A DNA stretch of 64,000 nt. Source: a virus. Lineage: Duplodnaviria > Heunggongvirae > Uroviricota > Caudoviricetes. The DNA lies in the IMG/VR virus record IMGVR_UViG_3300032053_000009, positions 82,630-146,629 of that record. One strand, 5' to 3'. The notes beneath the pieces are model-generated. The model was not told where the DNA came from. It did not search any database and saw nothing but the letters and a program-made list of their open reading frames with translations. This document shows positions 1-64,000 of this stretch, piece after piece. The number at the start of each line of letters is the position of its first letter. Within the stretch, counting starts at the first letter, position 1. Position numbers and translations under genes: made by a program.

Positions 1-34
1 TGGATATGCCTCTGGCTCGATCTAACGAGCCTAT

Positions 35-463
35 TTAAGCGCCGTCCCTCGGCGGTTGAGTAACCCTGTCCATTATCTCCGAATGTCCTGCGGGCGGACT
101 CGCAGGGTCGATAATGGGCTGATTCTTGTATTTAGGTCTCAACCGATCCCGTTCCTTCGTAAATCCCTGTCCTGCCTCTTCCTCGCCGCTTGGGTCGGCG
201 CCCATTGCTGACGGCGCCTCGCTTTCTTGATCGTCTGTCCAGTTATCGCCCGTTTGCGTCGTCGCTGGCTCCCGATCCTGAATGTCCCACCGACCCGCTT
301 CAATCGACGACAGTGGAATGGATGAGTGGACAGATAGCCCATGAATAAAGCCCCGCAGCCCGATCTTTCCATTATGAATCCACTTCACTGTCCATTTCTT
401 AAAGCCGCCTTTTTCAATCAGCACGTCACCGACCGATATTGACGAAACCCAAGACGTTCCCAT
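35..463 (-). CDS. hypothetical protein (142 aa)
   Basis: Intact minus-strand ORF at the window edge. The N-terminal half looks globular and the C-terminal half is acidic and disordered. Confidence 0.3.
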   Translation of the reverse strand: MGTSWVSSISVGDVLIEKGGFKKWTVKWIHNGKIGLRGFIHGLSVHSSIPLSSIEAGRWDIQDREPATTQTGDNWTDDQESEAPSAMGADPSGEEEAGQGFTKERDRLRPKYKNQPIIDPASPPAGHSEIMDRVTQPPRDGA

Positions 464-690
464 ATCAACCTTCTAACGGCACGATTTCGCCAAGATCTTC
501 CTTGAATTGACCTTTCTTGGCTCGAATGTCAGCAGCCATCTGTTCCAGATGAGCGGCCAGCTTCTCCCTGAATCCATCTCTCTTAAGCCATTCATAACAC
601 TTCATCGTCACCCCGCAACCAGGTTCACCAATGTCATCCAAATAACAACCCGTGTCGTCATCAGTCACGACGCTGATACTTAAAAGATCA

Positions 691-915
691 TCACTTGGGA
701 CTGCCACTCTTGTCCAGCTCACGCTTTTTCTCCTCTGCGAACGTCCGCATCGCTTCCACGGTGTCAAACTTCGGGCACTTGCCCTTGACGATCTCTTTGG
801 CGCTGATAAAACAATGACACACCGAGCACCGAAGCGCTGCGATGTAAACGCCAAACATATCCCGCTTACTGAGCGGACACTGGCTGCATATTTCGACCGT
901 TACTGGGAACGCCAT
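691..915 (-). CDS. small Cys-rich (zinc-ribbon-like) protein, 74 aa
   Basis: It carries CxxC...CxxCxC...C spacing. It overlaps an alternative minus ORF at 465-854 in another frame, so only one of the two is likely real. Confidence 0.25.
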   Translation of the reverse strand: MAFPVTVEICSQCPLSKRDMFGVYIAALRCSVCHCFISAKEIVKGKCPKFDTVEAMRTFAEEKKRELDKSGSPK

Positions 916-1096
916 TCTTTTTCCATTTCTGTCGATGTTCGATCAAATGCTCTCTGCACAAGACGTGACCGATGGCAGCCTTGTCTTGACACAAGGGGCA
1001 TAAACCCAACCTTTTTGACTTTTCGTATTTCCTCTTCTGTATTCTTTTCCAATTGCGGACTCGCCCGTAAATCCGGCGTCGCCGCAAGAGGGTCAT
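866..1096 (-). CDS. small basic CxxC/His protein (possible degenerate HNH), 76 aa
   Basis: The sequence contains 'LCPLCQDKAAIGHVLCREHLIEH'. The gene sits directly downstream of the 477-aa gene with a 4-nt overlap. Confidence 0.25.
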   Translation of the reverse strand: MTLLRRRRIYGRVRNWKRIQKRKYEKSKRLGLCPLCQDKAAIGHVLCREHLIEHRQKWKKNGVPSNGRNMQPVSAQ

Positions 1097-2526
1097 TTTT
1101 TGGTGAAGTCCGTAGGCACCAAGCCTTTTTCAATATTGCCGATGATGGCGTCAAAACAACCTTGGCAATCAAACCGATAATGAGCCAGCTTCACAATGTC
1201 CACGCCCTTGTCTTCCAGCTTGGACAGACGTTCCACCAGACCGTCAAAGTCCTTTTTGTCGATGGCGCTGTACACGGCGGCGAACTTGGCATCCTTCTCA
1301 GCCCGCTTCGCCATAGAGTCGATAATGAGCGATGAGTGAGTTGGTTTGACCGCATCCGCTTTGACTTCTTCCTTCTTTTCTGGCGCCACGACAGGAGCCG
1401 GAGCGCAATTGATACAAGCTGCAAACGCCGACTCTCTTTTGGTGCGTCCTTTGCTGGGCTTGAAGCCTGCTTCAGCGATCTTCGCTTCCACGCATTTATC
1501 AATGCTGGCCGCTTCTTCCCGTGTTTTGGCGATGATGTACATTCCGCCTTCACGCTTCATGTACCCGCCAATAGCCTCTTTCCAGCCGCTGGCGTCACGT
1601 GGCTTAACTCGATCCAAGGTGCGAGCGATGGTAGTCAGCATTTTATCAATGCGTTCGATCATGGTGTTGGAAGACTGAAGCCCGATGTGGGCAACGGCTT
1701 TCCCGAACACTTCAGGATCAACCTGCTCGTTCGTGGCGTGGCAATAGAACCCGTACAGCGTGGCGTATTCGTCAGCCATGTCCGTGAACGAAGCAAACCG
1801 CTCCGGCAACGTCGGCTCCGCATCGTCAGACACAGGATTTTTGAGCCAAGCATTGACCTTGGTCAAGCTCGCATCCTTTTCCGTTATGTTCTTGCCGTCT
1901 TCCTTGTACGATTCGCCGCTAACATCCGACTCATGCGTTTCGGATTTGATCGGTTTCTGATCGCCTTCAGGAGCCTTTGTCTTCTCCTGATTGCCTTCTT
2001 CCTTATATTCTTCGCCGATCTTTTCATCCTTCTGAGTCTTTTGCGGGATCGCCTTCTGGTCGCCAGAAGGTTCGTCGAGCACTTTTTCGCTCTCGCCATC
2101 GTTTTCCTTAAAATCGTATCCGATGGATTTGTCAGTCGTGCCTGGCTTAATGTCTTTGTTGGCTTCGCCAGGAGTCGATTCAGCTTTCTTCATCCAAGCC
2201 GATGGCTTGGAAGCGCTCATGGTCTTGCCTTCACTCATGACATCTTTCGCAGGCTTCTCTGTGTGAGTTTTTTGTGGCACGTCTTTCTGTTTCCCTTCGG
2301 GTGCGTCAGTTTTGTCCTGATTGTCGGTGCGCTTGTAGCCTTCGCCGACAGCTTCATCAGGGCGAGTCGTTTCTTTCGGCTCTTTCTGATCGCCTTTTGG
2401 TTCGTCCATCACTGTGAACTTCTCTTCTTCTCTGTAGTCTTTGCCGATGCCAGAATCCGTCGTTCCAGGTTTAATCGCCTTATTCGGGACTCCTGGCGTC
2501 ACATCCGCATTTTTAGTCCATTGCAT
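1093..2526 (-). CDS. K/E/D-rich tandem-repeat protein, 477 aa (virion-associated?)
   Basis: It has an AAGGAGG RBS. The N-terminal 200 aa form two tandem copies of about 95 aa each. The C-terminal half looks globular and contains Cys motifs. Confidence 0.6.
   Translation of the reverse strand: MQWTKNADVTPGVPNKAIKPGTTDSGIGKDYREEEKFTVMDEPKGDQKEPKETTRPDEAVGEGYKRTDNQDKTDAPEGKQKDVPQKTHTEKPAKDVMSEGKTMSASKPSAWMKKAESTPGEANKDIKPGTTDKSIGYDFKENDGESEKVLDEPSGDQKAIPQKTQKDEKIGEEYKEEGNQEKTKAPEGDQKPIKSETHESDVSGESYKEDGKNITEKDASLTKVNAWLKNPVSDDAEPTLPERFASFTDMADEYATLYGFYCHATNEQVDPEVFGKAVAHIGLQSSNTMIERIDKMLTTIARTLDRVKPRDASGWKEAIGGYMKREGGMYIIAKTREEAASIDKCVEAKIAEAGFKPSKGRTKRESAFAACINCAPAPVVAPEKKEEVKADAVKPTHSSLIIDSMAKRAEKDAKFAAVYSAIDKKDFDGLVERLSKLEDKGVDIVKLAHYRFDCQGCFDAIIGNIEKGLVPTDFTKK
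1930..2520 (-). repeat. in-frame tandem duplication (~285 nt x2) inside the 477-aa gene
   Basis: Protein residues about 3-97 and 112-200 align: TKNADVTPGVPNKAIKPGTTDSGIGKDY... against AESTPGEANKDIKPGTTDKSIGYDF... Confidence 0.6.
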
Positions 2527-2613
2527 TTGCGTATCCTCCTTAATAACTTTGTAAGTTCAGACGGTTTCCGTCGGTAAATGACTACCGCTGTCCGTCGTCT
2601 ACCGAAATCTTTT

Positions 2614-2910
2614 TCATTTTTCTATGTTTGATCTAATTCTTGCTGTGATGGCGCTGATGATCTGAGTTCCCCACGCTATCAGCGCCCCTTCCAAAGTGTT
2701 CAACTGGTCAAGCAACTTCCCCACTACCATGTCTGTAAAAGAACCAGGCGTCTTGCCCATTTTGTAAATCACCACAACAAAAACTGTGATAATGAGAATC
2801 AGTCCGACGATAATAATCCACTCCACTCGAAACACCGACTGACTGAACACCTTGATCTTCTCCGTAATCCGCATCGGCTGTCCGATCTGTGGCGGATTCG
2901 GAGTTCCCAT
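2614..2910 (-). CDS. small membrane protein, 98 aa
   Basis: It has one strong transmembrane helix (IIIVGLILIITVFVVVIY). Its stop overlaps the start of the upstream gene. Confidence 0.5.
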   Translation of the reverse strand: MGTPNPPQIGQPMRITEKIKVFSQSVFRVEWIIIVGLILIITVFVVVIYKMGKTPGSFTDMVVGKLLDQLNTLEGALIAWGTQIISAITARIRSNIEK

Positions 2911-3674
2911 TATCTCCCCATGCTATTGAACACGTCTAAGATATTGCTGACGCCACGACTGATGGCGCCGCCGATCCCGACAGGTAATTGCAGCGTGCCG
3001 ATGCTCTCACCCTGAAACGCAAACTCAAGTTTGATGAGAGCCAGAAGATCGTTCACGATCTTCTGCACGTTTTGAATAGCGACATTGATTTTGGCTCCAC
3101 GATCAATGTTAAGAGCGATGCCGTTGTCGTTGTAATTGTAATCATTGATCGACAACCCCAAATACTGGTTCAAAAGCGCAAACAACTGCGCCAAATAAAG
3201 CAGCATCATTTCATATCCACAGCAAGGAAAATTCGCAATGGTGAAGCACGTCACAGGTGGATAAATATTGAAGGCGTTAAGAGCCAGGTGAATATCAATC
3301 AACAACTGCTGATCCGTCAACTGAGTGCCTGTGAGAGGATCGCTGGTAATGACCGAACCCAACATCTGACGAAGCGTGTAAACCAGCCTCGCTTCTTTCG
3401 GCGTCAGATCCAGCGCCGCAGGCACATAACCTGACGCCTGGCTGGTAGCGGAATCAAAAAACTTAATGCTGTAAAAATTATTGGTTCCGTTACCAGCCGT
3501 GTTGTCTAAATATGAGGTAACAAATGCAGGTGGACAATTCGCTATCCCAGAGGGAATGGTGGCGATCAAAGAATACGTGTCTCCTTCTGAAACGGAGCGA
3601 AAGATTTGAATCTGATCGTAGTTCGCCGACCCCTGGATGTTGGCTGGAATTGTCCAATTGATTTGTGTGCTCAA
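2910..3674 (-). CDS. hypothetical virion-module protein, 254 aa
   Basis: Long ORF in the late operon. It overlaps its neighbours with ATGA-type junctions. Confidence 0.55.
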   Translation of the reverse strand: MSTQINWTIPANIQGSANYDQIQIFRSVSEGDTYSLIATIPSGIANCPPAFVTSYLDNTAGNGTNNFYSIKFFDSATSQASGYVPAALDLTPKEARLVYTLRQMLGSVITSDPLTGTQLTDQQLLIDIHLALNAFNIYPPVTCFTIANFPCCGYEMMLLYLAQLFALLNQYLGLSINDYNYNDNGIALNIDRGAKINVAIQNVQKIVNDLLALIKLEFAFQGESIGTLQLPVGIGGAISRGVSNILDVFNSMGR

Positions 3675-4249
3675 GTCGCTTCCTCCTCATGATTTGGCTC
3701 AAAGTCATCTTTGGCAACAATCACTTTTCTCGTACCGGACTTAATTTCATCCACGTTGAGAATGACAACCGGAATGCCAACCTGCCCGCCGTGCTCAATC
3801 AAAGGCATCTTGAACCACTTGCGCTTGGGCGTGTTGTAGGCGTACATATGGTTGTTCTTGCGACTGTCGTCTTTCTCGAACGGAGGCAGCACGCCATAGC
3901 TGTGAACTTTTATGCGTGCCTCCAACTGTTCGTCCGGCACTTCAGATGGTCCAAACACAACCCTGAACCAATAATCCTCATTGGGCACCAGATTATTGTT
4001 GTCGTGGCGCACCAGCGCCATCTCCGTGTTCGGGATCTCAATCTTAATGCCTTCGCCTGATGCTGTGCCGTGCCGTACCGGACGGTAATGATCGTCATGC
4101 TCCTCAACAGAAATAGCGATGTTGGATCGCTGATGATCAGTCAGTCCTGTCGTGTCCCACAAAAGCGTGATCAGCTCTTGCGTGCGCCGATACACACGAA
4201 GTCGTATCGGCGGCTTATGAACTTGACTATTAGGTGTTGCAGTATTCAT
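3671..4249 (-). CDS. hypothetical virion-module protein, 192 aa
   Basis: Long ORF downstream of the capsid genes. Confidence 0.55.
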   Translation of the reverse strand: MNTATPNSQVHKPPIRLRVYRRTQELITLLWDTTGLTDHQRSNIAISVEEHDDHYRPVRHGTASGEGIKIEIPNTEMALVRHDNNNLVPNEDYWFRVVFGPSEVPDEQLEARIKVHSYGVLPPFEKDDSRKNNHMYAYNTPKRKWFKMPLIEHGGQVGIPVVILNVDEIKSGTRKVIVAKDDFEPNHEEEAT

Positions 4250-4264
4250 TTTCAGTCTTCTCCT

Positions 4265-5530
4265 TTAGGCGATTTGTAGTTGAGCAACCCGTTCATCAAT
4301 CATTTTTTTCATTGGCGAACCCGCAGGCAAAAAGCTCGCCAGCTCGGTTAGCTTCTCAACATCATTTTCTTTGACAATAAACAGTTTTTGTTCCCCTGGC
4401 GTGGCGGATATGAACTTCGCCACATAAGCCGGAGCGTTCTTCGGCATCGTAGGAGCTTTAACGGATTTGATCGCCTTCACTTTCTCTTGATACTTCTTGT
4501 TGGCGATCCTCTTCTTCTCCGCCTTGCTCATTTCACGTCCGGCGTGCTCAATCGTGTCCGTGATCAACCGTCCGGTCGTCACTTCAGCGCCGCCAAGCGG
4601 ATTCTCTTTGCCGCCATTAATGATGATCGTGCCACGATCTTCATCAACAGGTTCTTGAATAGGCGCTTGCCCTATGCCGCTGACGCCAGAATGTTGACGC
4701 TCAGACATAATGGTTTCAGAATTGACGACACGCCCATCACCCATGACAATCTCCGCTCCTGTAGATACGGGACGGCTCTTCACCTCATCCACATTGAACC
4801 GACCCCCAGAGACAGGCGCTTCCACTTCTTTTGGAAACGGGCGCCCGTGAAGCTGGCTGGCAGGGACGGCTGTTCTGTTTCGGAGAACGTCATCAGCGTG
4901 AATACGTGTGTTGGTGTTTCGTTCAAACTCTCGTTGTCGTGACGGCGGAACAATGCCTCTCTTCAGCACTTCAGAGGCGTTCAGCGTCTTCTTTTGAGGC
5001 TGTTCCGGCTGACTCACCGCAAACTGATCAACGGTAAGCAAGCCTTCCTCATAAGCATACGCCGTGCGCCCATCTGGTAGCGACACAATCCAGCGTCCGT
5101 CCGTGCCACGCCGACCAACGATCTTGCCGGAAAGATTGGATGGACCTTTGATGTAAACGAAATCCCCAACAATAAATTTGGGATTAACGAACTCAGTTCC
5201 GGCAGCCGACACATAAGTTCCACCCTGATCGTCCAACGCTTGAACATCCACACCTTCGGGGACTCGTGAACGTGGCATTGGCAGGGGTTCTATAGTGGCT
5301 CGGATGGTTCGTTTAAGCGGAGGCGGCAACACTTCAAGCGGGCTGTCCTCTTGAACGAGAATGCCCACCTGATAAAAATGACGAATGTCGCTTGATTGGC
5401 GAACTTCGTCAGCAGTGAAACTACGTGACAAAGACCGAGGCATGATGCTGGCTGGCCTGGTCAGGTCGTTGATGATGAGTGTGCTGTTGGTGGTGTTTCT
5501 GAAGTAATAATATTCTTGTTCTGTATTCAT
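4265..5530 (-). CDS. hypothetical virion protein, 421 aa (start at MNTEQ)
   Basis: An AAGGAGAG RBS lies 7 nt before the ATG at 5530. The protein has a KOW/SH3-like segment (FIVGDFVYIKGPSNLSGKIVGRRG). Confidence 0.55.
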   Translation of the reverse strand: MNTEQEYYYFRNTTNSTLIINDLTRPASIMPRSLSRSFTADEVRQSSDIRHFYQVGILVQEDSPLEVLPPPLKRTIRATIEPLPMPRSRVPEGVDVQALDDQGGTYVSAAGTEFVNPKFIVGDFVYIKGPSNLSGKIVGRRGTDGRWIVSLPDGRTAYAYEEGLLTVDQFAVSQPEQPQKKTLNASEVLKRGIVPPSRQREFERNTNTRIHADDVLRNRTAVPASQLHGRPFPKEVEAPVSGGRFNVDEVKSRPVSTGAEIVMGDGRVVNSETIMSERQHSGVSGIGQAPIQEPVDEDRGTIIINGGKENPLGGAEVTTGRLITDTIEHAGREMSKAEKKRIANKKYQEKVKAIKSVKAPTMPKNAPAYVAKFISATPGEQKLFIVKENDVEKLTELASFLPAGSPMKKMIDERVAQLQIA

Positions 5531-5601
5531 GGCTTTACTCTCCTTATTCGTTTTATCTGGTTTCAAGTTCATTATTCACGAACTTTCACTTCTGCTTAAG
5601 A

Positions 5602-5638
5602 AACCAGGGGGAGGAGCGGGAAGCCCCGCCCCCTGGTT
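5602..5638 (-). terminator. GC-rich stem-loop immediately downstream of the capsid gene
   Basis: AACCAGGGGG pairs with CCCCCTGGTT around GC-rich inner pairs. There is no strong U-tract, so it may act as an attenuator or an RNA-stability element. Confidence 0.35.
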
Positions 5639-5668
5639 AAAACAATTCAGTTTTCGATAGCCTCAGAC

Positions 5669-6670
5669 TTACGCTATGTCGAGTTCCACGACGCCCGCTG
5701 TGTTATGGATACCCATTCCGATTTGCTCCCATCCGAAGATGTCGTATTGCCCTTGGGGAACGTTGTCAAAGATTTTCACTTCGACTTTTTTCCGCTCAGG
5801 TAAACGTCCGAGCTTGTCAGGTGTAGTAACCACAAACACTTTATTCAACGGATTTCGTGTAGATACGATCAGTTTCATCCCAAAGATGCTGCCGAAGTAT
5901 CCAGTTTCAACGATGGTGTTCAGTGTTACCTGATCAATATCGTTTGACGGGAACTTCAACAGATCTGAATATTGTTTGGGATTCATGAGGACGGTCGAAG
6001 CAATGAGCTGATTCGTGGTGATGCTGCCCACCATGTCCGCCAACACTGTCTTGGTGACAGCGCTGGAAGAGAACGGTGTATTCGGCGACACTGCTGCCGC
6101 CGCTTGCAACACACGATAAAACTCATCATCCTCGGCAATCGCCATCGCTATAGCGACACGTTCTTTCGCACGGTCGAAAATAGGATAACGACGGATCTGG
6201 ATGTCTTCGTACTTAACAACCTCATCAATGCCCAGAACAAAGGTAGGAAACTGCACACGACGGATATTCGTTTCAAACGTGGTCGGAGAACCCAATGCAG
6301 CAAGTTTCACTGCACCGAATTCAGGGATGTCCACGTCGTAGATGGGGAAGTCGCCCTGTGGCATTTCGTCCACAAGAAGAACTTTCCTGTCCACGGAAAC
6401 ATAGTCCAAACGAGTCTTCAAGGGCAACTGCATGGAATACGCCAACCGTCTGAAACCGTTAGGTCCAGACAGTATCTGTGACAATGCGTCTTCCATTTGC
6501 TGTGGCGGAACAGTTGGAAGCAGAGGAGCCGAACCCGCAGAGCGAGCGAAGCCTCCTGTTCCAAGATGTCCTGAACCACCAACAGCATTTGCGGCTTTCA
6601 TGATTTGAGCAATGAAGCGGTCTTTGGCCGCTCCGTTTAACTCACCCATCAGGTTTTGTCCTGGTAGCAT
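5669..6670 (-). CDS. putative major capsid protein, 333 aa
   Basis: The call rests on position (portal, protease/scaffold, scaffold, small protein, then this gene), on a size typical of HK97-fold capsid proteins, and on an AGGAGA RBS. The hairpin described above follows it. Confidence 0.5.
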   Translation of the reverse strand: MLPGQNLMGELNGAAKDRFIAQIMKAANAVGGSGHLGTGGFARSAGSAPLLPTVPPQQMEDALSQILSGPNGFRRLAYSMQLPLKTRLDYVSVDRKVLLVDEMPQGDFPIYDVDIPEFGAVKLAALGSPTTFETNIRRVQFPTFVLGIDEVVKYEDIQIRRYPIFDRAKERVAIAMAIAEDDEFYRVLQAAAAVSPNTPFSSSAVTKTVLADMVGSITTNQLIASTVLMNPKQYSDLLKFPSNDIDQVTLNTIVETGYFGSIFGMKLIVSTRNPLNKVFVVTTPDKLGRLPERKKVEVKIFDNVPQGQYDIFGWEQIGMGIHNTAGVVELDIA

Positions 6671-6700
6671 GATAGTCTCCTGTTAGTTGTTCAGTTCCGC

Positions 6701-7171
6701 TTAGGCGAGAAGCCCAAGTCGAATCTCCATATTGGGGTTTGTACCCGTCGGCGGTATATTCACTCGGCCAATGAAATTGGTCAAGCCATTGGCTTGTCCA
6801 GAATCATTCGTGATTAGACCTGAAGAGTTCGTCCACAGGTTGTCATTCACGTGATAAGTCAAGAGAGAATCATACACGTCGATTGTGGTCGTTCCATTGA
6901 CGGTAGAATAGAGAGACGGTGACACAGTGACAATCCCAGCTTTAACAACATTGAGCTTGCCTGAACCGAATGCACCGAACTCTCCAAACGTATCGTCCCG
7001 ATAGCTGTTCTTATCGTTTTTGGACAGACCATAAACTAACGTGGCTTGTGTGGAGGCGATGACTTGCGCATTGCTGTCCAACGACACTGGGCGGCCTGCA
7101 TAGACCACGGCAGCGCTGTTGGCAACTTTGGTTGAGTCCTCTTCCACTCTCCTGTCAGTATTAATAGCCAT
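6701..7171 (-). CDS. putative head decoration/auxiliary capsid protein, 156 aa
   Basis: It lies between the scaffold and capsid genes and is rich in Ser/Thr/Asn/Gly, consistent with a beta-rich fold. It has a GGAGGAA RBS. Confidence 0.4.
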   Translation of the reverse strand: MAINTDRRVEEDSTKVANSAAVVYAGRPVSLDSNAQVIASTQATLVYGLSKNDKNSYRDDTFGEFGAFGSGKLNVVKAGIVTVSPSLYSTVNGTTTIDVYDSLLTYHVNDNLWTNSSGLITNDSGQANGLTNFIGRVNIPPTGTNPNMEIRLGLLA

Positions 7172-7212
7172 TTGTGAATTCCTCCGATTGTTGGAGTTGT
7201 AGCTTGTTCTGA

Positions 7213-8244
7213 TTAATTAGAATCAGAACGATTGATGGTGTCTTGAGTCCACAGTTGGGAGAATCGTTCGACCACGCTGCCTTGTGCGGTCTTATCAGGA
7301 CCAAGCACTACAGGCGGCACATCTTCCCCTCCCTCGTCAAGACTTCCCATTGCTCCCATTTCAGGTGTCGGTGCTTCTTCGATTTTCGGTTTTCCTGCGC
7401 CAGATTGTGCAGCCTCTAACTTTTCAACCACGTCTTCGACGGCAAGCAACGCCTTCTCGTCAAGGTTAGCCAGAGACTTGCGGATTCCTTCGAGTTCTGC
7501 TTCCTTAAGACCCATCGCAGACATCTCATGCAAGATGCTGTCAATGTGCTGAGCAACTGCCTGCTTCACTTCTTCCTCAGCTTTTTTCTTAAGGGCTGCT
7601 TTCGCTTCTGCGGCTTCTTTAGCCATTGCATCGGCTCTTTTGACAGCCTCAGTTTTTTCCTCAAGCGCTCTCTTCAAGAGCTTGAGAGGACCGCTAAGAT
7701 TTTTGGATTTGAGGTCGATTGCTTTCGCTGGTTCACCAACGCCGCCTGCGTCCGGCAGACGATTGAAGAAGTCTTTGATCTTCCGACCATGCCCAGGAAC
7801 AGAAGACGGCTTGTCAGCCAACTTTTTGTTGGCTTCCACTTCTTCCTCAGACACAGCGCTCGTGATTTCTTCTTTGCTGGCGTCCTGACGTGGCATTTCT
7901 TTTTCATTGATCGCCCAGTTCGCATAGTCAAAGTCCTTGTCCCCAGAGGTTGCAACTCTCTTGAGATCGGCTCTGACCGATATGCGCTGCGCTTCAACCC
8001 ACTTCAGGTATCCGTCGAAAGTCCCACCACATTCTTTTTTGATCATGTCGCAAATCTGTTCGGGTTCCAAGACCTCAGTTTGTTTGCCCTTGACGATGAG
8101 CTTCTGCACATCAACAGGTACAATGTTTGCGGCTTTTACGACTTTGGCTTTCCCAGATCCTTCCCTGGCGATGAAGAAACTTCGCAGGAATGAATCACGT
8201 GGAGTCGCCCCTTCTTGCATGACGTATTTCAGTGTAAAGTCCAT
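7213..8244 (-). CDS. putative scaffolding protein, 343 aa
   Basis: The protein is A/E/K-rich with coiled-coil character (AKEAAEAKAALKKKAEEEVKQ) and acidic. It sits between the protease-like gene and the capsid gene. Confidence 0.45.
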   Translation of the reverse strand: MDFTLKYVMQEGATPRDSFLRSFFIAREGSGKAKVVKAANIVPVDVQKLIVKGKQTEVLEPEQICDMIKKECGGTFDGYLKWVEAQRISVRADLKRVATSGDKDFDYANWAINEKEMPRQDASKEEITSAVSEEEVEANKKLADKPSSVPGHGRKIKDFFNRLPDAGGVGEPAKAIDLKSKNLSGPLKLLKRALEEKTEAVKRADAMAKEAAEAKAALKKKAEEEVKQAVAQHIDSILHEMSAMGLKEAELEGIRKSLANLDEKALLAVEDVVEKLEAAQSGAGKPKIEEAPTPEMGAMGSLDEGGEDVPPVVLGPDKTAQGSVVERFSQLWTQDTINRSDSN

Positions 8245-8263
8245 TTGTGTGTCCTCCTAATCA

Positions 8264-9904
8264 TTATTTCGGCGTTTCCGCCGTGTCTGTTTTCCTGTCT
8301 ACTCCAAGCGCTTCACGCCACAAGGCTATCTTCGTCATTTCAGGGATTTCAGGATTCAGGGGACTGAGCCAAACGTTTGTCGCTGTTCCGCTTCTGTACA
8401 ACCGAAGCAAATTTTTGCCTGCTTCACGCCGAAGCGCTAAGCCAGGACCAATCTCAATGTGATCCGAAGCAGGCAGGGCTACCATAGATGAATACAACTG
8501 TTTCAAAAACGCTTCCTTAAAAGGTTCGCTCATTGACGATTTCCTAATCACCTTGTCAATGAGAACCGACGCCATCACTTTAGGTCCATAAAATTCATCC
8601 GGTGCGCAGGCGGTATCAGGCGGATTCGTAATCTCTTCGTGAACCTTTTGCACCTCTTCCGTCATCTCGCCACGATGCTCTTCCACCTGCTTCTTCACTT
8701 CATTCATAATAGGAAGTTGCGCCTGCGCCAGGAGATCTGATAACAGGGCGTCCACTTGCCGCATGACCTCCATTGACACAATGCCGTCAATGCGAGACTT
8801 AATGGCTTCCTTGATAGCTTCTTCGATCTTCTCCGGCACGGGCTTGGCGGCTTCTTGGATCTCGGTCAAGAGATCCGGCGCCCCCACGCCATCAGGATTG
8901 ATTAAAACGTTCGCCTTCTTCTTTTTCTTCTCTTCCTCTTCGTCAATATGACGCACAACCACGTTCCCGCCACCCCCATGAGTGGTGGTGCTGGGCATCT
9001 GATCCATGACTTTCTTGGGATTGGCGGCGCCGGAGTCAATAGCCGGATTGCCTTGGAAGGTTGAAGGAGACTGGATGTTCAGCGCTGTGCGTTCCATTGC
9101 TTTACGCAATGCGTACCGCTCTTCCGTAGACAGCCGCCCCAAAGCCACGTCAAGCGTGCACTTCCCATCTGGACAGCCCTCTGAAAGCGCTTTCTTGTTC
9201 TGGTAATTGGCGGCGTGCTGAAGCAAATTGTTTTGGATGGCGGCGAACACTTCAAAGACGTGGGCTTCGATGTCGGCGGGCTGCGCCACGCCAGAGAGTT
9301 CGGAGAAGGTGACTTTGCGATTGGTCTCGTAGGCTTTTTTGCCGTCCGGCATGAGCCGACCCTTGCAATAGGTTTGAGACATGGGGTTCATATGCTCACA
9401 CAGCTCATGCTGATTGTGCGCCACGTTGTGACACAGCGAGCACTCCGCCTCTTCAACCACGCAGCCCATTGAAACGCTGTTCAGGATGCCGGATTCAATT
9501 TGGCGGGCGATGTCGGCATACGCCTTCCGATCCACGGCAACCAAGCACTCAATATACCGACCCTCTTTGTGCCAGACTGAATCAAGGATGATGCCTTTCG
9601 CTTTCTCAATGCTGTCGCTGTCGTGCTCAATGTAAAACCCCTTGCCAACAAACGATTTGTACGAGGACTCAAGTTCCTTCTCTTCAAAATAGTCGCCGTT
9701 GCCATTGGGCACATCGGCTGTGATAGAGCGGGCACGAAAATAAACAAAGTTGTCTGGGTCGTATTCAAAGGCTTCGGCGGGAAGGAAGTCACTCTTCTTC
9801 AGCAACGTGGACTTTTTGACGACATCAAGCCACGACCATTTCTTGGTCACATCATTCTGCATCAGAATGTCAGAAATTTCTATGGTTGCTCGTCGTATAA
9901 ACAT
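8264..9904 (-). CDS. putative prohead protease/scaffold-like morphogenesis protein, 546 aa (start MFIRR)
   Basis: A GGAGGA RBS precedes the ATG at 9904. The N-terminal domain looks globular and has His/Ser/Cys motifs. The C-terminal half is helical and K/E-rich. The gene lies directly downstream of the portal region. Confidence 0.4.
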   Translation of the reverse strand: MFIRRATIEISDILMQNDVTKKWSWLDVVKKSTLLKKSDFLPAEAFEYDPDNFVYFRARSITADVPNGNGDYFEEKELESSYKSFVGKGFYIEHDSDSIEKAKGIILDSVWHKEGRYIECLVAVDRKAYADIARQIESGILNSVSMGCVVEEAECSLCHNVAHNQHELCEHMNPMSQTYCKGRLMPDGKKAYETNRKVTFSELSGVAQPADIEAHVFEVFAAIQNNLLQHAANYQNKKALSEGCPDGKCTLDVALGRLSTEERYALRKAMERTALNIQSPSTFQGNPAIDSGAANPKKVMDQMPSTTTHGGGGNVVVRHIDEEEEKKKKKANVLINPDGVGAPDLLTEIQEAAKPVPEKIEEAIKEAIKSRIDGIVSMEVMRQVDALLSDLLAQAQLPIMNEVKKQVEEHRGEMTEEVQKVHEEITNPPDTACAPDEFYGPKVMASVLIDKVIRKSSMSEPFKEAFLKQLYSSMVALPASDHIEIGPGLALRREAGKNLLRLYRSGTATNVWLSPLNPEIPEMTKIALWREALGVDRKTDTAETPK

Positions 9905-10119
9905 TATTCCTCCACCCCTTTTGAAGAGACTTCTTTGCCACACTTCGGACACTTCATGCCGTTGATGCTCAGCATCATGTCTCCATCTGCACTTTCGACA
10001 ACGCTGTGCGAGATCCGCCCAATCCTGCCTCCGCACTCGCAGATGATGTTCTGTGCGTCGTCAAGAATATACTGACACTGCTCAATCGGTTCTGGCGATC
10101 CCTGTCTTACGAAGCTCAT
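9904..10119 (-). CDS. zinc-ribbon protein, 71 aa
   Basis: The protein has CEC near the N-terminus and CPKC later. Its stop and the start of the next gene form a TAATG overlap. Confidence 0.45.
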   Translation of the reverse strand: MSFVRQGSPEPIEQCQYILDDAQNIICECGGRIGRISHSVVESADGDMMLSINGMKCPKCGKEVSSKGVEE

Positions 10120-10498
10120 GTTTGGCCGCTATCCTCTCTAAGAACTCTTTTTCGTTTTCTGTCTTAGCTTTGTGCCACTTCCAAAACTCGTTGCACGCTT
10201 GATCACGAATCGTGCCGTCCATCCGCATCTCGGCTCGCTTCATCAACCCCATCAAAAACCACATCGGATCTTTGAAATATTCCTTGCCAGCCCGCATCTT
10301 AGCGAGACCGTGATCCGGTCGGTCGTCGCCAAACAAAGCATCAGAGACGTGGTGAAGAAATAGGTTCAGCGCCGGAACGAACCCTCTCGGTATTCGCAGC
10401 GTCACCTTTTCGTTGCACAGTTGACGCATGGCTCGCTTCAGTTCGCCCTGACTCTTTGTCGATTTCGTCAAAGATCTCTTTTCTTTTTTCTTGGACAT
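10082..10498 (-). CDS. hypothetical basic protein, 138 aa
   Basis: The composition looks protein-like throughout. It overlaps ORF 10341-10679 by 158 nt in a different frame. Confidence 0.4.
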   Translation of the reverse strand: MSKKKEKRSLTKSTKSQGELKRAMRQLCNEKVTLRIPRGFVPALNLFLHHVSDALFGDDRPDHGLAKMRAGKEYFKDPMWFLMGLMKRAEMRMDGTIRDQACNEFWKWHKAKTENEKEFLERIAAKHELRKTGIARTD

Positions 10499-10679
10499 AT
10501 TCAGTCATCTGCCTTCCCAGTTTTTTGATTCCTTGCGAAACGCCCTGCACTTCAAAATAAAATCCTGTTCCTGACTCGCCGATGAGAACGTGATTCAACT
10601 GCATCAACGCTCGATCAAGCTGCGCCAGATAATGTCCGGCATCGTTCTCGAACGCCTGCAAATCTTCAAGCTGGCTCAT
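10341..10679 (-). CDS. hypothetical protein, 112 aa
   Basis: Its start overlaps the portal stop as ATGA. Only the first 75 aa look protein-like. The C-terminal tail is low in complexity. Confidence 0.4.
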   Translation of the reverse strand: MSQLEDLQAFENDAGHYLAQLDRALMQLNHVLIGESGTGFYFEVQGVSQGIKKLGRQMTEYVQEKRKEIFDEIDKESGRTEASHASTVQRKGDAANTERVRSGAEPISSPRL

Positions 10680-12568
10680 AGCGGCGCCGTTTCTCCACCT
10701 GGCGCCACAGGCAGCTTCTCCGACTCTTCAGGCGCTTCCCCGACCCCTGGGGCGCCCCCTGGCTTGCCTGGTTCAGGTCCACCGCCTGGCGGAGGAGGCA
10801 GCTCGCCAACTCCCATTGGTCCACCTGGCTCGCCCGCTGGCGTCAAATCAGACAAAGGCTTCGGTCGCTTGATCGGCTTCTCTTTGTCGGCGCCCTCTTG
10901 CATCTTCTCTTTCGTGGCTAAATCTTGCAGGATGTCTTTGATCTTATCGCCACGAAGGAACCGATCTCGAAGCTCTTTATTGTCCTCGTTCTCAAGATAT
11001 TTCTTCTTCAGCTCTTGCCAGTCTTTGTCGAGGTACGTCGCTTCCTCGGTCTCAAATTGCTTCGTGACTGTCTTGGCGCTGAAACCAAACACGTCGTTGA
11101 TGACCTCTTGAGGTATGCGCCCGTCATTCCGCATCCTGATCAACATCTCTTGCTCGGTCGTGTTGTTGAGCAAGTTCAGCTTCTGCCAAATGAAGTTCGG
11201 CAGGAAATAGCGGTCGTCCGGCACCACGCCTTTGCTGAGCACTTTCACTTTATGCGCTACTTCAGCGGGCGTCGGCTTGTACAGCTTCTGCTCCCGTGCG
11301 ATGGGAAGGAAAATCTTGTACTTGAAGATCTTTTCTATGGCAGCCCGATCCGTAATGTAGCGATGGAACAGCATTTTCAGGTTCACGGTCTGACCTGCGT
11401 ATGACGGCGCCTCGCCGCCAAGCAGAGCTTCGTTGGAAAACAGACCGATCATGATCCGCTTCCCCACCCAGTCAAACCACGGAATCAAGTTTTCAATCTT
11501 GTCCTTCGTGCCCACGTAATCAACCTGGATGCCGAAGTGATAGATGATGTTGTAATCGGGATCGTTCGCTGCCGAGACAAGGAGCTGCTTAAACTTGTCA
11601 AAATGTTTCTTCGATGGAATCCAGCCCTTGGCTTCAGAGCCGAGTTTGAAAATCTTGATTGGGAACATATGGCGGTCAACGAACGTGTACTGAAGGTAAC
11701 GCAACTTATCCTCGAACAGAAGATCCTTCAGCACTCTCTTCACCAGCGATAAGCCACGCAGCGTGTACTTTGATGTCCTGTTGGCGAAATGAATAACTCG
11801 GTTGGCGTCAAGCATATGCGGCTTGCCGTGACCCATTGACTCCACGAACTGCTTGGGCATGAGCGCTACAATGGCACGATCCACGGGATCGTTGGAGCCG
11901 ACAATCTTTTGGATCTCAGGATCAGGAAGAAGAAAGTAAGCGGCAGAGTTGGAAACGTAAGTCCGTTTGATGTCAATGTATTCAGGCGGATATTGATTCC
12001 ATTCCTGCCACTCAAAATTGGTTTTATCCCAGACGCCATACCAAATGGATTCGCCCAAGAGATATTTGTCCCGCAACATCCACTGAGCCATTTGAAGCAT
12101 ATCCAGCTTTTCTTTGACGTAATTGAAATAGGTTTTGACACTGGGATCTTCCACCTGAAGCTCGAAATCCGAGAGAGGAAAGGTGCTGTGGATGTCAATG
12201 ACGGAGCCGACGTAAGGCTGAAATTTGTAATAGTGGCGGAGACGTTTGTTGACTTCTTTTAGGTTGTCTTCAGGGAAGAGAAGGAGAACTGTGTCCCAGA
12301 GTGGATCGACGTACAGCAGTGGCGTTCTAATCGTATCCTGCGAACTGGATTGGAATAGTTGCTGGAAGTCAGCCTGGCGCTTGAAGCCTTGACTGGTTCC
12401 AAGCTGGCCGCTACCTGTGCGTGTCCCCGTTCCATCGGCCTTAGCCATCTCTTTCAAAGCGTCGGACGCCGATTCCAACAACTCTTCTTGAGCGGCAGAC
12501 CGATGGAACGGAGCACTAAAGCCCATGCCATCAAACTCGTCTGGATGCTGACCGTTACTTTTGGCCAT
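10676..12568 (-). CDS. putative portal protein, 630 aa
   Basis: The size and acidic, aromatic-rich composition fit a portal. It has a C-terminal Gly/Pro-rich tail. It is the first large gene of the head block, followed by protease/scaffold and capsid genes. Confidence 0.5.
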   Translation of the reverse strand: MAKSNGQHPDEFDGMGFSAPFHRSAAQEELLESASDALKEMAKADGTGTRTGSGQLGTSQGFKRQADFQQLFQSSSQDTIRTPLLYVDPLWDTVLLLFPEDNLKEVNKRLRHYYKFQPYVGSVIDIHSTFPLSDFELQVEDPSVKTYFNYVKEKLDMLQMAQWMLRDKYLLGESIWYGVWDKTNFEWQEWNQYPPEYIDIKRTYVSNSAAYFLLPDPEIQKIVGSNDPVDRAIVALMPKQFVESMGHGKPHMLDANRVIHFANRTSKYTLRGLSLVKRVLKDLLFEDKLRYLQYTFVDRHMFPIKIFKLGSEAKGWIPSKKHFDKFKQLLVSAANDPDYNIIYHFGIQVDYVGTKDKIENLIPWFDWVGKRIMIGLFSNEALLGGEAPSYAGQTVNLKMLFHRYITDRAAIEKIFKYKIFLPIAREQKLYKPTPAEVAHKVKVLSKGVVPDDRYFLPNFIWQKLNLLNNTTEQEMLIRMRNDGRIPQEVINDVFGFSAKTVTKQFETEEATYLDKDWQELKKKYLENEDNKELRDRFLRGDKIKDILQDLATKEKMQEGADKEKPIKRPKPLSDLTPAGEPGGPMGVGELPPPPGGGPEPGKPGGAPGVGEAPEESEKLPVAPGGETAPL

Positions 12569-12932
12569 TAAATACCCCTGCGTCTTGAAGTTCTGTCACT
12601 TGTGCAGCTCTCTTCGTCAACAGCGCCGCCACGCAATCAATCAATCTTTTCTCCGCTGCGTTGCGCTGATCCCACACTGCCTGAAGCACATCTCGCTCGG
12701 ACGCATCGCCAATGCTCTCCATGTACTCGTATGGGATGACAGCACGAGCCGTCAATCCCGACTCCGACCGAGCTATGACAAGAAAGCACAGCTTCGGCAC
12801 GTCGTCATAAAGAGCGATCTTCCATCCTCTTGCCACGAGCTTGCTCAGTTCGTCCAACTGCTTCACAAGTTCTTGCACAGGCAATCGTGGCAAGTTCACA
12901 ACATCCACCATATAACGCTCACGGGTGTCCAT
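12555..12932 (-). CDS. hypothetical protein, 125 aa
   Basis: ORF directly upstream of the portal gene with a 14-nt overlap. Confidence 0.45.
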   Translation of the reverse strand: MDTRERYMVDVVNLPRLPVQELVKQLDELSKLVARGWKIALYDDVPKLCFLVIARSESGLTARAVIPYEYMESIGDASERDVLQAVWDQRNAAEKRLIDCVAALLTKRAAQVTELQDAGVFNGQK

Positions 12933-13426
12933 TATTGAAAGAGAACCAGGAACCCACCATACACGCCGTAGCGGTTAATATGCTCGGCGAAGTCACGCCC
13001 TGCCCATCCACCTGCGGTTAAATACTTCCAAAGCCCTTGATCGAGTCCTGCACTATTAACGGCTTTGGTCAGCGTCGCTGAATTGTTAATCAAAGTCCCG
13101 CCATGAAAGTTGATGCCAATAATAGGAATGGCGTTACCGTTCTGCGCCGCCTGATCGTCTATGGACTTCACCACACCACCATCAAGGCTGAGCATCCGAT
13201 ACCGATAGACCGCCGTGGTGCCGCCAGCCATAAGTGTGTGCTCTTTGAAGTCGTAGAACGTCGCCGGAGTCAGATTGTCCAAGAAGTGAAAGGAGCTGTT
13301 TGTCTTCACCTCTGTCCAAACCTTGTTCATGAAACTGTCTGCCGCCACCACCGTGCCTGTACTGGCTGCCCGAACAGGCAAAGCCAACACCGCCATCAAC
13401 GCTACTGCAATTAATATTCGTTTCAT
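12932..13426 (-). CDS. secreted protein with signal peptide, 164 aa
   Basis: The N-terminus (MKRILIAVALMAVLALPVRAAS) is a classic Sec signal peptide. Confidence 0.55.
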   Translation of the reverse strand: MKRILIAVALMAVLALPVRAASTGTVVAADSFMNKVWTEVKTNSSFHFLDNLTPATFYDFKEHTLMAGGTTAVYRYRMLSLDGGVVKSIDDQAAQNGNAIPIIGINFHGGTLINNSATLTKAVNSAGLDQGLWKYLTAGGWAGRDFAEHINRYGVYGGFLVLFQ

Positions 13427-13438
13427 TTTCAGTCCTCC

Positions 13439-13750
13439 CTAAGTAACGATTTCAAAACATTCTTTGTCTCTGCGAAAAATGAACTGCGTGCTGCATCGAA
13501 ATGTCTTTGTTCCTCTGCCTCGCCGTGGATCAAACAACGACCTCGAAACGTGCGACACCGACTTCTTCCCGAACGCCTGTTCTGCCGTCAACACAATGTC
13601 CCCGTAACACTTCGGACACGAGACGATGATCTCAGGCGCAAACGTGCCGTCTGGCTTGCGCATGGTTGCCCATGTGCCAGGCGGCATACTGTCTTTGCGC
13701 CATCCCAATATGCCTTGCGGCGCACGAGTAGCTGCAAAGACAGTGACCAT
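13439..13750 (-). CDS. hypothetical Cys-containing protein, 103 aa (start MVTVF)
   Basis: It forms a TAATG overlap with the stop of the upstream paralogue gene and contains a CPKC motif. Confidence 0.4.
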   Translation of the reverse strand: MVTVFAATRAPQGILGWRKDSMPPGTWATMRKPDGTFAPEIIVSCPKCYGDIVLTAEQAFGKKSVSHVSRSLFDPRRGRGTKTFRCSTQFIFRRDKECFEIVT

Positions 13751-14103
13751 TAAAGGAAGTTTCCGCCAGCGCCAGACTGTTCGGTGCCGATGGGAGCTTG
13801 TGTCGAACCAGAGTGCGGACGATTGTCTTGCTTGTCCAAAAGAGCAGGACCCCAAGAATTCATGCCACCAAACGCAGGAACTTTGACGCTCTTGGTTTGA
13901 TGAGTGATGACGCCAACACCCGTTGGTTCGCCAATGACTGCGCTCTCGTGAAGCGTGTCTCTGCTCACGGACACGTCTTTGATCGGCTTATCTTCTTGAA
14001 GCGGAGTCACCGGACCATCCTGAACAGCTTTGATGATCTGGTCATTGCTCGGTTGTTCCGCACGTGGCGGAATCGCCTTTCCTGTAAAATCAATAAACGT
14101 CAT
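13750..14103 (-). CDS. MTFIDFTGKAIP-family protein (paralogue 1), 117 aa
   Basis: It shares its start context (GGAGGCAATATCATG) and an N-terminal 12-mer with the gene at 14670-14993. Confidence 0.55.
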   Translation of the reverse strand: MTFIDFTGKAIPPRAEQPSNDQIIKAVQDGPVTPLQEDKPIKDVSVSRDTLHESAVIGEPTGVGVITHQTKSVKVPAFGGMNSWGPALLDKQDNRPHSGSTQAPIGTEQSGAGGNFL

Positions 14104-14118
14104 GATATTGCCTCCTTG

Positions 14119-14502
14119 TTATAATGTAACGCCCATCTGTATTTCGTTTTCATCTCCTGACGATGCTCGCAAAGACAGCTCATATTCTTCAGCCGTCATG
14201 TCTCGCATTTGTTCTTTTCGTCTTGCCCAGTAAGAATCACTGAGCAGAAAATCCTCCAACGCATCTTCAAGGCTCTTTTTCGCTTTCGTTACCTTGTCAC
14301 GGAACGCCGTGTCTCCAATGTGATCGAACCTGATCCGCTCCAAGATTCGATACGCTTCCGTGATGTCGCCCTTAACCACATGAGACCTGGCGTTTGCTAT
14401 CTTGATCTCTCGCACCGCCTGGTCGTACTGCCGCTGCAACTTCTCTTCGTGAGTCAACTCCATTGTCTTGGGTACTTCGGGTGTGGCTGACTTATCTTCC
14501 AT
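14119..14502 (-). CDS. hypothetical helical protein, 127 aa
   Basis: It has an AAAGGAGGA RBS and lies immediately downstream of the terminator hairpin. Confidence 0.5.
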   Translation of the reverse strand: MEDKSATPEVPKTMELTHEEKLQRQYDQAVREIKIANARSHVVKGDITEAYRILERIRFDHIGDTAFRDKVTKAKKSLEDALEDFLLSDSYWARRKEQMRDMTAEEYELSLRASSGDENEIQMGVTL

Positions 14503-14544
14503 AAGTCCTCCTTTTAGACATTCACTTCAAAATTGTCGTGCCAA

Positions 14545-14589
14545 TAAAAAAGGGCTGAACGCATAGCTTCTCAGCTATACATCCAGCCC
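14545..14589 (-). terminator. rho-independent terminator (minus strand)
   Basis: On the minus strand, GGGCTGGATGTATAGCTGAGAAGCTATGCGTTCAGCCC is followed by TTTTTTATT. The hairpin is nested and perfect. Confidence 0.6.
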
Positions 14590-14669
14590 TAAGAACTGGC
14601 ACGGCACGGTGGGATCTTAGGTCCCCAAAAGGTGATCAGCCCTTCCCGCTCTCCGACAAATATGTTTTG

Positions 14670-14993
14670 TTAAACGTCTTTGATAACTGCCAACGTCTTT
14701 TCAGCTTCGGGTGGTGTTAAAGAAATTCCTTTCACGTTGTTCACGCTGGTGCCGCTCTGCTCCACGCCAATGCTTTTAACAACGGTTGTGATAGATGGAT
14801 AGGGAGGCACCTGTCCGATGGTCGAGGCTTCATTAAGCGTCGCCACGGACTGCGTTTTTCTGTTGCCGAAATTGTCTGTCGCAGCCACGTTGGGCGCCAC
14901 GCCCTGCTTCTCGTAAGCCGGAATAAATGACGTGTCCAAGCTCCCCGCATCCACTTTGGGAATAGCACGCCCAGTGAAGTCAATAAAACTCAT
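14670..14993 (-). CDS. MSFIDFTGRAIP-family protein (paralogue 2), 107 aa
   Basis: It is homologous to the 13750-14103 gene along its length (IG.EQSG motifs) and has a GGAGGCAATATG start context. Confidence 0.55.
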   Translation of the reverse strand: MSFIDFTGRAIPKVDAGSLDTSFIPAYEKQGVAPNVAATDNFGNRKTQSVATLNEASTIGQVPPYPSITTVVKSIGVEQSGTSVNNVKGISLTPPEAEKTLAVIKDV

Positions 14994-15008
14994 ATTGCCT
15001 CCTAAGAA

Positions 15009-15242
15009 TCAGTAATCGTCAAGCGGTCGTTGCTGACACGTGATCCAGCGCCGTGTCTCAGATTCGGGAAACCCATGCTTAACAAAGAAGGACAAAAGTT
15101 CTTCCTCGCTCGCAAAAGGATTGCTTGCGATGACCGTTTTAACCCATATTCCATGTGTGTGCAGCAATTCGAGACCAGCCTTATTATCGGGCTTGTTCTC
15201 ATTGCCGTTCACCACCTGTACCCACATTTGCTTGCTCCTCAC
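15009..15242 (-). CDS. hypothetical protein, 77 aa
   Basis: Compact ORF tightly packed against its neighbours. Confidence 0.4.
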   Translation of the reverse strand: MRSKQMWVQVVNGNENKPDNKAGLELLHTHGIWVKTVIASNPFASEEELLSFFVKHGFPESETRRWITCQQRPLDDY

Positions 15243-15491
15243 TCTTATTCTTGTTCCATTCGGTCGTCATCTTCAGACTCCTGCTGGGCGCCATACGCCC
15301 GCCCTGCTTAAATCCTGCGTGCCTATTAACCCGCCTGAGAACGCCATCGCTGTCTCAAGCGGCGCCGCTGAAAATTGCAATTGCGTCGCCTCCGTTATAT
15401 GCAGGAAAGCGATGTCCGATATTGGTATCGGCGCAAACTCTTTTCCTGCTGGTCCTGGTCCAAAATTGATTCCAGAGTCATCGGGCATAAA

Positions 15492-15863
15492 TCAGTTCAC
15501 GAACGAAAACTCAAGCGTCCACTTTCCACCATACTCGCTAAGCGCCGTCGGCACCAGAGAATGACTCCATCTCGCATTTTCAAACTCTGCCTGCACGTTC
15601 GTTAAGTGGATCGTCTTCTCTTGATCCACGTATTCAAAATCGTCGTTGCCAAGATCTTTCTCGATCTGATACACCAGGGTAATGTCCTGGTCGGGCACGC
15701 TCACGTATGTGCTCTTGACGCCCCACTCCCGCATTTCCAGCTCAAGACTCCACCGGATCGAAATCGGCTGAATGGTCTCCATCTGCCGAAACTCGTCCGA
15801 GCCAAGATCAACCCGAATATCATCGGCAACAAACTCAGTCGCTTGCGCTGTCCTCACCCACAC
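15492..15863 (-). CDS. hypothetical protein, 123 aa
   Basis: ORF starting 3 nt after the resolvase gene. Confidence 0.5.
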   Translation of the reverse strand: MWVRTAQATEFVADDIRVDLGSDEFRQMETIQPISIRWSLELEMREWGVKSTYVSVPDQDITLVYQIEKDLGNDDFEYVDQEKTIHLTNVQAEFENARWSHSLVPTALSEYGGKWTLEFSFVN

Positions 15864-15865
15864 AA

Positions 15866-16420
15866 TCAGTTCTCCCTCAAATATCGAATTGCCTTTTCCA
15901 AGCGCTCAACGCTATCTCGAAAAAACCCCAAACCACCATTACACCCATCGCACAGCAATCCACGAACGTGTCCTGTCTTATGATCATGATCAACCGTCAA
16001 AGCTCTTTTCAATTCGGTTTGATGTTGTCCGCACACTCCACATTTACCGCCTTGAATCTGATACCTACGATCATATTCAAGAGGCGTAATGCCATATTGT
16101 CTCAACAATCGCACAGCCTTATCTTTGTGCTTATTCTTGGCATAATGAAGTCGAGCCTTTTCACAATTTTTTACAGGATCTTGATTCGCCACATCACGAC
16201 TTCTTTGTTTGATCACATCTTTGTTCTTTTGGTAATAGCGAGAATCAATCCTATACTGTCGCTCTGGGTTGTTCCGTTTCCAAAGCCGCACCAAATCCGC
16301 TTGACATAATTTACAGTTCTTCTGCAAACCATCTTTGCTTGTCACGCACTTAGAATATTCAGACAGAGGTTTTTCTGTCCCACACGTATTGCATATTTTA
16401 GCAACACACTCAATCATCAC
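15866..16420 (-). CDS. endonuclease VII-like (HNH-fold) junction resolvase, 184 aa
   Basis: The C-terminal motif CGVCGQ...LTVDHDHKTGHVRGLLCDGCNGGLG matches the T4 gp49/EndoVII family. An N-terminal CxxC zinc module is also present. Confidence 0.7.
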   Translation of the reverse strand: MMIECVAKICNTCGTEKPLSEYSKCVTSKDGLQKNCKLCQADLVRLWKRNNPERQYRIDSRYYQKNKDVIKQRSRDVANQDPVKNCEKARLHYAKNKHKDKAVRLLRQYGITPLEYDRRYQIQGGKCGVCGQHQTELKRALTVDHDHKTGHVRGLLCDGCNGGLGFFRDSVERLEKAIRYLREN

Positions 16421-17172
16421 GACTCCCGAAAATAAACGATTCCACCATCGGTCGTGCTGTACTCGCCGTCGTAATGGCTCAGGAAGTGCGGCCAGCCATC
16501 GGTATCCACAGCGTCCTCGGCGGCGGCGTCAATGTCAATCAAATTGTTTTCCATGATGAGCTTCTTCGCTTCTTCTTCGCCGAAGTTGCTTTCGTAATGG
16601 TCGTACCCGCCTCGACCTTCACTGATCTGATCCTCGGTCATCTTCTCCACGAACTCATCAATGTGATCTTGCGGCTCAAAGCCTTCTACGAGAGCGTCAT
16701 CTTTATCCACGATGCCACGCTCCACCAACTCGTCTGCAAGACGGCTGGACAACCCTTCATGAGATGGCTCGCTGTCGATGTCCGTAGCGTAGCTCTGATT
16801 CCACTCATTGTAAACCTCAGTGAAAAAATCACGAGCCTTGCCTTCATCAATCTGCGAGTTCAACCATTCCTGATTAAATATGGTCGGCTCATTTTCAAGA
16901 TCGTCATGCGTCTGTTCCACTGCCGCAGCGTGCGCCTCGTCCTCTCCCCAGAAAAATCTGTACTCAACGCCATCCGCTTTGAATGAGCCGCCCTTGTCAT
17001 CACTCTTAAAATCCTCAACACCTTCGGGTTCCACTGAGCACGCCTTTGCAAGATCAGCTATTGCAGCCTCGTCGTCCATCGACGCCTGCTTCGCCAGCTC
17101 ATCTACAGCAGCCTGCGCATCCATTCCTCTTCGAGCGAACTCTTCAAGCTGTTTAAGCCTGTCCATAATCAA
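16417..17172 (-). CDS. highly acidic protein, 251 aa (DNA-mimic/internal protein candidate)
   Basis: About 30% of residues are Asp or Glu, and no enzymatic motifs are visible. Confidence 0.5.
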   Translation of the reverse strand: MIMDRLKQLEEFARRGMDAQAAVDELAKQASMDDEAAIADLAKACSVEPEGVEDFKSDDKGGSFKADGVEYRFFWGEDEAHAAAVEQTHDDLENEPTIFNQEWLNSQIDEGKARDFFTEVYNEWNQSYATDIDSEPSHEGLSSRLADELVERGIVDKDDALVEGFEPQDHIDEFVEKMTEDQISEGRGGYDHYESNFGEEEAKKLIMENNLIDIDAAAEDAVDTDGWPHFLSHYDGEYSTTDGGIVYFRES

Positions 17173-17390
17173 CCCTTGTACTGTTCCAAGTTATCGAGCC
17201 AGGCTCGATACGAATCGTCAAGCAAATCATTCAAGTCACTCAACGCCGTGGAATCTTTCAGAATCGCTTTCGCTTCCTCTTCAGAGATTCCTCGTGAAAG
17301 GATGTCTTCAATCATGACCTTGAAACCAATGTCAATGTCGTTCAGTTGTTCGGGCGCTGCTGGCGCTTCATCAGCGGTTTTCGTCCACAT
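17169..17390 (-). CDS. small acidic protein, 73 aa
   Basis: Acidic and helical, with an ATGA overlap to its neighbour. Confidence 0.45.
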   Translation of the reverse strand: MWTKTADEAPAAPEQLNDIDIGFKVMIEDILSRGISEEEAKAILKDSTALSDLNDLLDDSYRAWLDNLEQYKG

Positions 17391-18793
17391 TATAATTCAC
17401 CCAAAGCGGTCTCATGGCTTTGCTGCCGCTCCCTATAGAAGAATTTTGCTAAGCCTTCTTCCGTCAACGCATAAATCTTTTCGTCGTCGCCCTTGAACGT
17501 GTCGTCATAAACAACCTCGCCATCGGCGATCACAAACACAAGCAAAGCTGCTTTCGTGTTGATCTCTTCCGGCAACGTGTTGTCGATCATGTCCACGATA
17601 ACGGACAGAAGCGCATTGCTGGCGAAGAACTGTTCGATGTCTTGCCCAGGCACCTGGATCTCGTTCTCAAGTTTCTCCGAGAGTTCTCGCCCGTGATATT
17701 TGAAAGAGCTGACCCGCATGGTGAAATTCCGAAGCACGGAATTCTTTTGCTTGATGTACTCAAGCACTTTACCAACATTGTCTGTGGCTGCTTTATCCAG
17801 ATCCACTTCATCCCGCTCGCTGTCAAAATATTCCGCTGGCGTTATCTGCCGTTTCTCGGATTCAAACGGCTGCTTCTTCATTTCCGTTTCAGCGTCCATG
17901 AGCTTTTCAGCCATGCCGACTTCCATTGACTTCTGCTGGCTGTCTTGCGGCGGCGCATCCGTGGGCACGCCCTCTGCGGGCGCCAACGCTTTCCTGATCC
18001 ATTCCGCTTCTTCAGCGGTGATGTGCTTGAACTCAAGAGCGCCTTCAAGCATGATCTTGATGTCTTTCTCAGTCGTACCGTTCATGCTGAGCTGGTGATA
18101 AAGTCCGGCGGCACGCTCACCCAAGTTCGCTTGATCGCCTGCTTGAAGAAGGATGCTTGGATTTGAATCTATCGTAGACAGCTCAGGTCCTTCATCCTTA
18201 AATTCTTTCATGACATCTTTCGTGAGCGGCTGATCAAAGAGATTGGCTTCTTTGACGTGCTCCTTAAGACCGTCAATGGCATGATCGCTGGTGATGTACA
18301 TCTCCACCACGTCACGCTGAATGTCACCCTTTTGCCCGAAGAGAGCGAAGCCCCAGTTGTAAGGGTTGATGAAATAATAATCGTAGGTCTTGTCCTTCGC
18401 TTGTCCCCAGCCCATTGAGATGCCAGGGATCGACGCTGGCGTGGCTAAGAACTTTGCGGGGTTCAACAAATCATAAGGATGAATGCCAGTGAGATGCTTG
18501 AAAGCCCTTGTGATCTCGTCCCGCTGATACCCAAGGCTGATGAGATAGCCTTCCATGAACTTGTAAGAAAAACGTCCTTCGTTGATCATCCGTTTCAGAT
18601 TTCTTTCAAGCTCAACTCTCTCAGGGCGGGTGTTGGTTCCGGCATAAAAAACGTCAGCATACTGATGACTTATGTTCCAGTCACGTGCTGACGCTTTTTG
18701 TTTGATCGCCTTTTGTTTTTCCAAATTGTTAAGAACGGGGTCGAACTCGCCCCCCTCAAAATCTACTTTCTCGGTCTCAAGCCAGTTTTCCAT
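17390..18793 (-). CDS. hypothetical protein, 467 aa
   Basis: It has a TAGGAGG RBS and is the first gene after the plus-strand HNH and a 290-nt non-coding gap. Confidence 0.6.
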   Translation of the reverse strand: MENWLETEKVDFEGGEFDPVLNNLEKQKAIKQKASARDWNISHQYADVFYAGTNTRPERVELERNLKRMINEGRFSYKFMEGYLISLGYQRDEITRAFKHLTGIHPYDLLNPAKFLATPASIPGISMGWGQAKDKTYDYYFINPYNWGFALFGQKGDIQRDVVEMYITSDHAIDGLKEHVKEANLFDQPLTKDVMKEFKDEGPELSTIDSNPSILLQAGDQANLGERAAGLYHQLSMNGTTEKDIKIMLEGALEFKHITAEEAEWIRKALAPAEGVPTDAPPQDSQQKSMEVGMAEKLMDAETEMKKQPFESEKRQITPAEYFDSERDEVDLDKAATDNVGKVLEYIKQKNSVLRNFTMRVSSFKYHGRELSEKLENEIQVPGQDIEQFFASNALLSVIVDMIDNTLPEEINTKAALLVFVIADGEVVYDDTFKGDDEKIYALTEEGLAKFFYRERQQSHETALGEL

Positions 18794-19123
18794 CGCCCTG
18801 CCTCCTAAAATGTAATGTATTTATACAATCTTTTCAACACTGTCTGGTAGTGTTTCCTGTTATAAGCACAATCTGTAGTGTGTTCTTCCTCGGTGATCAT
18901 CTTTTCAAGCACGTCAGCAAATTCTCAAGCGATCTGTCATCCAGTCTCGATTCAAGACTGAACCCCTCCGGCGCCGCTTTTCTTATCTTTGGCTTGTACT
19001 CAGGACGCACCATCGGTTTAGGATGGCGCACCCTGGAAATGCCATTCAATAACGCCAGCGCAGCATCGAGACTTCCTCGTATTTTCATGCCTCAACTCCC
19101 ACAAAGTCATATAATTTCAGCCC

Positions 19124-19642
19124 ATGAACAAACGAGGACCGAAACCCAAACCAATCGAACAGAGATTTTGGCAACACGTTAAGAAAAATGAATCGTGTTG
19201 GGTTTGGACAGGATGCAAGGTCTCGGCTGAATCTCAATATGGCATGATACGGATGCCAAATCAAAACAGTAAACGAATCATGTTGCTTGCTCATCGCCTT
19301 TCTTGGGAACTTCACTATGGAACAATCCCACCTGGACAACAAGTTCTTCATCGTTGCGATAACCCTCCATGCGTAAACCCCAAACATCTTTTTCTTGGAA
19401 CCCCAAAAGATAACGTACATGATGCCATGAATAAGCATCGCTTTATTCAAGGCGAAACGCATGGAAGAGCCAAGCTGACTACAAACGATATTAAGAACAT
19501 ACGCAACTTGTCCGAACAAGGATGGACAGCCGATAACATTGCCCAGGCTTACCCAGTAACTAAGTATCACATTTCTCAAATTATCAGACGTAAGAGATGG
19601 ACTCATATCATGCCAGCTCCAAGTCTTTCTCAGCGACCGTAA
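19124..19642 (+). CDS. HNH homing endonuclease, 172 aa
   Basis: The motifs WHVKKNESCWVWTGC...GYGMIR...LAHRLSW...HRCDNPPCVNPKHLFLGTPKDN match HNH_3 plus a C-terminal DNA-binding region. It is the only clearly motif-supported plus-strand gene here and converges on the giant gene. Confidence 0.8.
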   Translation: MNKRGPKPKPIEQRFWQHVKKNESCWVWTGCKVSAESQYGMIRMPNQNSKRIMLLAHRLSWELHYGTIPPGQQVLHRCDNPPCVNPKHLFLGTPKDNVHDAMNKHRFIQGETHGRAKLTTNDIKNIRNLSEQGWTADNIAQAYPVTKYHISQIIRRKRWTHIMPAPSLSQRP

Positions 19643-22600
19643 AAGCCAATCCGGTCGGTTGATCGTATCCATCGAGCGTCACAGCGTCATACTCTTTGTC
19701 AGCGGAAACATCCGCTGCGTGCCGCTTCAACACCTTTGCTTTGTCTCCTGATGTAAGCCACACGAGATCGCCCTCGTTGAATTTATACCCGCCACTCTTG
19801 AAGAACTCTTCCGTTGACTGAATCTTAAGCGCCATTTTCTTGCGCTTCAACTTACGAGACTCAGCGTCAAGTTCCCAGGCGCTACCCGCCAGGTCTGAAC
19901 TCTTGAACTGCTCGAAGTATTTGGCATCCTTCTTCATCTCCATCGGCACGTGTTTGTCGCAATAATAAGTAGGCGTATTGCTGCCGCTGTAATATGCCAC
20001 GATAGGTCCAGCATGACCCGTACCAGATGTGTCAGCGCATTTCTGAGCTGCCTCTTCTTCAAACCGCTCATTGAACTCACGCTCTGGCTCAATGATATTG
20101 AAATCATAAATGGACTCCACTTGTCCACTCGGCAACATCACATCAATCACATCCAACGTGCCTTCATTGGGCGCATAATCCACCAGCGTCACTTCCGCAT
20201 CCTGTGTCAGCCACTTCGCCGCAGGATAAGATTCAACAAGACCAGGCGCCGTCGGTGTAACCTTCACTTTCGTGCCAGGTTCAAGACCAGCTCGCTTCTT
20301 CAGCCCAGCCGTGATCCATCCTTGCGGAGTGAGAACTTCAAAGCTCACTTCATTATCTTCAGCAGCGCCGTCAGCCACGGTCATTCTGGAAACAGACACA
20401 CGATGCTTGCCATCATCGAACTTCACGTTGTCGAAGTGACCCGAATGAATGGTTGGCAACGCCATCAACTGTTCCTTGTTCATGTTCATGACCGTCTCAT
20501 AGTCCAGCTCGTCAGCCTTCTTGCTCATCGAGCCAACGATGTCCTGCGGCTTGTGCGTCACTTCCTCGCCGCCCTTCTCAGCCAGCACGACCGTGATCTC
20601 ATAAGCCTTTTTGATCCCGTGCTCCTTGGCTATTTTCTGCTGAGCCTCATAAGAAGTCTTGGCGTGCGTCTCATACTGCTTGCCCCTGTAGTAACCGATG
20701 TACCCGTTCTCGCCGTCAGCTTGTTTGTCCAGTGACGACTCGCCGTGCAGACCCTTGTCGCCATCATCAACAGATTCAACGGCGGCAGTTTGCTGCATCG
20801 CTGCCTTCATTCCCGCTTCATCCACTTCAGCAGCGGCGCCCATATATCTCTTGAGCACACTCTGGATCTTGGAAGTTGTCTGCGAATACTTCTGCGTGTT
20901 GATGAACGTCTGACCTTCGTTGGATCGGTAAGCGATTGGCGTGGCGTAATTGATAAGCGACCAGCCGTTCGGCTCCTTGTTGATTTTCAAGTTCTGCGTG
21001 CCCCAAGTCGGCATCTTGTCTTTCGGGAATGAGTCAGCAGCGAACATTGAAATGACCTGCTCATTCGTGGCAGCCTGTATTTCAAGCGACGCCTTCACTT
21101 CCCCACCAGACAACAGCGCTTCAATCTCTCCCTTGTAAGCATCACCAAACGGGATCTCAATAAACCGCTTGCCATACCATTCATGACCCTCCACGTCAGC
21201 GTTGGACCATTGGAAACCCATGCCTTCATTTTCAAGGAAGGCTATGATCTTGTCCGCTTCTTCAGGAGAAGATGGGAGGACGTACAGATCATCAAGTCCA
21301 TGACCCAACCCATGCGAACCAAACTCAGCCGCTGTCACTTCTGTCTTGGCCGCTTCTTCAGCAGCTTGCGCCTTCTCTTCTTTGTTTTGTTTGCGGGTCT
21401 CCTGTTGCTCCTTGAGACGCTTCTCCAACTTTTCCAAAGCATCGACGGTAGAGGCTATTTCGGACGGTTCCGCTTTCTCCACGTCAAGTTCTTTCAGTTT
21501 CTTACGGAGCGACTTCACTTGATCTGATAGTCCGGCTTCGATAACAGAGCCGAACGCACTCCCGCTCATAATACCAAGCGCCGCCTGCACTCCTTCGGGG
21601 TTAGCTCCGGCGCCGATAAGGGCTTGAGCCATGACGTTCAGCATAGTTCTATTCTTTTTGTAATCGTCCAAGACTCTCATGTAATCACCATAATGTCCTT
21701 TGGTGGTGGCCATCTTACTTTCTATGGTCTTGACCATTTCAAGAATATCTGGATCTTTCGACAGATCAGAAATAACCTTCTGAATTTTCTGCTCCCTCGT
21801 CTCTCCCCCTGGCTTCACCTGCTCGGTCGCTCCTGCCGTTACTGTAGCCGCTTCCTCGACAGCCTTGGCTCGTTCGTCTTTCTTGGTCTGACGAGTCTCC
21901 TGCTGATCCTTCAGCCTCTTCTCCATCTTCTCAAGCGCATCTACAGTGGACGCAATCTCAGACGGATCTGCTTTTTCCACATCAAGATCCTTCAGCTTCC
22001 GACGCAGGGACTTCACTTGGTCGGAGAGTCCGGCGTCAACTTCAAATTGCGGATCTCGCACACGCTCTGTGTACGACCGCTCCTGACGTTTCACCACGTC
22101 AGCACATTCAGGACAGTACACGAACCCCGTGGAGTCAAACTCTTTACCACAGGATTTGCATTTGGTCTTGTCACCCATCGCACCTTCAGCGCCAAGATCT
22201 TCTTCTGCCGGAGTCATATCGAACACGATCTCATCCCACAGCTTGCTCGCCGTGACCTCATTCGTAAATCCATTGACGGCAACGAAACCCTGTTCGCCCG
22301 TGCCGATGATGATGAACGGATGAACTCTGAACCATTCCTTCTCGGCGTCGGTGAGAGGCGCAACCTTTAATTCTTCTGCCGCCTTCTCCGCCTCTTCAAC
22401 AGTAACGTCTCGAAGTAAGCCATACCACTCCGACGTGCCTTCATTGCTTACTTCTTCGTCGGCGCCCGCCATCGTCAACTCCCAGGCAATCTGATCCACG
22501 ATGGTGCCGAATTTGCCAGGTCCATAAGGTCGAATCCCCTCCGCCGCTGTCTTTTTCATACCGCCCTCCTGAAGTCCGGCAAAATGAAGCGTGCCTTCAT

Positions 22601-25600
22601 CGCCAACATAAATGTTTATCTCACCAAACGAGTGAGCGATCTCGGTCAACTTGTCGCCAATCTCGCCCAACCCACGATCCCAGAATCCAGCGCCATGCCC
22701 ATTGCGAGTCAGCCAGAAGTCATGTCCGGCTTGTTCTTCGCTCATGTCTTTCAATAAATCTCCGGCCTGCTTCTGAAACTCCGCACAGTCAGCCTTGGCC
22801 AATTCAATATCGTCAGGAGCGATGTCAGAGAAGTCATAATTCTGATCCAGCGGATCGCCGCCCGATTCATCTGACTCATCGTTGGACGACCATAGCGCCG
22901 CCTCAAGATACGAGCCAACGAACGCACCCAAGCCTTGATAGGATACGTCAGCGCCCATAACCTTCTTCTGTTCAAACTCGTTACGGTGCTCTCGCTCCTG
23001 TTCTATCGTATGGTCAAGCACCTTCTTGAGCTTCGGGCTGGCGTCTTCCTTCTGCCCACGATATTCGTCAATGGCAGCCTGCTCAAGCTCCACATCCCGC
23101 TTCACAATCTCTTCGTCTCGACCAGCGGTCTTCGTCATATCCACGGGACTGATACCGCCGTGGTCATCTTGCAACCAAACGCCTGGATAGAACTTCTCTT
23201 TGTCCATGTGGCTTTTGATAGCAGCCATGATCTCATCCCACTCCACGGACTTGGCAATCTGTTTCCCACTTTGATAAGCGGCGTACATCCCACCAAGGCG
23301 TCCTTCGGTCGTGATCACGATGTCGTCATCGGCAGGCTCAGTCGGCTCATCGGTTTGAAGCAGATCTTCAACGGGGAGAATTTCATCTGGATTGCCATCA
23401 GCAACGCCATGATCAAAGAAGTCAGCTTTGCGCTTCGCCGCCGTGACATCCTGCGCATACGTCTTTCCGCAGCCAGGACATTCATAATGGTACTGCAAGG
23501 CGCCCGCCGGACTCTTGATGTCCAGCTCTTCGCCACAATCATCGCACCGCTTCATATCTTCCGGCTCGGCTTCGGCTGTGAATGCGTATTTGCATTCAGG
23601 GCAGGTATGAGTCTCTGTGTGAACGGGCGCACCTGGCACTTCAACAAAATCAGTTCGTGCGCCGCACTTCGGACACATCATGGGTTGGTCATGAAGATAA
23701 TAAATGTCTTCAGCGGCTTCGATCAACATCCGCTTCACCATGCCAGCTTTCTTTGTGCGCACGGGCGACATTGACCAGTCTTCGCAATTCTGCGGCATAT
23801 CAGCAATGGCTTCATGCTCAGCTTGATGTTGATCACGATTCTCGATATTGTGTTCAGAAATCAAATCACCTTCAATGCTGTAATAACGCACGTGCCAATT
23901 CCGTGCGCCACGCTCATCAGCCACGCCTTCATCTCTGCCGGAAGTCTTTGTCCAACGACTTCGCTTGGATGACTCGGCGCCAATATCTTCTTCTTCCTTC
24001 GGCGCTTCCGGTCGGGCGTAATAATGCTCGCCTGTCGGTGCGTCGTGGTGATAGACCTTGAAGTGCAGGGCGTCACCCTCGTCATAGACTTCGACAGTCA
24101 CGTCTGTCTTCGGCAACACTTTGTCAAGGAACTCAGCGCCGTTATTGGTCTCAACGTACATATAACCAGACCGAGCCTGCCAGCCCAGGTTTGATCCATC
24201 GAGACGCCACGGCAGATTGTTTGGATTCTTGGCCGCCAGAGCTTCACTAAGACCGTCCTTCAAATCATCCCAAGCGAACTGATAAATGTCCGAGTCTTCG
24301 TATGCAGAGTTACGAGCCTGTTCTTCGGCTTCGCCTTCGAGTCCTTCTTGCTTCAGCAACGCCTTGAACTTGTCCGCATCATGACCGGACTTCTCCCACG
24401 CCTCTTCAACCTCATCCTTCATCCAATAGTCATTGCCTTCGTCCGGCTCTTCCATAAGCCACTTCACTTGATTGTCGGCAACATCAGACTGGTCATAGGA
24501 CAGGATCAACTGCCCTTTCTCTTCGCCCCGTGCTGTACGTTTTGAAGCCTCAGTCTTCGGCAACCGCCCCGTGCCTTCGCACGCCGGACACTCTTTGCCT
24601 TCCACATGACCGTCGCCGCCACAGTTCGTGCAGGTCTCCCAGTCTTTGGATGTCTTGGTCCAGCCAGGCTTCTTTCTGGATAGCCCTTCCAGTGGCAGCT
24701 CAGGTTGTTCCGGCGCCACTCCTCCGGTTTCCTGTTTGATGGTCTCAATCACTTCCTCGGCATTGTTCAACAACTCTTTCTCGTCAAGGTAGGCTTCGCC
24801 ATGATTGGCAAACGTATCTTCCACCGCCCGCCACAACATCTCGTCAGCCTTCTCAGATAACTCATAATCAGGCAGGTTGAGATGCTTCTTTATCATAGCC
24901 AGCGCATCCTGTCGTGCCCAGCTATCGTAGTCCTCACGATATTCTTCAGTCTCAGTTTCGGAATAATCATCCTCATCAAGCACAGGATAGTCCGCCATCT
25001 TGTTCTCGATGTCCTGAAGGATCGCCACCTTTTCCTTGGCGTCCTTGTGAACCAGAATACTCTCCACCCAACCCACAGCCCAATGATTAAAGCGAGCCAC
25101 GATAACGCCATCCTTCTCGCCGCCAAGCATCTCAAGGGCTGACTTGAAGTTGGATCGCTCAAGCGCATCAGAGTCACGGCTCTGGCCAGGTCCAACATAA
25201 TAATCGGGATAGTCCTCACCCATGTAATCAGCCGGATGCTCCCACAACTTCAGCGCCACACGAGACAGCGCTGCCCCTTTCTTCTGCGGGCGCTTCGATT
25301 CAAGATAAGCCAAGATGTCACCCACGTCACCGCTACCCGCATCGTATTGGATCTTAACGTCCGGCTGGCTCTCAGGAATCAAAATCAAATGCTGAGCTTC
25401 GGTGCCAGGCTTGTACGTAAAAGTTGTCGCCGCCGGATCGCCTTCACGTTCACCTGTGAAGAACACATCCTCAGTCCAAAACTTCTCATGCACGTTGTCG
25501 CCATCAACCTTGATGTAGACGCCCTGGTACTTGTCAAACTCTTTATGGGACGCACGGAACCCTTCGGCGCTGAGCGCATTCGTGATCTCATCGTACAGCT

Positions 25601-26570
25601 CATGATCATAATCCTGGTCAGGCTCGCCCGTCGCCACTTTCTTAAACTCGCCAGCGATCTTACGAGACGTGACAGGCTGCTTCTGCTTCTTCATCTTGTA
25701 CGCCATGTGATCGTGGGTCAGCGCTTCAATGATCTGCGCCGCTTGCTCTTCATTGATTCCGTACACGCTCACCATTTCATTGATCGTGTCCGACATCAAA
25801 CCATAGTCAGCCATGTTGGATGTGTCAAAATGACCATACCCGTAATAAGGATCAGTCCCGTCCATGATGGCTTTGATGAGTCCGGCAACCTTGTCATCGC
25901 CCGCCGCTTCACGCTCGCCATAAGTCTGCCGCAGCAAATCGTCTTCGCACACATCACAAAGCCCTGCCGCCGCTCCTGAACTGTTGATGATGCCTTCTTT
26001 CTTACAACGCTTGCACGTGCCTTGAGCTGCTTTGCGCTGGCTGACTTCTACTTCCGGCTCATCATCTGGATCATTCATCCATCGAGCGCCGCAATTCCAG
26101 CACTTGTTCAAAGCCTGATCCACGGTCGCCACATCCCACACGGGCTTGCCACACTCAGGGCATTTCACTGAGGCGGAACGCTCAGCCCCAATTGGGTCAA
26201 GATAGTCAGACTCAACACCAATCAAAGTCCCGTTAAAATCCACATTAACATGAGAGCTGTTCTCGAACACCCGCTCAATCGTTCCCGTTGAATCGCCCAA
26301 CTTATTCAGCGTGTCACGCCATTCAAACTGCTCATGCGTATAACCAGCGTGCGCCGGAACGCTCCGGCTGTGCATCGCCAATGCGTTTGGCTTGAGTTTC
26401 ACTTGGTCGCCGACTTTGAAAGTTTGCTTGGCTGCCTTTTTACTGGCTGAACAACTACACGTGCCCATGCAGCTACAAGTCTCTGACTCTTGCTTGATCT
26501 TAGGCGGCGCTTTCCTGTCCTTGGGTTCCACGACATCAATCCATTTCTTCTTAGGTAGTACGTTGTCCAT
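19608..26570 (-). CDS. giant multi-zinc-ribbon protein, 2320 aa
   Basis: Uninterrupted 6.96 kb ORF with an AAGGAGAG RBS. It has at least six CxxC...CxxC modules and an internal duplicated coiled-coil segment of about 64 aa. Composition is acidic. Confidence 0.8.
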   Translation of the reverse strand: MDNVLPKKKWIDVVEPKDRKAPPKIKQESETCSCMGTCSCSASKKAAKQTFKVGDQVKLKPNALAMHSRSVPAHAGYTHEQFEWRDTLNKLGDSTGTIERVFENSSHVNVDFNGTLIGVESDYLDPIGAERSASVKCPECGKPVWDVATVDQALNKCWNCGARWMNDPDDEPEVEVSQRKAAQGTCKRCKKEGIINSSGAAAGLCDVCEDDLLRQTYGEREAAGDDKVAGLIKAIMDGTDPYYGYGHFDTSNMADYGLMSDTINEMVSVYGINEEQAAQIIEALTHDHMAYKMKKQKQPVTSRKIAGEFKKVATGEPDQDYDHELYDEITNALSAEGFRASHKEFDKYQGVYIKVDGDNVHEKFWTEDVFFTGEREGDPAATTFTYKPGTEAQHLILIPESQPDVKIQYDAGSGDVGDILAYLESKRPQKKGAALSRVALKLWEHPADYMGEDYPDYYVGPGQSRDSDALERSNFKSALEMLGGEKDGVIVARFNHWAVGWVESILVHKDAKEKVAILQDIENKMADYPVLDEDDYSETETEEYREDYDSWARQDALAMIKKHLNLPDYELSEKADEMLWRAVEDTFANHGEAYLDEKELLNNAEEVIETIKQETGGVAPEQPELPLEGLSRKKPGWTKTSKDWETCTNCGGDGHVEGKECPACEGTGRLPKTEASKRTARGEEKGQLILSYDQSDVADNQVKWLMEEPDEGNDYWMKDEVEEAWEKSGHDADKFKALLKQEGLEGEAEEQARNSAYEDSDIYQFAWDDLKDGLSEALAAKNPNNLPWRLDGSNLGWQARSGYMYVETNNGAEFLDKVLPKTDVTVEVYDEGDALHFKVYHHDAPTGEHYYARPEAPKEEEDIGAESSKRSRWTKTSGRDEGVADERGARNWHVRYYSIEGDLISEHNIENRDQHQAEHEAIADMPQNCEDWSMSPVRTKKAGMVKRMLIEAAEDIYYLHDQPMMCPKCGARTDFVEVPGAPVHTETHTCPECKYAFTAEAEPEDMKRCDDCGEELDIKSPAGALQYHYECPGCGKTYAQDVTAAKRKADFFDHGVADGNPDEILPVEDLLQTDEPTEPADDDIVITTEGRLGGMYAAYQSGKQIAKSVEWDEIMAAIKSHMDKEKFYPGVWLQDDHGGISPVDMTKTAGRDEEIVKRDVELEQAAIDEYRGQKEDASPKLKKVLDHTIEQEREHRNEFEQKKVMGADVSYQGLGAFVGSYLEAALWSSNDESDESGGDPLDQNYDFSDIAPDDIELAKADCAEFQKQAGDLLKDMSEEQAGHDFWLTRNGHGAGFWDRGLGEIGDKLTEIAHSFGEINIYVGDEGTLHFAGLQEGGMKKTAAEGIRPYGPGKFGTIVDQIAWELTMAGADEEVSNEGTSEWYGLLRDVTVEEAEKAAEELKVAPLTDAEKEWFRVHPFIIIGTGEQGFVAVNGFTNEVTASKLWDEIVFDMTPAEEDLGAEGAMGDKTKCKSCGKEFDSTGFVYCPECADVVKRQERSYTERVRDPQFEVDAGLSDQVKSLRRKLKDLDVEKADPSEIASTVDALEKMEKRLKDQQETRQTKKDERAKAVEEAATVTAGATEQVKPGGETREQKIQKVISDLSKDPDILEMVKTIESKMATTKGHYGDYMRVLDDYKKNRTMLNVMAQALIGAGANPEGVQAALGIMSGSAFGSVIEAGLSDQVKSLRKKLKELDVEKAEPSEIASTVDALEKLEKRLKEQQETRKQNKEEKAQAAEEAAKTEVTAAEFGSHGLGHGLDDLYVLPSSPEEADKIIAFLENEGMGFQWSNADVEGHEWYGKRFIEIPFGDAYKGEIEALLSGGEVKASLEIQAATNEQVISMFAADSFPKDKMPTWGTQNLKINKEPNGWSLINYATPIAYRSNEGQTFINTQKYSQTTSKIQSVLKRYMGAAAEVDEAGMKAAMQQTAAVESVDDGDKGLHGESSLDKQADGENGYIGYYRGKQYETHAKTSYEAQQKIAKEHGIKKAYEITVVLAEKGGEEVTHKPQDIVGSMSKKADELDYETVMNMNKEQLMALPTIHSGHFDNVKFDDGKHRVSVSRMTVADGAAEDNEVSFEVLTPQGWITAGLKKRAGLEPGTKVKVTPTAPGLVESYPAAKWLTQDAEVTLVDYAPNEGTLDVIDVMLPSGQVESIYDFNIIEPEREFNERFEEEAAQKCADTSGTGHAGPIVAYYSGSNTPTYYCDKHVPMEMKKDAKYFEQFKSSDLAGSAWELDAESRKLKRKKMALKIQSTEEFFKSGGYKFNEGDLVWLTSGDKAKVLKRHAADVSADKEYDAVTLDGYDQPTGLAFTVAEKDLELA
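21348..22028 (-). repeat. diverged internal duplication (two 192-nt copies, about 75% nt identity, 300 nt apart) inside the giant gene
   Basis: Copy 1 begins AGLSDQVKSLRRKLKDLDVEKADPSEIASTVDALEKMEKRLKDQQETR. Copy 2 begins AGLSDQVKSLRKKLKELDVEKAEPSEIASTVDALEKLEKRLKEQQETR. Confidence 0.7.
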
Positions 26571-26582
26571 TGAAATCTCTCC

Positions 26583-29500
26583 TTATTTTGAAGTCATGGC
26601 GTCGTCAATGATGTCGAACGCTTGCACTTCAGACAGTTTGAATTGGCTCATTAGATCTTCGGCGATCTCGTCTTCATTAAGATTGCCGAGCTTCAACAAA
26701 TCTTTCACAAGCTGGGCAGCATTGGTGGCGATGTCCGGCTCCGGCGCCCCTGCTTTCGGGAACACGTCTTGCGTCCCGTACTCAACCGGATCTTCCAACT
26801 TGTCCCGATCACGGGCAGCGGGCTGCACATCCTTATCGAGTCCGCTCTTCTCCGGCTCCGTGTCGGTATGAGCGTGCATAGCAGCGGGCTTCACCCACAA
26901 CCACGACACCATCAGCCCGTAGATGTCCGGCACGTCGCCGCCATTGGTCGATGCAAACTGGCTGGCCACGCTCATGGCCTGCTTCTCGTTCAGGAACGGA
27001 GTCTGGCCTGCGTCCACGTGGCAACCAAGCACCTTGCAGGCAATGTCAAGCAGCGCTTCTTGTGGATCGGTGGCGAGCCGTTTGATCTGAACCACCCTGG
27101 GATCATTGGGAAAGCTCGACTCAAGCTCAAGTAACCTATTAAAATCACTGTGTCCATTTGCTTTTGCGATAATCCAGTCATGACCATTTGTCTTCCAGTC
27201 AGGATGAGTGGTGACAATGCGAGCGTACTCCCCCCACAACTTGTCCGTGTCAATCTTCATCGTCGCCACAAATCTGTTTCCGACCTTCTGCATCATCATC
27301 CGGCCATAGGTCTTGGGCGGCGTTGGCGGCGGCACTTGCTTGGGCACACTGACGATCTTGGCGTCCTTGAATCCAGCTACGAAGTCAATCGCCTCCGCAA
27401 TGTCAGCAAACACTTCATGTCCCGATGGCTGACCATCTTCAGCAAAGTACGTCAGCCGCCATCCATCAGCTCTTGTGTCTTTGGACAGCACGGCAGGCTG
27501 CGGGTACAACCCCGCAATGACAGCGCCTTGCTCAGGATCAATGGTTTCCACCAAACGCTGGCGGCGCTCATCCTTGGCTTTCTTCAAATTGATTGGATCA
27601 TTCGGATCAAGCGGCACGAGCTGGTACGCTTCAATCTCATCTTTCGTGAGTGGGCGTGGAAAGTCCACGGTTCCAAATTTGTAATCAGCGTGCGGCTTCG
27701 TTGATTTAGGAATCCAACCTTTGGGCAGCGTGGCGAATCCCGCCGGACGATATGAAAGCGCATACGTGTAAACCTTTTGCGGCTGAGCTGGCTCCGCTGC
27801 GTTGCGTACCCGCATCATCTTGCCAATGATCTTCGGCACGGGGCGGGCGGTCGGCTCCTCCACAGGCGTCTTCAACACAGGCTCCTGGCCAGGAACAATC
27901 TCTGGCGGAACCTCCGGCTCCGGCGGCGCCGTGGGTTCCGGTGGCCGCTGCTGCGTTATCTCTTCCACTGGCGTTGGCGGAAGGATCGGTTTCTCCTGTG
28001 GTCCCACTCCGGCCACATCCTCCGGCTTCGGTTCCTTGGGCGGTGGCGGTTCAATGCCTGTCTGCTTGGCAAGTTGGTCATGGATCTTCCGCACATCCTC
28101 TTTGGTGTACTTCAATTGGTTGCGGCTGAGCCAGGTGTAAATCTCATGCTGAATCGCCTCCATATCCATGCCCTTCAGCTTTTCCAGCGTCACCATTTCC
28201 AGCACTCGGTTCGCTACGTAGACTGGTTGAAGGCTGATCGCCGCTTGACTATCTATTGAGGTGTTAAGCGACTCTCGGCGCACGCTCTCAGATTGCACAG
28301 ATGACACATCCAAATCACTGCCAATGGGTTGCTGTAATCCGTGTGGTGCATTTCTGAGTTGAGGCTCCCGCACTTGCAACACGGTTCTTTCTTTATTTTC
28401 CCCACTGAAACGAGATGTCTTGCCTGCTTTCGTGTTTTGACTTTCATTATCTGTTCTGGTGTTGGAGGTTTTCGCACTCGCACCTTGCGTGGCTTCACTT
28501 CCAAATTGTGGAGAGCGAGATGACACTTGCGGCACATCCACACTATCTCTAAAGGCTTGCCGTGATCGGGATGGTGCATTTGTGAGATCGGATTCCCGCA
28601 ATGAGCGCACGGTTCCATCTTCTTTTCTTGTCCACGTCGAAGATGATTCCAAGCCATCTGACGTGCTCTCTTGCGTGCCAACTGTGCCTCGTTGAGAGGA
28701 TGAGTCTTGCTCCACGTCCTCATGTATTCCCTCATATATGCCCGATGACAATCGAGGCATCGCCCGTTCCCCTTCATTCTCTGCTGGCCGCATTGGCATA
28801 GTTCCGAGTTCATGATCACTGATTTTAGACCATTTTTTAAGACCACTCCATACCTTCATATCCTCAATGGCGACATCCACATCCCCCAATCCTGACCAGG
28901 CTTCAGGTCCTTCCGGTTCGTAGTTGACGCCGGACTCCACGTTGGCGGACACGCTCAGCCGCATCTCGCCGTCCTTCTGTCCCGTCTCTTTATTGATCAG
29001 CTCCACAAACACGTCACCGAACACCACGCCCTCATCCTCGTCAAGGTGTGTGATGGTGATCTGCGGGCGGTACAAAGTAAAATCGAGTTCAAGGTAATCC
29101 GGCACCAGATCCGGCAGCACTTGAATGACTTGATTCTCAACCTCTTCATCGTATTGCCATGCGTGGCCACGGCGCTGCGGCTCGGCAGGCGAGTCCGTTC
29201 GTGGTTCATCAGCCTTCATCACCGTTAAGGGTGGGAGATTAGGCGATCTCGAAGGCGGCTTAACCGCCTCCGGTTTTTGGGGCGGCGGCGCTGGTTTCAC
29301 TGGCTCCACAGGTTTATCACCACGTTCAATGTGATGTGGTTCATTATCAACCTTTCTCGGCTCACCTGGCTCTTGCGCCTGCTTGGTGAGCGCCCAGCTC
29401 GCTTTCTTCGCTACTTTGCGGGCTGTACGAGGTGCTTTAACCTTCTTTTGAACTTTTTTTGTTGATTTTGACGTTCCATGTGGAACTTTTTGACCTGTTT

Positions 29501-30416
29501 TACCCGCTCTCTTGTCATCCATCTCGCACCACCCCTCATCAATGACGTTCTTGATCTCGGACAAATCTTGTGGATTCAATTCCGGCTGTTCATCCACCTC
29601 TCCCATGATCTTTTCCAGATTCTTCCACAGCCAAATGTAGCCAAATTTTTGCAGGTATTTGAAGGTCAGGTTCTCTTCCGAGTCCGGCTCATACGCCTCG
29701 TCCCGCTCCTCGCTGACATCATACGCCTTCTCCATGATGTCCACGAGTTCTTGTTCCAACTCACCCATCCGCTCCTGAACTCTCTTCTGAAACTTTGATC
29801 GAGACAAGGCATCCATAGTTTGTAGTGCCTCTTCAAGCGCCTCAATGTTCTGGATGTCACGCTTGGCGTCGCCAATGGATATGTCCAGCTCCTGCGTGAT
29901 TGCTTCAGCGTCATCTATAATGGAAGAGTAAATCGCTTCAGGATCAAAGTCAGATTCAACCGACCGTGGTTCCTGCTCCCACGTGTCGTTCAGCAAATCA
30001 TAAATGCCATCACTTGTGGTTGCCACCTTATCCGGCGTTTCAAAGCTGATCTCCAACGGATGGCTTGTTCCTTCCACCTTCCACTGCTGATCTCTTATGG
30101 CATCCTTGTACGTGTCAACGACCTCTTCCAGATCGGTTTTAGACAGCCCAGGATATTCAGCCTTCAGCGCATCCCAGTCCACGACAACGTGAACGTCCAG
30201 GTCTGACTTGGAGTTGTACTGCCAGCTCGTGAGGCTACCCAGGATTCTGACAGCGCCAATCCAGTTCACATCTGCCAGGTATTCATTCATCTTCGCCAGT
30301 ATGTCGGCTTTGATATTTTGCTTCAATATTCCATTCTCTTCCCACACGTCTGGGCAGAGTCCTGGCTTTGGATAATCGAGTACGTTCGCTCTCTTAATCA
30401 ATTGTTTTGTGAACAT
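26583..30416 (-). CDS. large protein, 1277 aa, with Pro-rich linker
   Basis: Uninterrupted ORF. It has an N-terminal globular domain, a long central P/E/S-rich disordered region and a C-terminal domain of about 450 aa. Confidence 0.75.
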   Translation of the reverse strand: MFTKQLIKRANVLDYPKPGLCPDVWEENGILKQNIKADILAKMNEYLADVNWIGAVRILGSLTSWQYNSKSDLDVHVVVDWDALKAEYPGLSKTDLEEVVDTYKDAIRDQQWKVEGTSHPLEISFETPDKVATTSDGIYDLLNDTWEQEPRSVESDFDPEAIYSSIIDDAEAITQELDISIGDAKRDIQNIEALEEALQTMDALSRSKFQKRVQERMGELEQELVDIMEKAYDVSEERDEAYEPDSEENLTFKYLQKFGYIWLWKNLEKIMGEVDEQPELNPQDLSEIKNVIDEGWCEMDDKRAGKTGQKVPHGTSKSTKKVQKKVKAPRTARKVAKKASWALTKQAQEPGEPRKVDNEPHHIERGDKPVEPVKPAPPPQKPEAVKPPSRSPNLPPLTVMKADEPRTDSPAEPQRRGHAWQYDEEVENQVIQVLPDLVPDYLELDFTLYRPQITITHLDEDEGVVFGDVFVELINKETGQKDGEMRLSVSANVESGVNYEPEGPEAWSGLGDVDVAIEDMKVWSGLKKWSKISDHELGTMPMRPAENEGERAMPRLSSGIYEGIHEDVEQDSSSQRGTVGTQESTSDGLESSSTWTRKEDGTVRSLRESDLTNAPSRSRQAFRDSVDVPQVSSRSPQFGSEATQGASAKTSNTRTDNESQNTKAGKTSRFSGENKERTVLQVREPQLRNAPHGLQQPIGSDLDVSSVQSESVRRESLNTSIDSQAAISLQPVYVANRVLEMVTLEKLKGMDMEAIQHEIYTWLSRNQLKYTKEDVRKIHDQLAKQTGIEPPPPKEPKPEDVAGVGPQEKPILPPTPVEEITQQRPPEPTAPPEPEVPPEIVPGQEPVLKTPVEEPTARPVPKIIGKMMRVRNAAEPAQPQKVYTYALSYRPAGFATLPKGWIPKSTKPHADYKFGTVDFPRPLTKDEIEAYQLVPLDPNDPINLKKAKDERRQRLVETIDPEQGAVIAGLYPQPAVLSKDTRADGWRLTYFAEDGQPSGHEVFADIAEAIDFVAGFKDAKIVSVPKQVPPPTPPKTYGRMMMQKVGNRFVATMKIDTDKLWGEYARIVTTHPDWKTNGHDWIIAKANGHSDFNRLLELESSFPNDPRVVQIKRLATDPQEALLDIACKVLGCHVDAGQTPFLNEKQAMSVASQFASTNGGDVPDIYGLMVSWLWVKPAAMHAHTDTEPEKSGLDKDVQPAARDRDKLEDPVEYGTQDVFPKAGAPEPDIATNAAQLVKDLLKLGNLNEDEIAEDLMSQFKLSEVQAFDIIDDAMTSK

Positions 30417-30730
30417 GATCCATCAGTAAAGCCACGAGTCACCCCAAGCGGGCGCCGTGAGCTTAACCCTCCATGCGATCTTATAACCTCAACCCAAATC
30501 AACTCATCCGGCTTGTCGAACTTAATGAACGGCCAGAACTCGCCAGGCATATATCGTCTTGTGAAAACAATGCCAGGAAACGTCTTGAACATCCACGCAT
30601 CATGTTTGGTCGCACGCTCAAATATAGAGCGGTAATGATCCGGCGGTAAAACTTCACGCCCATTATTGGCATAATAATGAACTTTGTCCATGACGTTATC
30701 CGCCAATGTACTCCGCTCCGGCAATGCCAA
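30398..30730 (-). CDS. hypothetical protein, about 100 aa
   Basis: Its end overlaps the start of the 1277-aa gene. The start codon is uncertain. Confidence 0.4.
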   Translation of the reverse strand: MALPERSTLADNVMDKVHYYANNGREVLPPDHYRSIFERATKHDAWMFKTFPGIVFTRRYMPGEFWPFIKFDKPDELIWVEVIRSHGGLSSRRPLGVTRGFTDGSCSQNN

Positions 30731-30959
30731 TCACCCACGCTCCGCTGCCCTGAACGTACACGCCGTTCTTGAAATCAAGTCCGTTCGGAAACGGATGAGA
30801 GTTGCTTCCCACGGCAGTGAGAAGAGTCGTCATCGTTATCCCATTGGCTCCGGTCGTGCTGTCAAAGAGCTGAGCATTTGTCGTGACTTGAACGGATGTC
30901 ACTTTACCGCTGCCTATGATCGCTTGTGCGTTTCCTGTTCCCCAAATTGGTTTGGCCAT
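30696..30959 (-). CDS. small Gly/Thr-rich protein, 87 aa (start MAKPIWG)
   Basis: A perfect AAGGAGGAAcaaATG RBS precedes the start. Confidence 0.45.
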   Translation of the reverse strand: MAKPIWGTGNAQAIIGSGKVTSVQVTTNAQLFDSTTGANGITMTTLLTAVGSNSHPFPNGLDFKNGVYVQGSGAWVIGIAGAEYIGG

Positions 30960-31177
30960 TTGTTCCTCCTTAGATTGTTCGTGGCGCCAGCTCTTCTGAC
31001 AGCATGGCTTCACATTCTTTGATCTTAATCAGAATCTTTTTCAGCATTTCTGGTCTTAGCATATCCTTGTTAAGAAACTCCGACTCCGCAGATAAGCAAT
31101 TCATCAGCGTCTCTTCCGTATGCTCAAGCTGGGCTTCAATGACGAAACCCAGAATGACGCTGTTGCCATGAGCGAGT

Positions 31178-32563
31178 TTATATCTCTCCAAACCCCGCCT
31201 CCAAGTCCGCTTGCACTTCTTGAAGCAGCGCCAAATCGTCAGAGACGAGTCCAATGGCGTCGGCTGCAAGCGCTTTCAAAGAATTGAACCAGCCTTTGAT
31301 CGTGTCCCAGAACGATGCTGACATGACGTTCAGGCTTGACTTCGTTTGCGGCGTCTCCATCAGCTTCGTCAACTGTTCGGGACTGAGTTTTTCCAGCTCA
31401 GGCGCTTGCAGTTCTTTTGGCCGCTTCTTTTCCTCGGTCTCAAGGTAGGCGCTGAAGCTCTCTGCTATCGGCTCCATCTTTGTAAAATCCTGCACGATCT
31501 CTTGATAGCGTGCCATCTTCTTCGGGCTGACAATCTCTTCAATGGTGGCGATGGCGGCGTTGACCTTCTCAACTGAGCGTAACGCCGACACCAGTCGTTC
31601 TGAAGATGTCTTAAACGTGTACACCATGTTGCCAAGCAAAAATTCTTTCTGTTCCAGCAAGCGGGCAAGTTCGTTCATGTACTCTTCAGCGCCTTTAGCT
31701 TCTTCCTCAAGTTTCGGGATGCCCAGCTTCGTTCTTAACTTGGCTTGGTAATCCTTAACCTGCTCGTTCATGAGCGCCACCGCAGCGTACAAAGTTTCCA
31801 GCTTGTCATTGACGGCAAGAATTTTCTTAACCGCAATCTCTTTCGCTGACATCTCAGCCACGCCACGCTCTTCACCTTTCTTAGGCGCATCTGTTTCTTT
31901 CTTCTTAAGAAAATCCAAAACGTCCGCTTGCTTAAGCATAAGTCCCATCCTCCTCATATAATTCACAACCTGCTGAGCCGAGAACAGCCCGTGGCTGTCC
32001 CAAAAAATCCGCATCGCCCGATCAACCCTGTCCTTCTGGCCGACCGTGAGCTGGAAATAGGTCAGGCCGTAAATGATGTTGGAGATCTGGTTGCGGGTCT
32101 CCATTTCCTGATGAATCATGCGTGGAAACGGCTGGTCAGCTTGAAACGCTTTGACGCCATTCTGCCGTACATCTGCCGTCAGCGTCCTGTCCATGAGCAC
32201 GCCATGTCCTTCTGGATCTGCCATTGGGTTTTCCTTTGGCCGCTTGGTGGTTTTGTACGGTGCATGAACAAGAGGCTGATCTTTGTTGCTCTTCTCCACC
32301 AGCCCTTCAAAGGATTGCAGATGCTCCGTTCCGGTTTCACCCACCAGCGTGCCCGTGTCACCACGCTGGCTGTACGGAATAGAGAACGAACAATCTGGGC
32401 ACGTGAACGCCTTGAACGGCGTCAACGGCTGCGTGGTTAAGATCATCTTACGCTGACAGTTCGGGCACCCAGGCGTGTAGTTCTGACTGGTGTCGTAGTC
32501 ATAAGGATGAACGGCATCCTGACTTGGACTGTTGTCTAATGGTCCGTCAGCAAATCGTTTCAT
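31178..32563 (-). CDS. zinc-ribbon/coiled-coil protein, 461 aa
   Basis: The N-terminus carries CPNC...CPDC. The C-terminal two-thirds are helical. It forms a TAATG overlap with the upstream gene. Confidence 0.65.
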   Translation of the reverse strand: MKRFADGPLDNSPSQDAVHPYDYDTSQNYTPGCPNCQRKMILTTQPLTPFKAFTCPDCSFSIPYSQRGDTGTLVGETGTEHLQSFEGLVEKSNKDQPLVHAPYKTTKRPKENPMADPEGHGVLMDRTLTADVRQNGVKAFQADQPFPRMIHQEMETRNQISNIIYGLTYFQLTVGQKDRVDRAMRIFWDSHGLFSAQQVVNYMRRMGLMLKQADVLDFLKKKETDAPKKGEERGVAEMSAKEIAVKKILAVNDKLETLYAAVALMNEQVKDYQAKLRTKLGIPKLEEEAKGAEEYMNELARLLEQKEFLLGNMVYTFKTSSERLVSALRSVEKVNAAIATIEEIVSPKKMARYQEIVQDFTKMEPIAESFSAYLETEEKKRPKELQAPELEKLSPEQLTKLMETPQTKSSLNVMSASFWDTIKGWFNSLKALAADAIGLVSDDLALLQEVQADLEAGFGEI

Positions 32564-34212
32564 TATTTTCCTTCGTAGATCACGAACGGCATATCCAGAT
32601 CTTTCACATATCTCATGATCGCAGACGCTTTCTTAAGCGACCAATTCATCTTGCCCGCCGTCACGTAAGCAATCACAGCCGGATCTTGAGACACGATTGG
32701 GCTTTCTTGATCTGACTCAAGCCACAGCTCCCAAGCTCCATTGTGGTAATTCAAAGACGACTTCTTCTTCCCGCCTGGCTTATAGCCTTCGCCCTTCATC
32801 CACCATGCCAATGCCCACGGGTTGTCCACTTTGTCCTTGTGCTTCTTCAGCTTCTTCACCGTGCCTTCCCAGCCTTCCGGCGCCACCGCAACCTTCTTCT
32901 GACTAGACTCCGTTTCCATCTTCTCTTCCTTGGTCATGGTTGTCCCCCAACACCCAGGACAGCCAGTCTTGTCCTTGCCAAGCCCTGAGCCAGCGGGAAT
33001 CCATTGGTCACACGTGGAGCAATACCGTGCCCCTGGCTTGTTGGCGTTGATGTCTTCGTACTCGTCAGCCGCCTTCACTTCCTTGACAGTCTGCTCCGTG
33101 TTGTCGCCTTCAGGTCCCTTCGGTGTCGTCTGATAATCCGGCTTGCCATCCTTGTCAAGCCCCACCAGCGGCGTCACCTTGGTCTCCATTGTCATCGGCA
33201 GCTCTTCTTTCATCGCATCCGACTTCTCATTCGCCTTTTCCATGCTGTCGTAGACGCCGACCTCTTTCCACGTCTTGGTCAATTCGTCCAGCGCTTCAAG
33301 CCTGTACTTAATTTTCTTCGGCGTGGGATTCAAGGTCTCAGGTTCCTGCGGGTTGGATTTGGTGGCGCCAGGTTTGTCGGTCGGGTAATCAACGCCAGCG
33401 CTCATCGTCATCTTTGATGGAGCGGGCTTGGACACAGGCGCTTTCTTCATGCCTTCCTGTTCCTCTTCTTCCAGCTCGTAGCCTTGCAGGTAATCCATGA
33501 GCGGGTTGCGCTCACGGTCGGCCATACCGATGGTGCCTTCAGGATTGTCACTTGGTCCTTGCATAGCGCCGTCATCAGCTTGAACAGCGGTGCCGGATTC
33601 GTCACCCATCTTCACATCTGCGGTGGCCAGCTCTTCCTGCGTCACCCACTGCTCCTGTCCGTTCTCCCACGCAATCAAAACCCGATCAGGATCAACGTGC
33701 ATGACGTGTCCTTTGCCCATCGTTGGAGACGTGACGCTGCGGCCAGCGTCATTGGTTTTGATCATCTCATAACCTGGGATCGTTTCAGCAATTTCTTCTG
33801 CGTGCCGCAACAAATCCTTTTTGGCCTGAGCGATCAACCGGATAGCCATCATGGGATCAATGACGGAACCGAACACGCCCTTCAAATAATTTTGCAAATC
33901 CGATGTGACTAACGCCAAGCGCTCATCAACAACGTGCAGATCAGCGTACCGCTTTTCAAACACCTCGCCCTCCACCGACGCCATGATCGTTTTGATCCGG
34001 CTCTGCGCTTTCATCAAAGATCCGATCTTGTGCAAGGCTTCAGCGATCCGGCGCTGAGCGCAATACGCCTCCACTTCAATGTCCTGCGCCATACGTTCCA
34101 GATCAACGTGGCTCTCTGCCTTCTCCCAATCCAAATTGATATTGGCTGTGACGATTCTCTCAGCCGCATCAATCAACATATTGTCCGCAACACCTGTTTC
34201 AAATGATCCCAT
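32563..34212 (-). CDS. large partly disordered protein with CxxC...CxxC module, 549 aa
   Basis: It has an AGGAGGAA RBS and lies immediately downstream of TerL. A long K/E/P-rich disordered region is present. Confidence 0.65.
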   Translation of the reverse strand: MGSFETGVADNMLIDAAERIVTANINLDWEKAESHVDLERMAQDIEVEAYCAQRRIAEALHKIGSLMKAQSRIKTIMASVEGEVFEKRYADLHVVDERLALVTSDLQNYLKGVFGSVIDPMMAIRLIAQAKKDLLRHAEEIAETIPGYEMIKTNDAGRSVTSPTMGKGHVMHVDPDRVLIAWENGQEQWVTQEELATADVKMGDESGTAVQADDGAMQGPSDNPEGTIGMADRERNPLMDYLQGYELEEEEQEGMKKAPVSKPAPSKMTMSAGVDYPTDKPGATKSNPQEPETLNPTPKKIKYRLEALDELTKTWKEVGVYDSMEKANEKSDAMKEELPMTMETKVTPLVGLDKDGKPDYQTTPKGPEGDNTEQTVKEVKAADEYEDINANKPGARYCSTCDQWIPAGSGLGKDKTGCPGCWGTTMTKEEKMETESSQKKVAVAPEGWEGTVKKLKKHKDKVDNPWALAWWMKGEGYKPGGKKKSSLNYHNGAWELWLESDQESPIVSQDPAVIAYVTAGKMNWSLKKASAIMRYVKDLDMPFVIYEGK

Positions 34213-34231
34213 TGTATTCCTCCTGTTTAAC

Positions 34232-35998
34232 TCAAGCGGTTTTCCCTGCGTGAAATCTTGCCTTCACTCCCTCGCCCGTATCCAACGACATGGAAACGGT
34301 TTCCCCTTCATCATCTGAAGCGGATAAATTTTCGCTGACGTATTCACCTTCATCAAAGCCAAGCAACCCCAGCGGCTCGATCAAAACCTTGACGGCGCCA
34401 ACACACGTATCCGCCACGTCCTTGCTACCCGTGTCGGGGTGATCGACTTTGAGACCTTTCAAAAGCTCAAGCGCCTTGATTTCAATGATCTGTTTCGGAT
34501 AATTCAACAAACTAATCCGTTGAAAGTAAATTTGTTCCTTGAAATTCTTGTAATCCTGTAGATCCAATCGGTAGGTTGTGCTGGAAATGCCAGCCGCTCG
34601 CAGGTTCTGAACCATCTGCGCTGAGTTCCATTGATCGAAGTAAACGCCTTTGACAATGATCTTGCTGGAAATTTGTTTTATGATTTCTTCAATATTGGGA
34701 AAGCTGACGATGAGCTTCTTCTTCGGGTCTGGCTCCCACGCCGTCACCGCATCTTGAATAAAATTAATAGACGAAGCGCCTTTAGGCAGCATGAAACGTT
34801 CAGCGTGAAATATGGAAAACCCAGCGCTGTCGTTGTTAAGTCCCAGATCAATTGTAATAATATGTTCATGGCGCAAAAATGCTGGCACGTTCCACTTCAC
34901 CAGCCTCTTCATAATGTACTTGCCTTCCGTGTAAGTTTCAAACTCTATTAACGGCTTGCGGTTGTCATCCACGCAAGCGTCCACCATCTCCACCTTCTCT
35001 ATAAAGGGCGACTCCGCTCCTGGCGGCAGGCACATATATTTTGCCTTGGCATCAGTGGGATCTCGGTCGAAATGTTCCTTAAACTCAAGCGGCACTTCAT
35101 AACTTTCAAATGTGAACCACTGACCGGAGAAACATTCCCTGGGTTTGATCTGCCACGTGAACCCTTTGTCGGCGTAGACGTGCAGCTTGTCCTGCGCCCA
35201 GTCGTACATCTTCTCTATGAAGTCCCCTTCGTACCGTGGATAAGAAAGCAGAAAACTTTTAACCGACGTGCCGAACCGTGACTTCGCCGACGAGTCCAAC
35301 ATATTGTAAATCTTGCTGGCATTGCGAGTTTGCGTCTTGTCTTTGAACGCCGAGATCTCGTCGCAAACGTAGGTGAGGATGTTCATACCTTCGGTGGATT
35401 CTTGTTCGGAGTGGCGGGAAAAAGCTCGCAGTCGTTTCGGGAAGAAGATGGAGTTTTTGTTGACCGTGATAACGTTCTCGTATTGCCATTCTTCCGCAGG
35501 CTCGACGAAGCGACCGCTCATTTTAATCGGGTACTTCTGCTTCAGCCACGCCCAATTGAGAACGTTGTTTTTGAGCTTGTCGAAGAAGACGTTGAGCGCC
35601 TGGTCGCTTGAGTACGCCACGTTCACGCAGTCGATGGTGTCCCTCACCGAAATCCCAGGGAACTTGGCTTGCGGGCGCCTCATGCACAACAAAACGTGGA
35701 TCAGGTAAAGAATAATATGGCACGAGATAGTATCTTTACCTGATCCTTTGCCCCATTCCAGCACGGCTGTAGAATTTATGTTGTCAAAAATCTTTTTTGG
35801 ATCGTCGCCAAGCATGAAGTCGGCAACGCTGTACTGTCGGTCGCTATAGGAAGGGTAGTCCATGTGAAACGGAGATGTGATAAAATTGTGAAACGTCATC
35901 GGCTCTTCATCCCAAACAACGATGTGTCGATCTCCGGTAACGGATTTCGACTTTAATCCCGCCGCTGCTTCCGTGATGTAATTGTCAAGTGAGAGCAT
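34232..35998 (-). CDS. terL: terminase large subunit, 588 aa
   Basis: Walker A (GKGSGKDT) and Walker B-like (VCDEISAF) motifs are present. The C-terminal nuclease region contains ITIDLGLNNDSAGFSIFHAE. Confidence 0.8.
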   Translation of the reverse strand: MLSLDNYITEAAAGLKSKSVTGDRHIVVWDEEPMTFHNFITSPFHMDYPSYSDRQYSVADFMLGDDPKKIFDNINSTAVLEWGKGSGKDTISCHIILYLIHVLLCMRRPQAKFPGISVRDTIDCVNVAYSSDQALNVFFDKLKNNVLNWAWLKQKYPIKMSGRFVEPAEEWQYENVITVNKNSIFFPKRLRAFSRHSEQESTEGMNILTYVCDEISAFKDKTQTRNASKIYNMLDSSAKSRFGTSVKSFLLSYPRYEGDFIEKMYDWAQDKLHVYADKGFTWQIKPRECFSGQWFTFESYEVPLEFKEHFDRDPTDAKAKYMCLPPGAESPFIEKVEMVDACVDDNRKPLIEFETYTEGKYIMKRLVKWNVPAFLRHEHIITIDLGLNNDSAGFSIFHAERFMLPKGASSINFIQDAVTAWEPDPKKKLIVSFPNIEEIIKQISSKIIVKGVYFDQWNSAQMVQNLRAAGISSTTYRLDLQDYKNFKEQIYFQRISLLNYPKQIIEIKALELLKGLKVDHPDTGSKDVADTCVGAVKVLIEPLGLLGFDEGEYVSENLSASDDEGETVSMSLDTGEGVKARFHAGKTA

Positions 35999-36054
35999 AA
36001 ATAAAAAAACCCATCACCAAAACGAAGCTGGGACGTGTTCGTGGACGATGGGTT
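35999..36054 (-). terminator. hairpin + U-tract terminator abutting the TerL start codon
   Basis: On the minus strand, AACCCATC pairs with GATGGGTT and is followed by TTTTTTTATTT, which runs straight into the ATG of TerL. Confidence 0.5.
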
Positions 36055-36089
36055 CCAGAGTCATATTGTCCTTCCTTGTCAATGTAGTC

Positions 36090-36578
36090 TCATGATTGCA
36101 ATATCCTCCGTATCAGATCCTCTGTTTTCATTTTCAATTGGTCTCGGTATTCAAATAGAACTTTCTCCTGAGTCTCATCAGGAACGTACTTCAAAAAATA
36201 ATCCACGCTCGTCCGTGCCGCTTCAACGACGACATTCTCAAGAAGTTTCTCAAGATCGAGCTTGTTATCAAATCGACTAAAGCTGTCCAAAATACTTTTA
36301 AGATCCGAGCACAACGCCATCAGCGTGTCTTCAATGTGCCCACGATAAAGATGCTTCTGACACTTATCGCACGTGACAGCGATGGCGTCTTTCTCGTCAC
36401 GCTTCAACTTCTTAATGCGTGCCTTGTACAGCTTCCGAAGCCACTGACGATCTTTGAGAACGCTGGTGTACGTCTTGTTAAGACCGCCGCCAATGAGTAA
36501 TGAGATACCTTTACCATTTGTGGCTTTCGCTTCGCCATCAATTTTAACAGAACTCCGCACCATTACGCCACAGCCCAA
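36090..36578 (-). CDS. hypothetical protein, 162 aa
   Basis: It is the last ORF of the replication operon before the terminator. Confidence 0.45.
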   Translation of the reverse strand: MGCGVMVRSSVKIDGEAKATNGKGISLLIGGGLNKTYTSVLKDRQWLRKLYKARIKKLKRDEKDAIAVTCDKCQKHLYRGHIEDTLMALCSDLKSILDSFSRFDNKLDLEKLLENVVVEAARTSVDYFLKYVPDETQEKVLFEYRDQLKMKTEDLIRRILQS

Positions 36579-37234
36579 TCTTCTGAAAAACCCGCACTCT
36601 CTAATTTATAACGCAAATAGTTGAAGACGTTGTGAACTTTGTCAGGATACCATTGCGATTCCGGCTCCGCTGTCTGCAACGCTTCCGTTAGCGATCTCAA
36701 GGTCAGCTCTTCCGGCGCTGCCTCAAGAATAAGATTGAGCACGCTTAATCCAAGACGAGCTTCCTTCGAGGAATCAGATTGAAGATCGGTCTGAATTTTA
36801 TCAATGATCGCTTCGGCTTCGCCGGATTGCAAAATCTCATACACGTCTTGCTCAAGCGATACCAACTGCTTTTGCAAGTGTTCTGATTCTTGGCTGCGCT
36901 CGTCTTCAAGCGCCAAGTCTTCGAGCGCTATCGGAATGTGTTTCTTCTCCACATAAAAGTGAGAAACAATATCATGAAGCTCGTTGCGCAACGATTGAAA
37001 AATATAATTTTCCCATTCCGAATCTGAGTAGGACGGATCGTATCTGTCGATCACTTCAAGAAGGGTTTGTCTTAATTCCTGTTCGGCGTTCTCGGCGTCA
37101 AACTCAGGATAAAGGTGAAAGGCGTCTTTAACAATGTAGGTAATGAATTGATCGAAGTGGTTGTAATATTCTCGAAGAGCTGTTTTATCGCCACGATCTT
37201 CGTGAAGGCGTTTCGTGGCTTCTGACAAATTCAT
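36563..37234 (-). CDS. sigma-70-family-like transcription factor, 223 aa
   Basis: A region-2-like motif (DRYDPSYSDSEWENYIFQSLRNELHD) and a C-terminal helix-turn-helix-like segment are present. Confidence 0.4.
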   Translation of the reverse strand: MNLSEATKRLHEDRGDKTALREYYNHFDQFITYIVKDAFHLYPEFDAENAEQELRQTLLEVIDRYDPSYSDSEWENYIFQSLRNELHDIVSHFYVEKKHIPIALEDLALEDERSQESEHLQKQLVSLEQDVYEILQSGEAEAIIDKIQTDLQSDSSKEARLGLSVLNLILEAAPEELTLRSLTEALQTAEPESQWYPDKVHNVFNYLRYKLESAGFSEDWAVA

Positions 37235-37452
37235 GCAGGCACCCCAATCTCAGCAGTTTTCACTTCTTCAATGGCAACGAACGGACTGTACGGCGACGGG
37301 AGGCTTATAAACAACTGCGGACACCTCAAGCATCTCGTCTTAAATCCACGATACCACTTTGGGAATCCAGCGTCTTCGGGCTTGACGTTCTGACGCTTCT
37401 CATAAAAAGCCAATATGACTTCATCACTCACATCAAACTTATGAAGGCACAT
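37231..37452 (-). CDS. hypothetical protein, 73 aa
   Basis: Small ORF packed between neighbouring genes. Confidence 0.35.
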   Translation of the reverse strand: MCLHKFDVSDEVILAFYEKRQNVKPEDAGFPKWYRGFKTRCLRCPQLFISLPSPYSPFVAIEEVKTAEIGVPA

Positions 37453-37498
37453 ATCACCACCCCATTAAGTCAATTATAATACACAAAAACAAACAAAA

Positions 37499-37834
37499 CT
37501 ACTGGCAACTAACAGCACGCCATTGTCTCCTATTTCTGTTTTGTTCTTGTTTGGTAGCCCATCTGATATTCCCAGGTACATAACTGCCATCATTGTTAAT
37601 GCGATCAATGGAATGTTTTGGCGATGGACGCAAGCCAATAGTTGATTGTAAATAAGATAAAAAATTAACAAACTTATGCCACGAAGGATGAACAGAAATT
37701 CCCCGCCCACCATAATATCTATAGCGCTGGTCGTTCTTATTCTCACAATGTTGAATCATATGATTCCAAACACTATATTCTGGACGACGATCTTTATTGT
37801 TACGATTGTAACCATGTAACGAATAATGTCTCAT
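37499..37834 (-). CDS. HNH_3-like endonuclease fragment, 111 aa
   Basis: The C-terminus (HSIDRINNDGSYVPGNIRWATKQEQNRN) matches the HNH_3 core. A membrane-like ORF at 37474-37746 overlaps it in another frame. Confidence 0.4.
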   Translation of the reverse strand: MRHYSLHGYNRNNKDRRPEYSVWNHMIQHCENKNDQRYRYYGGRGISVHPSWHKFVNFLSYLQSTIGLRPSPKHSIDRINNDGSYVPGNIRWATKQEQNRNRRQWRAVSCQ

Positions 37835-38766
37835 AAACCAATCGTCTTAACCAAATTTCTTAGCACATCCGGTGCGCAATCATTCGGATCAAGACCCGCC
37901 GGACACTCATGATTCTCAACATCGAACCAAGACGACAGTTTCTTAACCACCTTCACCGACGCTTCCCGTCCAGCAGCGTCGCCATCAAAAAGAACCGCAA
38001 TGGTTTGAACTCCTCGATCCATCAAAATCCTGAGCTGCTTATCGCTGATGTGAGTGCCAAAACAACTCACAACCACGCCACCAATCTGATGAATCGACCA
38101 CACGTCTTTGGCGCCCTCCACAAGAATGACCTTGCGATGCTGTTGTGGTACGTTGGCGATGTTGTAGACCAAGGCTCCGAGCTGGGTGTGCATCGGGTAA
38201 ATCACTTTCTTGCCATGAACGCCAGGTCCATCGACCAGCCTGAACTCATACGAATAAAACTTGCCACCGACATCAACGAGAGGAACCGTAACGTGGCCGT
38301 AATAATACCCAGCGTAACACCACTTCAGCTTAAACACGTCCGCTGTCTTATTCTCAATGCGGTTCTTAAGCAGCCATGCTTTGGCGGATTCTGAATCCAT
38401 CCAATCCTTAAATCTTAAATCGTTGGGAATATAAGGCTTCTCCACCTCCGGCACGGCAGGCACGTCGAATCTGATATTACGTGCCCACTCAGCAATCCGT
38501 TCATAATGCTTATCCGACTCCTCATCCCCGTACAACTTACGCTTGGCTTCAGCATCAGAACAGTTCTCAAGTTTGGCCACGAATGAGATTAAGTGAGGTC
38601 CAGCCCGCTTGCACGAATAACAGTTCCAAGCCCCAGTGATGTGATTGATTGTGAAAGATGGATTGCGATCAGAATGCCAGATACAAGAGGCGACGTAGTT
38701 ATCGCCGGAGTGACCTACCTTCTTAAAGCCATATTGGTGAAGAAGATCAAGAACGTCAATTGCCAT
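37831..38766 (-). CDS. dnaG: DnaG-type DNA primase (zinc-binding + TOPRIM), 311 aa
   Basis: A CHC2 zinc finger (CIWHSDRNPSF...CYSC) and a TOPRIM domain (ILVEGAKDVWS...VLFDGDAAGREA) are present. Confidence 0.75.
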   Translation of the reverse strand: MAIDVLDLLHQYGFKKVGHSGDNYVASCIWHSDRNPSFTINHITGAWNCYSCKRAGPHLISFVAKLENCSDAEAKRKLYGDEESDKHYERIAEWARNIRFDVPAVPEVEKPYIPNDLRFKDWMDSESAKAWLLKNRIENKTADVFKLKWCYAGYYYGHVTVPLVDVGGKFYSYEFRLVDGPGVHGKKVIYPMHTQLGALVYNIANVPQQHRKVILVEGAKDVWSIHQIGGVVVSCFGTHISDKQLRILMDRGVQTIAVLFDGDAAGREASVKVVKKLSSWFDVENHECPAGLDPNDCAPDVLRNLVKTIGL

Positions 38767-39136
38767 TGCTGCCTAAAACTTCATCCATATAGATCGGAGC
38801 GCTAAGACTGACTTCACATTCAATGCCAACCTGGTTAAGAATGGCTTTCAGTTCTTTCGCCCCCCACGGATTCGCCGTGTGCAAAGTGATCTTCTTCGGT
38901 CGTCGTTCCGCTGGCATGACAGCGATGTAATAAGCCACAGGACGGAACGTTTCATCGCTGGGTTCCAATATGCGTTTCGGCCTGTCATAAAAACAAATGT
39001 CGTGGTCGATGCTAATCTCTTCCACGTTGCAATTGTGCAGGAAATAAATCGCCCGATCATTGGTGCGAGCCAGTTGCCACCCTTCGGGGCACTTGCGTAT
39101 GTCATCCACATAGAGCTTCATTGTCAGCATTTGCAC
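38756..39136 (-). CDS. hypothetical protein, 126 aa
   Basis: The motifs KLYVDDIR...ISIDHD...HTANPWG hint at a receiver-like alpha/beta domain. Confidence 0.4.
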   Translation of the reverse strand: MQMLTMKLYVDDIRKCPEGWQLARTNDRAIYFLHNCNVEEISIDHDICFYDRPKRILEPSDETFRPVAYYIAVMPAERRPKKITLHTANPWGAKELKAILNQVGIECEVSLSAPIYMDEVLGSNGN

Positions 39137-39148
39137 ACCATTTGTATG

Positions 39149-40468
39149 TCAGGATTTAGATTGCGGAACGTGAATTTTACCAAACGCAGGGTCAGGATGG
39201 ATTTCAATTGGCGGGCACAGCCCTTTGCGCCGGATCTTCAGCACCTTCAAATCCGCTTCCTTTGCCGTCCGCTGCTCTTCAGTCTGACTGATTTTAATGA
39301 GCACGTCCACGTTCTGAGCCACCGCTTTCGAGAACGCAATGTCGTCCGTGGAGTCCTCACTCTTCTTTTGTTTGAGTCCTGAAATCTGCTGCGCCGCTGT
39401 CCAGATAGCGATATTGAACTGACGAGCGGTCTCTTTGAGCTTCTTGCTTATGATCGCCAGCGCCTTCCAATCATAGAAGTCAAGCTCGCCAAGTCTGGTT
39501 TCCATGATCTGCATATAGTCCACCACCACCAGCTCAAGATTGCATCGACGCCTGTACTCACGTATTTTAGCTTTGAGCAAGTCCACGGTACAGCCTGTTG
39601 GAATATCCAAGACAAACAATTTGTTCTTACGCCTGGCGCCGTAGTGCTTAACCGCTTCACGCATCCGCTCTATCTCAGCCTTGCTTGCCGACGCTTCATC
39701 AAGCGAGATCACTTCCACGTTAGCGATCCGACCGTACAAGCGCCGCAGAATCTGAAAGCCGGACATCTCAATCGTGATCAACATCGTGTCATGGCCAGCC
39801 ATGTAGGATTCGATGGCAAAGTTATAAAGCGCTGTGCTCTTGAACCCTGCGGTCTTTCCCACAATTAAACCCACCTCAGCGGGCGCCAGACCCTTCAGAT
39901 GGTCATCCAGAGGAGCGATCCCAGTTGGAATGTAAATATACTTTTCAGGATGATCCTTCATGTCATGGATGGCTGACACCACCCGATCCACGCTGGCCGA
40001 CAACTCGTACTCCTGCAAGACATCTGACCCAACAAACAGCGGCTCATCAAGCGTGTTCCGCAGCGCTCGCTCGCCATTTATAAGATCGCCCTTGTCAATC
40101 ATTTCGCCAGCGTTCTTAATCGAGTTCATCAGTGACCGTGCCCGCCAGAGCTTAAGCACTTCTTCTTTGCAGAACGCAAAGTCCTGATCTGGCGACGTGT
40201 CTACGAAAAGAGACTTGGCCAAGGTATAGTAATTTTCCTTATCCTCAACCTTCATGTCCTCTTTATCAAGATAAGCCAAAAGCTCATTGACCGTTATTTT
40301 CTTACCAAACTTATCGTAATGGGAAAGAACGTAGGTATAGATCTTAACGTGCGTCTGACTTGAGAAAATGGCAGGCGGGAACTTAACCGATAAGTCATCC
40401 AGCTTGGTCACGTCAAGAAGAGCGTAGCGGATTAAGTCTTTCTCCGCCCGAACATTAACGTACTGCAT
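39149..40468 (-). CDS. dnaB: DnaB-like replicative helicase, 439 aa
   Basis: It has an N-terminal DnaB-like domain, a deviant P-loop (GKTAGFKST) and the H2 motif LVVVDYMQIM. Confidence 0.65.
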   Translation of the reverse strand: MQYVNVRAEKDLIRYALLDVTKLDDLSVKFPPAIFSSQTHVKIYTYVLSHYDKFGKKITVNELLAYLDKEDMKVEDKENYYTLAKSLFVDTSPDQDFAFCKEEVLKLWRARSLMNSIKNAGEMIDKGDLINGERALRNTLDEPLFVGSDVLQEYELSASVDRVVSAIHDMKDHPEKYIYIPTGIAPLDDHLKGLAPAEVGLIVGKTAGFKSTALYNFAIESYMAGHDTMLITIEMSGFQILRRLYGRIANVEVISLDEASASKAEIERMREAVKHYGARRKNKLFVLDIPTGCTVDLLKAKIREYRRRCNLELVVVDYMQIMETRLGELDFYDWKALAIISKKLKETARQFNIAIWTAAQQISGLKQKKSEDSTDDIAFSKAVAQNVDVLIKISQTEEQRTAKEADLKVLKIRRKGLCPPIEIHPDPAFGKIHVPQSKS

Positions 40469-41075
40469 CAGTCCCCCCTTTCAAATTCTCAACAACAACC
40501 CCCAGTGTAGCCAAAGGAATAAGAACATAGCTCAGTCCATCATGAGCAAAAGCAGAAGGACGGCTGCTGAACGCATCAAGCTCTTTCTTGGTGATCGTAT
40601 AAGACTTCTTATTGGTCTTCATCGGCAATGACTTTATAGCTTCCGGCACCCATTGTTCTTTCTTTTGATGACTGGTTAGAAACTCATAGTCAGGTTCTCG
40701 GAAAACCACATGAATGCGATTCGTTGGACAACCCTTAAAAGCAAAGACAAAGATCGGCATAAGACCAACTTGGTCAGCTTCACGATTGTTCTTATCCACA
40801 AGCCTCATATCCAAATGATAGACCGGAACACTCTTCGATCCTTTCTTAGACTTCTCCCTGCGATGCTTAGCTTCGACAAGAAACTGTCTCGGAAGCCACG
40901 GCACGGCTGTCCTGACATCGCCCTTGAAAGACGCCATCGCTCCCGAAGACGGGACTCGAAACGTGCGCTTGATATTGCCGTTCCCGTCCATGATGGGGTC
41001 TTGAACGGTCTGACCCGTGAACCTTAAAAAATAAGCCTCAAGCTCGTGCTCAAGTCCGTAGCCTTTATGACTCAT
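40455..41075 (-). CDS. Hjc-like (archaeal-type) Holliday junction resolvase/PD-(D/E)XK nuclease, about 207 aa
   Basis: The layout KGYGLEHELEAYF...SSGAMASFKGDVRTA...LVEAKHR matches Hjc with its catalytic E-x-K. Confidence 0.4.
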   Translation of the reverse strand: MSHKGYGLEHELEAYFLRFTGQTVQDPIMDGNGNIKRTFRVPSSGAMASFKGDVRTAVPWLPRQFLVEAKHRREKSKKGSKSVPVYHLDMRLVDKNNREADQVGLMPIFVFAFKGCPTNRIHVVFREPDYEFLTSHQKKEQWVPEAIKSLPMKTNKKSYTITKKELDAFSSRPSAFAHDGLSYVLIPLATLGVVVENLKGGTDAVR

Positions 41076-41379
41076 CAACCCCCCTAAACATCGACTCCCG
41101 ACTCTCCTGCTCATCCTTGATCAGCTTGGCCAGCTTGTCATCAGGCAACTTCGAGCGCCTGGCGTGTTCCTTCAAAGCCTCACGAATATAATCATCCAAC
41201 GTAAACGCCTCACCAAAATGTCCCTTCAAATAAAGCTGGTACGCCACATCTTTCTCTTCCTCGCTCAATTGACGTTTGATGGGCGCCGCCTCTTCAAGTG
41301 TTTTCACGTACCCGTCCCGAAACGTCTTCCATTGCCGTGTGGCGTGCCTGATCACATCTTCGGCAGTGATCCGCTTCAC
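41065..41379 (-). CDS. hypothetical protein, 104 aa
   Basis: Small ORF packed between neighbouring genes. Confidence 0.4.
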   Translation of the reverse strand: MKRITAEDVIRHATRQWKTFRDGYVKTLEEAAPIKRQLSEEEKDVAYQLYLKGHFGEAFTLDDYIREALKEHARRSKLPDDKLAKLIKDEQESRESMFRGVDES

Positions 41380-42113
41380 CCGTAAGCCTCATCCGCTGCG
41401 GCATCATAAGTCATGGTCGCCTTGGACACGCCATCCACCAGCTTGACCATAAACATCCGGTCGATGGCGTCCATCGCCCGACCGTGGCGCACCACGCTGT
41501 CGGCGCTCGTGACAATAATCATCTGCTGATCAAACTTCTTCGCCACGCTCTTAAGAAACTGGTAGGTCTTAACCACGTACCCATTCTCGTTGTCGATGGA
41601 GTTGAGGAAGCGCAAGCTCTCATCCAGAACAATGGGTCCACCCAACGGCGGATGCACCATCTTCTTGAACATGACCCGCAGAAGCACGGACACGATGTCC
41701 CGCACACCGCCGCCCCTGCCATCCATCACGTCCTCAAGGTCGCCATTATCACCCGTCAGGTACACGTTGGCGTTGACTCGGCTTGATTTGGTATCGAACT
41801 CGATCTTGAGCTGAATGCGCCGAGGCTCAAAGATCTGAAGTAACCCAGCGTTAATGGTGTCCTCAATGCGCCCGATGGACTTCCGACGGCTGTAGTCCGA
41901 CACCACTCGCAAGAAAGCGCCCGCCCGCTCCAAAGCGCTCAACTCGCCGTTCAAAATGTCCAACCGCTTGTGGGTCTTGGAAACCGCCTCCTGCCCCTTT
42001 TTCTGCATCTCACGCAAAGCTGCGTAACGCTGAAGTGCGTCACCCGACCGCTTCAATAATTGATCATTTGACATTCTGCCTCCAAACGTTAAAGGACGCC
42101 CCTGAGATGCCAC
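41376..42113 (-). CDS. ABC-ATPase C-terminal half, SbcC/Rad50-like (coiled coil + signature/Walker B/H-loop), 245 aa
   Basis: There is no Walker A. A signature-like GRGGGVRDIVSVLLRV is followed by a Walker B/D-loop (IVLDESLRFL) and an H-loop (IIVTSADSVVRH). The N-terminal part is coiled coil. Confidence 0.5.
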   Translation of the reverse strand: MASQGRPLTFGGRMSNDQLLKRSGDALQRYAALREMQKKGQEAVSKTHKRLDILNGELSALERAGAFLRVVSDYSRRKSIGRIEDTINAGLLQIFEPRRIQLKIEFDTKSSRVNANVYLTGDNGDLEDVMDGRGGGVRDIVSVLLRVMFKKMVHPPLGGPIVLDESLRFLNSIDNENGYVVKTYQFLKSVAKKFDQQMIIVTSADSVVRHGRAMDAIDRMFMVKLVDGVSKATMTYDAAADEAYG

Positions 42114-42690
42114 GAGGCTGAGTCGTCGCCACCAAAAGATAACCCTGGGTCACTTGATCCAAAATCCGATCCGTATTGAAATGAAAAATACCACCATGCT
42201 TCGAGCCATCCATTTTTTGGTTGGGAATTGTGTACGTGACGACGAGCTTGGCACCAGCCCCAAACATGGCTTGCAAAACAAACTCGACCAGGTGCTCATC
42301 CATGACGTGGTACAAAACATCTATGCTCATAACAGCGCCCACATCCGCACCAAACAACCCGTTAAACTTTCTCTTAATTGTCGCAGCGCTGTAGTTACCA
42401 AAGTGCCCCTGCTCAAAAATGAAATTCTCTTTCTTCACCATCTCTCGACATTGCTGAACAGCGCTTAACGAAATATCGACACCAAAATATTGTTTGCAAT
42501 TCAGAAGATTAACCATGTGTCCATCGCCGCACCCAAAATCGAACACCGACTCAACGCCATACTTGGCAAACAAATCGTTCAAATACTGTGCCTTGAACTT
42601 CAGCAACTCGCCACGACTTCCTTGACCTGAGCCGAGCTTTTCCTTGTAGCGTTCTTCCCAATATTTTTGTTCAAACTGATCGTTCATCAA
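42064..42690 (-). CDS. class I SAM-dependent methyltransferase, 208 aa
   Basis: Motif I (VFDFGCGDG) and a typical Rossmann order are present. Confidence 0.6.
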   Translation of the reverse strand: MMNDQFEQKYWEERYKEKLGSGQGSRGELLKFKAQYLNDLFAKYGVESVFDFGCGDGHMVNLLNCKQYFGVDISLSAVQQCREMVKKENFIFEQGHFGNYSAATIKRKFNGLFGADVGAVMSIDVLYHVMDEHLVEFVLQAMFGAGAKLVVTYTIPNQKMDGSKHGGIFHFNTDRILDQVTQGYLLVATTQPRGISGASFNVWRQNVK

Positions 42691-42926
42691 ACCTCGACCT
42701 TGGCAAGTAAATTCTGAATTTTATCGCTCTCAGCCTCAATCTGTTCTTCCAAATCCTTAATGGTTGAATCCAACTTCTCCGGCTCTACACCTTCCGCCTT
42801 AATAGACTCAATCACTTGCGCTTTCCGTGCCTCCAAAGACTCAAGCTGAGTTTTGAGCCGGACGTGCTGCTCCTTGGCTCGTTGATAATTATCTTGAAGC
42901 TGCGCTATCTTTTTCAAATCAACCAT
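42687..42926 (-). CDS. coiled-coil protein, 79 aa
   Basis: Heptad-rich and helical. Confidence 0.45.
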   Translation of the reverse strand: MVDLKKIAQLQDNYQRAKEQHVRLKTQLESLEARKAQVIESIKAEGVEPEKLDSTIKDLEEQIEAESDKIQNLLAKVEV

Positions 42927-42934
42927 GACGCCTC

Positions 42935-43144
42935 CTATCTGATTTCTATTCCGCTGCTGACCGTTGACTCAATCGACAAACCTTTATCATCAGTCACAAC
43001 CAATGTCCACACCGCCGCAACCAATCCATACCTCTCGCACATAATGTTTTGACAGTAATGGATTGCTGGCTCTAAAAAATTAAAACTACCCATGACCTCT
43101 TTCAAAGTCGTTTTACATTTCCAACATAGCTTGACTATCTTCAT
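42935..43144 (-). CDS. small CxxC protein, about 69 aa
   Basis: The sequence contains KLCWKCKTTL...YCQNIMCERYG. Confidence 0.35.
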   Translation of the reverse strand: MKIVKLCWKCKTTLKEVMGSFNFLEPAIHYCQNIMCERYGLVAAVWTLVVTDDKGLSIESTVSSGIEIR

Positions 43145-44064
43145 GCTACCTTCCGCAGATACTTCCGGCACAGCTCCACAACACTGTCGTCAATATGCTC
43201 ATTCTTCGCCACCTCAGCCAGCATCTCCTCAATGTTCGTGGCGCCAATGTGAGTTTGAATGGCGTTCGTAAACTCTTCAGCCAAGTTCCGGTCGTCCTGA
43301 ATGGCTTGCTGAATCTGCTCGGTTTGAAACACGATGTCCCACGGCTGGGCACTCTTGAACGGAACGAGTTGGTATTTGAAATTAATACCATCAAAGTCAA
43401 CGAAAACCATGTTTGGAATACGCTTCATATCCGCCTCAAGCCTGGTCAGCCGAGTCATGCTGCCTGGGTTGATGAACAGCGTCCGATTGTTGCTGTACTT
43501 GAATGGAATATGATAGTGGCCGCATAGCACCAGATCAGCATCCACCTTGAGCTTTGACACCAAAAGATGCTTGAACTGGACTTCTTCATTCACCAGCGCA
43601 TCGTGTACAACCATGATCACGAGCGCATACTGATCAAAATCCTTAACAACAAATCGGTTGGGATCATCCTTCTCAAAATAATGAGAGAACCGTATCAGAA
43701 CTTTCTTACCGTTCACGGGCACGATCATGTCTTGCTTGGGAATGATGATGTGCTTGGTATGCTCCATGAGTCCAAGCGCTGTCGTATCCAGAAGCGTCTG
43801 CCACGAATCGCTGCGGAAGTCATGATTGCCAACGCAGAGATGCACATCCTTATCCATCAAGCGCATGGCATCCACGATCACCTGCACGTCGGGGTTATCA
43901 GTATGGAAGAGATCTCCGCCGTGAAGTATGAAATCAACCTTTTTCTCATCAGCGACCTTGAACACCTCATGCCACTTCGCCATGATCTGGAAATAGAAAT
44001 CAGGCGTCCTGAACTTTGGCGTGTTGCGAGTGATGTGGGAATCAGTTACGAACAACAATTTCAT
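43141..44064 (-). CDS. sbcD: SbcD/Mre11-family metallophosphoesterase nuclease, 307 aa
   Basis: The motif series DSH...GGDLFH...GNHD...GHYH is that of a calcineurin-like phosphoesterase. Confidence 0.7.
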   Translation of the reverse strand: MKLLFVTDSHITRNTPKFRTPDFYFQIMAKWHEVFKVADEKKVDFILHGGDLFHTDNPDVQVIVDAMRLMDKDVHLCVGNHDFRSDSWQTLLDTTALGLMEHTKHIIIPKQDMIVPVNGKKVLIRFSHYFEKDDPNRFVVKDFDQYALVIMVVHDALVNEEVQFKHLLVSKLKVDADLVLCGHYHIPFKYSNNRTLFINPGSMTRLTRLEADMKRIPNMVFVDFDGINFKYQLVPFKSAQPWDIVFQTEQIQQAIQDDRNLAEEFTNAIQTHIGATNIEEMLAEVAKNEHIDDSVVELCRKYLRKVA

Positions 44065-44312
44065 AATTCGTCCTTAACGGCGTCACTCACCTTATCAACA
44101 GCGTCGCTGACGCTATCCATCGCCTTACCAACATGATCCATTGCGTTGCCGACGTGCTCCATCGCTTTGTCAATCTCTGCACACACAGGACAAGGATCTT
44201 TTTTGCATTTATGTTCCTTGCCATTGATCGTCGTCGTGCGATTGATAGAAATATTGATGTTATGCGAACTCACCGCTCTCTTTGCGAAGTCGCTCCACCA
44301 GCGCCAGGTCAT
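44061..44312 (-). CDS. small CPVC protein with heptad-like AMDxVx repeats, about 83 aa
   Basis: The sequence KDPCPVCAEIDKAMEHVGNAMDHVGKAMDSVSDAVDKVSDAV shows the repeats. It forms an ATGA overlap with the SbcD start and begins immediately after the MazG stop. Confidence 0.4.
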   Translation of the reverse strand: MTWRWWSDFAKRAVSSHNINISINRTTTINGKEHKCKKDPCPVCAEIDKAMEHVGNAMDHVGKAMDSVSDAVDKVSDAVKDEL

Positions 44313-44313
44313 A

Positions 44314-44658
44314 TCAAAACTTCTTCCCGCCGTGGCGGTAGCTCCGTTTGGTGTTGTACTCCATTTTCTTGCGCAGGATGACGCCGAAGTTCCAACCCTT
44401 GGCTGCAAAATAATCAGCGATACGAATCACACAATCGGCCAGCTCCACGGCCTCGCCTTCCGGCTTACCTGTCTTCGGATCTTCCCAATAATGCTCTTCG
44501 CCCTTACGAACACACTCCGTCGCCTCTCCAATTTCGCTATGGAATAAGGCGTGCATCTCCAAGGCCGTACGTTGTGATTCGTACCACCCCTTTTCTCTGG
44601 CGGTTTTGTGCACCGCTCGCATGAAAGAATTGAGTCTCATGTCATCCATTATATTCAT
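44314..44658 (-). CDS. mazG: MazG-like nucleoside triphosphate pyrophosphohydrolase, 114 aa
   Basis: The sequence has LEMHALFHSEIGEATECVRKG and EGEAVELADCVIRIADYFAAKGWN. Placement of the acidic residues is MazG/HisE-like. Confidence 0.65.
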   Translation of the reverse strand: MNIMDDMRLNSFMRAVHKTAREKGWYESQRTALEMHALFHSEIGEATECVRKGEEHYWEDPKTGKPEGEAVELADCVIRIADYFAAKGWNFGVILRKKMEYNTKRSYRHGGKKF

Positions 44659-45443
44659 TCCTCTTTTGCGCTCGCCACGTCTGTGATATGAAAATTCTCA
44701 ATATCCAAATCCACATCCTTGGCGATGTTCTTGAGACGTTCTGACAACCACTTCAACTGAGACAAATGTTCATCCGGTTTGTGATTCAAAACAAACCGTA
44801 CAGCTTCGCCAATATCCTTACCGCTCTCCCACCGATTCGACAACTGAACACCAGACGCCTTCTCAAACTCTTCCACCTTCTCGGACAAACTTTTGAACTT
44901 CTCTTCCGTGTTTTTGTGCTGCCAATCCAAATCGTTACGCAAATCATTCTCACGCTGCTTGAACGCTTCATCCAGCTTTTGCTTAAACAAATCCTTCGCT
45001 ACCGTACCGTCAATAATATGACGCATCATAGACATAAAAAATGGACGACTGACGGCACCTTTGTCTCGATAAGCTGACTCAACAACAATCCTCAACACGG
45101 CGCCGTGAGGCACGATCAGCCCCCAATCGGCAGGCAACTCACCTGGTTTAATAATGGCCGGATTGGTCACGACAATGTACCAACGATCACAATGAACAGC
45201 GATTGGATCTGCTTTCTCTGGTTCTTTCAATTCCTTGAGCCAGTCACCACGAAGCGATTTAATCTCAAACCCAATAATTTCAAGACCACGTGATGGCCAA
45301 ATACCAAGCGCTATCAAATCCGCTGACCTGTTCCGGTATCCGGTTCGATCTGAACACTCTCGAATCGTCACCCACCCTGGCGGAGCGTACCGAGCCTCCA
45401 ACCGAATCAACATATCATGTGTTGTCAAAGGAGTCGTATTCAT
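44655..45443 (-). CDS. PD-(D/E)XK-like nuclease with C-terminal coiled coil, 262 aa
   Basis: ADLIAL and GFEIKSLRG supply the D and E-x-K residues. Confidence 0.4.
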   Translation of the reverse strand: MNTTPLTTHDMLIRLEARYAPPGWVTIRECSDRTGYRNRSADLIALGIWPSRGLEIIGFEIKSLRGDWLKELKEPEKADPIAVHCDRWYIVVTNPAIIKPGELPADWGLIVPHGAVLRIVVESAYRDKGAVSRPFFMSMMRHIIDGTVAKDLFKQKLDEAFKQRENDLRNDLDWQHKNTEEKFKSLSEKVEEFEKASGVQLSNRWESGKDIGEAVRFVLNHKPDEHLSQLKWLSERLKNIAKDVDLDIENFHITDVASAKEE

Positions 45444-45655
45444 GCTTTCAAATAATCTTTATCAACCGGAAGCTCAGCCTTCGTAGCGTGCGTCCCGCCA
45501 TACCACGTATCCCGTGATCGCACGGTCGCAGCAAACGCCTCTAAGCACATCTGAACGTATTTAGCTAAAATAAAATCGGGCGTATCGGAAAGGTTTTCTT
45601 GACTGTGTTTATTGATCAGATGTTGAAGCTCTGTGACAAAATTCTCATTTCCCAT
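45440..45655 (-). CDS. hypothetical protein, about 71 aa
   Basis: It starts immediately after the stop of the SbcC N-terminal half. Confidence 0.35.
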   Translation of the reverse strand: MGNENFVTELQHLINKHSQENLSDTPDFILAKYVQMCLEAFAATVRSRDTWYGGTHATKAELPVDKDYLKA

Positions 45656-45656
45656 A

Positions 45657-46922
45657 TCACATCCTCCCCAATATTTTTTCCATTTCTTGATTCGGAATGC
45701 TGCGCAAACAAAACGGACATACATCAAGCTCACTTAACTCACCACGCAACAAATCCAAAATAGATTTGTTCTTAGCCACGTCAGCGCCCAGCTTCTTAAT
45801 CGCATAATCAACATCATCCAGCTCACGACCATATTTACTCAGCACATTCAAACGATTGGACATGACCGCACAAAGAGTAAAACGTCCACCTATGTCATCA
45901 AAATCCATCCCCAACAACTGATCGGATACTGTTGTCAATTGCGAAATGCTGATCTCGTTCTGTCGATAATGCTCACGCAACGGCACCAACCGATCCCACC
46001 GCTTCTGAGCACGTAACACAACATCAAATGAGACCGTTTTCATCGCCTGATCCAAAATTACCATTGCGCCTTGAGCAGATTTAATCTCAACATTCAAAAC
46101 ATTCCAATCATGATGCAGAAGAAATAATCGTTTTTGCTTCTCGTGCGCCCGCAACAAGCGGTCGAACGAAATTGAATTGACCACCACATCAAGAACAAGC
46201 ATCTCGCTTTTCGCCGCCTCAATATCAACATTCAAAAATCCAAAATCATGGCGCAAGACCGTCAGCTTATCCAGCTTCTGCGAATCCACGTAATAACTCT
46301 TGACCGCCTCATCGAGAGCAAGATACATCGGCTCTTTAATAAGAAGCTCATCACGAACATCCTTCAACTCTTTCTCTTGCTGGGTCAAGATTCCTTCAGA
46401 AATCTTGATGTCCTTATCGGTTTGATTGGAATCTTTCTGCATCTCACGCAGCGCACGATCAATTACGTCCAGCCCAGAGATCATGCCCAGCATCTTAGCC
46501 CGCACCGGAGCCGACTCGGACAGCAAAAACGGCTCCACACCCTGCTTACTGATCGTAACCGGAATCTCATTGTCATCAATAAACACACTGGCGCCGCCAA
46601 GAACCTCGATCACCTGCTTGGGCACGGAATCACCCAGACGCTCAAACTCTTCACCGTTCACGATGTACTTATTAACTTTGGCTCCTTTAATACGAGCGAC
46701 CGATGAGCCATCATCAAATTCAGCCGTGACTTCAAAGCAATCCTCGCCATGACGAACATAGGCATTGTTGACATCGTTTTGAAGTACAGCAGCGAGCGCA
46801 CGAATGACGGCGGACTTGCCTTCATCAGAAGAGCCGACAATCACATTCATCCCAGGATGAAAGTTGATCGTGGTGTTTTGGTGAGATTGGAAGTTATGCA
46901 GTATGAGCTTTTTCAGGTTCAT
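45657..46922 (-). CDS. sbcC: SbcC/Rad50-like ATPase N-terminal half ending at a CPFC zinc hook, 421 aa
   Basis: The N-terminus (KLILHNFQSHQNTTINF...VIVGSSDEGKSAVIRAL) carries Walker A. A long coiled coil follows. CPFC occurs 17 residues before the stop. Confidence 0.6.
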   Translation of the reverse strand: MNLKKLILHNFQSHQNTTINFHPGMNVIVGSSDEGKSAVIRALAAVLQNDVNNAYVRHGEDCFEVTAEFDDGSSVARIKGAKVNKYIVNGEEFERLGDSVPKQVIEVLGGASVFIDDNEIPVTISKQGVEPFLLSESAPVRAKMLGMISGLDVIDRALREMQKDSNQTDKDIKISEGILTQQEKELKDVRDELLIKEPMYLALDEAVKSYYVDSQKLDKLTVLRHDFGFLNVDIEAAKSEMLVLDVVVNSISFDRLLRAHEKQKRLFLLHHDWNVLNVEIKSAQGAMVILDQAMKTVSFDVVLRAQKRWDRLVPLREHYRQNEISISQLTTVSDQLLGMDFDDIGGRFTLCAVMSNRLNVLSKYGRELDDVDYAIKKLGADVAKNKSILDLLRGELSELDVCPFCLRSIPNQEMEKILGRM

Positions 46923-49900
46923 TGGTTGTTGGTTCGTTTTTCATATTCAAATTCTCAAATGACTTTTCAAAGTGAAGACCACGACTTGACTTACTGGCTG
47001 TACACATGATCACGTCACCAATACGAATCTTGTCTTTTTCGTACTCATAATCAGTGGGGTTCATGTACAGCTCAACACGAGAATATAAATTATCCTCTAA
47101 GGTAATAACACAAAATTCACGATTATTCTTCTTGGACTTTTTGATCTCAACATCATCAACAACACCAGCCCACTTCCACGACGACTTAGCCACGTTATCA
47201 TAGTCCGACATTAGCCAGGCTTGCGCTCGATCAATCGTATCCTTGATGTCTTTATTGATCAACAACGGATGGCGGGTCAAATAAATACCAAGCGCCTCTT
47301 TCTCCATCAACAGATAGTCTAATGACGGCGGAAAGTCCTGATCAAACTCGCCCTTGCCGTACAGGTCATCATAATCAGGTTGAAGAGTTTTCTCTTTCTC
47401 AAACCGATCCAGGGCGCCTGATTTATACAGTGCTCGCACCACACGACGATCCAGAATACGCTTGCTGCCAATCTTCTTCATCATATCTTTCAGACTGACA
47501 AAAGGACGCTTCAACAAAATCTCATCAATCACGGTTTCCGATACGCTCTTAATGTTACCAAGCCCCCAAAGCAAACGCCCATCCATGCTGTACGCAAAAC
47601 CCTTGTCAGAATGATTCACGTCCGGCAAACGTGGCTTGATGTCTACCCGCACTGCCATCATGACGTACCGCTTAATGTCGTCAATGTCTTTCTCAGCATG
47701 ATTGAATAACGACAACACAAATGCCTTGGGATAATAATGCTTGATGTGCGCCATCCAATAACTCATGGTCGTGTACTCAACAGCGTGCGAGCGATTGAAG
47801 GTATACTCCGTATACGTAGAAACCAAATCCCACAACGCATCAGCTTGCTTGACAGTCAAGCCATTCTTCATGCAGCCGTCACGGAACGTATGAATGTGCT
47901 TCAACACAGCAGCGTCCTTGACCTCAGCAGCGATCTTGTTTTTCGCCATAGCTTTTCGGAACGTGTCGGCAACACTATACGACAAGCCAGCCGCCTTGCT
48001 AATGATCTCCATAATCTGCTCTTGGTAAATCAATGTCCCATACGTGTCCTTCAAAATATCATGCACGGCTTGAATCGGATGGTACATAGCGCCTGGACGA
48101 GGCTCGTATTTATTCTTTATATATGTTTGATCCATTCCATGACTGAGTGGACCTGGACGATAAATAGCCGTCATGTCATGCAGCTCTTGAAAACAATCCG
48201 GCTTAATATTCTGAATCAAAACACGCAACTGAGCACTCTTATCAAATTGAAAAATACCATCCACATCGCCCTTGGAAAACATCTTGTAAATGGCTGGATC
48301 AGTGGTGGGCAGATTCTCTAAATCAAGATCAGCCCCATACAACTCCTTAACCCGCTTCACCATGTCGGCAATGATGGTCACGGTTCTCAAGCCCAAGATG
48401 TCCATCTTAATCAACCCAAAATCCTGCATGGTCTCCATGTCAAACTGACAAACAGTTTGAATCACGTCATCTTCATTGCGTGACTTCATCAAAGGCACGA
48501 TCTCGTTAAGAGGCTTGCTGGCGATCACGACACCTGCGGCGTGCTTCCCGAACTGACGCAGGCTGCCGTCAAAAAACGTCACATGATCAAACAGACCTTT
48601 ATATTTATTCTGAAGTGCCTGAGCTGTCTTGTTGTTTTGTAGCGCCTCTTCGACACTCTTGTACTGATCCCAATCAATTGCCGCTGTAATGGTATTCATC
48701 ATAGCGAACGGAATCTTCAACACCCGCCCCAGATCCTTCATGGCTGATTTCACTGACCGCTCAGAATAAGTCGCTATCTGCGCCACGTGATCTTTCCCAT
48801 AACGGTCAATGATGTAGGTCAAGATCTCGTTACGGCGATCATGACAGAAGTCCATGTCAATATCAGGATAGTCGGTACGAAGCGGACTTATGAATCGCTC
48901 AAAAATAAGATTATGCTTAATCGCATCCACGCCAGTGATCCCCAGGAGCCACGCCACCACAGACGATCCAACCGAACCACGTCCGACGCCATACGGAATT
49001 CCTTTCTCTTTGGCGAAGCGAACAATGTCCCATACCACCAAGAAGTAATTATAGAAGCCGCTTGACTTGATCAAATCAGATTCGTACTTCACACGCTTTT
49101 CATACAAAGCCAAATCAGAAATCTTACCCTCTTTCAATTTCTTAGCCCAACCATCACGAACCAACTGATCGAACATCTGAATGTTCTCGGCATCATTATT
49201 TGAATAAGCCGGAAACATATTGACCACCTTCGGCAACAGTGGCTCCTGTTCAGTATCAACCACCATATCAGCCAGCACAGCCGTGTTCTCGATAGCCTCA
49301 TCCAAATCCTTCTCATCCATGAACGTATTATTCTTCAAAAACAAATAACGTAGCTCTTCGGGCGCCATCAAATGATAGGTCTCGCCCTTGAGCTTCGGAC
49401 GAGTGAGGCTTTCAGGATCGGTGTGCATTTGCATATTGATCAACAAATCCTGACGTTCATGATCTTCCGGTTCAAGATAATGAGCGTCCAAGCTCACCAC
49501 CATCGGGATGCCTTCAAGTTTGTGAACCTGATACAAAGCGCTGTTGACTTTAACCTGCTCAGGAAAATTGTGCGGCATTAACTCCAACCAATAACGAGTG
49601 CCCAAGTTATGACGAATCAACTGCACTCGTTTCAACACTTCCTCAAAATCATCACCACGCAAAATCATTTGAGCCACGTCATTCTTAATGCAACCGGACG
49701 TGACCATAAGACCATTTTGATTTTCAAACAGAGCCGGATAATCAATGCGAGGTTTGTAGTAATAGCCTTCCAGATAAGACAGCGAGGAGAGCTTAAAAAG
49801 GTTTTTAACGCCCGTGGAGTTCTGGGCGTATACGGTGATATGGTTGGTAAGTTCTTTGCGGTGCTCGGAGTCACGCACCTTAATATCCGGCGTGATATAA

Positions 49901-50100
49901 AACTCAGAGCCAAGAAGTGGCACGAGTCCGTTCTCTTTGCAATGTTTATAGTGCTCGACCACGCCCGCAACGTTGCCATGATCGGTAAGAGAGAGACCCA
50001 CGTAGCCAACAGCCTTGGCTTTCTTAGCGGCTGACTCTGCACGTATCAATGAATCTTGAAATGAAAATGCACCGTGAGCGTGCAAACAAGCTGCCCGCAT
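46894..50100 (-). CDS. dnaE: DNA polymerase III alpha subunit (DnaE-type replicase), 1068 aa
   Basis: An N-terminal PHP domain (CLHAHGAFSFQDSL...LTDHGNVAGV) is present. The length matches PolIII alpha. The RBS is AAAGGGAGGGG. Confidence 0.85.
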   Translation of the reverse strand: MRAACLHAHGAFSFQDSLIRAESAAKKAKAVGYVGLSLTDHGNVAGVVEHYKHCKENGLVPLLGSEFYITPDIKVRDSEHRKELTNHITVYAQNSTGVKNLFKLSSLSYLEGYYYKPRIDYPALFENQNGLMVTSGCIKNDVAQMILRGDDFEEVLKRVQLIRHNLGTRYWLELMPHNFPEQVKVNSALYQVHKLEGIPMVVSLDAHYLEPEDHERQDLLINMQMHTDPESLTRPKLKGETYHLMAPEELRYLFLKNNTFMDEKDLDEAIENTAVLADMVVDTEQEPLLPKVVNMFPAYSNNDAENIQMFDQLVRDGWAKKLKEGKISDLALYEKRVKYESDLIKSSGFYNYFLVVWDIVRFAKEKGIPYGVGRGSVGSSVVAWLLGITGVDAIKHNLIFERFISPLRTDYPDIDMDFCHDRRNEILTYIIDRYGKDHVAQIATYSERSVKSAMKDLGRVLKIPFAMMNTITAAIDWDQYKSVEEALQNNKTAQALQNKYKGLFDHVTFFDGSLRQFGKHAAGVVIASKPLNEIVPLMKSRNEDDVIQTVCQFDMETMQDFGLIKMDILGLRTVTIIADMVKRVKELYGADLDLENLPTTDPAIYKMFSKGDVDGIFQFDKSAQLRVLIQNIKPDCFQELHDMTAIYRPGPLSHGMDQTYIKNKYEPRPGAMYHPIQAVHDILKDTYGTLIYQEQIMEIISKAAGLSYSVADTFRKAMAKNKIAAEVKDAAVLKHIHTFRDGCMKNGLTVKQADALWDLVSTYTEYTFNRSHAVEYTTMSYWMAHIKHYYPKAFVLSLFNHAEKDIDDIKRYVMMAVRVDIKPRLPDVNHSDKGFAYSMDGRLLWGLGNIKSVSETVIDEILLKRPFVSLKDMMKKIGSKRILDRRVVRALYKSGALDRFEKEKTLQPDYDDLYGKGEFDQDFPPSLDYLLMEKEALGIYLTRHPLLINKDIKDTIDRAQAWLMSDYDNVAKSSWKWAGVVDDVEIKKSKKNNREFCVITLEDNLYSRVELYMNPTDYEYEKDKIRIGDVIMCTASKSSRGLHFEKSFENLNMKNEPTTNEPEKAHTA

Positions 50101-50191
50101 GACCCCTCCCTTTAATTTTCGGTTTTCTTGTTCGCTTCAATAAAGACTCGATGGGGCGCAAGCCAAAGCCAACGCCCCACCAAGTCCTGAA

Positions 50192-51097
50192 TTATGCGGC
50201 GATGGCAAGATGCTTGCCGCATTTCGGGCAATACGATTCATCAGTTCGTTTGAACCCACAATCGCATTGTTGAATCAATTGTACCACACCACGCAACTTC
50301 AATTGAATCGTAACCGGATGATCTCGATCCACGTCAATATACGTGTGACGAAACTGCTGCGTCGAATGGCTCCCTTCAACCGTGGCCGCTGGCTCAGCGT
50401 TGACAGGAGATGAAGTATAAGACGCATTGATATTTGCATCCAGCTTCTTCGCTGTTATCGCCTGATTCGACAACGATGATTGGATCAGGTTCACATCGAC
50501 ACCGCTTGTCGGCGTCACGCTGACATCGTTACCAGCGTTCAGCGTCATTCCCTGCGTTCCACCACCTGACACAGACTGTCCATAAGTCGTAAACGACTTA
50601 TCTTCGCAAGAGCGAAGGATGTTCGACCCATACCAGAATGGTCGATGACACCACGGGCAGCAATCAGGACAATTGCCGTGATAACAATGAGGATGACGAT
50701 GAGTGCAGTGATCATGAACGATCCTGTGCTCTTCAACAACTTTCGGTTGGTCTTTCTCGGCATAGAAGTTCACGCTGACAATTCCATTCTCACTATCACC
50801 TGGCTGGCTCACTCTTGAGTCCGACGCCTTGACGAGCTTGAAGCGAGGTCCACAGTCCAAACTGAACCCCTCCAAGAATCGCTCAAGGTCAACTGACCCC
50901 AAGGGATCAATAACAACGCCACGAACAGCCAAACGCCCATCAATATGGATGTCAGCTACCGCACGTTTCCTGCTCTTATTTTTTATTCGGATTTGGTATT
51001 CGCTCTCAAACGGCAGAACGATAACACCGTCTCGGTCTTCTGGTTGGATTTTGCCGCTACGCATTACGGCGGCAACGTATTGTTCTCGATACATCAT
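50192..51097 (-). CDS. His/Cys-cluster protein, 302 aa
   Basis: It has an AAAGGAGAGG RBS. A central cluster (HDHCTHRHPHCYHGNCPDCCPWCH) and a C-terminal zinc ribbon (CDCGF...CPKCGKH) are present. It lies directly upstream of dnaE in the same operon. Confidence 0.55.
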   Translation of the reverse strand: MMYREQYVAAVMRSGKIQPEDRDGVIVLPFESEYQIRIKNKSRKRAVADIHIDGRLAVRGVVIDPLGSVDLERFLEGFSLDCGPRFKLVKASDSRVSQPGDSENGIVSVNFYAEKDQPKVVEEHRIVHDHCTHRHPHCYHGNCPDCCPWCHRPFWYGSNILRSCEDKSFTTYGQSVSGGGTQGMTLNAGNDVSVTPTSGVDVNLIQSSLSNQAITAKKLDANINASYTSSPVNAEPAATVEGSHSTQQFRHTYIDVDRDHPVTIQLKLRGVVQLIQQCDCGFKRTDESYCPKCGKHLAIAA

Positions 51098-51170
51098 TGC
51101 ACCTCTCCTTTCACCTTTGATTACTCTGTTTGTACTGGGGCACAGAGCTTGCCCCATGTGAATAAGGTGA

Positions 51171-51614
51171 CTAAACTTTTTCCTTCTGACGACGATCCCA
51201 TTCTTCTCGTGTGATCTCCTTGCTCGCTCCAAAGTCTCGCACATAAATTCCAGATCCAATCTCTGCTCTTTCTGGCTGCATACTAAACCATTTTTTAATG
51301 GCGTGCAACCAGTCAGCCCTACAATCTTTGCAAACCACAAGCGTGAAGAAGCCCTGTGGCGTCAACTCGCCATCACATTTCAACACACCAGGACCAACCT
51401 TAATTTCAAACCCATCATTGCACTTAATAACATCAGGATCTTTGACTTTGGTCAACTTCTCTCTATCGGCATCAAAGAGAATGCGCTGCTTGAATGGAAG
51501 TTTGATCTCATCCATAGCGTAAAAACACGCCATCCACAACGTTCTCAAATCACCACCCTCTGGCGCCCCGCATCGCTGACACTTCGCTATCTCTTGCTCC
51601 TGCTCTTGCTCCAT
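51171..51614 (-). CDS. Cys-rich hypothetical protein, 147 aa
   Basis: The sequence contains CQRCG...C...C...CKDC. Confidence 0.45.
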   Translation of the reverse strand: MEQEQEQEIAKCQRCGAPEGGDLRTLWMACFYAMDEIKLPFKQRILFDADREKLTKVKDPDVIKCNDGFEIKVGPGVLKCDGELTPQGFFTLVVCKDCRADWLHAIKKWFSMQPERAEIGSGIYVRDFGASKEITREEWDRRQKEKV

Positions 51615-51625
51615 ATCGCCTCCTA

Positions 51626-52267
51626 TTAAAAACGGTGGCGCTTTTCTTTATGCCACCGCCCATTCGTGTCTTTCCAAAACTTGCCAAACCGCTTCCACAT
51701 ATTGGCGTCGCCTACCAGTGGATTATTTTTCTTGTGCTGCATACACACGTCCGCAATGGTCTGTTGAATATACTCGTCAATGAGCGCTGGATTGATCAGC
51801 TCAGGGCGCTCCCACATGAAATCAATCACTTCAAACCACTGCCGCTTCAAATCCTCTAAGCCTGTCTCGCATCGAGTCAAAGACCCATCCACAAACGTGC
51901 CTAACCACTTTTTTGAGATCGCCGACGCCGGACAGGAATTCCATTGTTTCAATGATAGACACGTTTTCGGAACAACAGCTTTAATGTTTGCAACGATAAA
52001 CTCTTGAATCGGTGCGCCGTACTTTTCAATAAACAGCTCAGCCATTTTCGCTTGGCTCTTAATGATGCTGACCGGATTGGGCTTGTGATATTTCTCGCAC
52101 ATGGCATTAATAAAATCCTTGTGCCGCATCAGCATCCTTTTGTCAATGAACCACAAACACCCCATCACATTATCAATAGCGTCCATGCACTGATAATCCT
52201 TGGACTTCGACAGCTTCTTCGTCTGATCCAACCACTCCATCAACGTCGTCTGTTTCGCCATAATCAC
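51626..52267 (-). CDS. hypothetical protein, 213 aa
   Basis: Intact ORF. Confidence 0.5.
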   Translation of the reverse strand: MIMAKQTTLMEWLDQTKKLSKSKDYQCMDAIDNVMGCLWFIDKRMLMRHKDFINAMCEKYHKPNPVSIIKSQAKMAELFIEKYGAPIQEFIVANIKAVVPKTCLSLKQWNSCPASAISKKWLGTFVDGSLTRCETGLEDLKRQWFEVIDFMWERPELINPALIDEYIQQTIADVCMQHKKNNPLVGDANMWKRFGKFWKDTNGRWHKEKRHRF

Positions 52268-52371
52268 CTCGTCAACACTGTATTAAACCACGTTTGACAA
52301 GCGTGTAGCCACACCCCTTAACAGGATTAGGTTCAGTTGGCGATTTTCATTTTCTCTCAGCTACCGCAAAT

Positions 52372-52695
52372 TCAACTCCGATACTCTTCCCCTCTTAAAT
52401 TCCACGGTCGTTTCCAGATCCAAATACGAAGATCAACAGCCTTCAAGTACAGCCATACCGATTCGCTAACCCAAGCCGGACGATCATTCATTGTCAACAG
52501 CATTCGCCGAGCCTCATACAAACCAAGATTAAAATAACGAACCGTGATCGGTCGCCACGAATGATACCTCAGCGCATCATTATACCGCAGTTCGTCAACC
52601 TTAAATCCTCCGGCAAACTGACAATGCGTGTCTCGGCAGAAATGACAGACCTTCTTCCAATTGCCGCAATGACGCCACGTCTCGCCCAAATGCAC
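52372..52695 (-). CDS. Cys/His-rich hypothetical protein, 107 aa
   Basis: The sequence contains HCGNWKKVCHFCRDTHC. Confidence 0.4.
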   Translation of the reverse strand: MHLGETWRHCGNWKKVCHFCRDTHCQFAGGFKVDELRYNDALRYHSWRPITVRYFNLGLYEARRMLLTMNDRPAWVSESVWLYLKAVDLRIWIWKRPWNLRGEEYRS

Positions 52696-52826
52696 TGAAC
52701 TTAAGCCGAAATACCCTGGTGTGATGTATTGAATATCGCTGTACTGATTCCAAAAATGGTAGGCAAACTTAAGGCGGCGCCAATAATATTTGAACAGACC
52801 AATGACATCATTCAGATACGATTCCC

Positions 52827-53201
52827 CTACCGTGAATTGATTTTCTCTCCCACAACCGCCAAATCTCTTTGAATCTCGGACAGCTTCGTTGTCTGGTTTT
52901 GATGCTCATCTCGCTGATAACGATTGGCAGTCTCCAATCGGATCAATTGCTCTGACACGTTCCTGATCATAGACCCCAGATCCGCCAACCTATCCGTGGC
53001 TGACACGATGGCGGTCGTGTTGGCTCGCACAGAGTCAGACATAAACTTCTGATGCTCCGTCCGTTCCGCTTCCCATTGAGCAAGAAAATGCTTCATCAAC
53101 CAGAACGTGAAGGCAAAGATACCAATCGAAAAAAACAGCGATAGATAAACAGCCAAACCAAACCGTTGCAGAATTTCAAAAGGCGGCACAGTCATAGACA
53201 C
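52827..53201 (-). CDS. membrane protein with coiled-coil tail, 124 aa
   Basis: It has one N-terminal transmembrane helix and a helical C-terminus. It could be spanin- or holin-like. Confidence 0.4.
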   Translation of the reverse strand: MSMTVPPFEILQRFGLAVYLSLFFSIGIFAFTFWLMKHFLAQWEAERTEHQKFMSDSVRANTTAIVSATDRLADLGSMIRNVSEQLIRLETANRYQRDEHQNQTTKLSEIQRDLAVVGEKINSR

Positions 53202-53261
53202 AGCTCCCCTGAGACAAATTTCACATCATAAGAACAGGTTAGACTGGGCGCCCTTGAAAGA

Positions 53262-53606
53262 TCAACCCCCAATAACAGGGTCTTTTTTCTTCCGCTTGAT
53301 CTTGATAATGATCTTTTTTGACCCGTTGTGACCGTTCCTATGTACAGAAGCAATATGACGACGCAAGTTCCGGTACGCATCGTACCGATGAAAGATCGGA
53401 TGTTCGTTTGTGGGATTGAAATTCACCACAAATGGTTCCTTATGCGCCCAAGCGTGCTGGCACCATTCATCGAATTTAGCATGATCAGCCTCGTTCACGA
53501 CAGGCTGCCCATTCAACGCCTGATCCACCTGCTCAGAGGATAAAACAATCCCTCGCCCTTTCAACAGCTCAATTGCTTTTTTGATTTTCGTTTTCCGTAT
53601 TCGCAT
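53262..53606 (-). CDS. hypothetical protein, 114 aa
   Basis: Intact ORF. Confidence 0.4.
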   Translation of the reverse strand: MRIRKTKIKKAIELLKGRGIVLSSEQVDQALNGQPVVNEADHAKFDEWCQHAWAHKEPFVVNFNPTNEHPIFHRYDAYRNLRRHIASVHRNGHNGSKKIIIKIKRKKKDPVIGG

Positions 53607-53729
53607 TTCAGTATTTCTCCTTTCATCAATTCGTCAACCCGCTTAGGGATCAACTTTATTTCTCGTGGGGTTAGCTTATTGCCAGCAACCTGGCACAGAT
53701 ACCAACGATAAAATGTGATCGCCAAGCGT

Positions 53730-54086
53730 CTATATGTCTTGGCGGCCAAGCAAAACTTTTTCACGTTCCCTCTTGTGCGTCCGCTGCTGCTGTATCTCTC
53801 GATCAGCCTTGATAACTTCCCAAATCTGTAACCGATGCAAACGCCTTTGCAATTCTTCATCTCGCCGAGCACGCAAAAACTTACGCAGCCCAAAATAGAC
53901 AACGCCATTCAACACAAAAAATCCCACCACCGCCGCAGTTGCTTGCAGAGCGTTTAAGGAAGTCAAAAAATCCCGACAATGATTGACAATCAGTAAATTG
54001 ATCATGACATTTAATACGACCGACATAACTCCTGTATGAACCTGCCGCCACATTACTTTGTTAATGGCTGCTTGATACGACTTCAT
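53730..54086 (-). CDS. two-TM holin-like protein, 118 aa
   Basis: It has two hydrophobic helices and a highly charged C-terminal tail. It competes with an overlapping ORF at 53561-53908. Confidence 0.35.
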   Translation of the reverse strand: MKSYQAAINKVMWRQVHTGVMSVVLNVMINLLIVNHCRDFLTSLNALQATAAVVGFFVLNGVVYFGLRKFLRARRDEELQRRLHRLQIWEVIKADREIQQQRTHKREREKVLLGRQDI

Positions 54087-54445
54087 TTTTTCTCGACTGG
54101 CGGCGACGCCAATAATCCAGCAATCCCATTAACCCGATCCGTCACCAGCGCTTCCAACAAGATGAGATAATTGATCCCGTCAGTCAATTTCTCATTCCAC
54201 ATCGCATCAGTGGCGATGTTGCCCTTGCCCAAATCCTGAACCAAATCAACAATGGAAATGACGTGCTTAAACCACAAGTTGACGCACACCTCTTCCGGCG
54301 TTGACGACAAGGCATAAGCCGCCTTCTTAAAATTCGACAAGCGGTCGCCACGAGCATACTCCTTGGCTTTATTAGCCAAGACTTGGCGAATTTTGTTGAC
54401 CCTCTCCTCCACCAACTTCTCGAAGTCCAATTGTTCCATCGTCAC
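54083..54445 (-). CDS. all-alpha MazG/HisE-superfamily-like protein, 120 aa
   Basis: It has a GGAGGTAGGTGA RBS and a helical E/D pattern. Confidence 0.4.
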   Translation of the reverse strand: MTMEQLDFEKLVEERVNKIRQVLANKAKEYARGDRLSNFKKAAYALSSTPEEVCVNLWFKHVISIVDLVQDLGKGNIATDAMWNEKLTDGINYLILLEALVTDRVNGIAGLLASPPVEKK

Positions 54446-54752
54446 CTACCTCCAATTTCACGGGTCGCAATGCGACCTTGTGAACTATTCCAGTCGTCAG
54501 ATTCATGACAACCATATCGTCTTCACGCCGACCACGCAATATCACAACATCGGTCGGTAAATTTTTATCCGTCACCAAACGAACCGAAGAAAGAGACGGC
54601 AACATCACATACTCCGTTCCAACCTCTCGGCACACTTGTTTATACGTTAAAGGGCTGACCTGCACAGACGTAATTGGAAATAAAATACCAGACCCTGACG
54701 TATCCTTAGCCAGCTCGCAAACCGCTTTTCTGATCTCGTCAAACGATGCCAT
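54372..54752 (-). CDS. hypothetical protein, 126 aa
   Basis: Intact ORF. Its 3' end overlaps the next gene by 74 nt. Confidence 0.4.
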   Translation of the reverse strand: MASFDEIRKAVCELAKDTSGSGILFPITSVQVSPLTYKQVCREVGTEYVMLPSLSSVRLVTDKNLPTDVVILRGRREDDMVVMNLTTGIVHKVALRPVKLEVGDDGTIGLREVGGGEGQQNSPSLG

Positions 54753-54978
54753 TAAGCGCTATCGAAGCGTTGGCGGTCATCACCGCCTCTCTGACCTTCC
54801 TGATAGCTGCTGACTGGTCAGCACACGGTGGCGTGTTATCGTAAATGACCTTCGCCAACTCCATTGCTTTAGACCGGATGGCTTCGTACTTCAACTTCTG
54901 TTCTTCCGTCGGTGCATGAAACGTAAATATGTTCACAATATCATGATCCATTGTCAGTCTCCTTTCGTCTCTTTCCAA
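54739..54978 (-). CDS. hypothetical protein, 79 aa
   Basis: Small ORF packed between neighbouring genes. Confidence 0.35.
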   Translation of the reverse strand: MERDERRLTMDHDIVNIFTFHAPTEEQKLKYEAIRSKAMELAKVIYDNTPPCADQSAAIRKVREAVMTANASIALNGIV

Positions 54979-55154
54979 ATTTCCATCAGCTTCTCATGCT
55001 GGCGTGGCGTCAGATGGTGATACTTTTCATAAGCGTCCGCCAGCGATTCAACAAAACTCAGTGTGCTCTCATTGGCGTCACTGCCAAGAATGTCATCAAA
55101 CACCTGATCGTAAGGTGTTCCGTCATCAGCCTCATCATAAAAATCATCACTCAT
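54954..55154 (-). CDS. small acidic protein, about 67 aa
   Basis: The start MSDDFYDEADDG follows an RBS. Confidence 0.35.
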   Translation of the reverse strand: MSDDFYDEADDGTPYDQVFDDILGSDANESTLSFVESLADAYEKYHHLTPRQHEKLMEIWKETKGD

Positions 55155-55416
55155 CGCCAAGCACCCTCGCCTTTTCAATGCTCGTGTACTGCTCTGCCGA
55201 CGACGTTCGCAGCAATTCACCAACACAATCATTAATGGTCACTGCTCGATCATCGCCGTGGTTCACAAGCCTGACCGTTGATAAAAAATAACTCTTTCCA
55301 GTCGCCAAATTCGTTACCTTCAACTTCACCTCAACCCGCAAATCATGACGAGACCCAGACCAAGCTGACGTGAGCAATAGCCCAACAATGAAAGCAAAGA
55401 CAATCACCTTTTTCAT
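55147..55416 (-). CDS. small secreted protein with signal peptide, 89 aa
   Basis: The N-terminus is MKKVIVFAFIVGLLLTSAWSG. Confidence 0.45.
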   Translation of the reverse strand: MKKVIVFAFIVGLLLTSAWSGSRHDLRVEVKLKVTNLATGKSYFLSTVRLVNHGDDRAVTINDCVGELLRTSSAEQYTSIEKARVLGDE

Positions 55417-55608
55417 AAACGCCCCCTTATGCTCTCCAACGCTTCAGGCGTGCTTTCCACTTTTCAAACCACGCCTTGAAATTAAAAAAAGGCATCTCGC
55501 TACTGATCCGATTCAGGTTTGGTTTCTGCCTCGTCCGGTTCATTTCCATCCACAAAAATTTATTGCCATCCCATTTGTCAGATATGTGATCTGGTTTCTT
55601 TGATGACA

Positions 55609-56277
55609 TTATTTGAAACAGCCGCCTGCGATAACATTCGGCAGATCATAATACCCATCCCCCGAATCCCATCGCACAGGAGTGTTGATGAACACTTCCA
55701 CGTCATCGACTTTCGTTTTGTCCCACTTCCAATGAAAGAACCAACCCAACGGCCACGTCAAGCCCGTAGCCCAGTTTTCCCAGTAGTTGATCGTGCTTGG
55801 ACCAATGAAGCCATCGTTATCGTTCGCCCTATAAGAGATGTCGATCAAATCAAACGGCACGCCATCCAAAGTCGCCGGAAGATACTTGCCATCTATCCGA
55901 TACGCCTTAACGATCCGAGCTTTCCTGAACTGCCAAAAGAACAGCCACTTCCCTTTCAGCTCTGGAATATAATATTTGATCTCCGTGACCTCATCCGAGC
56001 TGGGCATAGGCTTCACGCTCATCCAGCGAGTGATGTTCTTGCCTGCCAAAACAAACGGGTGCATCCGCCAATGAGCTGGAATCGGTATCGGAAACGGAAC
56101 CCTGATCGCAGCCCACGGTATAGCGAACAGCGTCGGAAAATACCACGTCCCTTTCGGACACCGGAACCCATACATAAACCAATAGTGCTTCCATTTTCGC
56201 TGCACTGGGTTATCCCAGTCGGTGCCGTGCCAAGCCTCATCCGGCTGCAATCGTAACGGCAAAGAACATTTAGGCAT
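55609..56277 (-). CDS. Trp-rich hypothetical protein, 222 aa
   Basis: Intact ORF with an unusually high Trp and Pro content. Confidence 0.5.
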   Translation of the reverse strand: MPKCSLPLRLQPDEAWHGTDWDNPVQRKWKHYWFMYGFRCPKGTWYFPTLFAIPWAAIRVPFPIPIPAHWRMHPFVLAGKNITRWMSVKPMPSSDEVTEIKYYIPELKGKWLFFWQFRKARIVKAYRIDGKYLPATLDGVPFDLIDISYRANDNDGFIGPSTINYWENWATGLTWPLGWFFHWKWDKTKVDDVEVFINTPVRWDSGDGYYDLPNVIAGGCFK

Positions 56278-56481
56278 TTACCCCTCCAATCCAAATAGAA
56301 ATTTAACCTTCTTCCAAAACAATTCTTTTTTCAATTCTCGTTTTCGTTTCGCTTCTTCAGCAATAAGCCCATCAACAAATTCGATAATCGTTTTCCGGCT
56401 CGCATCCGACCGAGCCACGCCAAGCGCTGTGATCAAAACCTCCCTGGCTGCTTCATACTTCTGCCGATAGCTCACATCACC

Positions 56482-56790
56482 TTATCGCCTATGCCCACCC
56501 TTGGAACCCATGTTGGACATACGCTCAGCTTCAAAAATAAAGTCCTTCATCCTGCCCTGCGCTGCCACAAAATCACGCAGATCGTTCTTGCCCAATTCAT
56601 AATCGTCCAAAATCTCTCGGACGGTTTTGCCAACTGGTTTATTGTTCTCATCGGTTTTGCGGGCGCTGGGATCGTAGTAGGCGTAGAAGCGACCATTATA
56701 TTCATGGCGACTGAAGCGGATTCCTTGCAGGTCTAAGGCAGCCATTTTGCTGTAATCAGAAAGACAAATTTCATTTGATCGCTCATTCAT
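56482..56790 (-). CDS. hypothetical protein, about 102 aa
   Basis: The start is assigned at MNERS, using a GAGAGGTGA RBS. Confidence 0.4.
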   Translation of the reverse strand: MNERSNEICLSDYSKMAALDLQGIRFSRHEYNGRFYAYYDPSARKTDENNKPVGKTVREILDDYELGKNDLRDFVAAQGRMKDFIFEAERMSNMGSKGGHRR

Positions 56791-56944
56791 TTTGGTTTCA
56801 CCTCTCATGTCTATGTTCCTTTTTTAGATCGTTTTTTTTTGCTCGGCTCTTAACCTCTGCTTACGCTCACGCCACGCCTTGCGCATGGCGTCAAATCCAG
56901 CGATGCTGTGCCCTTTGGTGCTGAGATACGTTGTTTTCGCCTTC

Positions 56945-57271
56945 TTAAGGCGTCGGCGCCGCAGCTCCTTGCGCCAGCGCTTCTGCGTCAATCTCGCTCC
57001 GTCCATGCTCATCCTCCGTATTTATGATATTTTCAAATTCAGCCTCTTGAATAAAAACAACCTTCAATGGATCGTTCTTATAAACATGAAGCTCTGACCG
57101 CAAGCGGCTATTCTCTTGACACGTGGCATCCATTGAATGACTGAGGTCGTAAACGAGTTTGATCAAATAAGGAAGGTCGAATCGAATCAGTGTTACAGCA
57201 GAATCCTTATCTCCATCTCTATACCTTTCCATTCGTGCTCGAATCTCGCTGATCTTTTCGTGAGCTTCCAT
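56945..57271 (-). CDS. hypothetical protein, about 108 aa
   Basis: The start is assigned at MEAHEK, using a GGGAGGAA RBS. Confidence 0.4.
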   Translation of the reverse strand: MEAHEKISEIRARMERYRDGDKDSAVTLIRFDLPYLIKLVYDLSHSMDATCQENSRLRSELHVYKNDPLKVVFIQEAEFENIINTEDEHGRSEIDAEALAQGAAAPTP

Positions 57272-57617
57272 GATTATTCCTCCCATTTGGATAAATAATG
57301 GTTACAGGCTTTCTCATGTTCTGCGCCAGATCAATACTGTTCTTCGTTCCCGCCGACACCCCATCCCAGAACGCCACCAACGCATCGCAATTCTCAACAA
57401 TTGTGCGATTCCTGATTGGACCCGCCGCTCTTCCCTGGTGCGTCCAATCCGGCATAAAAATATCCACCTTCATGCCACGTGCTTCAGCAGCTTTCTGAGC
57501 CACCAGGTCCACACCTATGGCGCCACCGCTGACAATAATAGTCTCAACGGGCAAGCCTTTCACATAAGCAATGACTTTATCCAAACTTGGAAACTGACGT
57601 GAACCAACTATAGCCAC
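57219..57617 (-). CDS. SLOG-superfamily (DUF2493/DprA-like) nucleotide-binding protein, 132 aa
   Basis: The start codon is GTG. The motifs AIVGSRQF...VSGGAIGVD...PDWTHQGRAAGPIRN...ALVAFWDGVSAGT match the family. Confidence 0.6.
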   Translation of the reverse strand: MAIVGSRQFPSLDKVIAYVKGLPVETIIVSGGAIGVDLVAQKAAEARGMKVDIFMPDWTHQGRAAGPIRNRTIVENCDALVAFWDGVSAGTKNSIDLAQNMRKPVTIIYPNGRNNHGSSRKDQRDSSTNGKV

Positions 57618-57679
57618 TCTGGGTACGCTCAGGATGTCACCCCCAAATCGCTTCGTTCAGATTCTACTAATTTCCTTGT

Positions 57680-58207
57680 TTAACCCAACTGAAAATACAC
57701 AACAACACGTGGCAAGTGATAAACACGATTGCCAATGAACACTCGCTTGATCACTTTATAAACTGTCGGATCTGGATTGGGCATGACGTACTTATGATAT
57801 ACGATCAGAAGTCCGCCCTTACGCAACAGCTTTGTTGCCTCTGCTGTCCACTTCATATAATTCAATTTCGGCGTGCCGTAAATTTCCTTAGCTTCCTGGT
57901 CGCTATAAGGCGGGTCGGCTAAAATAATATCGAACTTAGCTTTGACACAACACGTCAAAGCATGAGCGTCGCAAAGCATATCCGGCTTCACGTCTGGATT
58001 AAGGTCTACCCGATACCCCTGCTTATTCATTCCACAAAACAAATTCAACACATCAGCATTCGGCTTCAGAATGATGTCCCGTGCCAAATCAAGAATCCAC
58101 TCCTCGGCATAAAGCGGCATCCCGCCTTTGTAGCGATCCTTCTTTGGCCGTGGCAAGAACCACGCCACGTTTTTCTTTTGCGTGTCCGACTCCCAACGAT
58201 TCATCAA
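57680..58207 (-). CDS. DPPY-motif methyltransferase (N6-adenine/N4-cytosine DNA or RsmD-like), 175 aa
   Basis: It has an AAGGAGGGG RBS. Motif I-like (LNLFCGMNKQG) and motif IV (ILADPPY) are present. Confidence 0.55.
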   Translation of the reverse strand: MMNRWESDTQKKNVAWFLPRPKKDRYKGGMPLYAEEWILDLARDIILKPNADVLNLFCGMNKQGYRVDLNPDVKPDMLCDAHALTCCVKAKFDIILADPPYSDQEAKEIYGTPKLNYMKWTAEATKLLRKGGLLIVYHKYVMPNPDPTVYKVIKRVFIGNRVYHLPRVVVYFQLG

Positions 58208-58430
58208 CCCCTCCTTAAATCGGCTCCTATCCCCTCACCGCTGGCAATGCTGGGAATGAGGCGTTTGGCTGTCCCAGCGGGTAGACGCTCGGAGCTTAAG
58301 CCCCTGGCTGCCCCTCGCCGACACTTGTAGCGAGGTTTTTTCAGTGCACTTAGCAGACTACCGATCCGGCCAGATCAGTCGCAGGGACACACAGCATTTC
58401 TGGTTCCCCAGTCCTTGATGCTGCGTTAAT
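58208..58430 (-). promoter_or_regulatory. 223-nt structured non-coding leader upstream of the MTase gene
   Basis: Several mutually exclusive inverted repeats occur, for example GCTGGGA...TCCCAGC and CCGCTGG...CCAGCGG. A hairpin plus T6 in plus-strand orientation lies at 58313-58341. Confidence 0.3.
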
Positions 58431-58817
58431 CTATAAAGGAACAACTCTCTGACCCTCAAGGATGGCGTCATAGTGCAATTTAATTATGTGAACCAACCCT
58501 TTATCCCGATAATCGAAGTTGTCGCCAATGTTCAAATTAAACACTGGCTTCTTCGTGCGCTCTTGAACAATTTTCTTCTGATCCTCATCCATGCACAAGA
58601 TTTCATCAGCCCACTCAAGCAAGACATCATCCAGTCTTATCAACGCATGACCAGGATCAAGCCCAACCGCTCGTGTATTACAATCATATGGCGGATTCGA
58701 TAGCACCCACGCCACCGTAGGTGAGCGCAAAAGTCCCGCAGAGCAAACACACAACACCCGCTTATATTTGCCCTGCAAAGGATTCTTGGCATTCCACGTC
58801 CGGTTCACGTCACCCAT
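58431..58817 (-). CDS. low-molecular-weight protein tyrosine phosphatase/ArsC-like, 128 aa
   Basis: The CX5R(S/T) P-loop (VLCVCSAGLLRSPTV) lies near the N-terminus. Confidence 0.55.
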   Translation of the reverse strand: MGDVNRTWNAKNPLQGKYKRVLCVCSAGLLRSPTVAWVLSNPPYDCNTRAVGLDPGHALIRLDDVLLEWADEILCMDEDQKKIVQERTKKPVFNLNIGDNFDYRDKGLVHIIKLHYDAILEGQRVVPL

Positions 58818-59186
58818 CTAATCAACCTTGGTAATGAAATACGAGGTGTCACCTTTCCACGGCATCGAAAACGCAACTTGCCTGTACGTCAGCGTCACAA
58901 CCTTCTGAGACTTCTGAGCGCTGTCAAGAAGCTCCATGACGGCATCGGCGCCTTTCGGCACCGTGAAATCCCACGTCTGGCCGGACTGCACGCCACCAAT
59001 CATGAGCTGCCCTTCATTGGTTTTGACCCACATACCTTTGGTGGACAGCTTGACCACCACGCCAGTGCGTGTCCCGTTACTGACAGACAGGGATGACTTG
59101 ATCACGCCACCACCAATCGCAACGACGATGCCGATGATCGCAACAAAGATCATCAGCTCAATTAAAGTGAATCCCTTTTTCTTCAT
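58818..59186 (-). CDS. type IV pilin/pseudopilin-like protein (prepilin N-terminal methylation motif), 122 aa
   Basis: The N-terminus (MKKKG|FTLIELMIFVAIIGIVVAI) is a class III signal with the Gly-1/Glu+5 cleavage and methylation motif. Confidence 0.65.
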   Translation of the reverse strand: MKKKGFTLIELMIFVAIIGIVVAIGGGVIKSSLSVSNGTRTGVVVKLSTKGMWVKTNEGQLMIGGVQSGQTWDFTVPKGADAVMELLDSAQKSQKVVTLTYRQVAFSMPWKGDTSYFITKVD

Positions 59187-60088
59187 TTGCTCTCCTCAGC
59201 CTTCTTGGGCGACAACGCCATGTTAATGAACGGAATCGAACCCGACCCCATAAATTCTGGCAGCACACCATTCCACTTTGCGATGGCTTGGATCGACGCT
59301 TCAACCTTCCGCAGCTCAATCAGTTGAGGCGTGATGGCTTCCTTCTGCATCTGTAGTCCCGTCGCCTCAGCTTTGGCCTGAACGATCTTTTGATCGGCTT
59401 CAATCTTGATCCGATCCAGATCACGCTGCGCCTTGAGAGCCAACTGCTCAGCCACCTGTTTCTGCTCAATGGCGTGGCTGAACGCTTCGGAGAAGCTGAA
59501 ATTGGTCATGTACGTTTCAACAAGCTCCAAATCAGCCTGGGCAATCATCTCGCTCAGTTGCTGCTGAACCTTGGTCTTGACCTCTTCCCGCTTCGTCACA
59601 ATCTGCTCCGCCGTGTACGTGGCGATGACCGCCTTAACAGCCTCTTGAACGGCTGGCACGATAACCTTCACTTCGTAATCCTGTCCATACTGCTGGTAAA
59701 TCTTGGACATCAGATCGGGCTTCGGTCGATAGTTCAGCACCACCTCCGTGCTCACGTCCTGCAAGTCCTTGGACGCAGCGTTCGCTTTCACGTCGCTCTT
59801 CTGCACACGCACGTCGAAATCCACGGCGCTGTCCACGAACGGAACGATGGCGTGCATACCCTCACCCAGCACAATCGTCTTCACACCAACAAACTTATTG
59901 AAGACCACGTACCTGTGACCCGCCGGAACGATAATGATGGCGCTGGCGAGATTCGTCAGCACAACCAGCCCAATAAAAAACGCCACCGCCCTGGCTACGA
60001 ATGATTCTGGTTTGGCTCGATTCAAGACTTGGCGAACGACATACCACAGAATCAGAGCAAACCCAATAAAGAATACTAATGCTCCCAT
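59183..60088 (-). CDS. SPFH/band-7 (prohibitin/HflKC-like) membrane protein, 301 aa
   Basis: It has an AAAGGAGAA RBS, an N-terminal transmembrane helix, an SPFH core (IIIVPAGHRYVVFNKFVGV...GEGMHAIVPFVDSAV) and a C-terminal coiled coil. Confidence 0.7.
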   Translation of the reverse strand: MGALVFFIGFALILWYVVRQVLNRAKPESFVARAVAFFIGLVVLTNLASAIIIVPAGHRYVVFNKFVGVKTIVLGEGMHAIVPFVDSAVDFDVRVQKSDVKANAASKDLQDVSTEVVLNYRPKPDLMSKIYQQYGQDYEVKVIVPAVQEAVKAVIATYTAEQIVTKREEVKTKVQQQLSEMIAQADLELVETYMTNFSFSEAFSHAIEQKQVAEQLALKAQRDLDRIKIEADQKIVQAKAEATGLQMQKEAITPQLIELRKVEASIQAIAKWNGVLPEFMGSGSIPFINMALSPKKAEESK

Positions 60089-60089
60089 A

Positions 60090-60275
60090 TTATTTCTCCT
60101 TTCGGTTTTTATTTTCTTTCTTTGCCAGCAATCGCTGTTCATCGGTCAACGTCGCCGTTGACACAGTGCGACCGCACTCTTCGCAAATCGTTTTAATAAT
60201 GGTCACGCATTGCGCACCATCATACGTCGAAGTCCGCTTCAGTTGACGACAGCCACGCTTCCAACAGTCAGCCAT
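60090..60275 (-). CDS. zinc-ribbon protein, about 61 aa
   Basis: The motifs are CWKRGC...CEEC. Confidence 0.35.
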   Translation of the reverse strand: MADCWKRGCRQLKRTSTYDGAQCVTIIKTICEECGRTVSTATLTDEQRLLAKKENKNRKEK

Positions 60276-60276
60276 A

Positions 60277-60477
60277 TTATTGCTGCGTTCCTTGCGCCAG
60301 CAAACGCTTAAAACCTTCAAACGACATACGCAACAGCAACCAATTCTCACCCTCGCCACGCATACGCACCATTGCCTCTCTACGAGACGACTCGGCAACC
60401 TCTATTATGTCAGAACGGTTCAGTAAACGAGAATATCCATCCTCGCACACAACTTCAATGAACTGAGAATCCGTCAT
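60277..60477 (-). CDS. hypothetical protein, 66 aa
   Basis: Small ORF packed between neighbouring genes. Confidence 0.35.
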   Translation of the reverse strand: MTDSQFIEVVCEDGYSRLLNRSDIIEVAESSRREAMVRMRGEGENWLLLRMSFEGFKRLLAQGTQQ

Positions 60478-60911
60478 CCTTTGTGCTCCAATAATTGAAA
60501 CTTGTTCTGCTCCATCTGTTGGAAAATTGTCTTGCCTGATTTAGATTGAATATAAGGAAGGAACACTTCATGGATAGACACCATTGAGGTCTGTACGAGC
60601 GCAAGCTGGGCTTCAACCCATCGCAGGATCTGGCGCCACGCCACACGCTTCGCCCACCGTTCATACGAGTCGTCATAACGTGGTCGCTTATTCTCTTTCT
60701 TGAGTAACGCCTCTACAGCCTGCCAACGACACGGCAACATGAACGGCACATCCACGTCATTCCATTTAATCTTGAACGACAACGCCACGATATCCCCTGC
60801 GTCATAATTTATCAGGATAGCGTTGGCGCCATTCTTACCCAACAACTCTTGGATCTGACCTACAGTCCGCTTCGGATCAATGCGAGTCGTCTCCATGTAA
60901 AAGGTAGCCAT
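60474..60911 (-). CDS. hypothetical protein, 145 aa
   Basis: Intact ORF. Confidence 0.5.
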   Translation of the reverse strand: MATFYMETTRIDPKRTVGQIQELLGKNGANAILINYDAGDIVALSFKIKWNDVDVPFMLPCRWQAVEALLKKENKRPRYDDSYERWAKRVAWRQILRWVEAQLALVQTSMVSIHEVFLPYIQSKSGKTIFQQMEQNKFQLLEHKG

Positions 60912-60919
60912 ACAGCTCC

Positions 60920-61669
60920 TTATTTTGCGTTGTAAATCAATTCTCCAACAACCTCAATTTCCTTGTCCCAAGCGCCGATCACATAGAACCATCTGCCGAA
61001 AGGTGCGCTGGCAAGCATAATTGGATCACGACGTGTCTCTTTTCCGCCGTCGTCAATGATAAGAGAAATATCAGGAGCGCCGGAGCGAACCTTCTTGCAA
61101 GCGCTGACATACTTCTCCAACTCATCCAGAGCCTCAGTTGGGACAGTCTTATAATAAGCGTTGAAACCAACCTTGCGCAGCTTGTACTTTTTGCACAACT
61201 CATTAATTTTCTCGTTGGTCGTGATCGACCACGGAAACAATTTTTGGCGCTTCTTATAATATGTCCTGGCTTTCAAATACCCCAGTGCCTCTTCCTCGTC
61301 ACGTGGCTTAATATCCTGCTCCATCAAAATCCGTATCCGTTTCTTCACGATCTTGATCTGCTTATCCAATCCGTCCAGCATCATAGATGGCGTTTCGGTC
61401 ACGATCTCTTTCACGACCTCAACAGGCTTGACCTCAATGCGCTCGTCTTTCTTGGCTTCCGTTTTATATGTGCCAACAGCGACGCTGCCTGTCGTAACCG
61501 CATTGGTCGCATTGTCGAACGTAGTCCACTGTGTCGGTTGATTAAAACTAATTTGCTGTGGCAGCTCGGTGTCATGATACTCGCCGCTACCCATTGCGGC
61601 GCCGGACAAGTAAGACACACGGCTCTTTTTTCGCATCCGCTTGATCAATTCTTTTAGCGCTTTGAACAT
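60920..61669 (-). CDS. hypothetical protein, 249 aa
   Basis: An AAAGGAGA RBS precedes the start. Confidence 0.55.
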   Translation of the reverse strand: MFKALKELIKRMRKKSRVSYLSGAAMGSGEYHDTELPQQISFNQPTQWTTFDNATNAVTTGSVAVGTYKTEAKKDERIEVKPVEVVKEIVTETPSMMLDGLDKQIKIVKKRIRILMEQDIKPRDEEEALGYLKARTYYKKRQKLFPWSITTNEKINELCKKYKLRKVGFNAYYKTVPTEALDELEKYVSACKKVRSGAPDISLIIDDGGKETRRDPIMLASAPFGRWFYVIGAWDKEIEVVGELIYNAK

Positions 61670-61867
61670 AATTTGTCTCCTTTTCGCTCAATATAAAAAC
61701 ACTGGCAGGCGGTTGCCCGACTTGGGTTTTCCTTCCTTGTCACGTATCTATGACAAGTCTTTGAAGCGTCCGTGCAGAGATGTCGTCACAGTTGCCCTGT
61801 TGTTCACGGTCCACGCACCCAACTTTCTCAAAAGGACACCGAATATCGGCGTCACTGCCAGTACAAA

Positions 61868-62059
61868 TTATTCCCACCCCACAATGTCCTTGCACGCTCG
61901 GCAAATTAACGCCGACGACGGCAACCACCAAAATATAATCGCCAGCGTCCGAGACACCTGCCCTCTCAAAAACGGCTCAAATACAGCCTTGCATTGCGGG
62001 CACGTCTTGAGAGGAACAGGCTTGTCCTTCAATTTCAAATAAGCCTTATTGACGCTCAA
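61868..62059 (-). CDS. zinc-ribbon protein, 63 aa
   Basis: The motifs are CPQC...CRAC. It overlaps the upstream gene by 4 nt. Confidence 0.35.
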   Translation of the reverse strand: MSVNKAYLKLKDKPVPLKTCPQCKAVFEPFLRGQVSRTLAIIFWWLPSSALICRACKDIVGWE

Positions 62060-62415
62060 GCGTTGTCAGGCGGAGGCGTCGGTTTGCTCTCTGACTCCGC
62101 TTGCTTGCGCATCTCTTTAATCTCTTTCTTGGTCTTAAAAGACGGAGCCGCCGCAAGCATTGGCTCGGTAAAGGACAAATTGTCCTTACCGAGATACCCG
62201 TTCCGACCAACGGCTCGGCAGGTGTAATGAATCTGGTGCGTGTTATAACATTGCTGATACAGCCGCTCCTGCACTACGTACCGCATCTCTGGCTCGTCAC
62301 GAAACATCCACGTCGCTTCGTTATCAATCATGTCACCAAGCAAATGCGCCACGGCTGACGGCATCACCAAGTCACCCACTTTGAACTTGAACTCCACTTC
62401 TATTTTTTCACTCAT
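62056..62415 (-). CDS. hypothetical protein, 119 aa
   Basis: Intact ORF. Confidence 0.5.
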   Translation of the reverse strand: MSEKIEVEFKFKVGDLVMPSAVAHLLGDMIDNEATWMFRDEPEMRYVVQERLYQQCYNTHQIHYTCRAVGRNGYLGKDNLSFTEPMLAAAPSFKTKKEIKEMRKQAESESKPTPPPDNA

Positions 62416-62434
62416 TTTCAGTTTTCTCCTTTCC

Positions 62435-63397
62435 TTAATTAACTACACCCTTAATCAAATAATCTTTATCAGTTACTCCAATATCAGCGTCGCCTCTTTT
62501 GTGCATCGGCCACCAATACCTTCCTTTGTATTTACCAAATAAACCATGCACAGAAAAATCCTTAAAATGACCTCGACAAATATGAAGCGACCTTGGAGAT
62601 ATACCTACATCCTGACCACCAACATCACGAATAATTTTTTTAACTGGCTCGATAACTATTGTGTGAAAATTAAAAAATGGCAACTTCCCGTCTTTTATTC
62701 TTGATCTCTGAACCTTGTCTCTAGCAACAGAACATTTTTTCACCACAACATTTTTACAATGCAAAAAAGATAATGACAAAAGAGGAATGAATATAAGATC
62801 GTTCACTGATGACATAAACTTATCTATCTGATCCCGACCTTGAACCATAGTCGATATGCAATCCGTATAACAATAACCTTCACCAATTTTCAAAATTTCA
62901 CCATCATCAGACACAGCCCATATAAAACGAGATAAAAACATCGGATCACATTTTCCCAAACGAATAAACGTAAACAATACACAACCCCATTTTGATCTAG
63001 CAACAACATCAGAATCCGTTTCTATATTCATACCTGCCGTTAAATTTGCATTTAACTTTTTTGGATAATCAAAAAATACACGTCGCTCAACATCATTCGC
63101 AAATTCATGACTTTGCATCAAAACGCCATAGCGACCACGCATCCCATTTGAGCATTGCTCAACATGACCTTCATGATTCATCCATTGCGGAATTAACCAC
63201 TCACTCCACATCAAATCAAAAGGAGGAGCAATATTAGGAAAATCACTGTACTGCCAATAATTTTTAGGATTTTGATAAAAATAATCAGCTACGTTCTGCA
63301 CATCAACAACAAAAGCCTCTCGCAAACGATTTGCCGCAACATCACCGTTAGGTTGAGTTCTATACCACTGCGCAACATCATCAATCAACATAACCAA
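62435..63397 (-). CDS. hypothetical protein, 320 aa
   Basis: Intact ORF. Confidence 0.55.
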   Translation of the reverse strand: MVMLIDDVAQWYRTQPNGDVAANRLREAFVVDVQNVADYFYQNPKNYWQYSDFPNIAPPFDLMWSEWLIPQWMNHEGHVEQCSNGMRGRYGVLMQSHEFANDVERRVFFDYPKKLNANLTAGMNIETDSDVVARSKWGCVLFTFIRLGKCDPMFLSRFIWAVSDDGEILKIGEGYCYTDCISTMVQGRDQIDKFMSSVNDLIFIPLLSLSFLHCKNVVVKKCSVARDKVQRSRIKDGKLPFFNFHTIVIEPVKKIIRDVGGQDVGISPRSLHICRGHFKDFSVHGLFGKYKGRYWWPMHKRGDADIGVTDKDYLIKGVVN

Positions 63398-63400
63398 CCC

Positions 63401-63505
63401 CTATTATTTTGGCAGATTCAAATGATTGATCCACCACCGATCCGAAAACCAACGCCCAACTTGAACACCAGCAACGAACGCCACCAAAACAAGAATGACG
63501 CAGAT
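63401..63505 (-). CDS. tiny hydrophobic peptide, 34 aa
   Basis: The translation is MICVILVLVAFVAGVQVGRWFSDRWWINHLNLPK. It forms an ATGA overlap with the 46-aa peptide. Confidence 0.25.
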
Positions 63506-63642
63506 CATGACGGCCACCTCGAAATAATACCTAACAACATGACCACTAAAATAAACACGAGCAAGATCGCAAAGCTGTCAATCAATGTATATTGACAGAA
63601 TGGTTTATGAATAATCTCCTGATAAAAGCTAAGCAGATCCAT
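63502..63642 (-). CDS. tiny membrane peptide, 46 aa
   Basis: The translation is MDLLSFYQEIIHKPFCQYTLIDSFAILLVFILVVMLLGIISRWPS. It is below the cutoff of the provided ORF track. Confidence 0.3.
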
Positions 63643-63850
63643 GTTTTTTCTCATCCACATATTTCACAGACGACTTCGCAAACACTTGCGTCCCCAGCTC
63701 TTCCACCAAAACCCAATCGTTAGCCGACTGGCTAACGGTAAAAGTCTTGCCCTTATATTTTCCACGCAAGACCACGATCTTGCGACCGCCGACATAATCA
63801 GGAATCAAATCATCTTTACGACTCATGCACCTACACCAATTCAAACACAA
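63629..63850 (-). CDS. KOW-motif-like small protein, 73 aa
   Basis: The segment GGRKIVVLRGKYKGKTFTV looks like a KOW motif. Confidence 0.4.
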   Translation of the reverse strand: MCLNWCRCMSRKDDLIPDYVGGRKIVVLRGKYKGKTFTVSQSANDWVLVEELGTQVFAKSSVKYVDEKKHGSA

Positions 63851-64000
63851 CTGGAACAGATTGCCGAAATCCAGATAACATTGATTCAGCCAATTCCCTC
63901 ATCTGCGGATGTGCTGCGGGCGCCGTCCGCAATCGAAAAAAATGACGCCACTCACGAAGATTTGCCGTCATAACGATGTCAGTTTTAAGCGAATTGGGCA

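Follow-up and report, generated by a model that had tools for sequence, protein, structure and literature searches.

Four giant genes next to the terminase gene of an uncultivated phage may encode polyvalent-type proteins, one of them with a predicted HNH endonuclease gene nested inside

The block and its genomic neighbourhood

As listed in Table 1, four giant ORFs, designated A to D, lie on the minus strand just after the terminase gene of an uncultivated phage of about 146 kb. The window, that is, the whole stretch of this genome that was analysed, is 64,000 nucleotides long. Together, A to D comprise 4607 amino acid residues. The TerL gene forms the upstream edge of the block, and its product resembles annotated terminases (29% identity, E 2e-51, tblastn). 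The window allele is intein-free, and the TerL homologue of a related phage (L004) carries an HNH intein at DHPDTG^SKD.

Table 1. Features of the block and of its surroundings (positions in the window)
Feature	Coordinates	Strand	Basis or remark
TerL, large terminase subunit (588 aa)	34232..35998	-	phrog_2 5.4e-16
Protein A (549 aa)	32563..34212	-	ORF, strong Shine-Dalgarno site
Protein B (461 aa)	31178..32563	-	ORF
Three small conserved genes separating B from C	30398..31191	-	gene calls, also in L001
Small gene, 73 aa	30970..31191	-	
Small gene, 87 aa	30696..30959	-	
Small gene, 97 aa	30398..30691	-	
Protein C (1277 aa)	26583..30416	-	ORF
C aa 10-291, minimal MNT/ANT-like Pol-beta nucleotidyltransferase core and helical extension (predicted)	29544..30389	-	motif, fold
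Nested HNH endonuclease gene (197 aa from GTG; predicted)	28253..28846	-	phrog_2340 1.4e-18
DarA_C domain, C aa 881-936	27609..27776	-	Pfam PF18789 1.6e-6
Protein D (2320 aa)	19608..26570	-	ORF
Two D modules, aa 303-646	24633..25664	-	shared with other giants
phrog_1915 module, D aa 1210-1330	22581..22943	-	motif GHDFWLTRNGHGAGFWD
Helical repeat of ~63 aa in D, with copies at aa 1513-1575 and aa 1678-1740 on either side of one module	21351..22034	-	
Free-standing HNH homing endonuclease (172 aa)	19124..19642	+	phrog_1872 1e-30, phrog_59 2e-25
251-aa protein	16417..17172	-	homologue of C-terminal module of giants P0003-P0006
Portal gene (630 aa)	10676..12568	-	phrog_16240 2.6e-49
Candidate protease and major capsid protein	5669..10036		
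Scaffold-like 343-aa ORF between candidate protease and major capsid protein	7213..8244		
Head-tail connector match	2910..3674		downstream of capsid gene

The sequence-only reading had described four consecutive, tightly coupled ORFs in one orientation between TerL and the portal gene. ORF calling on the minus strand bore out their orientation, positions and lengths, and the four are conserved in the related uncultivated phages L001 and L004. The tight coupling holds for A and B, which overlap by 1 nt, and for C and D, which are 12 nt apart, but three small genes split B from C. Comparison of the small genes with L001 gave identities of 91% and 71%, and one of them matches phrog_28102. The block does start 19 nt past the TerL gene, but the true portal gene, whose product resembles the portal of Bacillus phage G (E 3e-61, 27% identity), lies farther downstream, separated from D by 7 kb and about 13 genes. 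A 467-aa ORF adjoining D was considered as the portal gene and rejected, as it showed no portal similarity in Pfam and PHROG searches. The placing of such a block between TerL and the portal gene had been called non-canonical, but a separation of the two genes has a precedent in Bacillus phage G, the closest cultured relative, in which the two genes are 10.6 kb and 12 genes apart.

The free-standing HNH gene on the plus strand overlaps the final 35 nt of D; a 195-aa minus-strand ORF placed there by gene calling on an identical contig is spurious. The neighbourhood is rich in further endonucleases and also has an intein. Farther downstream, the 251-aa protein is 35% identical to the last 215 residues of P0006 (E 5e-23, blastp). 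Judged by this similarity, it is a member of the giants' module pool that is here separately encoded.

Are the four giants conserved in related phages? The identity to L001 is 72% for A, 85% for B, 84-86% for C, and 55-78% for D. The identity to L004, whose locus stops within C, is 46% for A, 53% for B, and 46% for C. Thus, A to D are not chance ORFs. Comparison of gene order revealed that TerL-A-B-C-D...portal is common to the window and L001, and that TerL-A-B-C is kept in L004 as far as the locus reaches, with B split into two ORFs. Close relatives differ by module-level insertions and deletions and by gene fission and fusion.

Modules of the four proteins and a gene nested in C

Protein A contains a single zinc ribbon (aa 398-421), and its middle is acidic and Pro-rich; it had no match in Pfam, PHROG, NCBIfam or PADLOC, nor among cultured phages. 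Protein B has a zinc ribbon near the N-terminus (aa 33-58), and its C-terminal half is helical. For both A and B, homology was detected in close relatives only. The sequence-only reading had taken CxxC...CxxC ribbons as a theme shared by the four proteins. This is true of A and B, with one each, and of D, with six, but C has none. Long Pro-rich disordered linkers had been supposed to occur throughout; they are a strong feature of C only, where aa 352-404 and 781-853 are the only strongly disorder-like segments (TOP-IDP proxy).

From N- to C-terminus, protein C consists of a nucleotidyltransferase-like module, a Pro-rich linker, a module at aa 420-527, the read-through of a nested HNH gene, a second Pro-rich linker, DarA_C, and C-terminal modules. 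Since the homologues show no variation at residues 13-25, the ATG at 30416 was taken as the start codon in preference to a GTG, from which a 1254-aa protein had been called. It had been stated that none of the four proteins shows a recognisable enzymatic motif. C overturns this, since it carries the Pol-beta nucleotidyltransferase signature GS...DxD...E at aa 60-126, with the hG[GS]-x9-13-Dh[DE]h motif and, in a strand farther along, the third acidic residue. In an alignment of 10 sequences, which are 23-92% identical to C, no variation is seen at G60, S61, S71, D72, D74 and H76, and at least 90% of the sequences have E122 and E126. The AF2 model of the core has a pLDDT of 74-91, and long helices are predicted at aa 159-270. 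The best Foldseek matches of the N-terminal model are all nucleotidyltransferases, among them an MNT antitoxin (probability 0.98, E 5e-3). The module scores under the Pfam gathering threshold and matches phrog_36119 (4e-13). Judged from motif and model, the N-terminus of C is a conserved domain, predicted to be an MNT-like nucleotidyltransferase. In relatives only, homologues of C 10-291 occur as fusions with Acb1-like 2H phosphoesterase domains and with NUDIX domains.

The DarA_C match of C scores 28.9 bits against a Pfam gathering score of 27, and DarA_C is also precomputed for P0016-P0018. The NCBIfam DarA profile aligned with C at profile positions 382-479 only (E 0.002, 16.8 bits against a cut-off of 350). 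DarA_N, the capsid-binding part of DarA, was not detectable in C with Pfam and NCBIfam.

The 195 residues of apparent disorder at C 528-722 turned out to be the out-of-frame translation of an HNH gene. The nested gene lies in the +1 frame of C, within a 616-nt cassette (about 28242..28857), and has a conserved ATG at 28813. The window and L004 have the cassette and L001 lacks it; its junctions are sharp. Both the start and the stop codon of the HNH gene are inside the insert, which makes it a self-contained cassette. The nested protein has two copies of the beta-beta-alpha-Me (CxxC..HH..CxxCH) motif and no Pfam HNH match, and it is 67-69% identical in amino acid sequence between the window and L004, with an excess of third-codon-position substitutions in the HNH frame. 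The C frame and the HNH frame are both open in these two diverged phages. When the HNH gene was recoded synonymously, the C frame was stop-free in none of 20,000 recodings. On this sequence evidence, the insert is a predicted HNH homing-endonuclease gene that sits in a tolerant linker slot of C and keeps its own frame, with C translated through it.

Protein D consists of about 20 small modules, mostly compact by the TOP-IDP proxy, and the six zinc ribbons (aa 137-160, 186-208, 647-664, 966-993, 1009-1034, and 1471-1489). At least seven of the modules are defined by homology, and single modules recur in different orders in 13 other proteins of 1300-2200 aa. The module at D 303-429 (motif TGEPDQDYD..FDKYQGVY) is common to 10 other giants, and that at D 430-646 (motif LWEHP..YYVGPGQSRDS..HWAVGWVE) to four; neither has a Pfam match. 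The latter is free-standing elsewhere in 2428 cluster representatives, mostly of 150-250 aa. The phrog_1915 module is elsewhere a free-standing phage protein of about 120 aa, and for its confident model the PDB offers no structural analogue. For two D modules, the free-standing form prevails elsewhere (at least 7988 clusters and 2428 representatives), and at least two are known in thousands of phages as solo proteins of 120-220 aa. In cultured phages, the free-standing homologues of D modules lie in arrays of small non-structural genes.

The helical repeat of D, recognised in the translation, gave a cross-repeat BLAST match to P0002 with 85% identity. At the DNA level, not even an exact seed of 12 nt is common to the two copies in D, which points to an old duplication. 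The tetrapeptide pattern KK.A is among the most over-represented k-mers in D and five other giants. It occurs close to module starts 22 times versus 12.4 expected by chance (P about 0.005), and it is absent at the N-termini of the free-standing module homologues.

What the giants may do

With confidence at the midpoint of the scale, I favour the reading of C and D, and probably also of A and B, as polyvalent-type proteins, in which accessory modules for anti-defence or host takeover are bundled and most likely co-packaged. The polyvalent-protein reading is the best fit among the options that the sequence-only reading had offered, in view of DarA_C, the 2H and NUDIX fusions, and the shuffled modules and ribbons. 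One long polypeptide would string together many small, independently folding modules, spaced by zinc ribbons and by linkers that are basic or rich in Pro, the same modules being separate small genes in other phages. The modules may act at the onset of infection on host defences or in host takeover. Their fusion would ensure co-expression and, most likely, co-packaging in the capsid and co-delivery with the DNA, after the model of the P1 Dar proteins or of T4 Alt and the internal proteins. More speculatively, processing may take place at the (S/T/M)KK.A motif of the module junctions; A to D and the major capsid protein have no capsid-targeting or cleavage motif in common. The block is probably a bundled toolkit for anti-defence or host takeover. 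Packaging of A to D in the virion is plausible from the position of the genes.

The packaging part is weakened by the genomic context of the more distant D-like giants in the phages L002 and L006, which adjoin genes for UvrD helicase, RNase T and DnaD-like proteins rather than head genes and lie upstream of a T5 A1-like gene (phrog_1745 1.5e-91). A smaller but appreciable likelihood goes to A to D being unpackaged multi-module accessory proteins, made with the replication or middle genes and acting in the cell in host takeover, DNA metabolism or defence evasion, with the adjacency to TerL incidental. A replication module with polymerase, SbcCD, RusA, DnaB and primase genes immediately precedes the block, which could therefore belong to the middle genes instead of the late ones. 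The non-structural surroundings of the free-standing module homologues and the missing capsid-binding part of DarA in C point the same way. On the other hand, the window and L001 both keep the placement between TerL and portal, and L004 keeps the order TerL-A-B-C. Inside the block, terminator and promoter signals on the minus strand did not exceed chance, C has a DarA_C domain, and the literature on polyvalent proteins expects packaging in phages with portal and terminase.

It is improbable that A to D are structural parts of the virion, such as a tape measure, tail fibre, baseplate, or an architectural internal head body or scaffold. Their large size, the helical repeats of D, the long predicted helices of C and the nearby head genes would suit such a role, but no tail-fibre, tape-measure, tail or scaffold match was obtained with Pfam, PHROGs and NCBIfam. 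Moreover, the proteins are made of many unrelated small modules that are also free-standing proteins elsewhere, the module order is not conserved, and the candidate protease, the scaffold-like ORF and the major capsid protein are encoded elsewhere, with the head-tail connector match past the capsid gene. Likewise, the suggested ejection proteins of the T7 type (gp14-16) or P22 type (gp7, gp16 and gp20), MuF, SPP1 gp7 and transglycosylase found no match in Pfam, PHROGs and NCBIfam.

Least probable is the reading of one of the giants as a cryptic virion RNA polymerase similar to crAss gp66 or N4 vRNAP: there is no family match in Pfam, PHROGs and NCBIfam and no DxDGD or NADFDGD motif, the sole DxDxD match (DQDYD at D 318) has N or A for its third Asp in some homologues, the D modules of about 60-220 aa are too small for a pair of double-psi beta-barrels, and no polymerase fold was found in the structural models, which covered segments of C and about half of D.

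Comparison with known systems

Polyvalent proteins combine 2-15 or more unrelated globular domains in one polypeptide and occur in portal-terminase phages (Iyer et al. 2017, PMC5512222). The giants resemble them in being very large and made of many unrelated small modules, and their phage has both TerL and portal. Further points of likeness are the mosaicism between orthologues, the occurrence of modules as solo proteins, the adjacency to virion genes, DarA_C in C, and the 2H, NUDIX and nucleotidyltransferase partners in relatives. In the catalogue of Iyer et al. (PMC5512222), 2H is specific to phage-type polyvalent proteins, and the Pol-beta nucleotidyltransferase is listed only for those of conjugative elements. 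Beyond DarA_C, Pfam gave no match in the block to the catalogued MPTase, ArdC (ArdC-N), DarB methylase-helicase, PBECR, DdrB-ParB or LPD domains, and ART was likewise not detected. Compared with that 2017 catalogue, the module set of A to D appears almost uncatalogued. The block also differs in having four such genes in a row, without a protease domain for self-processing in A to D.

The P1 Dar proteins (DarA, Hdf, DarB, DdrA, and DdrB) are internal to the head and co-ejected, and they shield the DNA from restriction. C shares the flexible C-terminal domain of DarA. It differs in lacking a detectable counterpart of the capsid-binding region, which in DarA spans residues 70-382 and comprises hexon-binding, alpha-helical and penton-binding domains (PMC12810830). 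No DarB-like methylase-helicase is found in the block either. T4 Alt, IPI-III and the inner-body proteins of phiKZ are packaged in the capsid and delivered with the DNA, and a prohead protease cuts them at short recurrent motifs. In contrast, A to D have no sequence or domain similarity to these proteins and no shared capsid-targeting sequence, and cleavage at KK.A is hypothetical only.

The nested HNH gene resembles inteins, intron-encoded endonucleases and T4 mobA-type endonucleases in that it is an HNH gene within a host gene, at a precise site and with a patchy distribution among relatives. Free-standing homing endonucleases can split genes, as is the case for T4 mobA with genes 39 and 60 (PMC5009743). 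The nested gene differs from all of these, since it is not removed by protein or RNA splicing and does not split its host gene; the C ORF reads through it in another, stop-free frame. Finally, C 10-150 has the GS...DxD...E signature and the predicted minimal fold of the nucleotidyltransferases of HEPN-MNT toxin-antitoxin systems and of aminoglycoside nucleotidyltransferases, whereas in C this domain forms the N-terminal part of a phage protein of 1277 aa and has a distinct helical extension.

The four-gene block and its surroundings

As listed in the table, four large ORFs (A to D) follow the gene of the terminase large subunit (TerL) on the minus strand. The first lies 19 nt past TerL, and together the four span 14.6 kb, about 23% of the window. 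The coordinates and lengths given in the sequence-only reading were confirmed, and homologues in two related uncultivated phages, L001 and L004, indicate that these are real genes. The same reading had the ORFs running consecutively from TerL to the portal gene. They do lie on one strand directly after TerL, but three small conserved genes separate B from C. The portal does not adjoin D; it lies 7 kb or about 13 genes further on, and the 467-aa ORF after D is without portal similarity in Pfam and PHROG searches. A separated TerL and portal has precedent, since the gap is 10.6 kb (12 genes) in Bacillus phage G, which has the most similar portal among cultured phages. Directly upstream of TerL is a replication module (polymerase, SbcCD-like, RusA-like, DnaB, and primase genes), and thus the block is located where the replication and head modules meet. 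Inside the block, a promoter and terminator scan gave counts at chance level, and a search for DNA direct repeats found none.

Two genes 5′ of TerL, a 223-aa gene (36563..37234, minus strand) resembles sigma-70 region 2/4 with no PHROG match; in phage G, a sigma factor is annotated in the TerL-portal interval. A 590-aa protein (8264..10036, minus strand) has a prohead-protease-like domain at residues 90-270 (40% identity to a phage G region) and a long Lys/Glu-rich extension after it. Its GTG start looks doubtful, with no Shine-Dalgarno site ahead of it.

In the syntenic L001 (ENA contig, 145.9 kb), the identities are 72% for A, 85% for B, 84-86% for C, and 55-78% for D. In the more distant L004 (IMG/VR, 144 kb), they are 74% for TerL, 46% for A, 53% for B, and 46% for C, inside which the locus ends. 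Genes of this giant-protein family often split or fuse. The L001 homologue of D is split by a frame change near D residue 440 into two ORFs, 8920..10011 (363 aa) and 10001..15913 (1970 aa), D residues 1-449 being an ORF of their own there, and B is two ORFs in L004. The C-terminal module of four other giant phage proteins (P0003-P0006) is encoded separately in the window as a 251-aa protein, and thus the module pool extends beyond D. No homologues of A and B were found outside close relatives. Searched by tblastn against 50,697 records of cultured phages, neither A nor B nor D (as the segments 1-1200 and 1341-2320) matched anything, and the sole match of C, via its N-terminus, was an uncultured 735-kb phage. 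An IMG/VR scan with the C-terminal half of C gave no relative.

Features of the block, its surroundings, and related loci (window coordinates unless another phage is named)
Feature	Position	Strand	Remarks
Portal	10676..12568	-	phrog_16240 2.6e-49; Bacillus phage G portal E 3e-61
Endonuclease VII / HNH-type gene	15866..16420	-	PF02945 6e-25; between block and portal
251-aa protein	16417..17172	-	homologous to C-terminal module of P0003-P0006 (...FLSxYDGE..YFRES)
Free-standing HNH homing endonuclease	19124..19642	+	phrog_1872 1e-30; overlaps last 35 nt of D
D	19608..26570	-	2320 aa
D module	aa 42-126	-	SH3-like
D module	aa 231-321	-	family models / pairwise comparisons
D module	aa 303-429	-	TGEPDQDYD..FDKYQGVY; common to 10 other giants
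D module	aa 430-646	-	HWAVGWVE
D module	aa 1068-1211	-	family models / pairwise comparisons
D module	aa 1210-1330	-	phrog_1915 at 1.5e-31
D module	aa 1797-1906	-	family models / pairwise comparisons
D module	aa 2028-2079	-	phrog_37997
Helical repeat of D, two copies of ~63 aa	21351..21539; 21846..22034	-	D aa 1513-1575; 1678-1740
C	26583..30416	-	1277 aa
Nested HNH ORF	28253..28846	-	197 aa; +1 frame of C; two CxxC..HH..CxxCH motifs; phrog_2340 1.4e-18
B	31178..32563	-	461 aa
A	32563..34212	-	549 aa
TerL	34232..35998	-	phrog_2 5e-16; 29% identity, E 2e-51 to annotated terminases
TerL with in-frame HNH intein	L004 7078..9780		CFVGDTRI...VVVHN|S; inserted at DHPDTG^SKD
T5 A1-like "DNA transfer protein"	L002 21556..23334; L006 21860..23641		about 6 kb downstream of giant

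An endonuclease nested in protein C

The most unusual feature of the finding is a dual-coding endonuclease cassette. It was found that an HNH endonuclease ORF lies in the +1 frame of C, coinciding with residues 528-722, a Ser-rich stretch that looks disordered. L001 lacks this ORF; its slot is filled by an in-frame zinc ribbon of 61 aa, the junctions are sharp in the DNA, and C is 84-86% identical on both sides. L004 has the ORF, likewise in the +1 frame of an unbroken C ORF. Between the window and L004, the mismatch rates at the three codon positions of the HNH frame are 0.24, 0.25, and 0.46, and the HNH proteins share 67% identity, with 53 synonymous and 61 non-synonymous codon differences. 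Read in the C frame, the same DNA gives 41% identity, with 9 synonymous and 108 non-synonymous differences. Judged by these counts, the HNH frame looks like the one under coding selection between the two phages. The C frame is nevertheless stop-free over the cassette in both, and random synonymous recodings of the HNH protein put a mean of 10.4 and 7.3 stops into it, none of 20,000 being stop-free. Because the downstream half of C has no start of its own, it could only be made by read-through of the cassette.

Most simply, the cassette would be a homing endonuclease gene in a tolerant linker slot of C, with translation starting internally, and the host gene would be selected only against stop codons in the C frame; both products are presumably expressed. 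A fusion by frameshifting of the N-terminal part of C to the HNH protein is unlikely, as the HNH frame of L004 has a stop three codons before the conserved ATG. Sequencing frameshifts were rejected, since two phages from independent assemblies have both frames open and differ over the nested ORF by about 32% of nucleotides with a single 6-nt indel. The identical sequence also occurs on a 146.6-kb contig whose short-read-assembler style name is a further point against such errors. A literature search for an HNH gene persisting out of frame in a host linker returned only genes split by endonuclease insertion. Thus, residing in the other frame of a disordered linker, with the host frame selected only to stay stop-free, seems to be a mode of homing endonuclease persistence not described before. 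It is also a warning for annotation, as a seemingly disordered stretch of a giant viral ORF can in fact be a gene in another frame.

The region around the block is full of mobile nucleases. The window genes run on the minus strand, with the free-standing HNH gene on the opposite one; a 195-aa minus-strand ORF at 19085..19672 is spurious, the gene caller having picked the wrong strand on the identical contig. L004 TerL is 900 aa in length because of an in-frame HNH intein, and the intact insertion site in the window TerL represents the empty allele. The N-terminal zinc-binding part of the endonuclease VII gene product matches phrog_2340, the same PHROG as the nested HNH. L001 has an AP2-domain gene (153 aa) between its C and D homologues, and L006, a phage with a more distant D-like giant, has a GIY-YIG gene after the giant.

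The four proteins had been described as lacking any recognisable enzymatic motif. This does not hold for C, whose residues 10-291 form a nucleotidyltransferase-like module. G60, S61, S71, D72, D74, and H76 are invariant in ten sequences (23-92% identical to C), and E122 and E126 are kept in at least 90% of them; together these residues make up the Pol-beta nucleotidyltransferase signature. In other uncultivated phages, the module is fused to a 2H phosphoesterase/Acb1-like domain, a NUDIX domain, or a second nucleotidyltransferase. A DarA_C domain at C 881-936 exceeds the Pfam gathering score. C is not a DarA orthologue, because only the flexible C-terminal part of P1 DarA corresponds; the capsid-binding residues 70-382 (PMC12810830) are not matched. 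The proposed common themes apply in part: CxxC...CxxC ribbons occur in A (one), B (one), and D (six) but not in C, and strongly disorder-like stretches are confined, by a TOP-IDP proxy, to C 352-404 and 781-853.

Modules of protein D and their junctions

D consists of modules with the six zinc ribbons lying between them. The other proteins with these modules are likewise large (1300-2200 aa) and lack Pfam domains, and the order of their modules varies. Two modules (phrog_1915 and HWAVGWVE) are far commoner as free-standing proteins, the latter with 2428 cluster representatives, mostly of 150-250 aa. Pfam has no family for either, and their free-standing or longer homologues gave nothing useful. 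PADLOC and NCBIfam gave marginal matches only. PDB sequence searches with C 1-300, whole D, and a 98-sequence profile of the phrog_1915 module returned nothing significant, the sole curiosity being a papain-like "FWIVRNSWGAGWG" match at a non-significant E of 0.12. The two copies of the helical repeat are highly similar as protein, with about 85% identity for the equivalent match to P0002. At the DNA level they differ at many third positions and share no identical 12-nt seed, which marks the duplication as old and maintained by protein-level selection.

In an unbiased k-mer scan, KK.A was among the most over-represented motifs of D (7 observed, 1.5 expected), located at the N-terminal edges of modules. 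The motif or a close variant (ASKK, KKTA) ranks high in five further giants; ESKVNE takes its place in one lineage (P0010). Across 15 giants, it precedes 22 of 132 module starts against 12.4 +/- 3.3 by chance (P about 0.005). The motif is junction-specific and not a fossil of old N-termini, since it opens hardly any of the free-standing homologues (1 of 112 and 0 of 98).

D-type giants might be polyproteins that are loaded into the procapsid as single chains, cut at (S/T/M)KK.A into 15-20 small effectors, and co-injected with the DNA, the cleavage code differing by lineage as in P0010. I consider this improbable. Each cleavage product would be a protein that has an early gene of its own in other phages, and the giant would be a capsid-delivered effector cocktail. 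The major capsid protein lacks a KK.A-type motif, which gives no support to a prohead-protease site.

Comparison with polyvalent proteins

The A-D block is well supported as a modular accessory bundle. It is best placed within the known theme of polyvalent proteins, large phage chains that join many unrelated domains (Iyer et al. 2017, PMC5512222), with packaging putative. In three related phages, the gene position makes capsid delivery plausible. The idea is weakened by two other phages, L002 and L006, where D-like giants sit among helicase, RNase T, and DnaD-like genes. These giants are upstream of a T5 A1-like protein (phrog_1745, 1.5e-91), which hints at a T5-like pre-early region. Other options raised from the sequence fared worse. 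A virion RNA polymerase had no family match and no DxDGD motif; of A, B, and D, structural models covered about half of D, so rare folds may have escaped notice. Ejection-protein, MuF, and transglycosylase options had no match in Pfam, PHROGs, and NCBIfam, where A-D gave no tail-fibre or tape-measure matches either.

Should the giants prove to be bundles that are delivered or act early, the thousands of phage proteins of uncharacterised role that consist of a free-standing phrog_1915 or HWAVGWVE module would gain one functional context, and this would be a route to their roles. The polyvalent option named in the sequence-only reading fits best, as the architecture matches the definition of Iyer et al. 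in four ways: large mosaic chains in phages with portal and terminase, modules that also occur solo, components related to DarA, 2H, NUDIX, and nucleotidyltransferase here or in relatives, and genes near virion genes. In contrast to the known cases, almost no catalogued domains were detected here and four such genes stand in a row. Since the module set is almost wholly outside the 2017 catalogue, the polyvalent class is much broader in uncultivated phages than described.

Follow-up and report, generated by a model that had tools for sequence, protein, structure and literature searches.

Polyvalent proteins are a class encoded by phages as well as by conjugative elements (Iyer et al. 2017, PMC5512222); those described combine 2 to 15 domains and frequently, though not universally, embed a zincin-like metallopeptidase (PMC5512222). 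In phage P1, DarA lies on the inner face of the capsid and is required for loading the other Dar proteins, including DarB of ~2,000 aa; DarA and Hdf anchor DarB, DdrA, DdrB, and Ulx within the head, the prohead protease cuts the N terminus of DarA, and the Dar proteins are ejected with the DNA (PMC12810830). The internal proteins and Alt of phage T4 carry an N-terminal capsid-targeting sequence, and in phiKZ and SPN3US the prohead protease cleaves the ejection proteins (PMC5694885, PMC10052503). The window (the whole stretch of 64,000 nucleotides analyzed here) encodes a protein of 2,320 aa (hereafter the giant), which we lean toward reading, from its sequence and surroundings, as a polyvalent-type cargo protein that would be packaged and delivered with the DNA, and perhaps cleaved as a polyprotein. 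The giant lies on the same strand as a set of head genes, in the order terminase large subunit, 1,277-aa DarA_C protein, giant, portal, prohead protease, and major capsid protein:

34232..35998, minus strand: terminase large subunit
26583..30416, minus strand: DarA_C protein of 1,277 aa, directly upstream of the giant; N terminus MFTKQ
19608..26570, minus strand: the giant
17169..17390, minus strand: 73-aa gene; its N terminus, MWTKTADE, is the giant's internal junction tag
16417..17172, minus strand: 251-aa gene; giants P0003-P0006 carry a homolog of it as their C-terminal module
10676..12568, minus strand: portal protein
8264..10036, minus strand: prohead (head maturation) protease, 590 aa
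5669..6670, minus strand: major capsid protein
1093..2526, minus strand: 477-aa gene; N terminus MQWTKNAD, with AAGGAGG upstream

This order is kept in a syntenic relative (L005), where identity to the window is 90% for terminase, 96.5% for portal, and 91% for protease. Between the giant and the portal gene lie ~7 kb of genes without assignment, and the DarA_C match of the upstream neighbor is marginal (28.9 bits against a Pfam cut-off of 27). On another contig, giant P0007 comes after a terminase-like gene. At locus L001, giant P0003 is surrounded by genes for a helicase, RNase T, and a T5 A1-like "DNA transfer protein" rather than by head genes, so the giants are not always part of a head module. 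Large proteins upstream of the giants at L001 and L006 were considered as homologs of the 1,277-aa neighbor and proved not to be homologous to it; these two proteins have an N-terminal module in common. Matches to the capsid protein came from Mycobacterium cluster C myoviruses and from one uncultured huge phage, at only 25-31% identity, and a nucleotide search against cultured phages gave no match.

The giant is encoded by one frame of 6,963 nt running from ATG to stop with no interruption. A Shine-Dalgarno sequence (AAGGAG) stands 8 nt 5' of the ATG, which lies 12 nt past the end of the upstream gene; a scan for promoters and terminators gave no signal exceeding the shuffled background. An earlier sequence-only reading of this DNA had described a single ORF of 2,320 aa lacking a P-loop, and both points hold, given the uninterrupted frame with its ribosome-binding site and the lack of any Walker A motif in the giant. 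The protein, of 255 kDa, is very acidic (pI 4.7, net charge -173), and an identical protein is already on record from a 146,629-bp contig, with three sources carrying it.

Homology blocks, zinc ribbons, and linkers delimit ~20 modules of ~50-200 aa each. The segments that could be placed are as follows, from the N to the C terminus of the giant:

26430..26570, minus strand: N-terminal leader, aa 1-47; basic, with CSCMGTCSC and, at its end, ASKKAA
26193..26429, minus strand: SH3-like module, aa 48-126; common to giant P0005, lacking in the closest relative
25935..26174, minus strand: zinc ribbons 1 and 2, aa 133-212
25671..25889, minus strand: module aa 228-300; 56% identity with giant P0010
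25272..25658, minus strand: module M_c, aa 305-433; alpha+beta, 115 representatives
25497..25505, minus strand: DGD tripeptide, aa 356-358; lies within M_c, in a hairpin loop that is not conserved
24681..25271, minus strand: module M_d, aa 434-630; phrog_3906/4313
24561..24653, minus strand: CxxCxGxG zinc finger, DnaJ/anti-TRAP-like, aa 640-670; junction tag KKPGWTKTS just before it
23451..23693, minus strand: double zinc ribbon, aa 960-1040; Pfam DZR
23121..23423, minus strand: module aa 1050-1150; common to giants P0003-5 and P0008 and the 497-aa protein P0087
22566..22955, minus strand: module aa 1206-1335; phrog_1915
22095..22169, minus strand: zinc ribbon 6, aa 1468-1492
21843..22034, minus strand: repeat copy A, aa 1513-1576
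21345..21536, minus strand: repeat copy B, aa 1679-1742
20853..21182, minus strand: module aa 1797-1906; common to giant P0008
20334..20489, minus strand: module aa 2028-2079; phrog_37997, inside aa 2023-2204, which the closest relative lacks
19611..19958, minus strand: conserved C-terminal module, aa 2205-2320; 67% identity to the closest relative

The leader is 71% identical to that of the closest relative. Structure modeling covered aa 305-640, with M_c and M_d modeled as independent domains (pLDDT 82 and 89, respectively) and the tag-bearing ends as low-confidence linkers. The M_c family is rare, and TGEPDQDYDH and HKEFDKYQGV are invariant in it. No fold relative of the M_d model was found in the PDB, and a search of PDB sequences with the M_c and M_d profiles and the full protein returned nothing. 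Over the giant, only zinc-ribbon and unknown-function families were hit in PHROGs, NCBIfam, and Pfam, whose models include LPD, DarA, ArdC, and MuF; none of the effector, enzyme, peptidase, and LPD domains known from the described polyvalent proteins was matched by any module. A search for HExxH found none, and there was neither an embedded zincin peptidase nor any peptidase family.

The six Cys4 zinc ribbons and the 64-aa internal duplication reported from the sequence alone were both recovered. The giant contains 12 CxxC motifs against 0.43 expected from shuffles (maximum 4 in 2,000), and these pair up into six CxxC...CxxC units at aa 137/140+157/160, 186/189+205/208, 647/650+661/664, 966/969+990/993, 1009/1012+1031/1034, and 1471/1474+1486/1489. 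Pfam DZR scored above its cut-off at aa 990-1038, and CSCMGTCSC in the leader (aa 32-40) is a possible seventh Cys cluster. The ribbons are gained and lost among close relatives: six of the 15 giants lack them, and the closest relative is without the second ribbon of the aa 960-1040 pair. Judged by this distribution, they look like small cassettes placed optionally between modules. The duplicated segments (aa 1513-1576 and 1679-1742) are identical at 51 of 64 residues (80%) and at 72% of nucleotides, indicating an old duplication kept at the protein level; the copies lie ~100 aa apart in the giant and in tandem in the closest relative.

At least three modules of the giant exist elsewhere as complete stand-alone small phage proteins. 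The phrog_1915 module (PHROGs E 1.5e-31) is matched over its entire length by ~120-aa proteins in more than 7,300 clusters, a family without a Pfam model; M_d matches ~80 stand-alone phage proteins of 190-210 aa; and M_c is found by itself, or anywhere along the chain, in proteins of 110-2,851 aa. The stand-alone homologs sit in arrays of small unknown ORFs; Caulobacter phage CcrBL9 has one of them in its terminal repeat. In the window, the module of the 251-aa gene is separate; within giants P0003-P0006 it is fused. A similarity search yielded 15 giants of 1,300-2,320 aa, namely the query's own entry and 14 relatives, all 15 strongly acidic; 13 of the 14 relatives have just 3-9% of the query in common, as scattered modules. 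Compared with the L005 giant, the protein is 55-78% identical over most of the aligned length, with one 79-aa stretch at 91%, and whole modules and zinc ribbons have been gained or lost. The giant is the fastest-diverging gene of its neighborhood.

Short basic tags, K-K-x-A and W-T-K-T-S/A, mark the module junctions, ~15 in all. The pattern [KR][KR]xA occurs 12 times in the giant against 3.0±1.9 expected, and no other long protein of the window is so enriched; it is not a general feature of head proteins, the giant alone being clearly enriched and a putative scaffold showing a nonsignificant 3 against 1.0. In an unbiased scan, KK.A and KTA ranked top among the over-represented patterns in many giants, and tags were enriched where homology blocks start (0.189 versus 0.080±0.021). 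W-T-K-x-[AS] stands at the junctions at aa 637 and 873, with a W-less M-T-K-T-A at 1151. The same motif is found at the N termini of three or four separate genes of the window (0.055 expected) and, in the relative, starts four small genes a short way downstream from the giant. Synonymous codons differ among the copies, so the tag is a protein-level motif, and a nucleotide-level signal was rejected on this ground. The small WTK-tagged genes were also compared with the giant's modules as possible homologs, with no match within the set compared. We infer that the tags may be recognition sequences for capsid targeting, for cutting by the 590-aa prohead protease, or for both; they could alternatively be conserved N-terminal peptides brought along by gene fusion. 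For the putative processing by the prohead protease, what was observed is a shared, statistically strong tag and the protease gene itself.

The sequence-only reading had suggested an injected effector or a virion polymerase. The first suggestion is retained as the best reading on the indirect grounds of gene position, the DarA_C neighbor, mosaicism, and the stand-alone homologs, with one change: a multi-effector polyvalent protein or polyprotein fits the giant better than a lone effector does. Under this cargo reading, it would resemble beads on a string, with ~20 self-folding modules and six or seven zinc-ribbon cassettes joined by flexible basic linkers; several of the modules are complete copies of small proteins found as separate accessory genes in other phages, and the module content is quickly reshuffled among related phages. 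The location between terminase and portal and the DarA_C neighbor, all in the same direction, suggest that the procapsid takes up the giant, which then exits the virion together with the DNA. The delivered modules might then serve as an early host-takeover or counter-defense set, present in the cell ahead of phage gene expression. Several points count against cargo: passage of a 2,320-aa chain through the tail channel would need unfolding or cutting, no module has a known effector match, the L001 context differs, the DarA_C match is marginal, and ~7 kb separate the giant from the portal gene.

A stronger form of the cargo reading, which we consider unlikely, is a true bacteriophage polyprotein, in which tagged modules are directed to the procapsid, the prohead protease cuts at the tags, and a cocktail of ~20 proteins enters the host. 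Here, 15-20 modules would each keep their own N-terminal tag (K-K-x-A or W-T-K-T-A), the tag would head separate genes too, including that of the DarA_C neighbor (MFTKQ), and related phages would freely swap fused and separate gene versions. Somewhat less doubtful is a non-packaged intracellular scaffold or hub, whose fusion only co-expresses many small functions in fixed proportion. The replication and early-type genes around P0003 at L001, the T5 A1-like DNA transfer protein among them, fit such a hub, as do the stand-alone homologs in small-ORF arrays typical of early or accessory regions; it is at odds with the giant following terminase and preceding portal (in the window, L005, and the P0007 contig), with the DarA_C domain in the immediate upstream neighbor (in the window and L005), and with junction tags common to the N termini of structural-region genes. 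A structural virion protein (tape measure, fiber, adhesin, or inner-body scaffold) with the ribbons and small domains as spacers appears improbable. Its large size, its place in the late/structural half of the genome, and the coiled-coil repeat would suit that role, but fiber-like or tape-measure-like repeat architecture is absent, the modules are small cytoplasmic-type stand-alone phage proteins, the content differs among close relatives with 85-96% identity in their structural genes, and the gene lies upstream of the portal and capsid genes, outside any tail module.

We give very little credence to an assembly or annotation artifact, or to a decaying pseudo-fusion of adjoining small genes. 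In the closest relative, the gene is indeed two overlapping ORFs (363 and 1,970 aa) split within M_d; however, the 6,963-nt frame is open behind a good ribosome-binding site, three sources record the identical protein, different samples yielded 14 further giants (1,300-2,200 aa), and the duplicated segment, 80% identical in protein and 72% in DNA, points to purifying selection. Least credible of all is a virion RNA polymerase, either of the DPBB two-barrel type (like crAss gp66) or of the N4 vRNAP type, with the DGD as part of a catalytic metal-binding loop. The protein is very large, the DGD is present at aa 356 as had been noted, and M_c also contains an invariant D-x-D-x-D (DQDYD, aa 318-322). 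However, the giant has two DGD tripeptides (the second at aa 1936-1938) against 1.3 expected from its composition, so the tripeptide is no more frequent than chance. It sits at the tip of a β-hairpin in an indel-rich, variable loop, where homologs have PGVD, PGVG, PRIG, or TGGG and even the closest relative has RGQG; the polymerase-like meaning attached to it does not stand. The ~115-aa α+β domain around it models as a helix, five strands, and a helix, structure comparison matched it to neither a DPBB nor a polymerase, and DQDYD falls in an N-terminal segment ahead of helix 1, not in a barrel loop. M_c also occurs alone in proteins of 110-200 aa. Over the full-length giant, no polymerase family was found in Pfam, PHROGs, NCBIfam, or PDB sequences, and no profile matched an N4-type palm, fingers, or thumb, the structure models covering aa 305-640. 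The polymerase proposal was to be dropped if no double-psi β-barrel or palm fold was found around the DGD and the zinc ribbons were only inter-domain spacers; no barrel with a conserved DxDGD or DxDxD metal loop was found there, and the ribbons behave as optional cassettes. The giant is not a polymerase, a catalytic role of the DGD segment is refuted, and a false lead at this ORF is removed.

If the cargo reading is true, ~7% of the 146-kb genome would be devoted to two neighboring giant genes with 3,597 aa in total, both of whose products would fill the virion in advance with a large and rapidly changing repertoire of small proteins. "Dark" small phage proteins such as the ~120-aa family (>7,300 clusters) would thereby be tied to a delivery context, a starting point for assays, against defense systems for instance, and the junction and N-terminal tags would make a checkable prediction of cargo selection and possibly of cutting.

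Among known systems, N4 vRNAP and crAss-like gp66 are likewise very large phage proteins, and the giant is possibly virion-borne as well, but it has no detected polymerase fold or family, and its DGD is unconserved and outside any barrel. Eukaryotic RNA-virus polyproteins share the arrangement of many units in one chain with short, recognizable junction sequences; unlike them, the giant belongs to a DNA phage, has no embedded protease, and is only putatively processed. Short N-terminal tags common to proteins near the head genes, together with a prohead protease gene, recall T4 internal proteins and Alt and the phiKZ/SPN3US ejection proteins, and make a targeting-and-cleavage logic plausible, although K-K-x-A and W-T-K-T-A differ from L/I-x-E or S/A/G-x-E and recur within one polypeptide at ~15 junctions. 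Compared with P1, the giant lacks the N6-adenine methyltransferase and helicase domains of DarB (Pfam) and a Walker A motif, the neighbor matches only the short DarA_C, marginally, and neither DarA-N nor Hdf was detected at the sequence level; as in P1, however, a gene for a DarA_C-containing protein lies directly upstream of that for a ~2,300-aa protein, and P1 DarB is itself a giant head-internal protein. The giant differs from the described polyvalent proteins in having none of their catalogued domains (enzymes, ArdC-N, MuF, LPD families, zincin peptidase) and in bearing a recurrent short tag at its junctions in place of an embedded peptidase. It resembles them in joining many unrelated domains in one huge polypeptide (~20 modules versus 2-15), in the portal-terminase context (window, L005, and the P0007 contig; absent in L001), in the DarA-family domain nearby, and in domain content that is reshuffled between relatives and has solo versions in phages.

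The giant is read from one uninterrupted ATG-to-stop frame of 2,320 aa, as the sequence-only reading had it, with the ribosome-binding site AAGGAG 8 nt 5′ of the start and a 12-nt gap between the preceding gene and its ATG. A database entry from a 146,629-bp contig is identical to the protein. All genes of the mapped region lie on the minus strand, as listed below.

Genes of the mapped region and one module of the giant (window coordinates, strand, description)
46894–50100, minus, DnaE-type polymerase (Pol III alpha subunit)
34232–35998, minus, terminase large subunit
32563–34212, minus, 549-aa gene
31178–32563, minus, 461-aa gene
26583–30416, minus, 1,277-aa protein; Pfam DarA_C 28.9 bits against a cut-off of 27, and a weak NCBIfam DarA match
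19608–26570, minus, the giant
22566–22955, minus, phrog_1915 module of the giant (aa 1206–1335), E = 1.5e-31
17390–18793, minus, 467-aa gene
17169–17390, minus, 73-aa gene
16417–17172, minus, 251-aa gene
15866–16420, minus, endonuclease VII
10676–12568, minus, portal
8264–10036, minus, prohead protease
5669–6670, minus, major capsid protein

The giant is a highly acidic protein (pI 4.7, net charge −173). Every unit of the six Cys4 zinc ribbons listed from the sequence is present, and the protein has 12 CxxC motifs against 0.43 expected from shuffles; Pfam DZR scored above its cut-off at aa 990–1038, and the Cys4 unit at aa 647–664 is a CxxCxGxG finger of the DnaJ/anti-TRAP type. The 64-aa internal duplication was also borne out (aa 1513–1576 and aa 1679–1742); its copies are identical at 51/64 residues but only 72% identical in DNA, indicating that the duplication is old and has been maintained by selection, and both copies occur side by side in the giant of the closest relative. 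A motif scan of the whole protein found neither a Walker A motif, in agreement with the reported lack of a P-loop, nor an HExxH motif. A 195-aa candidate ORF (19085–19672, minus strand) shares 65 nt, in a different frame, with the 3′ end of the giant; the relative has kept this region, and the gene called there is of 63 aa.

The earlier suggestion of a virion polymerase rested partly on a DGD tripeptide. The tripeptide is indeed present, twice (aa 356 and aa 1936) against 1.3 expected, but its reading as a catalytic polymerase motif was not upheld. The first copy lies in a module (aa 305–433, hereafter M_c) common to ten other giants and some 200-aa stand-alone proteins. In a 20-sequence alignment, it maps to a non-conserved loop rich in indels, where homologues have PGVD, PGVG, PRIG, or TGGG, and the closest relative, 74% identical in M_c, has RGQG. 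The AlphaFold2 model built from this alignment (mean pLDDT 82) predicts a helix, three long strands, two short strands, and a helix, with DGD at the tip of the β2–β3 hairpin and no polymerase fold around the segment. A profile run against 1.84 billion representatives gave an M_c family of only 115 members, in which the module is found at any position in proteins of 47 to 2,851 aa. Essentially invariant across this family is T-G-E-[PA]-D-Q-D-Y-D-H (aa 314–323, window 25602–25631, minus strand), which contains the sole DxDxD of the giant and sits immediately ahead of helix 1 in the model; an invariant H-K-E-F-D-K-Y-Q-G-V is located in strand 1 and the turn after it. The invariance of these acidic and histidine residues suggests a putative metal or ligand site.

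Homology blocks, zinc ribbons, and linkers delimit about 20 modules in the giant, three of which are complete counterparts of small stand-alone proteins, among them M_c and the phrog_1915 module. Approximately 120-aa proteins in more than 7,300 clusters (clustered at 90% identity) match the latter; they are 55 to 65% identical to it and cover it entirely. This unnamed family is not covered by any Pfam model, and its members are frequent in Mycobacterium, Gordonia, Erwinia, Klebsiella, and Caulobacter phages. The giant matched 318 cultured-phage records; the top matches listed all fall on aa 1206–1335 and are all annotated as hypothetical. The stand-alone homologue genes sit in runs of small ORFs without known function; one adjoins a Mom-like gene, and one lies within the 22-kb terminal repeat of Caulobacter phage CcrBL9.

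A whole-protein search returned 15 proteins of 1,300 to 2,320 aa (the query's own entry and 14 relatives), and 13 of the 14 relatives have only 3 to 9% of the query in common, as scattered blocks. All 15 are strongly acidic, and 6 have no CxxC whatsoever, indicating that the zinc ribbons are optional cassettes. The gene order of the window is repeated in the locus of the closest relative (L005), with identities of 90% for terminase, 96.5% for portal, 91% for protease, and 84 to 90% for the 461-, 467-, and 1,277-aa genes. The two giants are 55 to 78% identical across most of the aligned length, with one 79-aa stretch at 91%; that of L005 lacks aa 48–126, aa 2023–2204, and one of the zinc ribbons and has three additional ribbons. 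Judged by these identities, the giant is the fastest-changing gene of the region, matching the expectation for host-conflict pressure.

The L005 giant is split into two ORFs (8920–10011 and 10001–15913; 363 and 1,970 aa) with an 11-nt overlap within the module corresponding to aa 434–630. The split may reflect a frameshift error, programmed frameshifting, or true gene fission; directly upstream lies a homing-endonuclease-like gene with an AP2 domain. The C-terminal module of four other giants (P0003–P0006) is homologous to the separate 251-aa gene of the window, and thus some phages carry this module as a fusion and others as a gene of its own; in P0003, it seemingly breaks off where the giant ORF ends and resumes in the next gene. 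Two or three giant mosaic genes occur in succession in other phages (6002–9727 in L001, the locus of P0003, and 3861–7295 in L006, the locus of P0015). The 1,241- and 1,144-aa proteins upstream of P0003 and P0015 have a common N-terminal module of approximately 100 aa (39% identity) and no relation to the window's 1,277-aa protein.

Short peptides recur at the module junctions. The giant contains 12 copies of [KR][KR]xA against 3.0 ± 1.9 expected, an enrichment unmatched among the window's other long proteins, and this tag is enriched where homology blocks start (0.189 against 0.080 ± 0.021). An unbiased pattern scan ranked KK.A, KTA, KQA, or ASK top in many giants and ESKVNE instead in P0010. 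Tag-bearing ends are low-confidence linkers in both predicted structures (M_c and aa 434–630). A second tag, W-T-K-T-[SA], occurs at the junctions at aa 637 and aa 873, with a variant lacking W, M-T-K-T-A, at aa 1151. Its general N-terminal form, M-(x)-[W/F]-T-[K/R]-x-[A/S], is found in separate genes: the 73-aa gene begins MWTKTADE, a 477-aa gene (1093–2526, minus strand) MQWTKNAD, the DarA_C-bearing neighbour MFTKQ, and an 85-aa gene (465–722, minus strand; GTG at 722) probably VSWTRVA. Three such N-termini in the window are firm, against 0.055 expected. Four small genes right downstream of the L005 giant begin MWTKTA, MGWTKLA, VWTRTA, and MWTKVD (at 17800, 18054, 18987, and 19597); the 461-aa gene of the window begins MKRFADG, and the gene following the giant in L001 begins MKRKAG. 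The tag copies use different synonymous codons, indicating that the signal acts at the protein level. A tag is present in 8 of 120 stand-alone family proteins of other phages, and the tags are hence not general there.

The best-supported explanation is that the giant is a polyvalent-type multi-module protein, a concatenation of small accessory proteins, and that it is most likely packaged in the head and brought to the cell together with the DNA; the junction tags would plausibly serve targeting and/or prohead-protease cleavage, and the modules may act in counter-defence. In phage P1, DarA and Hdf are located at the inner capsid surface and are needed to load the other Dar proteins, among them DarB of approximately 2,000 aa; these leave the head together with the DNA upon ejection, and DarA loses its N-terminus to the prohead protease (PMC12810830). 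The main rival is that the same giant is unpackaged and works within the infected cell. A terminase-like gene also precedes another giant, P0007, and P0003 has helicase, RNase T, and T5-A1-like genes around it, which counts against a head context for all giants. The 1,277-aa neighbour has DarA_C at aa 881–936, matches phrog_36119 in its N-terminal part, and gives a weak match to Pol-beta nucleotidyltransferase (aa 42–99); the relative either lacks its aa 528–722 or has other sequence in their place. This neighbour is a candidate for a second protein of the polyvalent type. The capsid protein of the window is only 25 to 31% identical to those of Mycobacterium cluster C myoviruses and an uncultured 485-kb phage, and there is no nucleotide-level match to cultured phages.

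Polyvalent proteins are already known as a class (Iyer et al. 2017, PMC5512222); unlike those described, the giant is without any detectable catalogued domain, has about 20 modules, each of unknown function, is without an embedded peptidase, and carries junction tags that recur as the N-termini of neighbouring genes.

Follow-up and report, generated by a model that had tools for sequence, protein, structure and literature searches.

Phage Rad50-Mre11 pairs are represented by T4 gp46/gp47 and T5 D13/D12, which belong to the replication/recombination module and in which gp46 and D13 are each one polypeptide. The window analysed here (the whole stretch of 64,000 nucleotides of viral DNA) likewise encodes a small CxxC-hook ATPase of the Rad50 type alongside a Mre11-type nuclease, but the ATPase of the window family is made as two or three gene products, with the phage nuclease gene lying between them. 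Walker A, the Q-loop, a signature-like motif, Walker B, the D-loop and the Mre11 motifs are shared with archaeal and eukaryotic Rad50-Mre11 and bacterial SbcCD; in sequence, archaeal Rad50/Mre11 is nearer to the pieces than E. coli SbcCD is. Unlike in these systems, the family chain is broken 4-48 residues past the hook (16 in the window) and usually again ~80 residues further, the ascending arm of the window protein is longer than the descending one and its clade is without the H-loop His.

Lobes carried on separate chains that form one ABC head are found in engineered two-chain Rad50 and SMC head constructs (for example PDB 1f2t/1f2u, 1ii8, 3qkr, 5h66 and 1xex), whose chains rank first among the structures matched by the natural halves. 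These constructs are laboratory truncations without coil or hook, whereas the natural N-chain retains the whole arm and hook. Another related system is Lamassu, a defence system derived from SbcCD and a precedent for SbcCD parts turning into separate small proteins (PMC12663957). Its LmuB likewise resembles SMC ATPases, has short coils and carries a CxxC hook, and an LmuB profile is the best unsplit match for both halves in PADLOC. However, LmuB is a single polypeptide, whereas the split family comes with a full Mre11 nuclease and resides at replication modules and the recA locus, not in defence islands. Finally, gp8 of phage 0305phi8-36 was reported as a Mre11/Rad50 fusion protein, and one SbcC P-loop NTPase segment as unobserved in this phage (Yoshida, Claverie & Ogata 2011, PMC3175470). 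Our comparison places 0305phi8-36 in the same family, with gp8 as the nuclease fused to the N-half (a separate gene in the window), gp7 as the small protein S and gp5 as the C-half; the segment missing from that account is gp5, three genes downstream.

The two lobes of the ATPase

The N-half is encoded by an ORF of 421 aa (45657..46922; minus strand, as are all features below) comprising a Walker-A lobe, the Q-loop, ~250 residues of helices and a CPFC hook, after which a tail of 16 residues remains. The P-loop (Walker A, GSSDEGKS; residues 30-37, 46812..46835) was located from the translation, and G35, K36 and R41 in this region are invariant in an alignment of 56 homologues, as are Q127 of the Q-loop and C402, P403 and C405 of the hook in the family alignment. 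The CPFC zinc-hook motif (residues 402-405; 45708..45719) is followed by the tail LRSIPNQEMEKILGRM; the initial annotation had placed the motif 17 residues before the stop, where 16 are counted from the second Cys to the C-terminus, and had rightly recognised Walker A, the long coil and CPFC. Profile analysis matched the last ~65 residues to structures of the Rad50 hook of P. furiosus (1l8d and 6zff, E 1e-5), the tail after the hook being similar in both proteins, and aligned the N-half to positions 1-190 of 878 in archaeal Rad50; the Rad50 N-terminal chain 1f2u_A was matched as well. Helices were predicted by AF2 at residues 151 to 399, in a model with a pTM of 0.39 and no readable helix packing. 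Alignment further revealed a 46-residue tandem duplication in the ascending coil (~residues 264-309; 45993..46131), which is missing from a 375-aa relative with 81% identity and whose repeated (S/D)FD motifs coincide with AF2 helix breaks.

The C-half ORF extends to a GTG at 42113 (245 aa), but the true start is almost certainly the ATG at 42074, giving a 232-aa protein (41376..42074), because GGAGG lies 4 nt upstream, the overlap with the methyltransferase stop is 11 nt and the starts of all homologues coincide with it. In this protein a single helix of 80 residues leads into ABC lobe II. As the initial annotation stated, ORF 41376-42113 contains no Walker A and carries RGGG and IVLDES. In the numbering of the 245-aa ORF, family alignment assigned the signature-like RGGG to residues 133-136 (41706..41717), and Walker B with the catalytic Glu, IVLDE, to residues 161-165 (41619..41633), IVLDES spanning 161-166 with the D-loop next. 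G134 and G135 do not vary among distant family members, G136 hardly varies, and L163, D164 and E165 are invariant family-wide. The H-loop proposed at the outset lacks its canonical histidine, which is replaced by Ser (IIVTSAD) in the phage's clade, so that ATP may be turned over slowly or in an altered way; the His is retained by 60 of the 76 relatives aligned and by 114 of the 149 cluster representatives.

Searches with the C-half matched phrog_15167 (5e-23), 0305phi8-36 gp5 (1e-17) and BboS-125 gp35 (1e-15), and the best match of its family profile is the P. furiosus Rad50 C-terminal chain 3qkr_B (1.6e-9). The AF2 model (pLDDT 93.6) gave C-terminal chains of SMC/Rad50 heads as its best Foldseek matches. 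Profiles and AF2 models thus bear out the central claim of the initial annotation, that a single Rad50/SbcC-type ATPase, divided directly behind the hook, is encoded by the two ORFs as an N- and a C-terminal part, and the alignment to Rad50 proposed there places the ORFs on its N- and C-terminal regions, respectively.

Small protein S, the nuclease and the intervening genes

A conserved 79-aa helix-turn-helix (coiled-coil) protein, designated S (42687..42926), is the third piece of the ATPase and probably forms the upper part of the descending coil, a placement based on position, size, fusions and weak HMM scores. S is homologous to 0305phi8-36 gp7 and BboS-125 gp34, lies between the two halves in 79 of 80 bacterial loci and is fused to the C-half in phages L173 and L174; a counterpart of ~80 aa adjoins the C-half in most phage loci. 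The C-half, having only its 80-residue helix, cannot reach the hook by itself. On the unsplit LmuB profile, the window N-half covers positions 3-344 and the C-half of Calditerricola (L008) positions 410-586, leaving a gap of the size of S. Therefore, of the two half-molecules originally envisaged, the natural split stands, but three pieces are present here.

The partner of the split ATPase is a Mre11/SbcD-family nuclease of 307 aa (43141..44064), which matches Metallophos_2 (1.5e-15) and NCBIfam mre11 (3.2e-12); Mre11 structures are the best matches of its family profile (8e-15). The motifs DxH, GD, GNHD, H and GHxH are invariant, making up a complete Mre11 active site.

A distance of 3.58 kb, occupied by eight other ORFs, separates the two halves, in agreement with the ~3.5 kb given initially, and the genes named there, an sbcD-type nuclease, a SAM-dependent methyltransferase, a MazG-like and a PD-(D/E)XK-like protein and small ORFs, were all recovered. 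The methyltransferase (42064..42690; Methyltransf_31/25/11), located between S and the C-half, is present in relative L004 and absent from L171 (93% identical) and L172 (68%), in which S adjoins the C-half directly; it is cargo outside the split-ATPase system. Further cargo genes, identified by PHROG matches, separate the N-half gene from that of the nuclease (44314..45733) and comprise a small ORF (45440-45733), a 262-aa MmcB-like protein (44655-45443) and a MazG-like pyrophosphatase (44314-44658; PHROG match). The weak PF06319 (MmcB-like) match of a close homologue indicates that the 262-aa ORF fits the PD-(D/E)XK fold. In L004 all of these genes are missing and the nuclease gene directly follows the N-half. 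The 3.5 kb between the halves is the usual nuclease gene of the family plus later insertions, the MmcB-like, MazG, methyltransferase and small ORFs having entered at gene junctions.

Distribution of the split family

All 115 N-half relatives are 242-540 aa long, and 112 of them carry a single CPxC 0-32 residues from the C-terminus. For the C-half, 2,241 cluster representatives were collected at E<=1e-3, the best 150 of which are 182-323 aa. No gene fusing the N- and C-halves, the unsplit form that the initial annotation suggested seeking in relatives, was found in ~170 loci examined, nor any ORF carrying both halves in 80 viral loci. With D denoting the Mre11-type nuclease, the order is N-D-(S)-C in 56 of 80 loci on viral contigs (gap of 1.05-4.33 kb) and D-N-S-C in 69 of 80 loci in bacterial genomes. 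In Bacillota of several orders, 50 of 80 loci have the cassette flanked by recA/recX on one side and rny on the other, and phage cassettes sit in a replication/recombination module with DnaE, DnaB, primase or RecA. Of 160 bacterial and viral loci scanned, 125 have the C-half alongside the N-half; in eleven bacterial loci D-N-S is present and no C-half lies within 8 kb, and the viral loci without it are mostly contigs ending soon after the N-half. The same split is found in the distant phages 0305phi8-36 (gp8/gp7/gp5) and vB_BboS-125 (gp32/gp34/gp35). The split, initially taken as unusual, is a fixed ancestral architecture of a large family in many phages and many Bacillota, and is neither peculiar to this phage nor the result of the genes that now separate the halves. 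The split design is thus the rule in this family, which is apparently undescribed, as our literature search found no earlier description of it.

The pieces of the split ATPase are under purifying selection (dN/dS 0.05-0.09), with values of 0.050 for the C-half and 0.070 for S; that of the nuclease is 0.011. Start and stop codons overlap and GGAGG precedes the C-half, while no excess of promoter- or terminator-like sites was observed between the pieces.

Alternative readings and proposed assembly

The homology of the pieces, their fixed co-occurrence and order, purifying selection and the balanced two-piece (N | S+C) versions are directly supported, and it is likely that the region encodes a complete Mre11-Rad50-type machine for DNA-end and hairpin processing with a Rad50 subunit of three polypeptides. 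The main competing view, to which we give a low probability, is that the cassette is an SbcCD-derived conflict system (bacterial defence, or phage counter-defence/superinfection exclusion) and not a repair/recombination nuclease. LmuB is the closest unsplit PADLOC profile, Lamassu is reported to derive from SbcCD through separated SbcD parts, and short Lamassu, with its altered ATPase motifs, offers a parallel to the missing H-loop His (PMC12663957). However, the recA/recX-rny location is a fixed core-genome site atypical of defence islands, phage copies belong to replication/recombination modules, the whole Mre11 active site is retained and no effector-type partner (neither an LmuA effector nor LmuC) was detected in the cassette. 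It is very unlikely that the 232-aa protein comes from another ABC/SMC-like system (RecF, RecN, SMC, Abi/OLD/Gabija-type or LmuB) and lies near the N-half by chance. SMC and SMC3 heads do score nearly as high as Rad50 in profile and fold searches, the window C-half alone gave one marginal direct match (C. thermophilum Rad50, E 0.017), and LmuB is among the best PADLOC matches of the N-half and the Calditerricola C-half homologue. Against this, neither RecF nor RecN, a better fit to which the initial annotation had named as counter-evidence, occurs among the 60 profile matches listed or the top 50 Foldseek matches of the C-half; PADLOC gave no match for the window C-half, S or nuclease; and the cassette always contains a Mre11-type nuclease, with the C-half accompanying the N-half as described above. 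Since the N-half is without lobe II and the C-half without a P-loop, each needs the other.

Slightly less probable still are remnants of an SbcC gene that was broken by mobile or cargo insertion in this phage lineage and is decaying or partly functional. Such a history would fit the cargo between the pieces, whose content varies among close relatives (as for the methyltransferase), and the homing-endonuclease genes that other phages carry at these junctions (HNH-AP2 in BboS-125, HNH in L009 and Endo VII in L173), but bacterial operons have the split with no inserted genes and with overlapping stop/start codons, the split spans thousands of clusters with the break fixed a few residues past CPxC, and, apart from the H-loop His, every catalytic motif is retained under the low dN/dS given above. 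That the window is a metagenomic contig is the one point in favour of a sequencing, assembly or frameshift artefact, which has a negligible probability given the distance and the eight ORFs between the halves, the 100%-identical N-half recorded in three sources, and the same layout in independent samples (L171, L172 and L004) and in isolate phage and isolate bacterial genomes.

In the three-polypeptide Rad50 that we favour, the N-half would supply the Walker-A lobe, the whole ascending strand, the CPxC hook and the first ~16 descending residues, S together with the N-terminal helix (80 residues) of the C-half the remainder of the descending strand, and the C-half the signature motif, Walker B and D-loop. 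By analogy with the engineered two-chain catalytic-domain constructs used in crystallography, the pieces may form a normal Rad50 head without covalent links. The N-half coil would have the C-half helix paired antiparallel to its base, S paired further up and the Mre11 nuclease docked at the base as well, and two such assemblies may dimerise through ATP at the heads and Zn at the hooks. The phage complex might then act as T4 gp46/47 does, in end processing and recombination-dependent replication.

In the two-piece phage L173 the N-half has 290 aa and the fused S+C 287 aa, 577 aa in total, which is about the size of T4 gp46, and its arms of 241 and 16+191=207 residues are balanced as in a whole small Rad50. 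The window arms measure 372 residues ascending (Walker A to CPFC) versus 16+79+121=216 descending, an ascending excess of ~100 residues beyond that of a balanced Rad50, so that part of the N-half coil must do something besides pairing with S and the C-half. Close relatives differ by the 46-residue duplication with no compensating change elsewhere.

Homology of the two ATPase halves and the zinc hook

The ORF at 45657-46922 (minus strand, 421 aa; N-half) and that at 41376-42113 (minus strand; C-half) were described in the initial annotation as the N- and C-terminal ends of one Rad50-type ATPase, and profiles, folds and a match to the zinc hook all agree with this assignment. In the NCBIfam search, the top matches of the N-half were archaeal Rad50 models at positions 1-190 of 878, with RecN and RecF scoring lower than Rad50, and the Calditerricola homologue of the C-half matched Rad50 models at positions 800-894 of 895, in agreement with the two ORFs being opposite ends of a Rad50-type protein as proposed. 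The N-half carries Walker A (GSSDEGKS, residues 30-37), of which G35 and K36, together with Gln-127 of the Q-loop, are invariant in the family alignment. AlphaFold2 (AF2) predicted helices from residue 151 to 399, with breaks falling at repeated (S/D)FD motifs, in a model (pLDDT 82.9; pTM 0.39) resembling 1f2u_A, the N-terminal chain of the Pyrococcus furiosus Rad50 catalytic domain, as well as SMC heads.

The hook motif CPFC is present just before the N-half stop, at residues 402-405, and is followed by 16 residues rather than the 17 counted originally. A profile covering the C-terminal ~65 residues in 17 members of the family was run against the whole PDB and gave the P. furiosus Rad50 zinc-hook crystal structures 1l8d (1e-5) and 6zff (1.7e-5) as its best matches over 65 columns, the alignment to P. 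furiosus running through a stretch of 20 residues, which identifies CPxC as a genuine Rad50 hook by homology. The short tail behind it corresponds to the beginning of the descending helix, a few turns in length.

The C-half lacks a P-loop and contains RGGG and IVLDES, as described; RGGG and hhLDE are invariant in the family, on a polypeptide separate from Walker A. The H-loop histidine that had also been assigned is absent: at the canonical position the window has Ser (IIVTSAD; VTS at 41503-41511) and its close clade Ser or Asn, and His is retained in 60 of the 76 relatives aligned and in 114 of 149 cluster representatives (about 77-79%). This substitution suggests altered ATP turnover in the window's clade. 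ATG 42074, giving 232 aa, was taken as the true start because a GGAGG lies 4 nt upstream, the overlap with the methyltransferase stop is 11 nt and the starts of homologues coincide. On its own, the window C-half gave a marginal match to the C-lobe of C. thermophilum Rad50 (E 0.017), and a narrow family profile (A1) gave no meaningful PDB match. A broad profile of diverse members (A2) matched 3qkr_B, the P. furiosus Rad50 C-terminal chain, over its full length (1.6e-9), followed by other Rad50, SMC3 and SMC heads. The AF2 model (pLDDT 93.6, pTM 0.77) consists of a single 80-residue helix and then ABC lobe II, and in Foldseek it resembles the C-terminal chains of SMC/Rad50 heads. RecF and RecN, which had been named as possible better matches than Rad50, appeared neither among the 60 profile matches listed nor in the top 50 Foldseek matches. 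Pfam returned sub-threshold SMC_N matches only, for 5 of 11 aligned family members. Phage genomes yielded no match to the region in a nucleotide search or to the C-half in tblastn; known phages were reached via the N-half only.

Extent of the split in phages and bacteria

The N-half search led to Bacillus phages 0305phi8-36 and vB_BboS-125, each of which encodes a distinct, short 'ATPase' several genes further downstream; these proteins, gp5 and gp35 respectively, are homologous to the window C-half (1e-17 and 1e-15). All 115 N-half relatives retrieved from 5.8 billion proteins are 242-540 aa long, and 112 of them have just one CPxC, located 0-32 residues before the C-terminal end. The C-half profile, used in an exhaustive HMMER search, retrieved 2,241 cluster representatives at E<=1e-3 (523 at <=1e-10), and the best 150 of the 2,241 are all 182-323 aa. 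When relatives were inspected for an unsplit gene, no ORF holding both halves was found in ~170 loci. Fusions occur both ways with other pieces, namely nuclease plus N-half in gp8 of 0305phi8-36 (L001:7966-10275) and the C-half plus a small third protein, S, in some phages. The layout is repeated in three phage relatives of the window (L171, L172 and L004), each from a different sample, and dN/dS between the window and L171 is 0.094 (N), 0.070 (S), 0.050 (C) and 0.011 (nuclease). The family-wide lengths, the lack of an N+C ORF in the loci examined, the low dN/dS and the recurrence across samples therefore exclude both an assembly artefact and a pseudogene. Thus, the core of the initial annotation, two halves split after the hook, stands, and was incomplete in missing S and the family-wide nature of the split.

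The partner gene at 43141-44064 (minus strand) encodes all Mre11 phosphoesterase motifs, and its family profile matched Mre11 structures best (8e-15), with E. coli SbcD at 6e-5. It was found in 80 of 80 bacterial and 68 of 80 viral loci; of the 12 viral loci without it, the majority end within ~1.5 kb of the N-half, and one (L132) has 3.1 kb of room. Both locus sets were drawn from tighter subsets of the family (alignments A9 and A11) and are biased to two subfamilies.

Among bacterial genomes, taken at one per GTDB species, members related to one N-half subfamily are encoded in 322 stretches, and 80 loci were kept. A contiguous nuclease-N-S-C cassette is present in 69 of them (for instance in Calditerricola, L008:7012-10250), and in 50/80 Bacillota loci, from several orders, the cassette lies between cinA-recA(-recX) and rny-ymdB-spoVS. 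Carriers include Thermoactinomycetaceae, Halalkalibacter/Alkalihalobacillus/Shouchella, Clostridia, Thermoanaerobacterales, Halanaerobiales, Symbiobacteriaceae and Tissierellia. Such a constant place beside recA in many Bacillota hints at a putative housekeeping function in repair. No C-half was detected within 8 kb in the other 11 loci, where nuclease-N-S is present (L052, L053, L056, L059, L060, L063, L066, L073, L075, L083 and L089). In eight of these, nuclease-N-S is followed by a rimO-like radical-SAM ORF and a ~205-aa pgsA-sized ORF (for L059 and L063 the domains were confirmed). Different ORFs stand there in L052, and the L073 and L075 sequences run out shortly beyond S.

In IMG/VR, 288 viral contigs encode a relative of another N-half subfamily. 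The order N-nuclease-(S)-C was found in 56 of 80 viral loci, with 1.05-4.33 kb from the N end to the C start, and most of the remaining 24 are contigs ending too early to judge; a nuclease gene between the halves is therefore normal in phages.

Every gene of the window between 39 kb and 50 kb is on the minus strand and close-packed. In transcription order, a DnaE-type polymerase (46894-50100) and the N-half are followed by a small ORF (45440-45733, 97 aa as a mechanical ORF), a 262-aa protein (44655-45443), a MazG-like pyrophosphatase (44314-44658), another small ORF (44061-44408, 115 aa as a mechanical ORF), the nuclease, a 78-aa ORF (42935-43171), S (42687-42926), a SAM methyltransferase (42064-42690), the C-half, two further ORFs (41065-41379 and 40455-41114) and DnaB (39149-40468). 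Genes for a portal, a protease and a terminase in other parts of the window identify it as a tailed phage, and a 100%-identical N-half copy is recorded on a 146.6-kb metagenomic contig. The four ORFs that intervene between the N-half and the nuclease are missing from L004. The methyltransferase sits exactly at the junction of S and C in the window and L004; L171 (93% identical) and L172 (68% identical) are without it, and S and C there abut or overlap (L171:6762-7696 and L172:6762-7705). Homing-endonuclease genes (HNH, HNH-AP2 or Endo VII) occupy the same cassette junctions in other phages, and insertion seems to recur at the S-C junction. The N-C gap of the window, 3.58 kb, is at the upper end of the phage range because of the additional cargo genes. 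The ORFs 44061-44408 and 45440-45733 share 95 and 77 nt, respectively, with the genes upstream of them; their counterparts are called at 73-82 and 70 aa in close relatives, so that the true starts are probably further downstream.

The probable third piece and the proposed assembly of the arms

A protein of ~77-92 aa lies between the halves at every well-sampled locus, as exemplified by the 79-aa S of the window, gp7 of 0305phi8-36 and gp34 of BboS-125. Two helices, the first of them long, flank a short turn that contains Gly (G-V/Y/I-x-P in the window's clade); no Pfam model covers the protein. S was detected in 79 of 80 bacterial loci and, by HMM, in only 10 of 56 phage loci, the HMM being weak for so short and coiled-coil-like a protein. 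Searching by position, most phage loci were seen to have an ~80-aa counterpart that abuts the C-half start, usually overlapping it.

Two phages carry candidate S+C fusions (L173:5378-6241 and L174:6001-6972), a call that rests mainly on gene context, the HMM scores being marginal on their own. In L173, the order is RecA, a NusG-like protein, an N-half of 290 aa with CPFC 16 residues before its end, the nuclease, Endo VII and the 287-aa S+C protein; no separate S gene is present. There, 241 residues separate Walker A from the hook and 16+191=207 separate the hook from the signature, in two proteins totalling 577 aa. This balance is as close as that of P. furiosus Rad50, with arms of about 410 and 350 residues. 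On the profile of unsplit LmuB, an ATPase component of Lamassu, the N-half covers 3-344 and the Calditerricola C-half 410-586, leaving an S-sized gap. Taken together, the fusion to the C-half, the arm balance and the LmuB gap led us to read S as the upper descending coil, and the common form of the family would accordingly be a Rad50 cut twice. By analogy with the Lamassu component LmuC, S might instead be the detached Rad50-binding helix-loop-helix of Mre11. This is less likely, because S in the fusions is joined to the N-terminus of the C-half, the arm lengths balance once S is counted in the descending strand, and the nuclease retains ~60 conserved C-terminal residues of its own.

The pieces are each assigned by homology, occur together, bear complementary motifs, are conserved and exist in balanced two-piece forms. 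We consider a functional split Rad50 likely; the exact manner in which the pieces assemble is held with much lower confidence. N and C would make one ABC head in trans, by analogy with the two-chain Rad50/SMC head constructs made in the laboratory, which are the best structural matches. The C-half helix would run antiparallel to the base of the N-half coil, recreating the Mre11-binding site of 3qkr, and S would extend the descending strand up to the 16-residue tail behind the hook. Zinc hook dimerisation and ATP-driven head engagement could then proceed as in Rad50. The neighbouring DnaE/DnaB/primase or RecA genes point to a putative phage role in end and hairpin processing for recombination-dependent replication.

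The arm lengths of the window are harder to accommodate, with 372 residues ascending versus 216 for tail, S and C-half. Across the family, the N arm has a median of 429 residues in bacteria and 310 in the phage subfamily, and the C arm is near-constant (125 versus 111). Given this mismatch, ~100 residues of that N-half strand must either double back, pair with the coil of another protomer or serve to bind a different partner. The coil of the window includes a 46-residue tandem duplication of a helix-plus-SFD unit (residues ~264-309; 45993-46131), which both P0014, a relative of 375 aa with 81% identity, and P0016 lack; TRF did not detect it at the DNA level, and the C-half length shows no compensating change.

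Relation to known systems

To our knowledge, every studied Rad50, SbcC and SMC protein is a single chain, in which the ATPase lobes are connected to the hook or hinge through a pair of coil strands. The present family shares with Rad50/SbcC the Walker A, Q-loop, signature, Walker B and D-loop, hook homology and an Mre11/SbcD operon partner, but differs in having no intramolecular antiparallel coil in one chain, the descending strand being predicted to come from other gene products. The same mode of working is predicted as for Mre11-Rad50/SbcCD and T4 gp46/47, although the single-chain coil joining the lobes, one of the defining features of Rad50, is missing. Similarity to Lamassu is confined to the LmuB-like ATPase pieces. 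PADLOC gave no match for the S, C-half or nuclease of the window, and identity with Lamassu was rejected, since LmuA and LmuC are absent and a complete Mre11 nuclease is present.

No description of a split Rad50/SbcC was found in a full-text literature search; the comprehensive ABC-ATPase classification reportedly given by Krishnan et al. 2020 (Nucleic Acids Res) might mention one. Public annotation of the pieces is generic ('AAA family ATPase', 'hypothetical protein' or 'chromosome segregation ATPase'), and current genome annotation thus mislabels them. Yoshida et al. 2011 described gp8 of 0305phi8-36 as an Mre11/Rad50 fusion and noted that one NTPase segment 'was not observed' (PMC3175470). 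By sequence homology, that segment is gp5, which explains the published puzzle of the 'missing' ATPase segment.

The main object of interest is the family, more than the window phage alone. We rate a broader proposal about as likely as not, namely that these loci represent a widespread, unrecognised Mre11-Rad50 with a hetero-oligomeric Rad50, resident beside recA in many Bacillota and present in hundreds of phages, with the hook and ascending arm covalently attached to the Walker-A lobe only, and with the Walker-B/signature lobe, which bears a short helix, and S as separate subunits. The Mre11-Rad50 field has yet to settle how movements pass along the arm. If the proposal is true, the link from hook to head is naturally cut on one strand, offering a direct test of coil and hook signalling to the head, and supply or exchange of subunits (S and C-half) possibly regulates the nuclease. 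The conserved natural split would also mean, for the assembly inferred here, that the descending strand need not be covalently continuous, and it would provide ready-made separation-of-function subunits.

Two minor observations concern other genes. In several relatives, the PF27249 (MJ0330_N) gene holds one or two inteins with an HNH domain, at 900 to >1,288 aa (L004:16324-19026, L005:7078-9780, L006:8813-10999 and L172:12809-14705); the L171 copy is intein-free at 565 aa. The window counterpart by gene order would be the 588-aa ORF 34232-35998, which matches terminase large subunit PHROGs and looks intein-free. The window also contains two very large ORFs, 19608-26570 (2,320 aa) and 26583-30416 (1,277 aa), with only patchy matches to PHROGs of unknown function, which are presumably virion or tail proteins.
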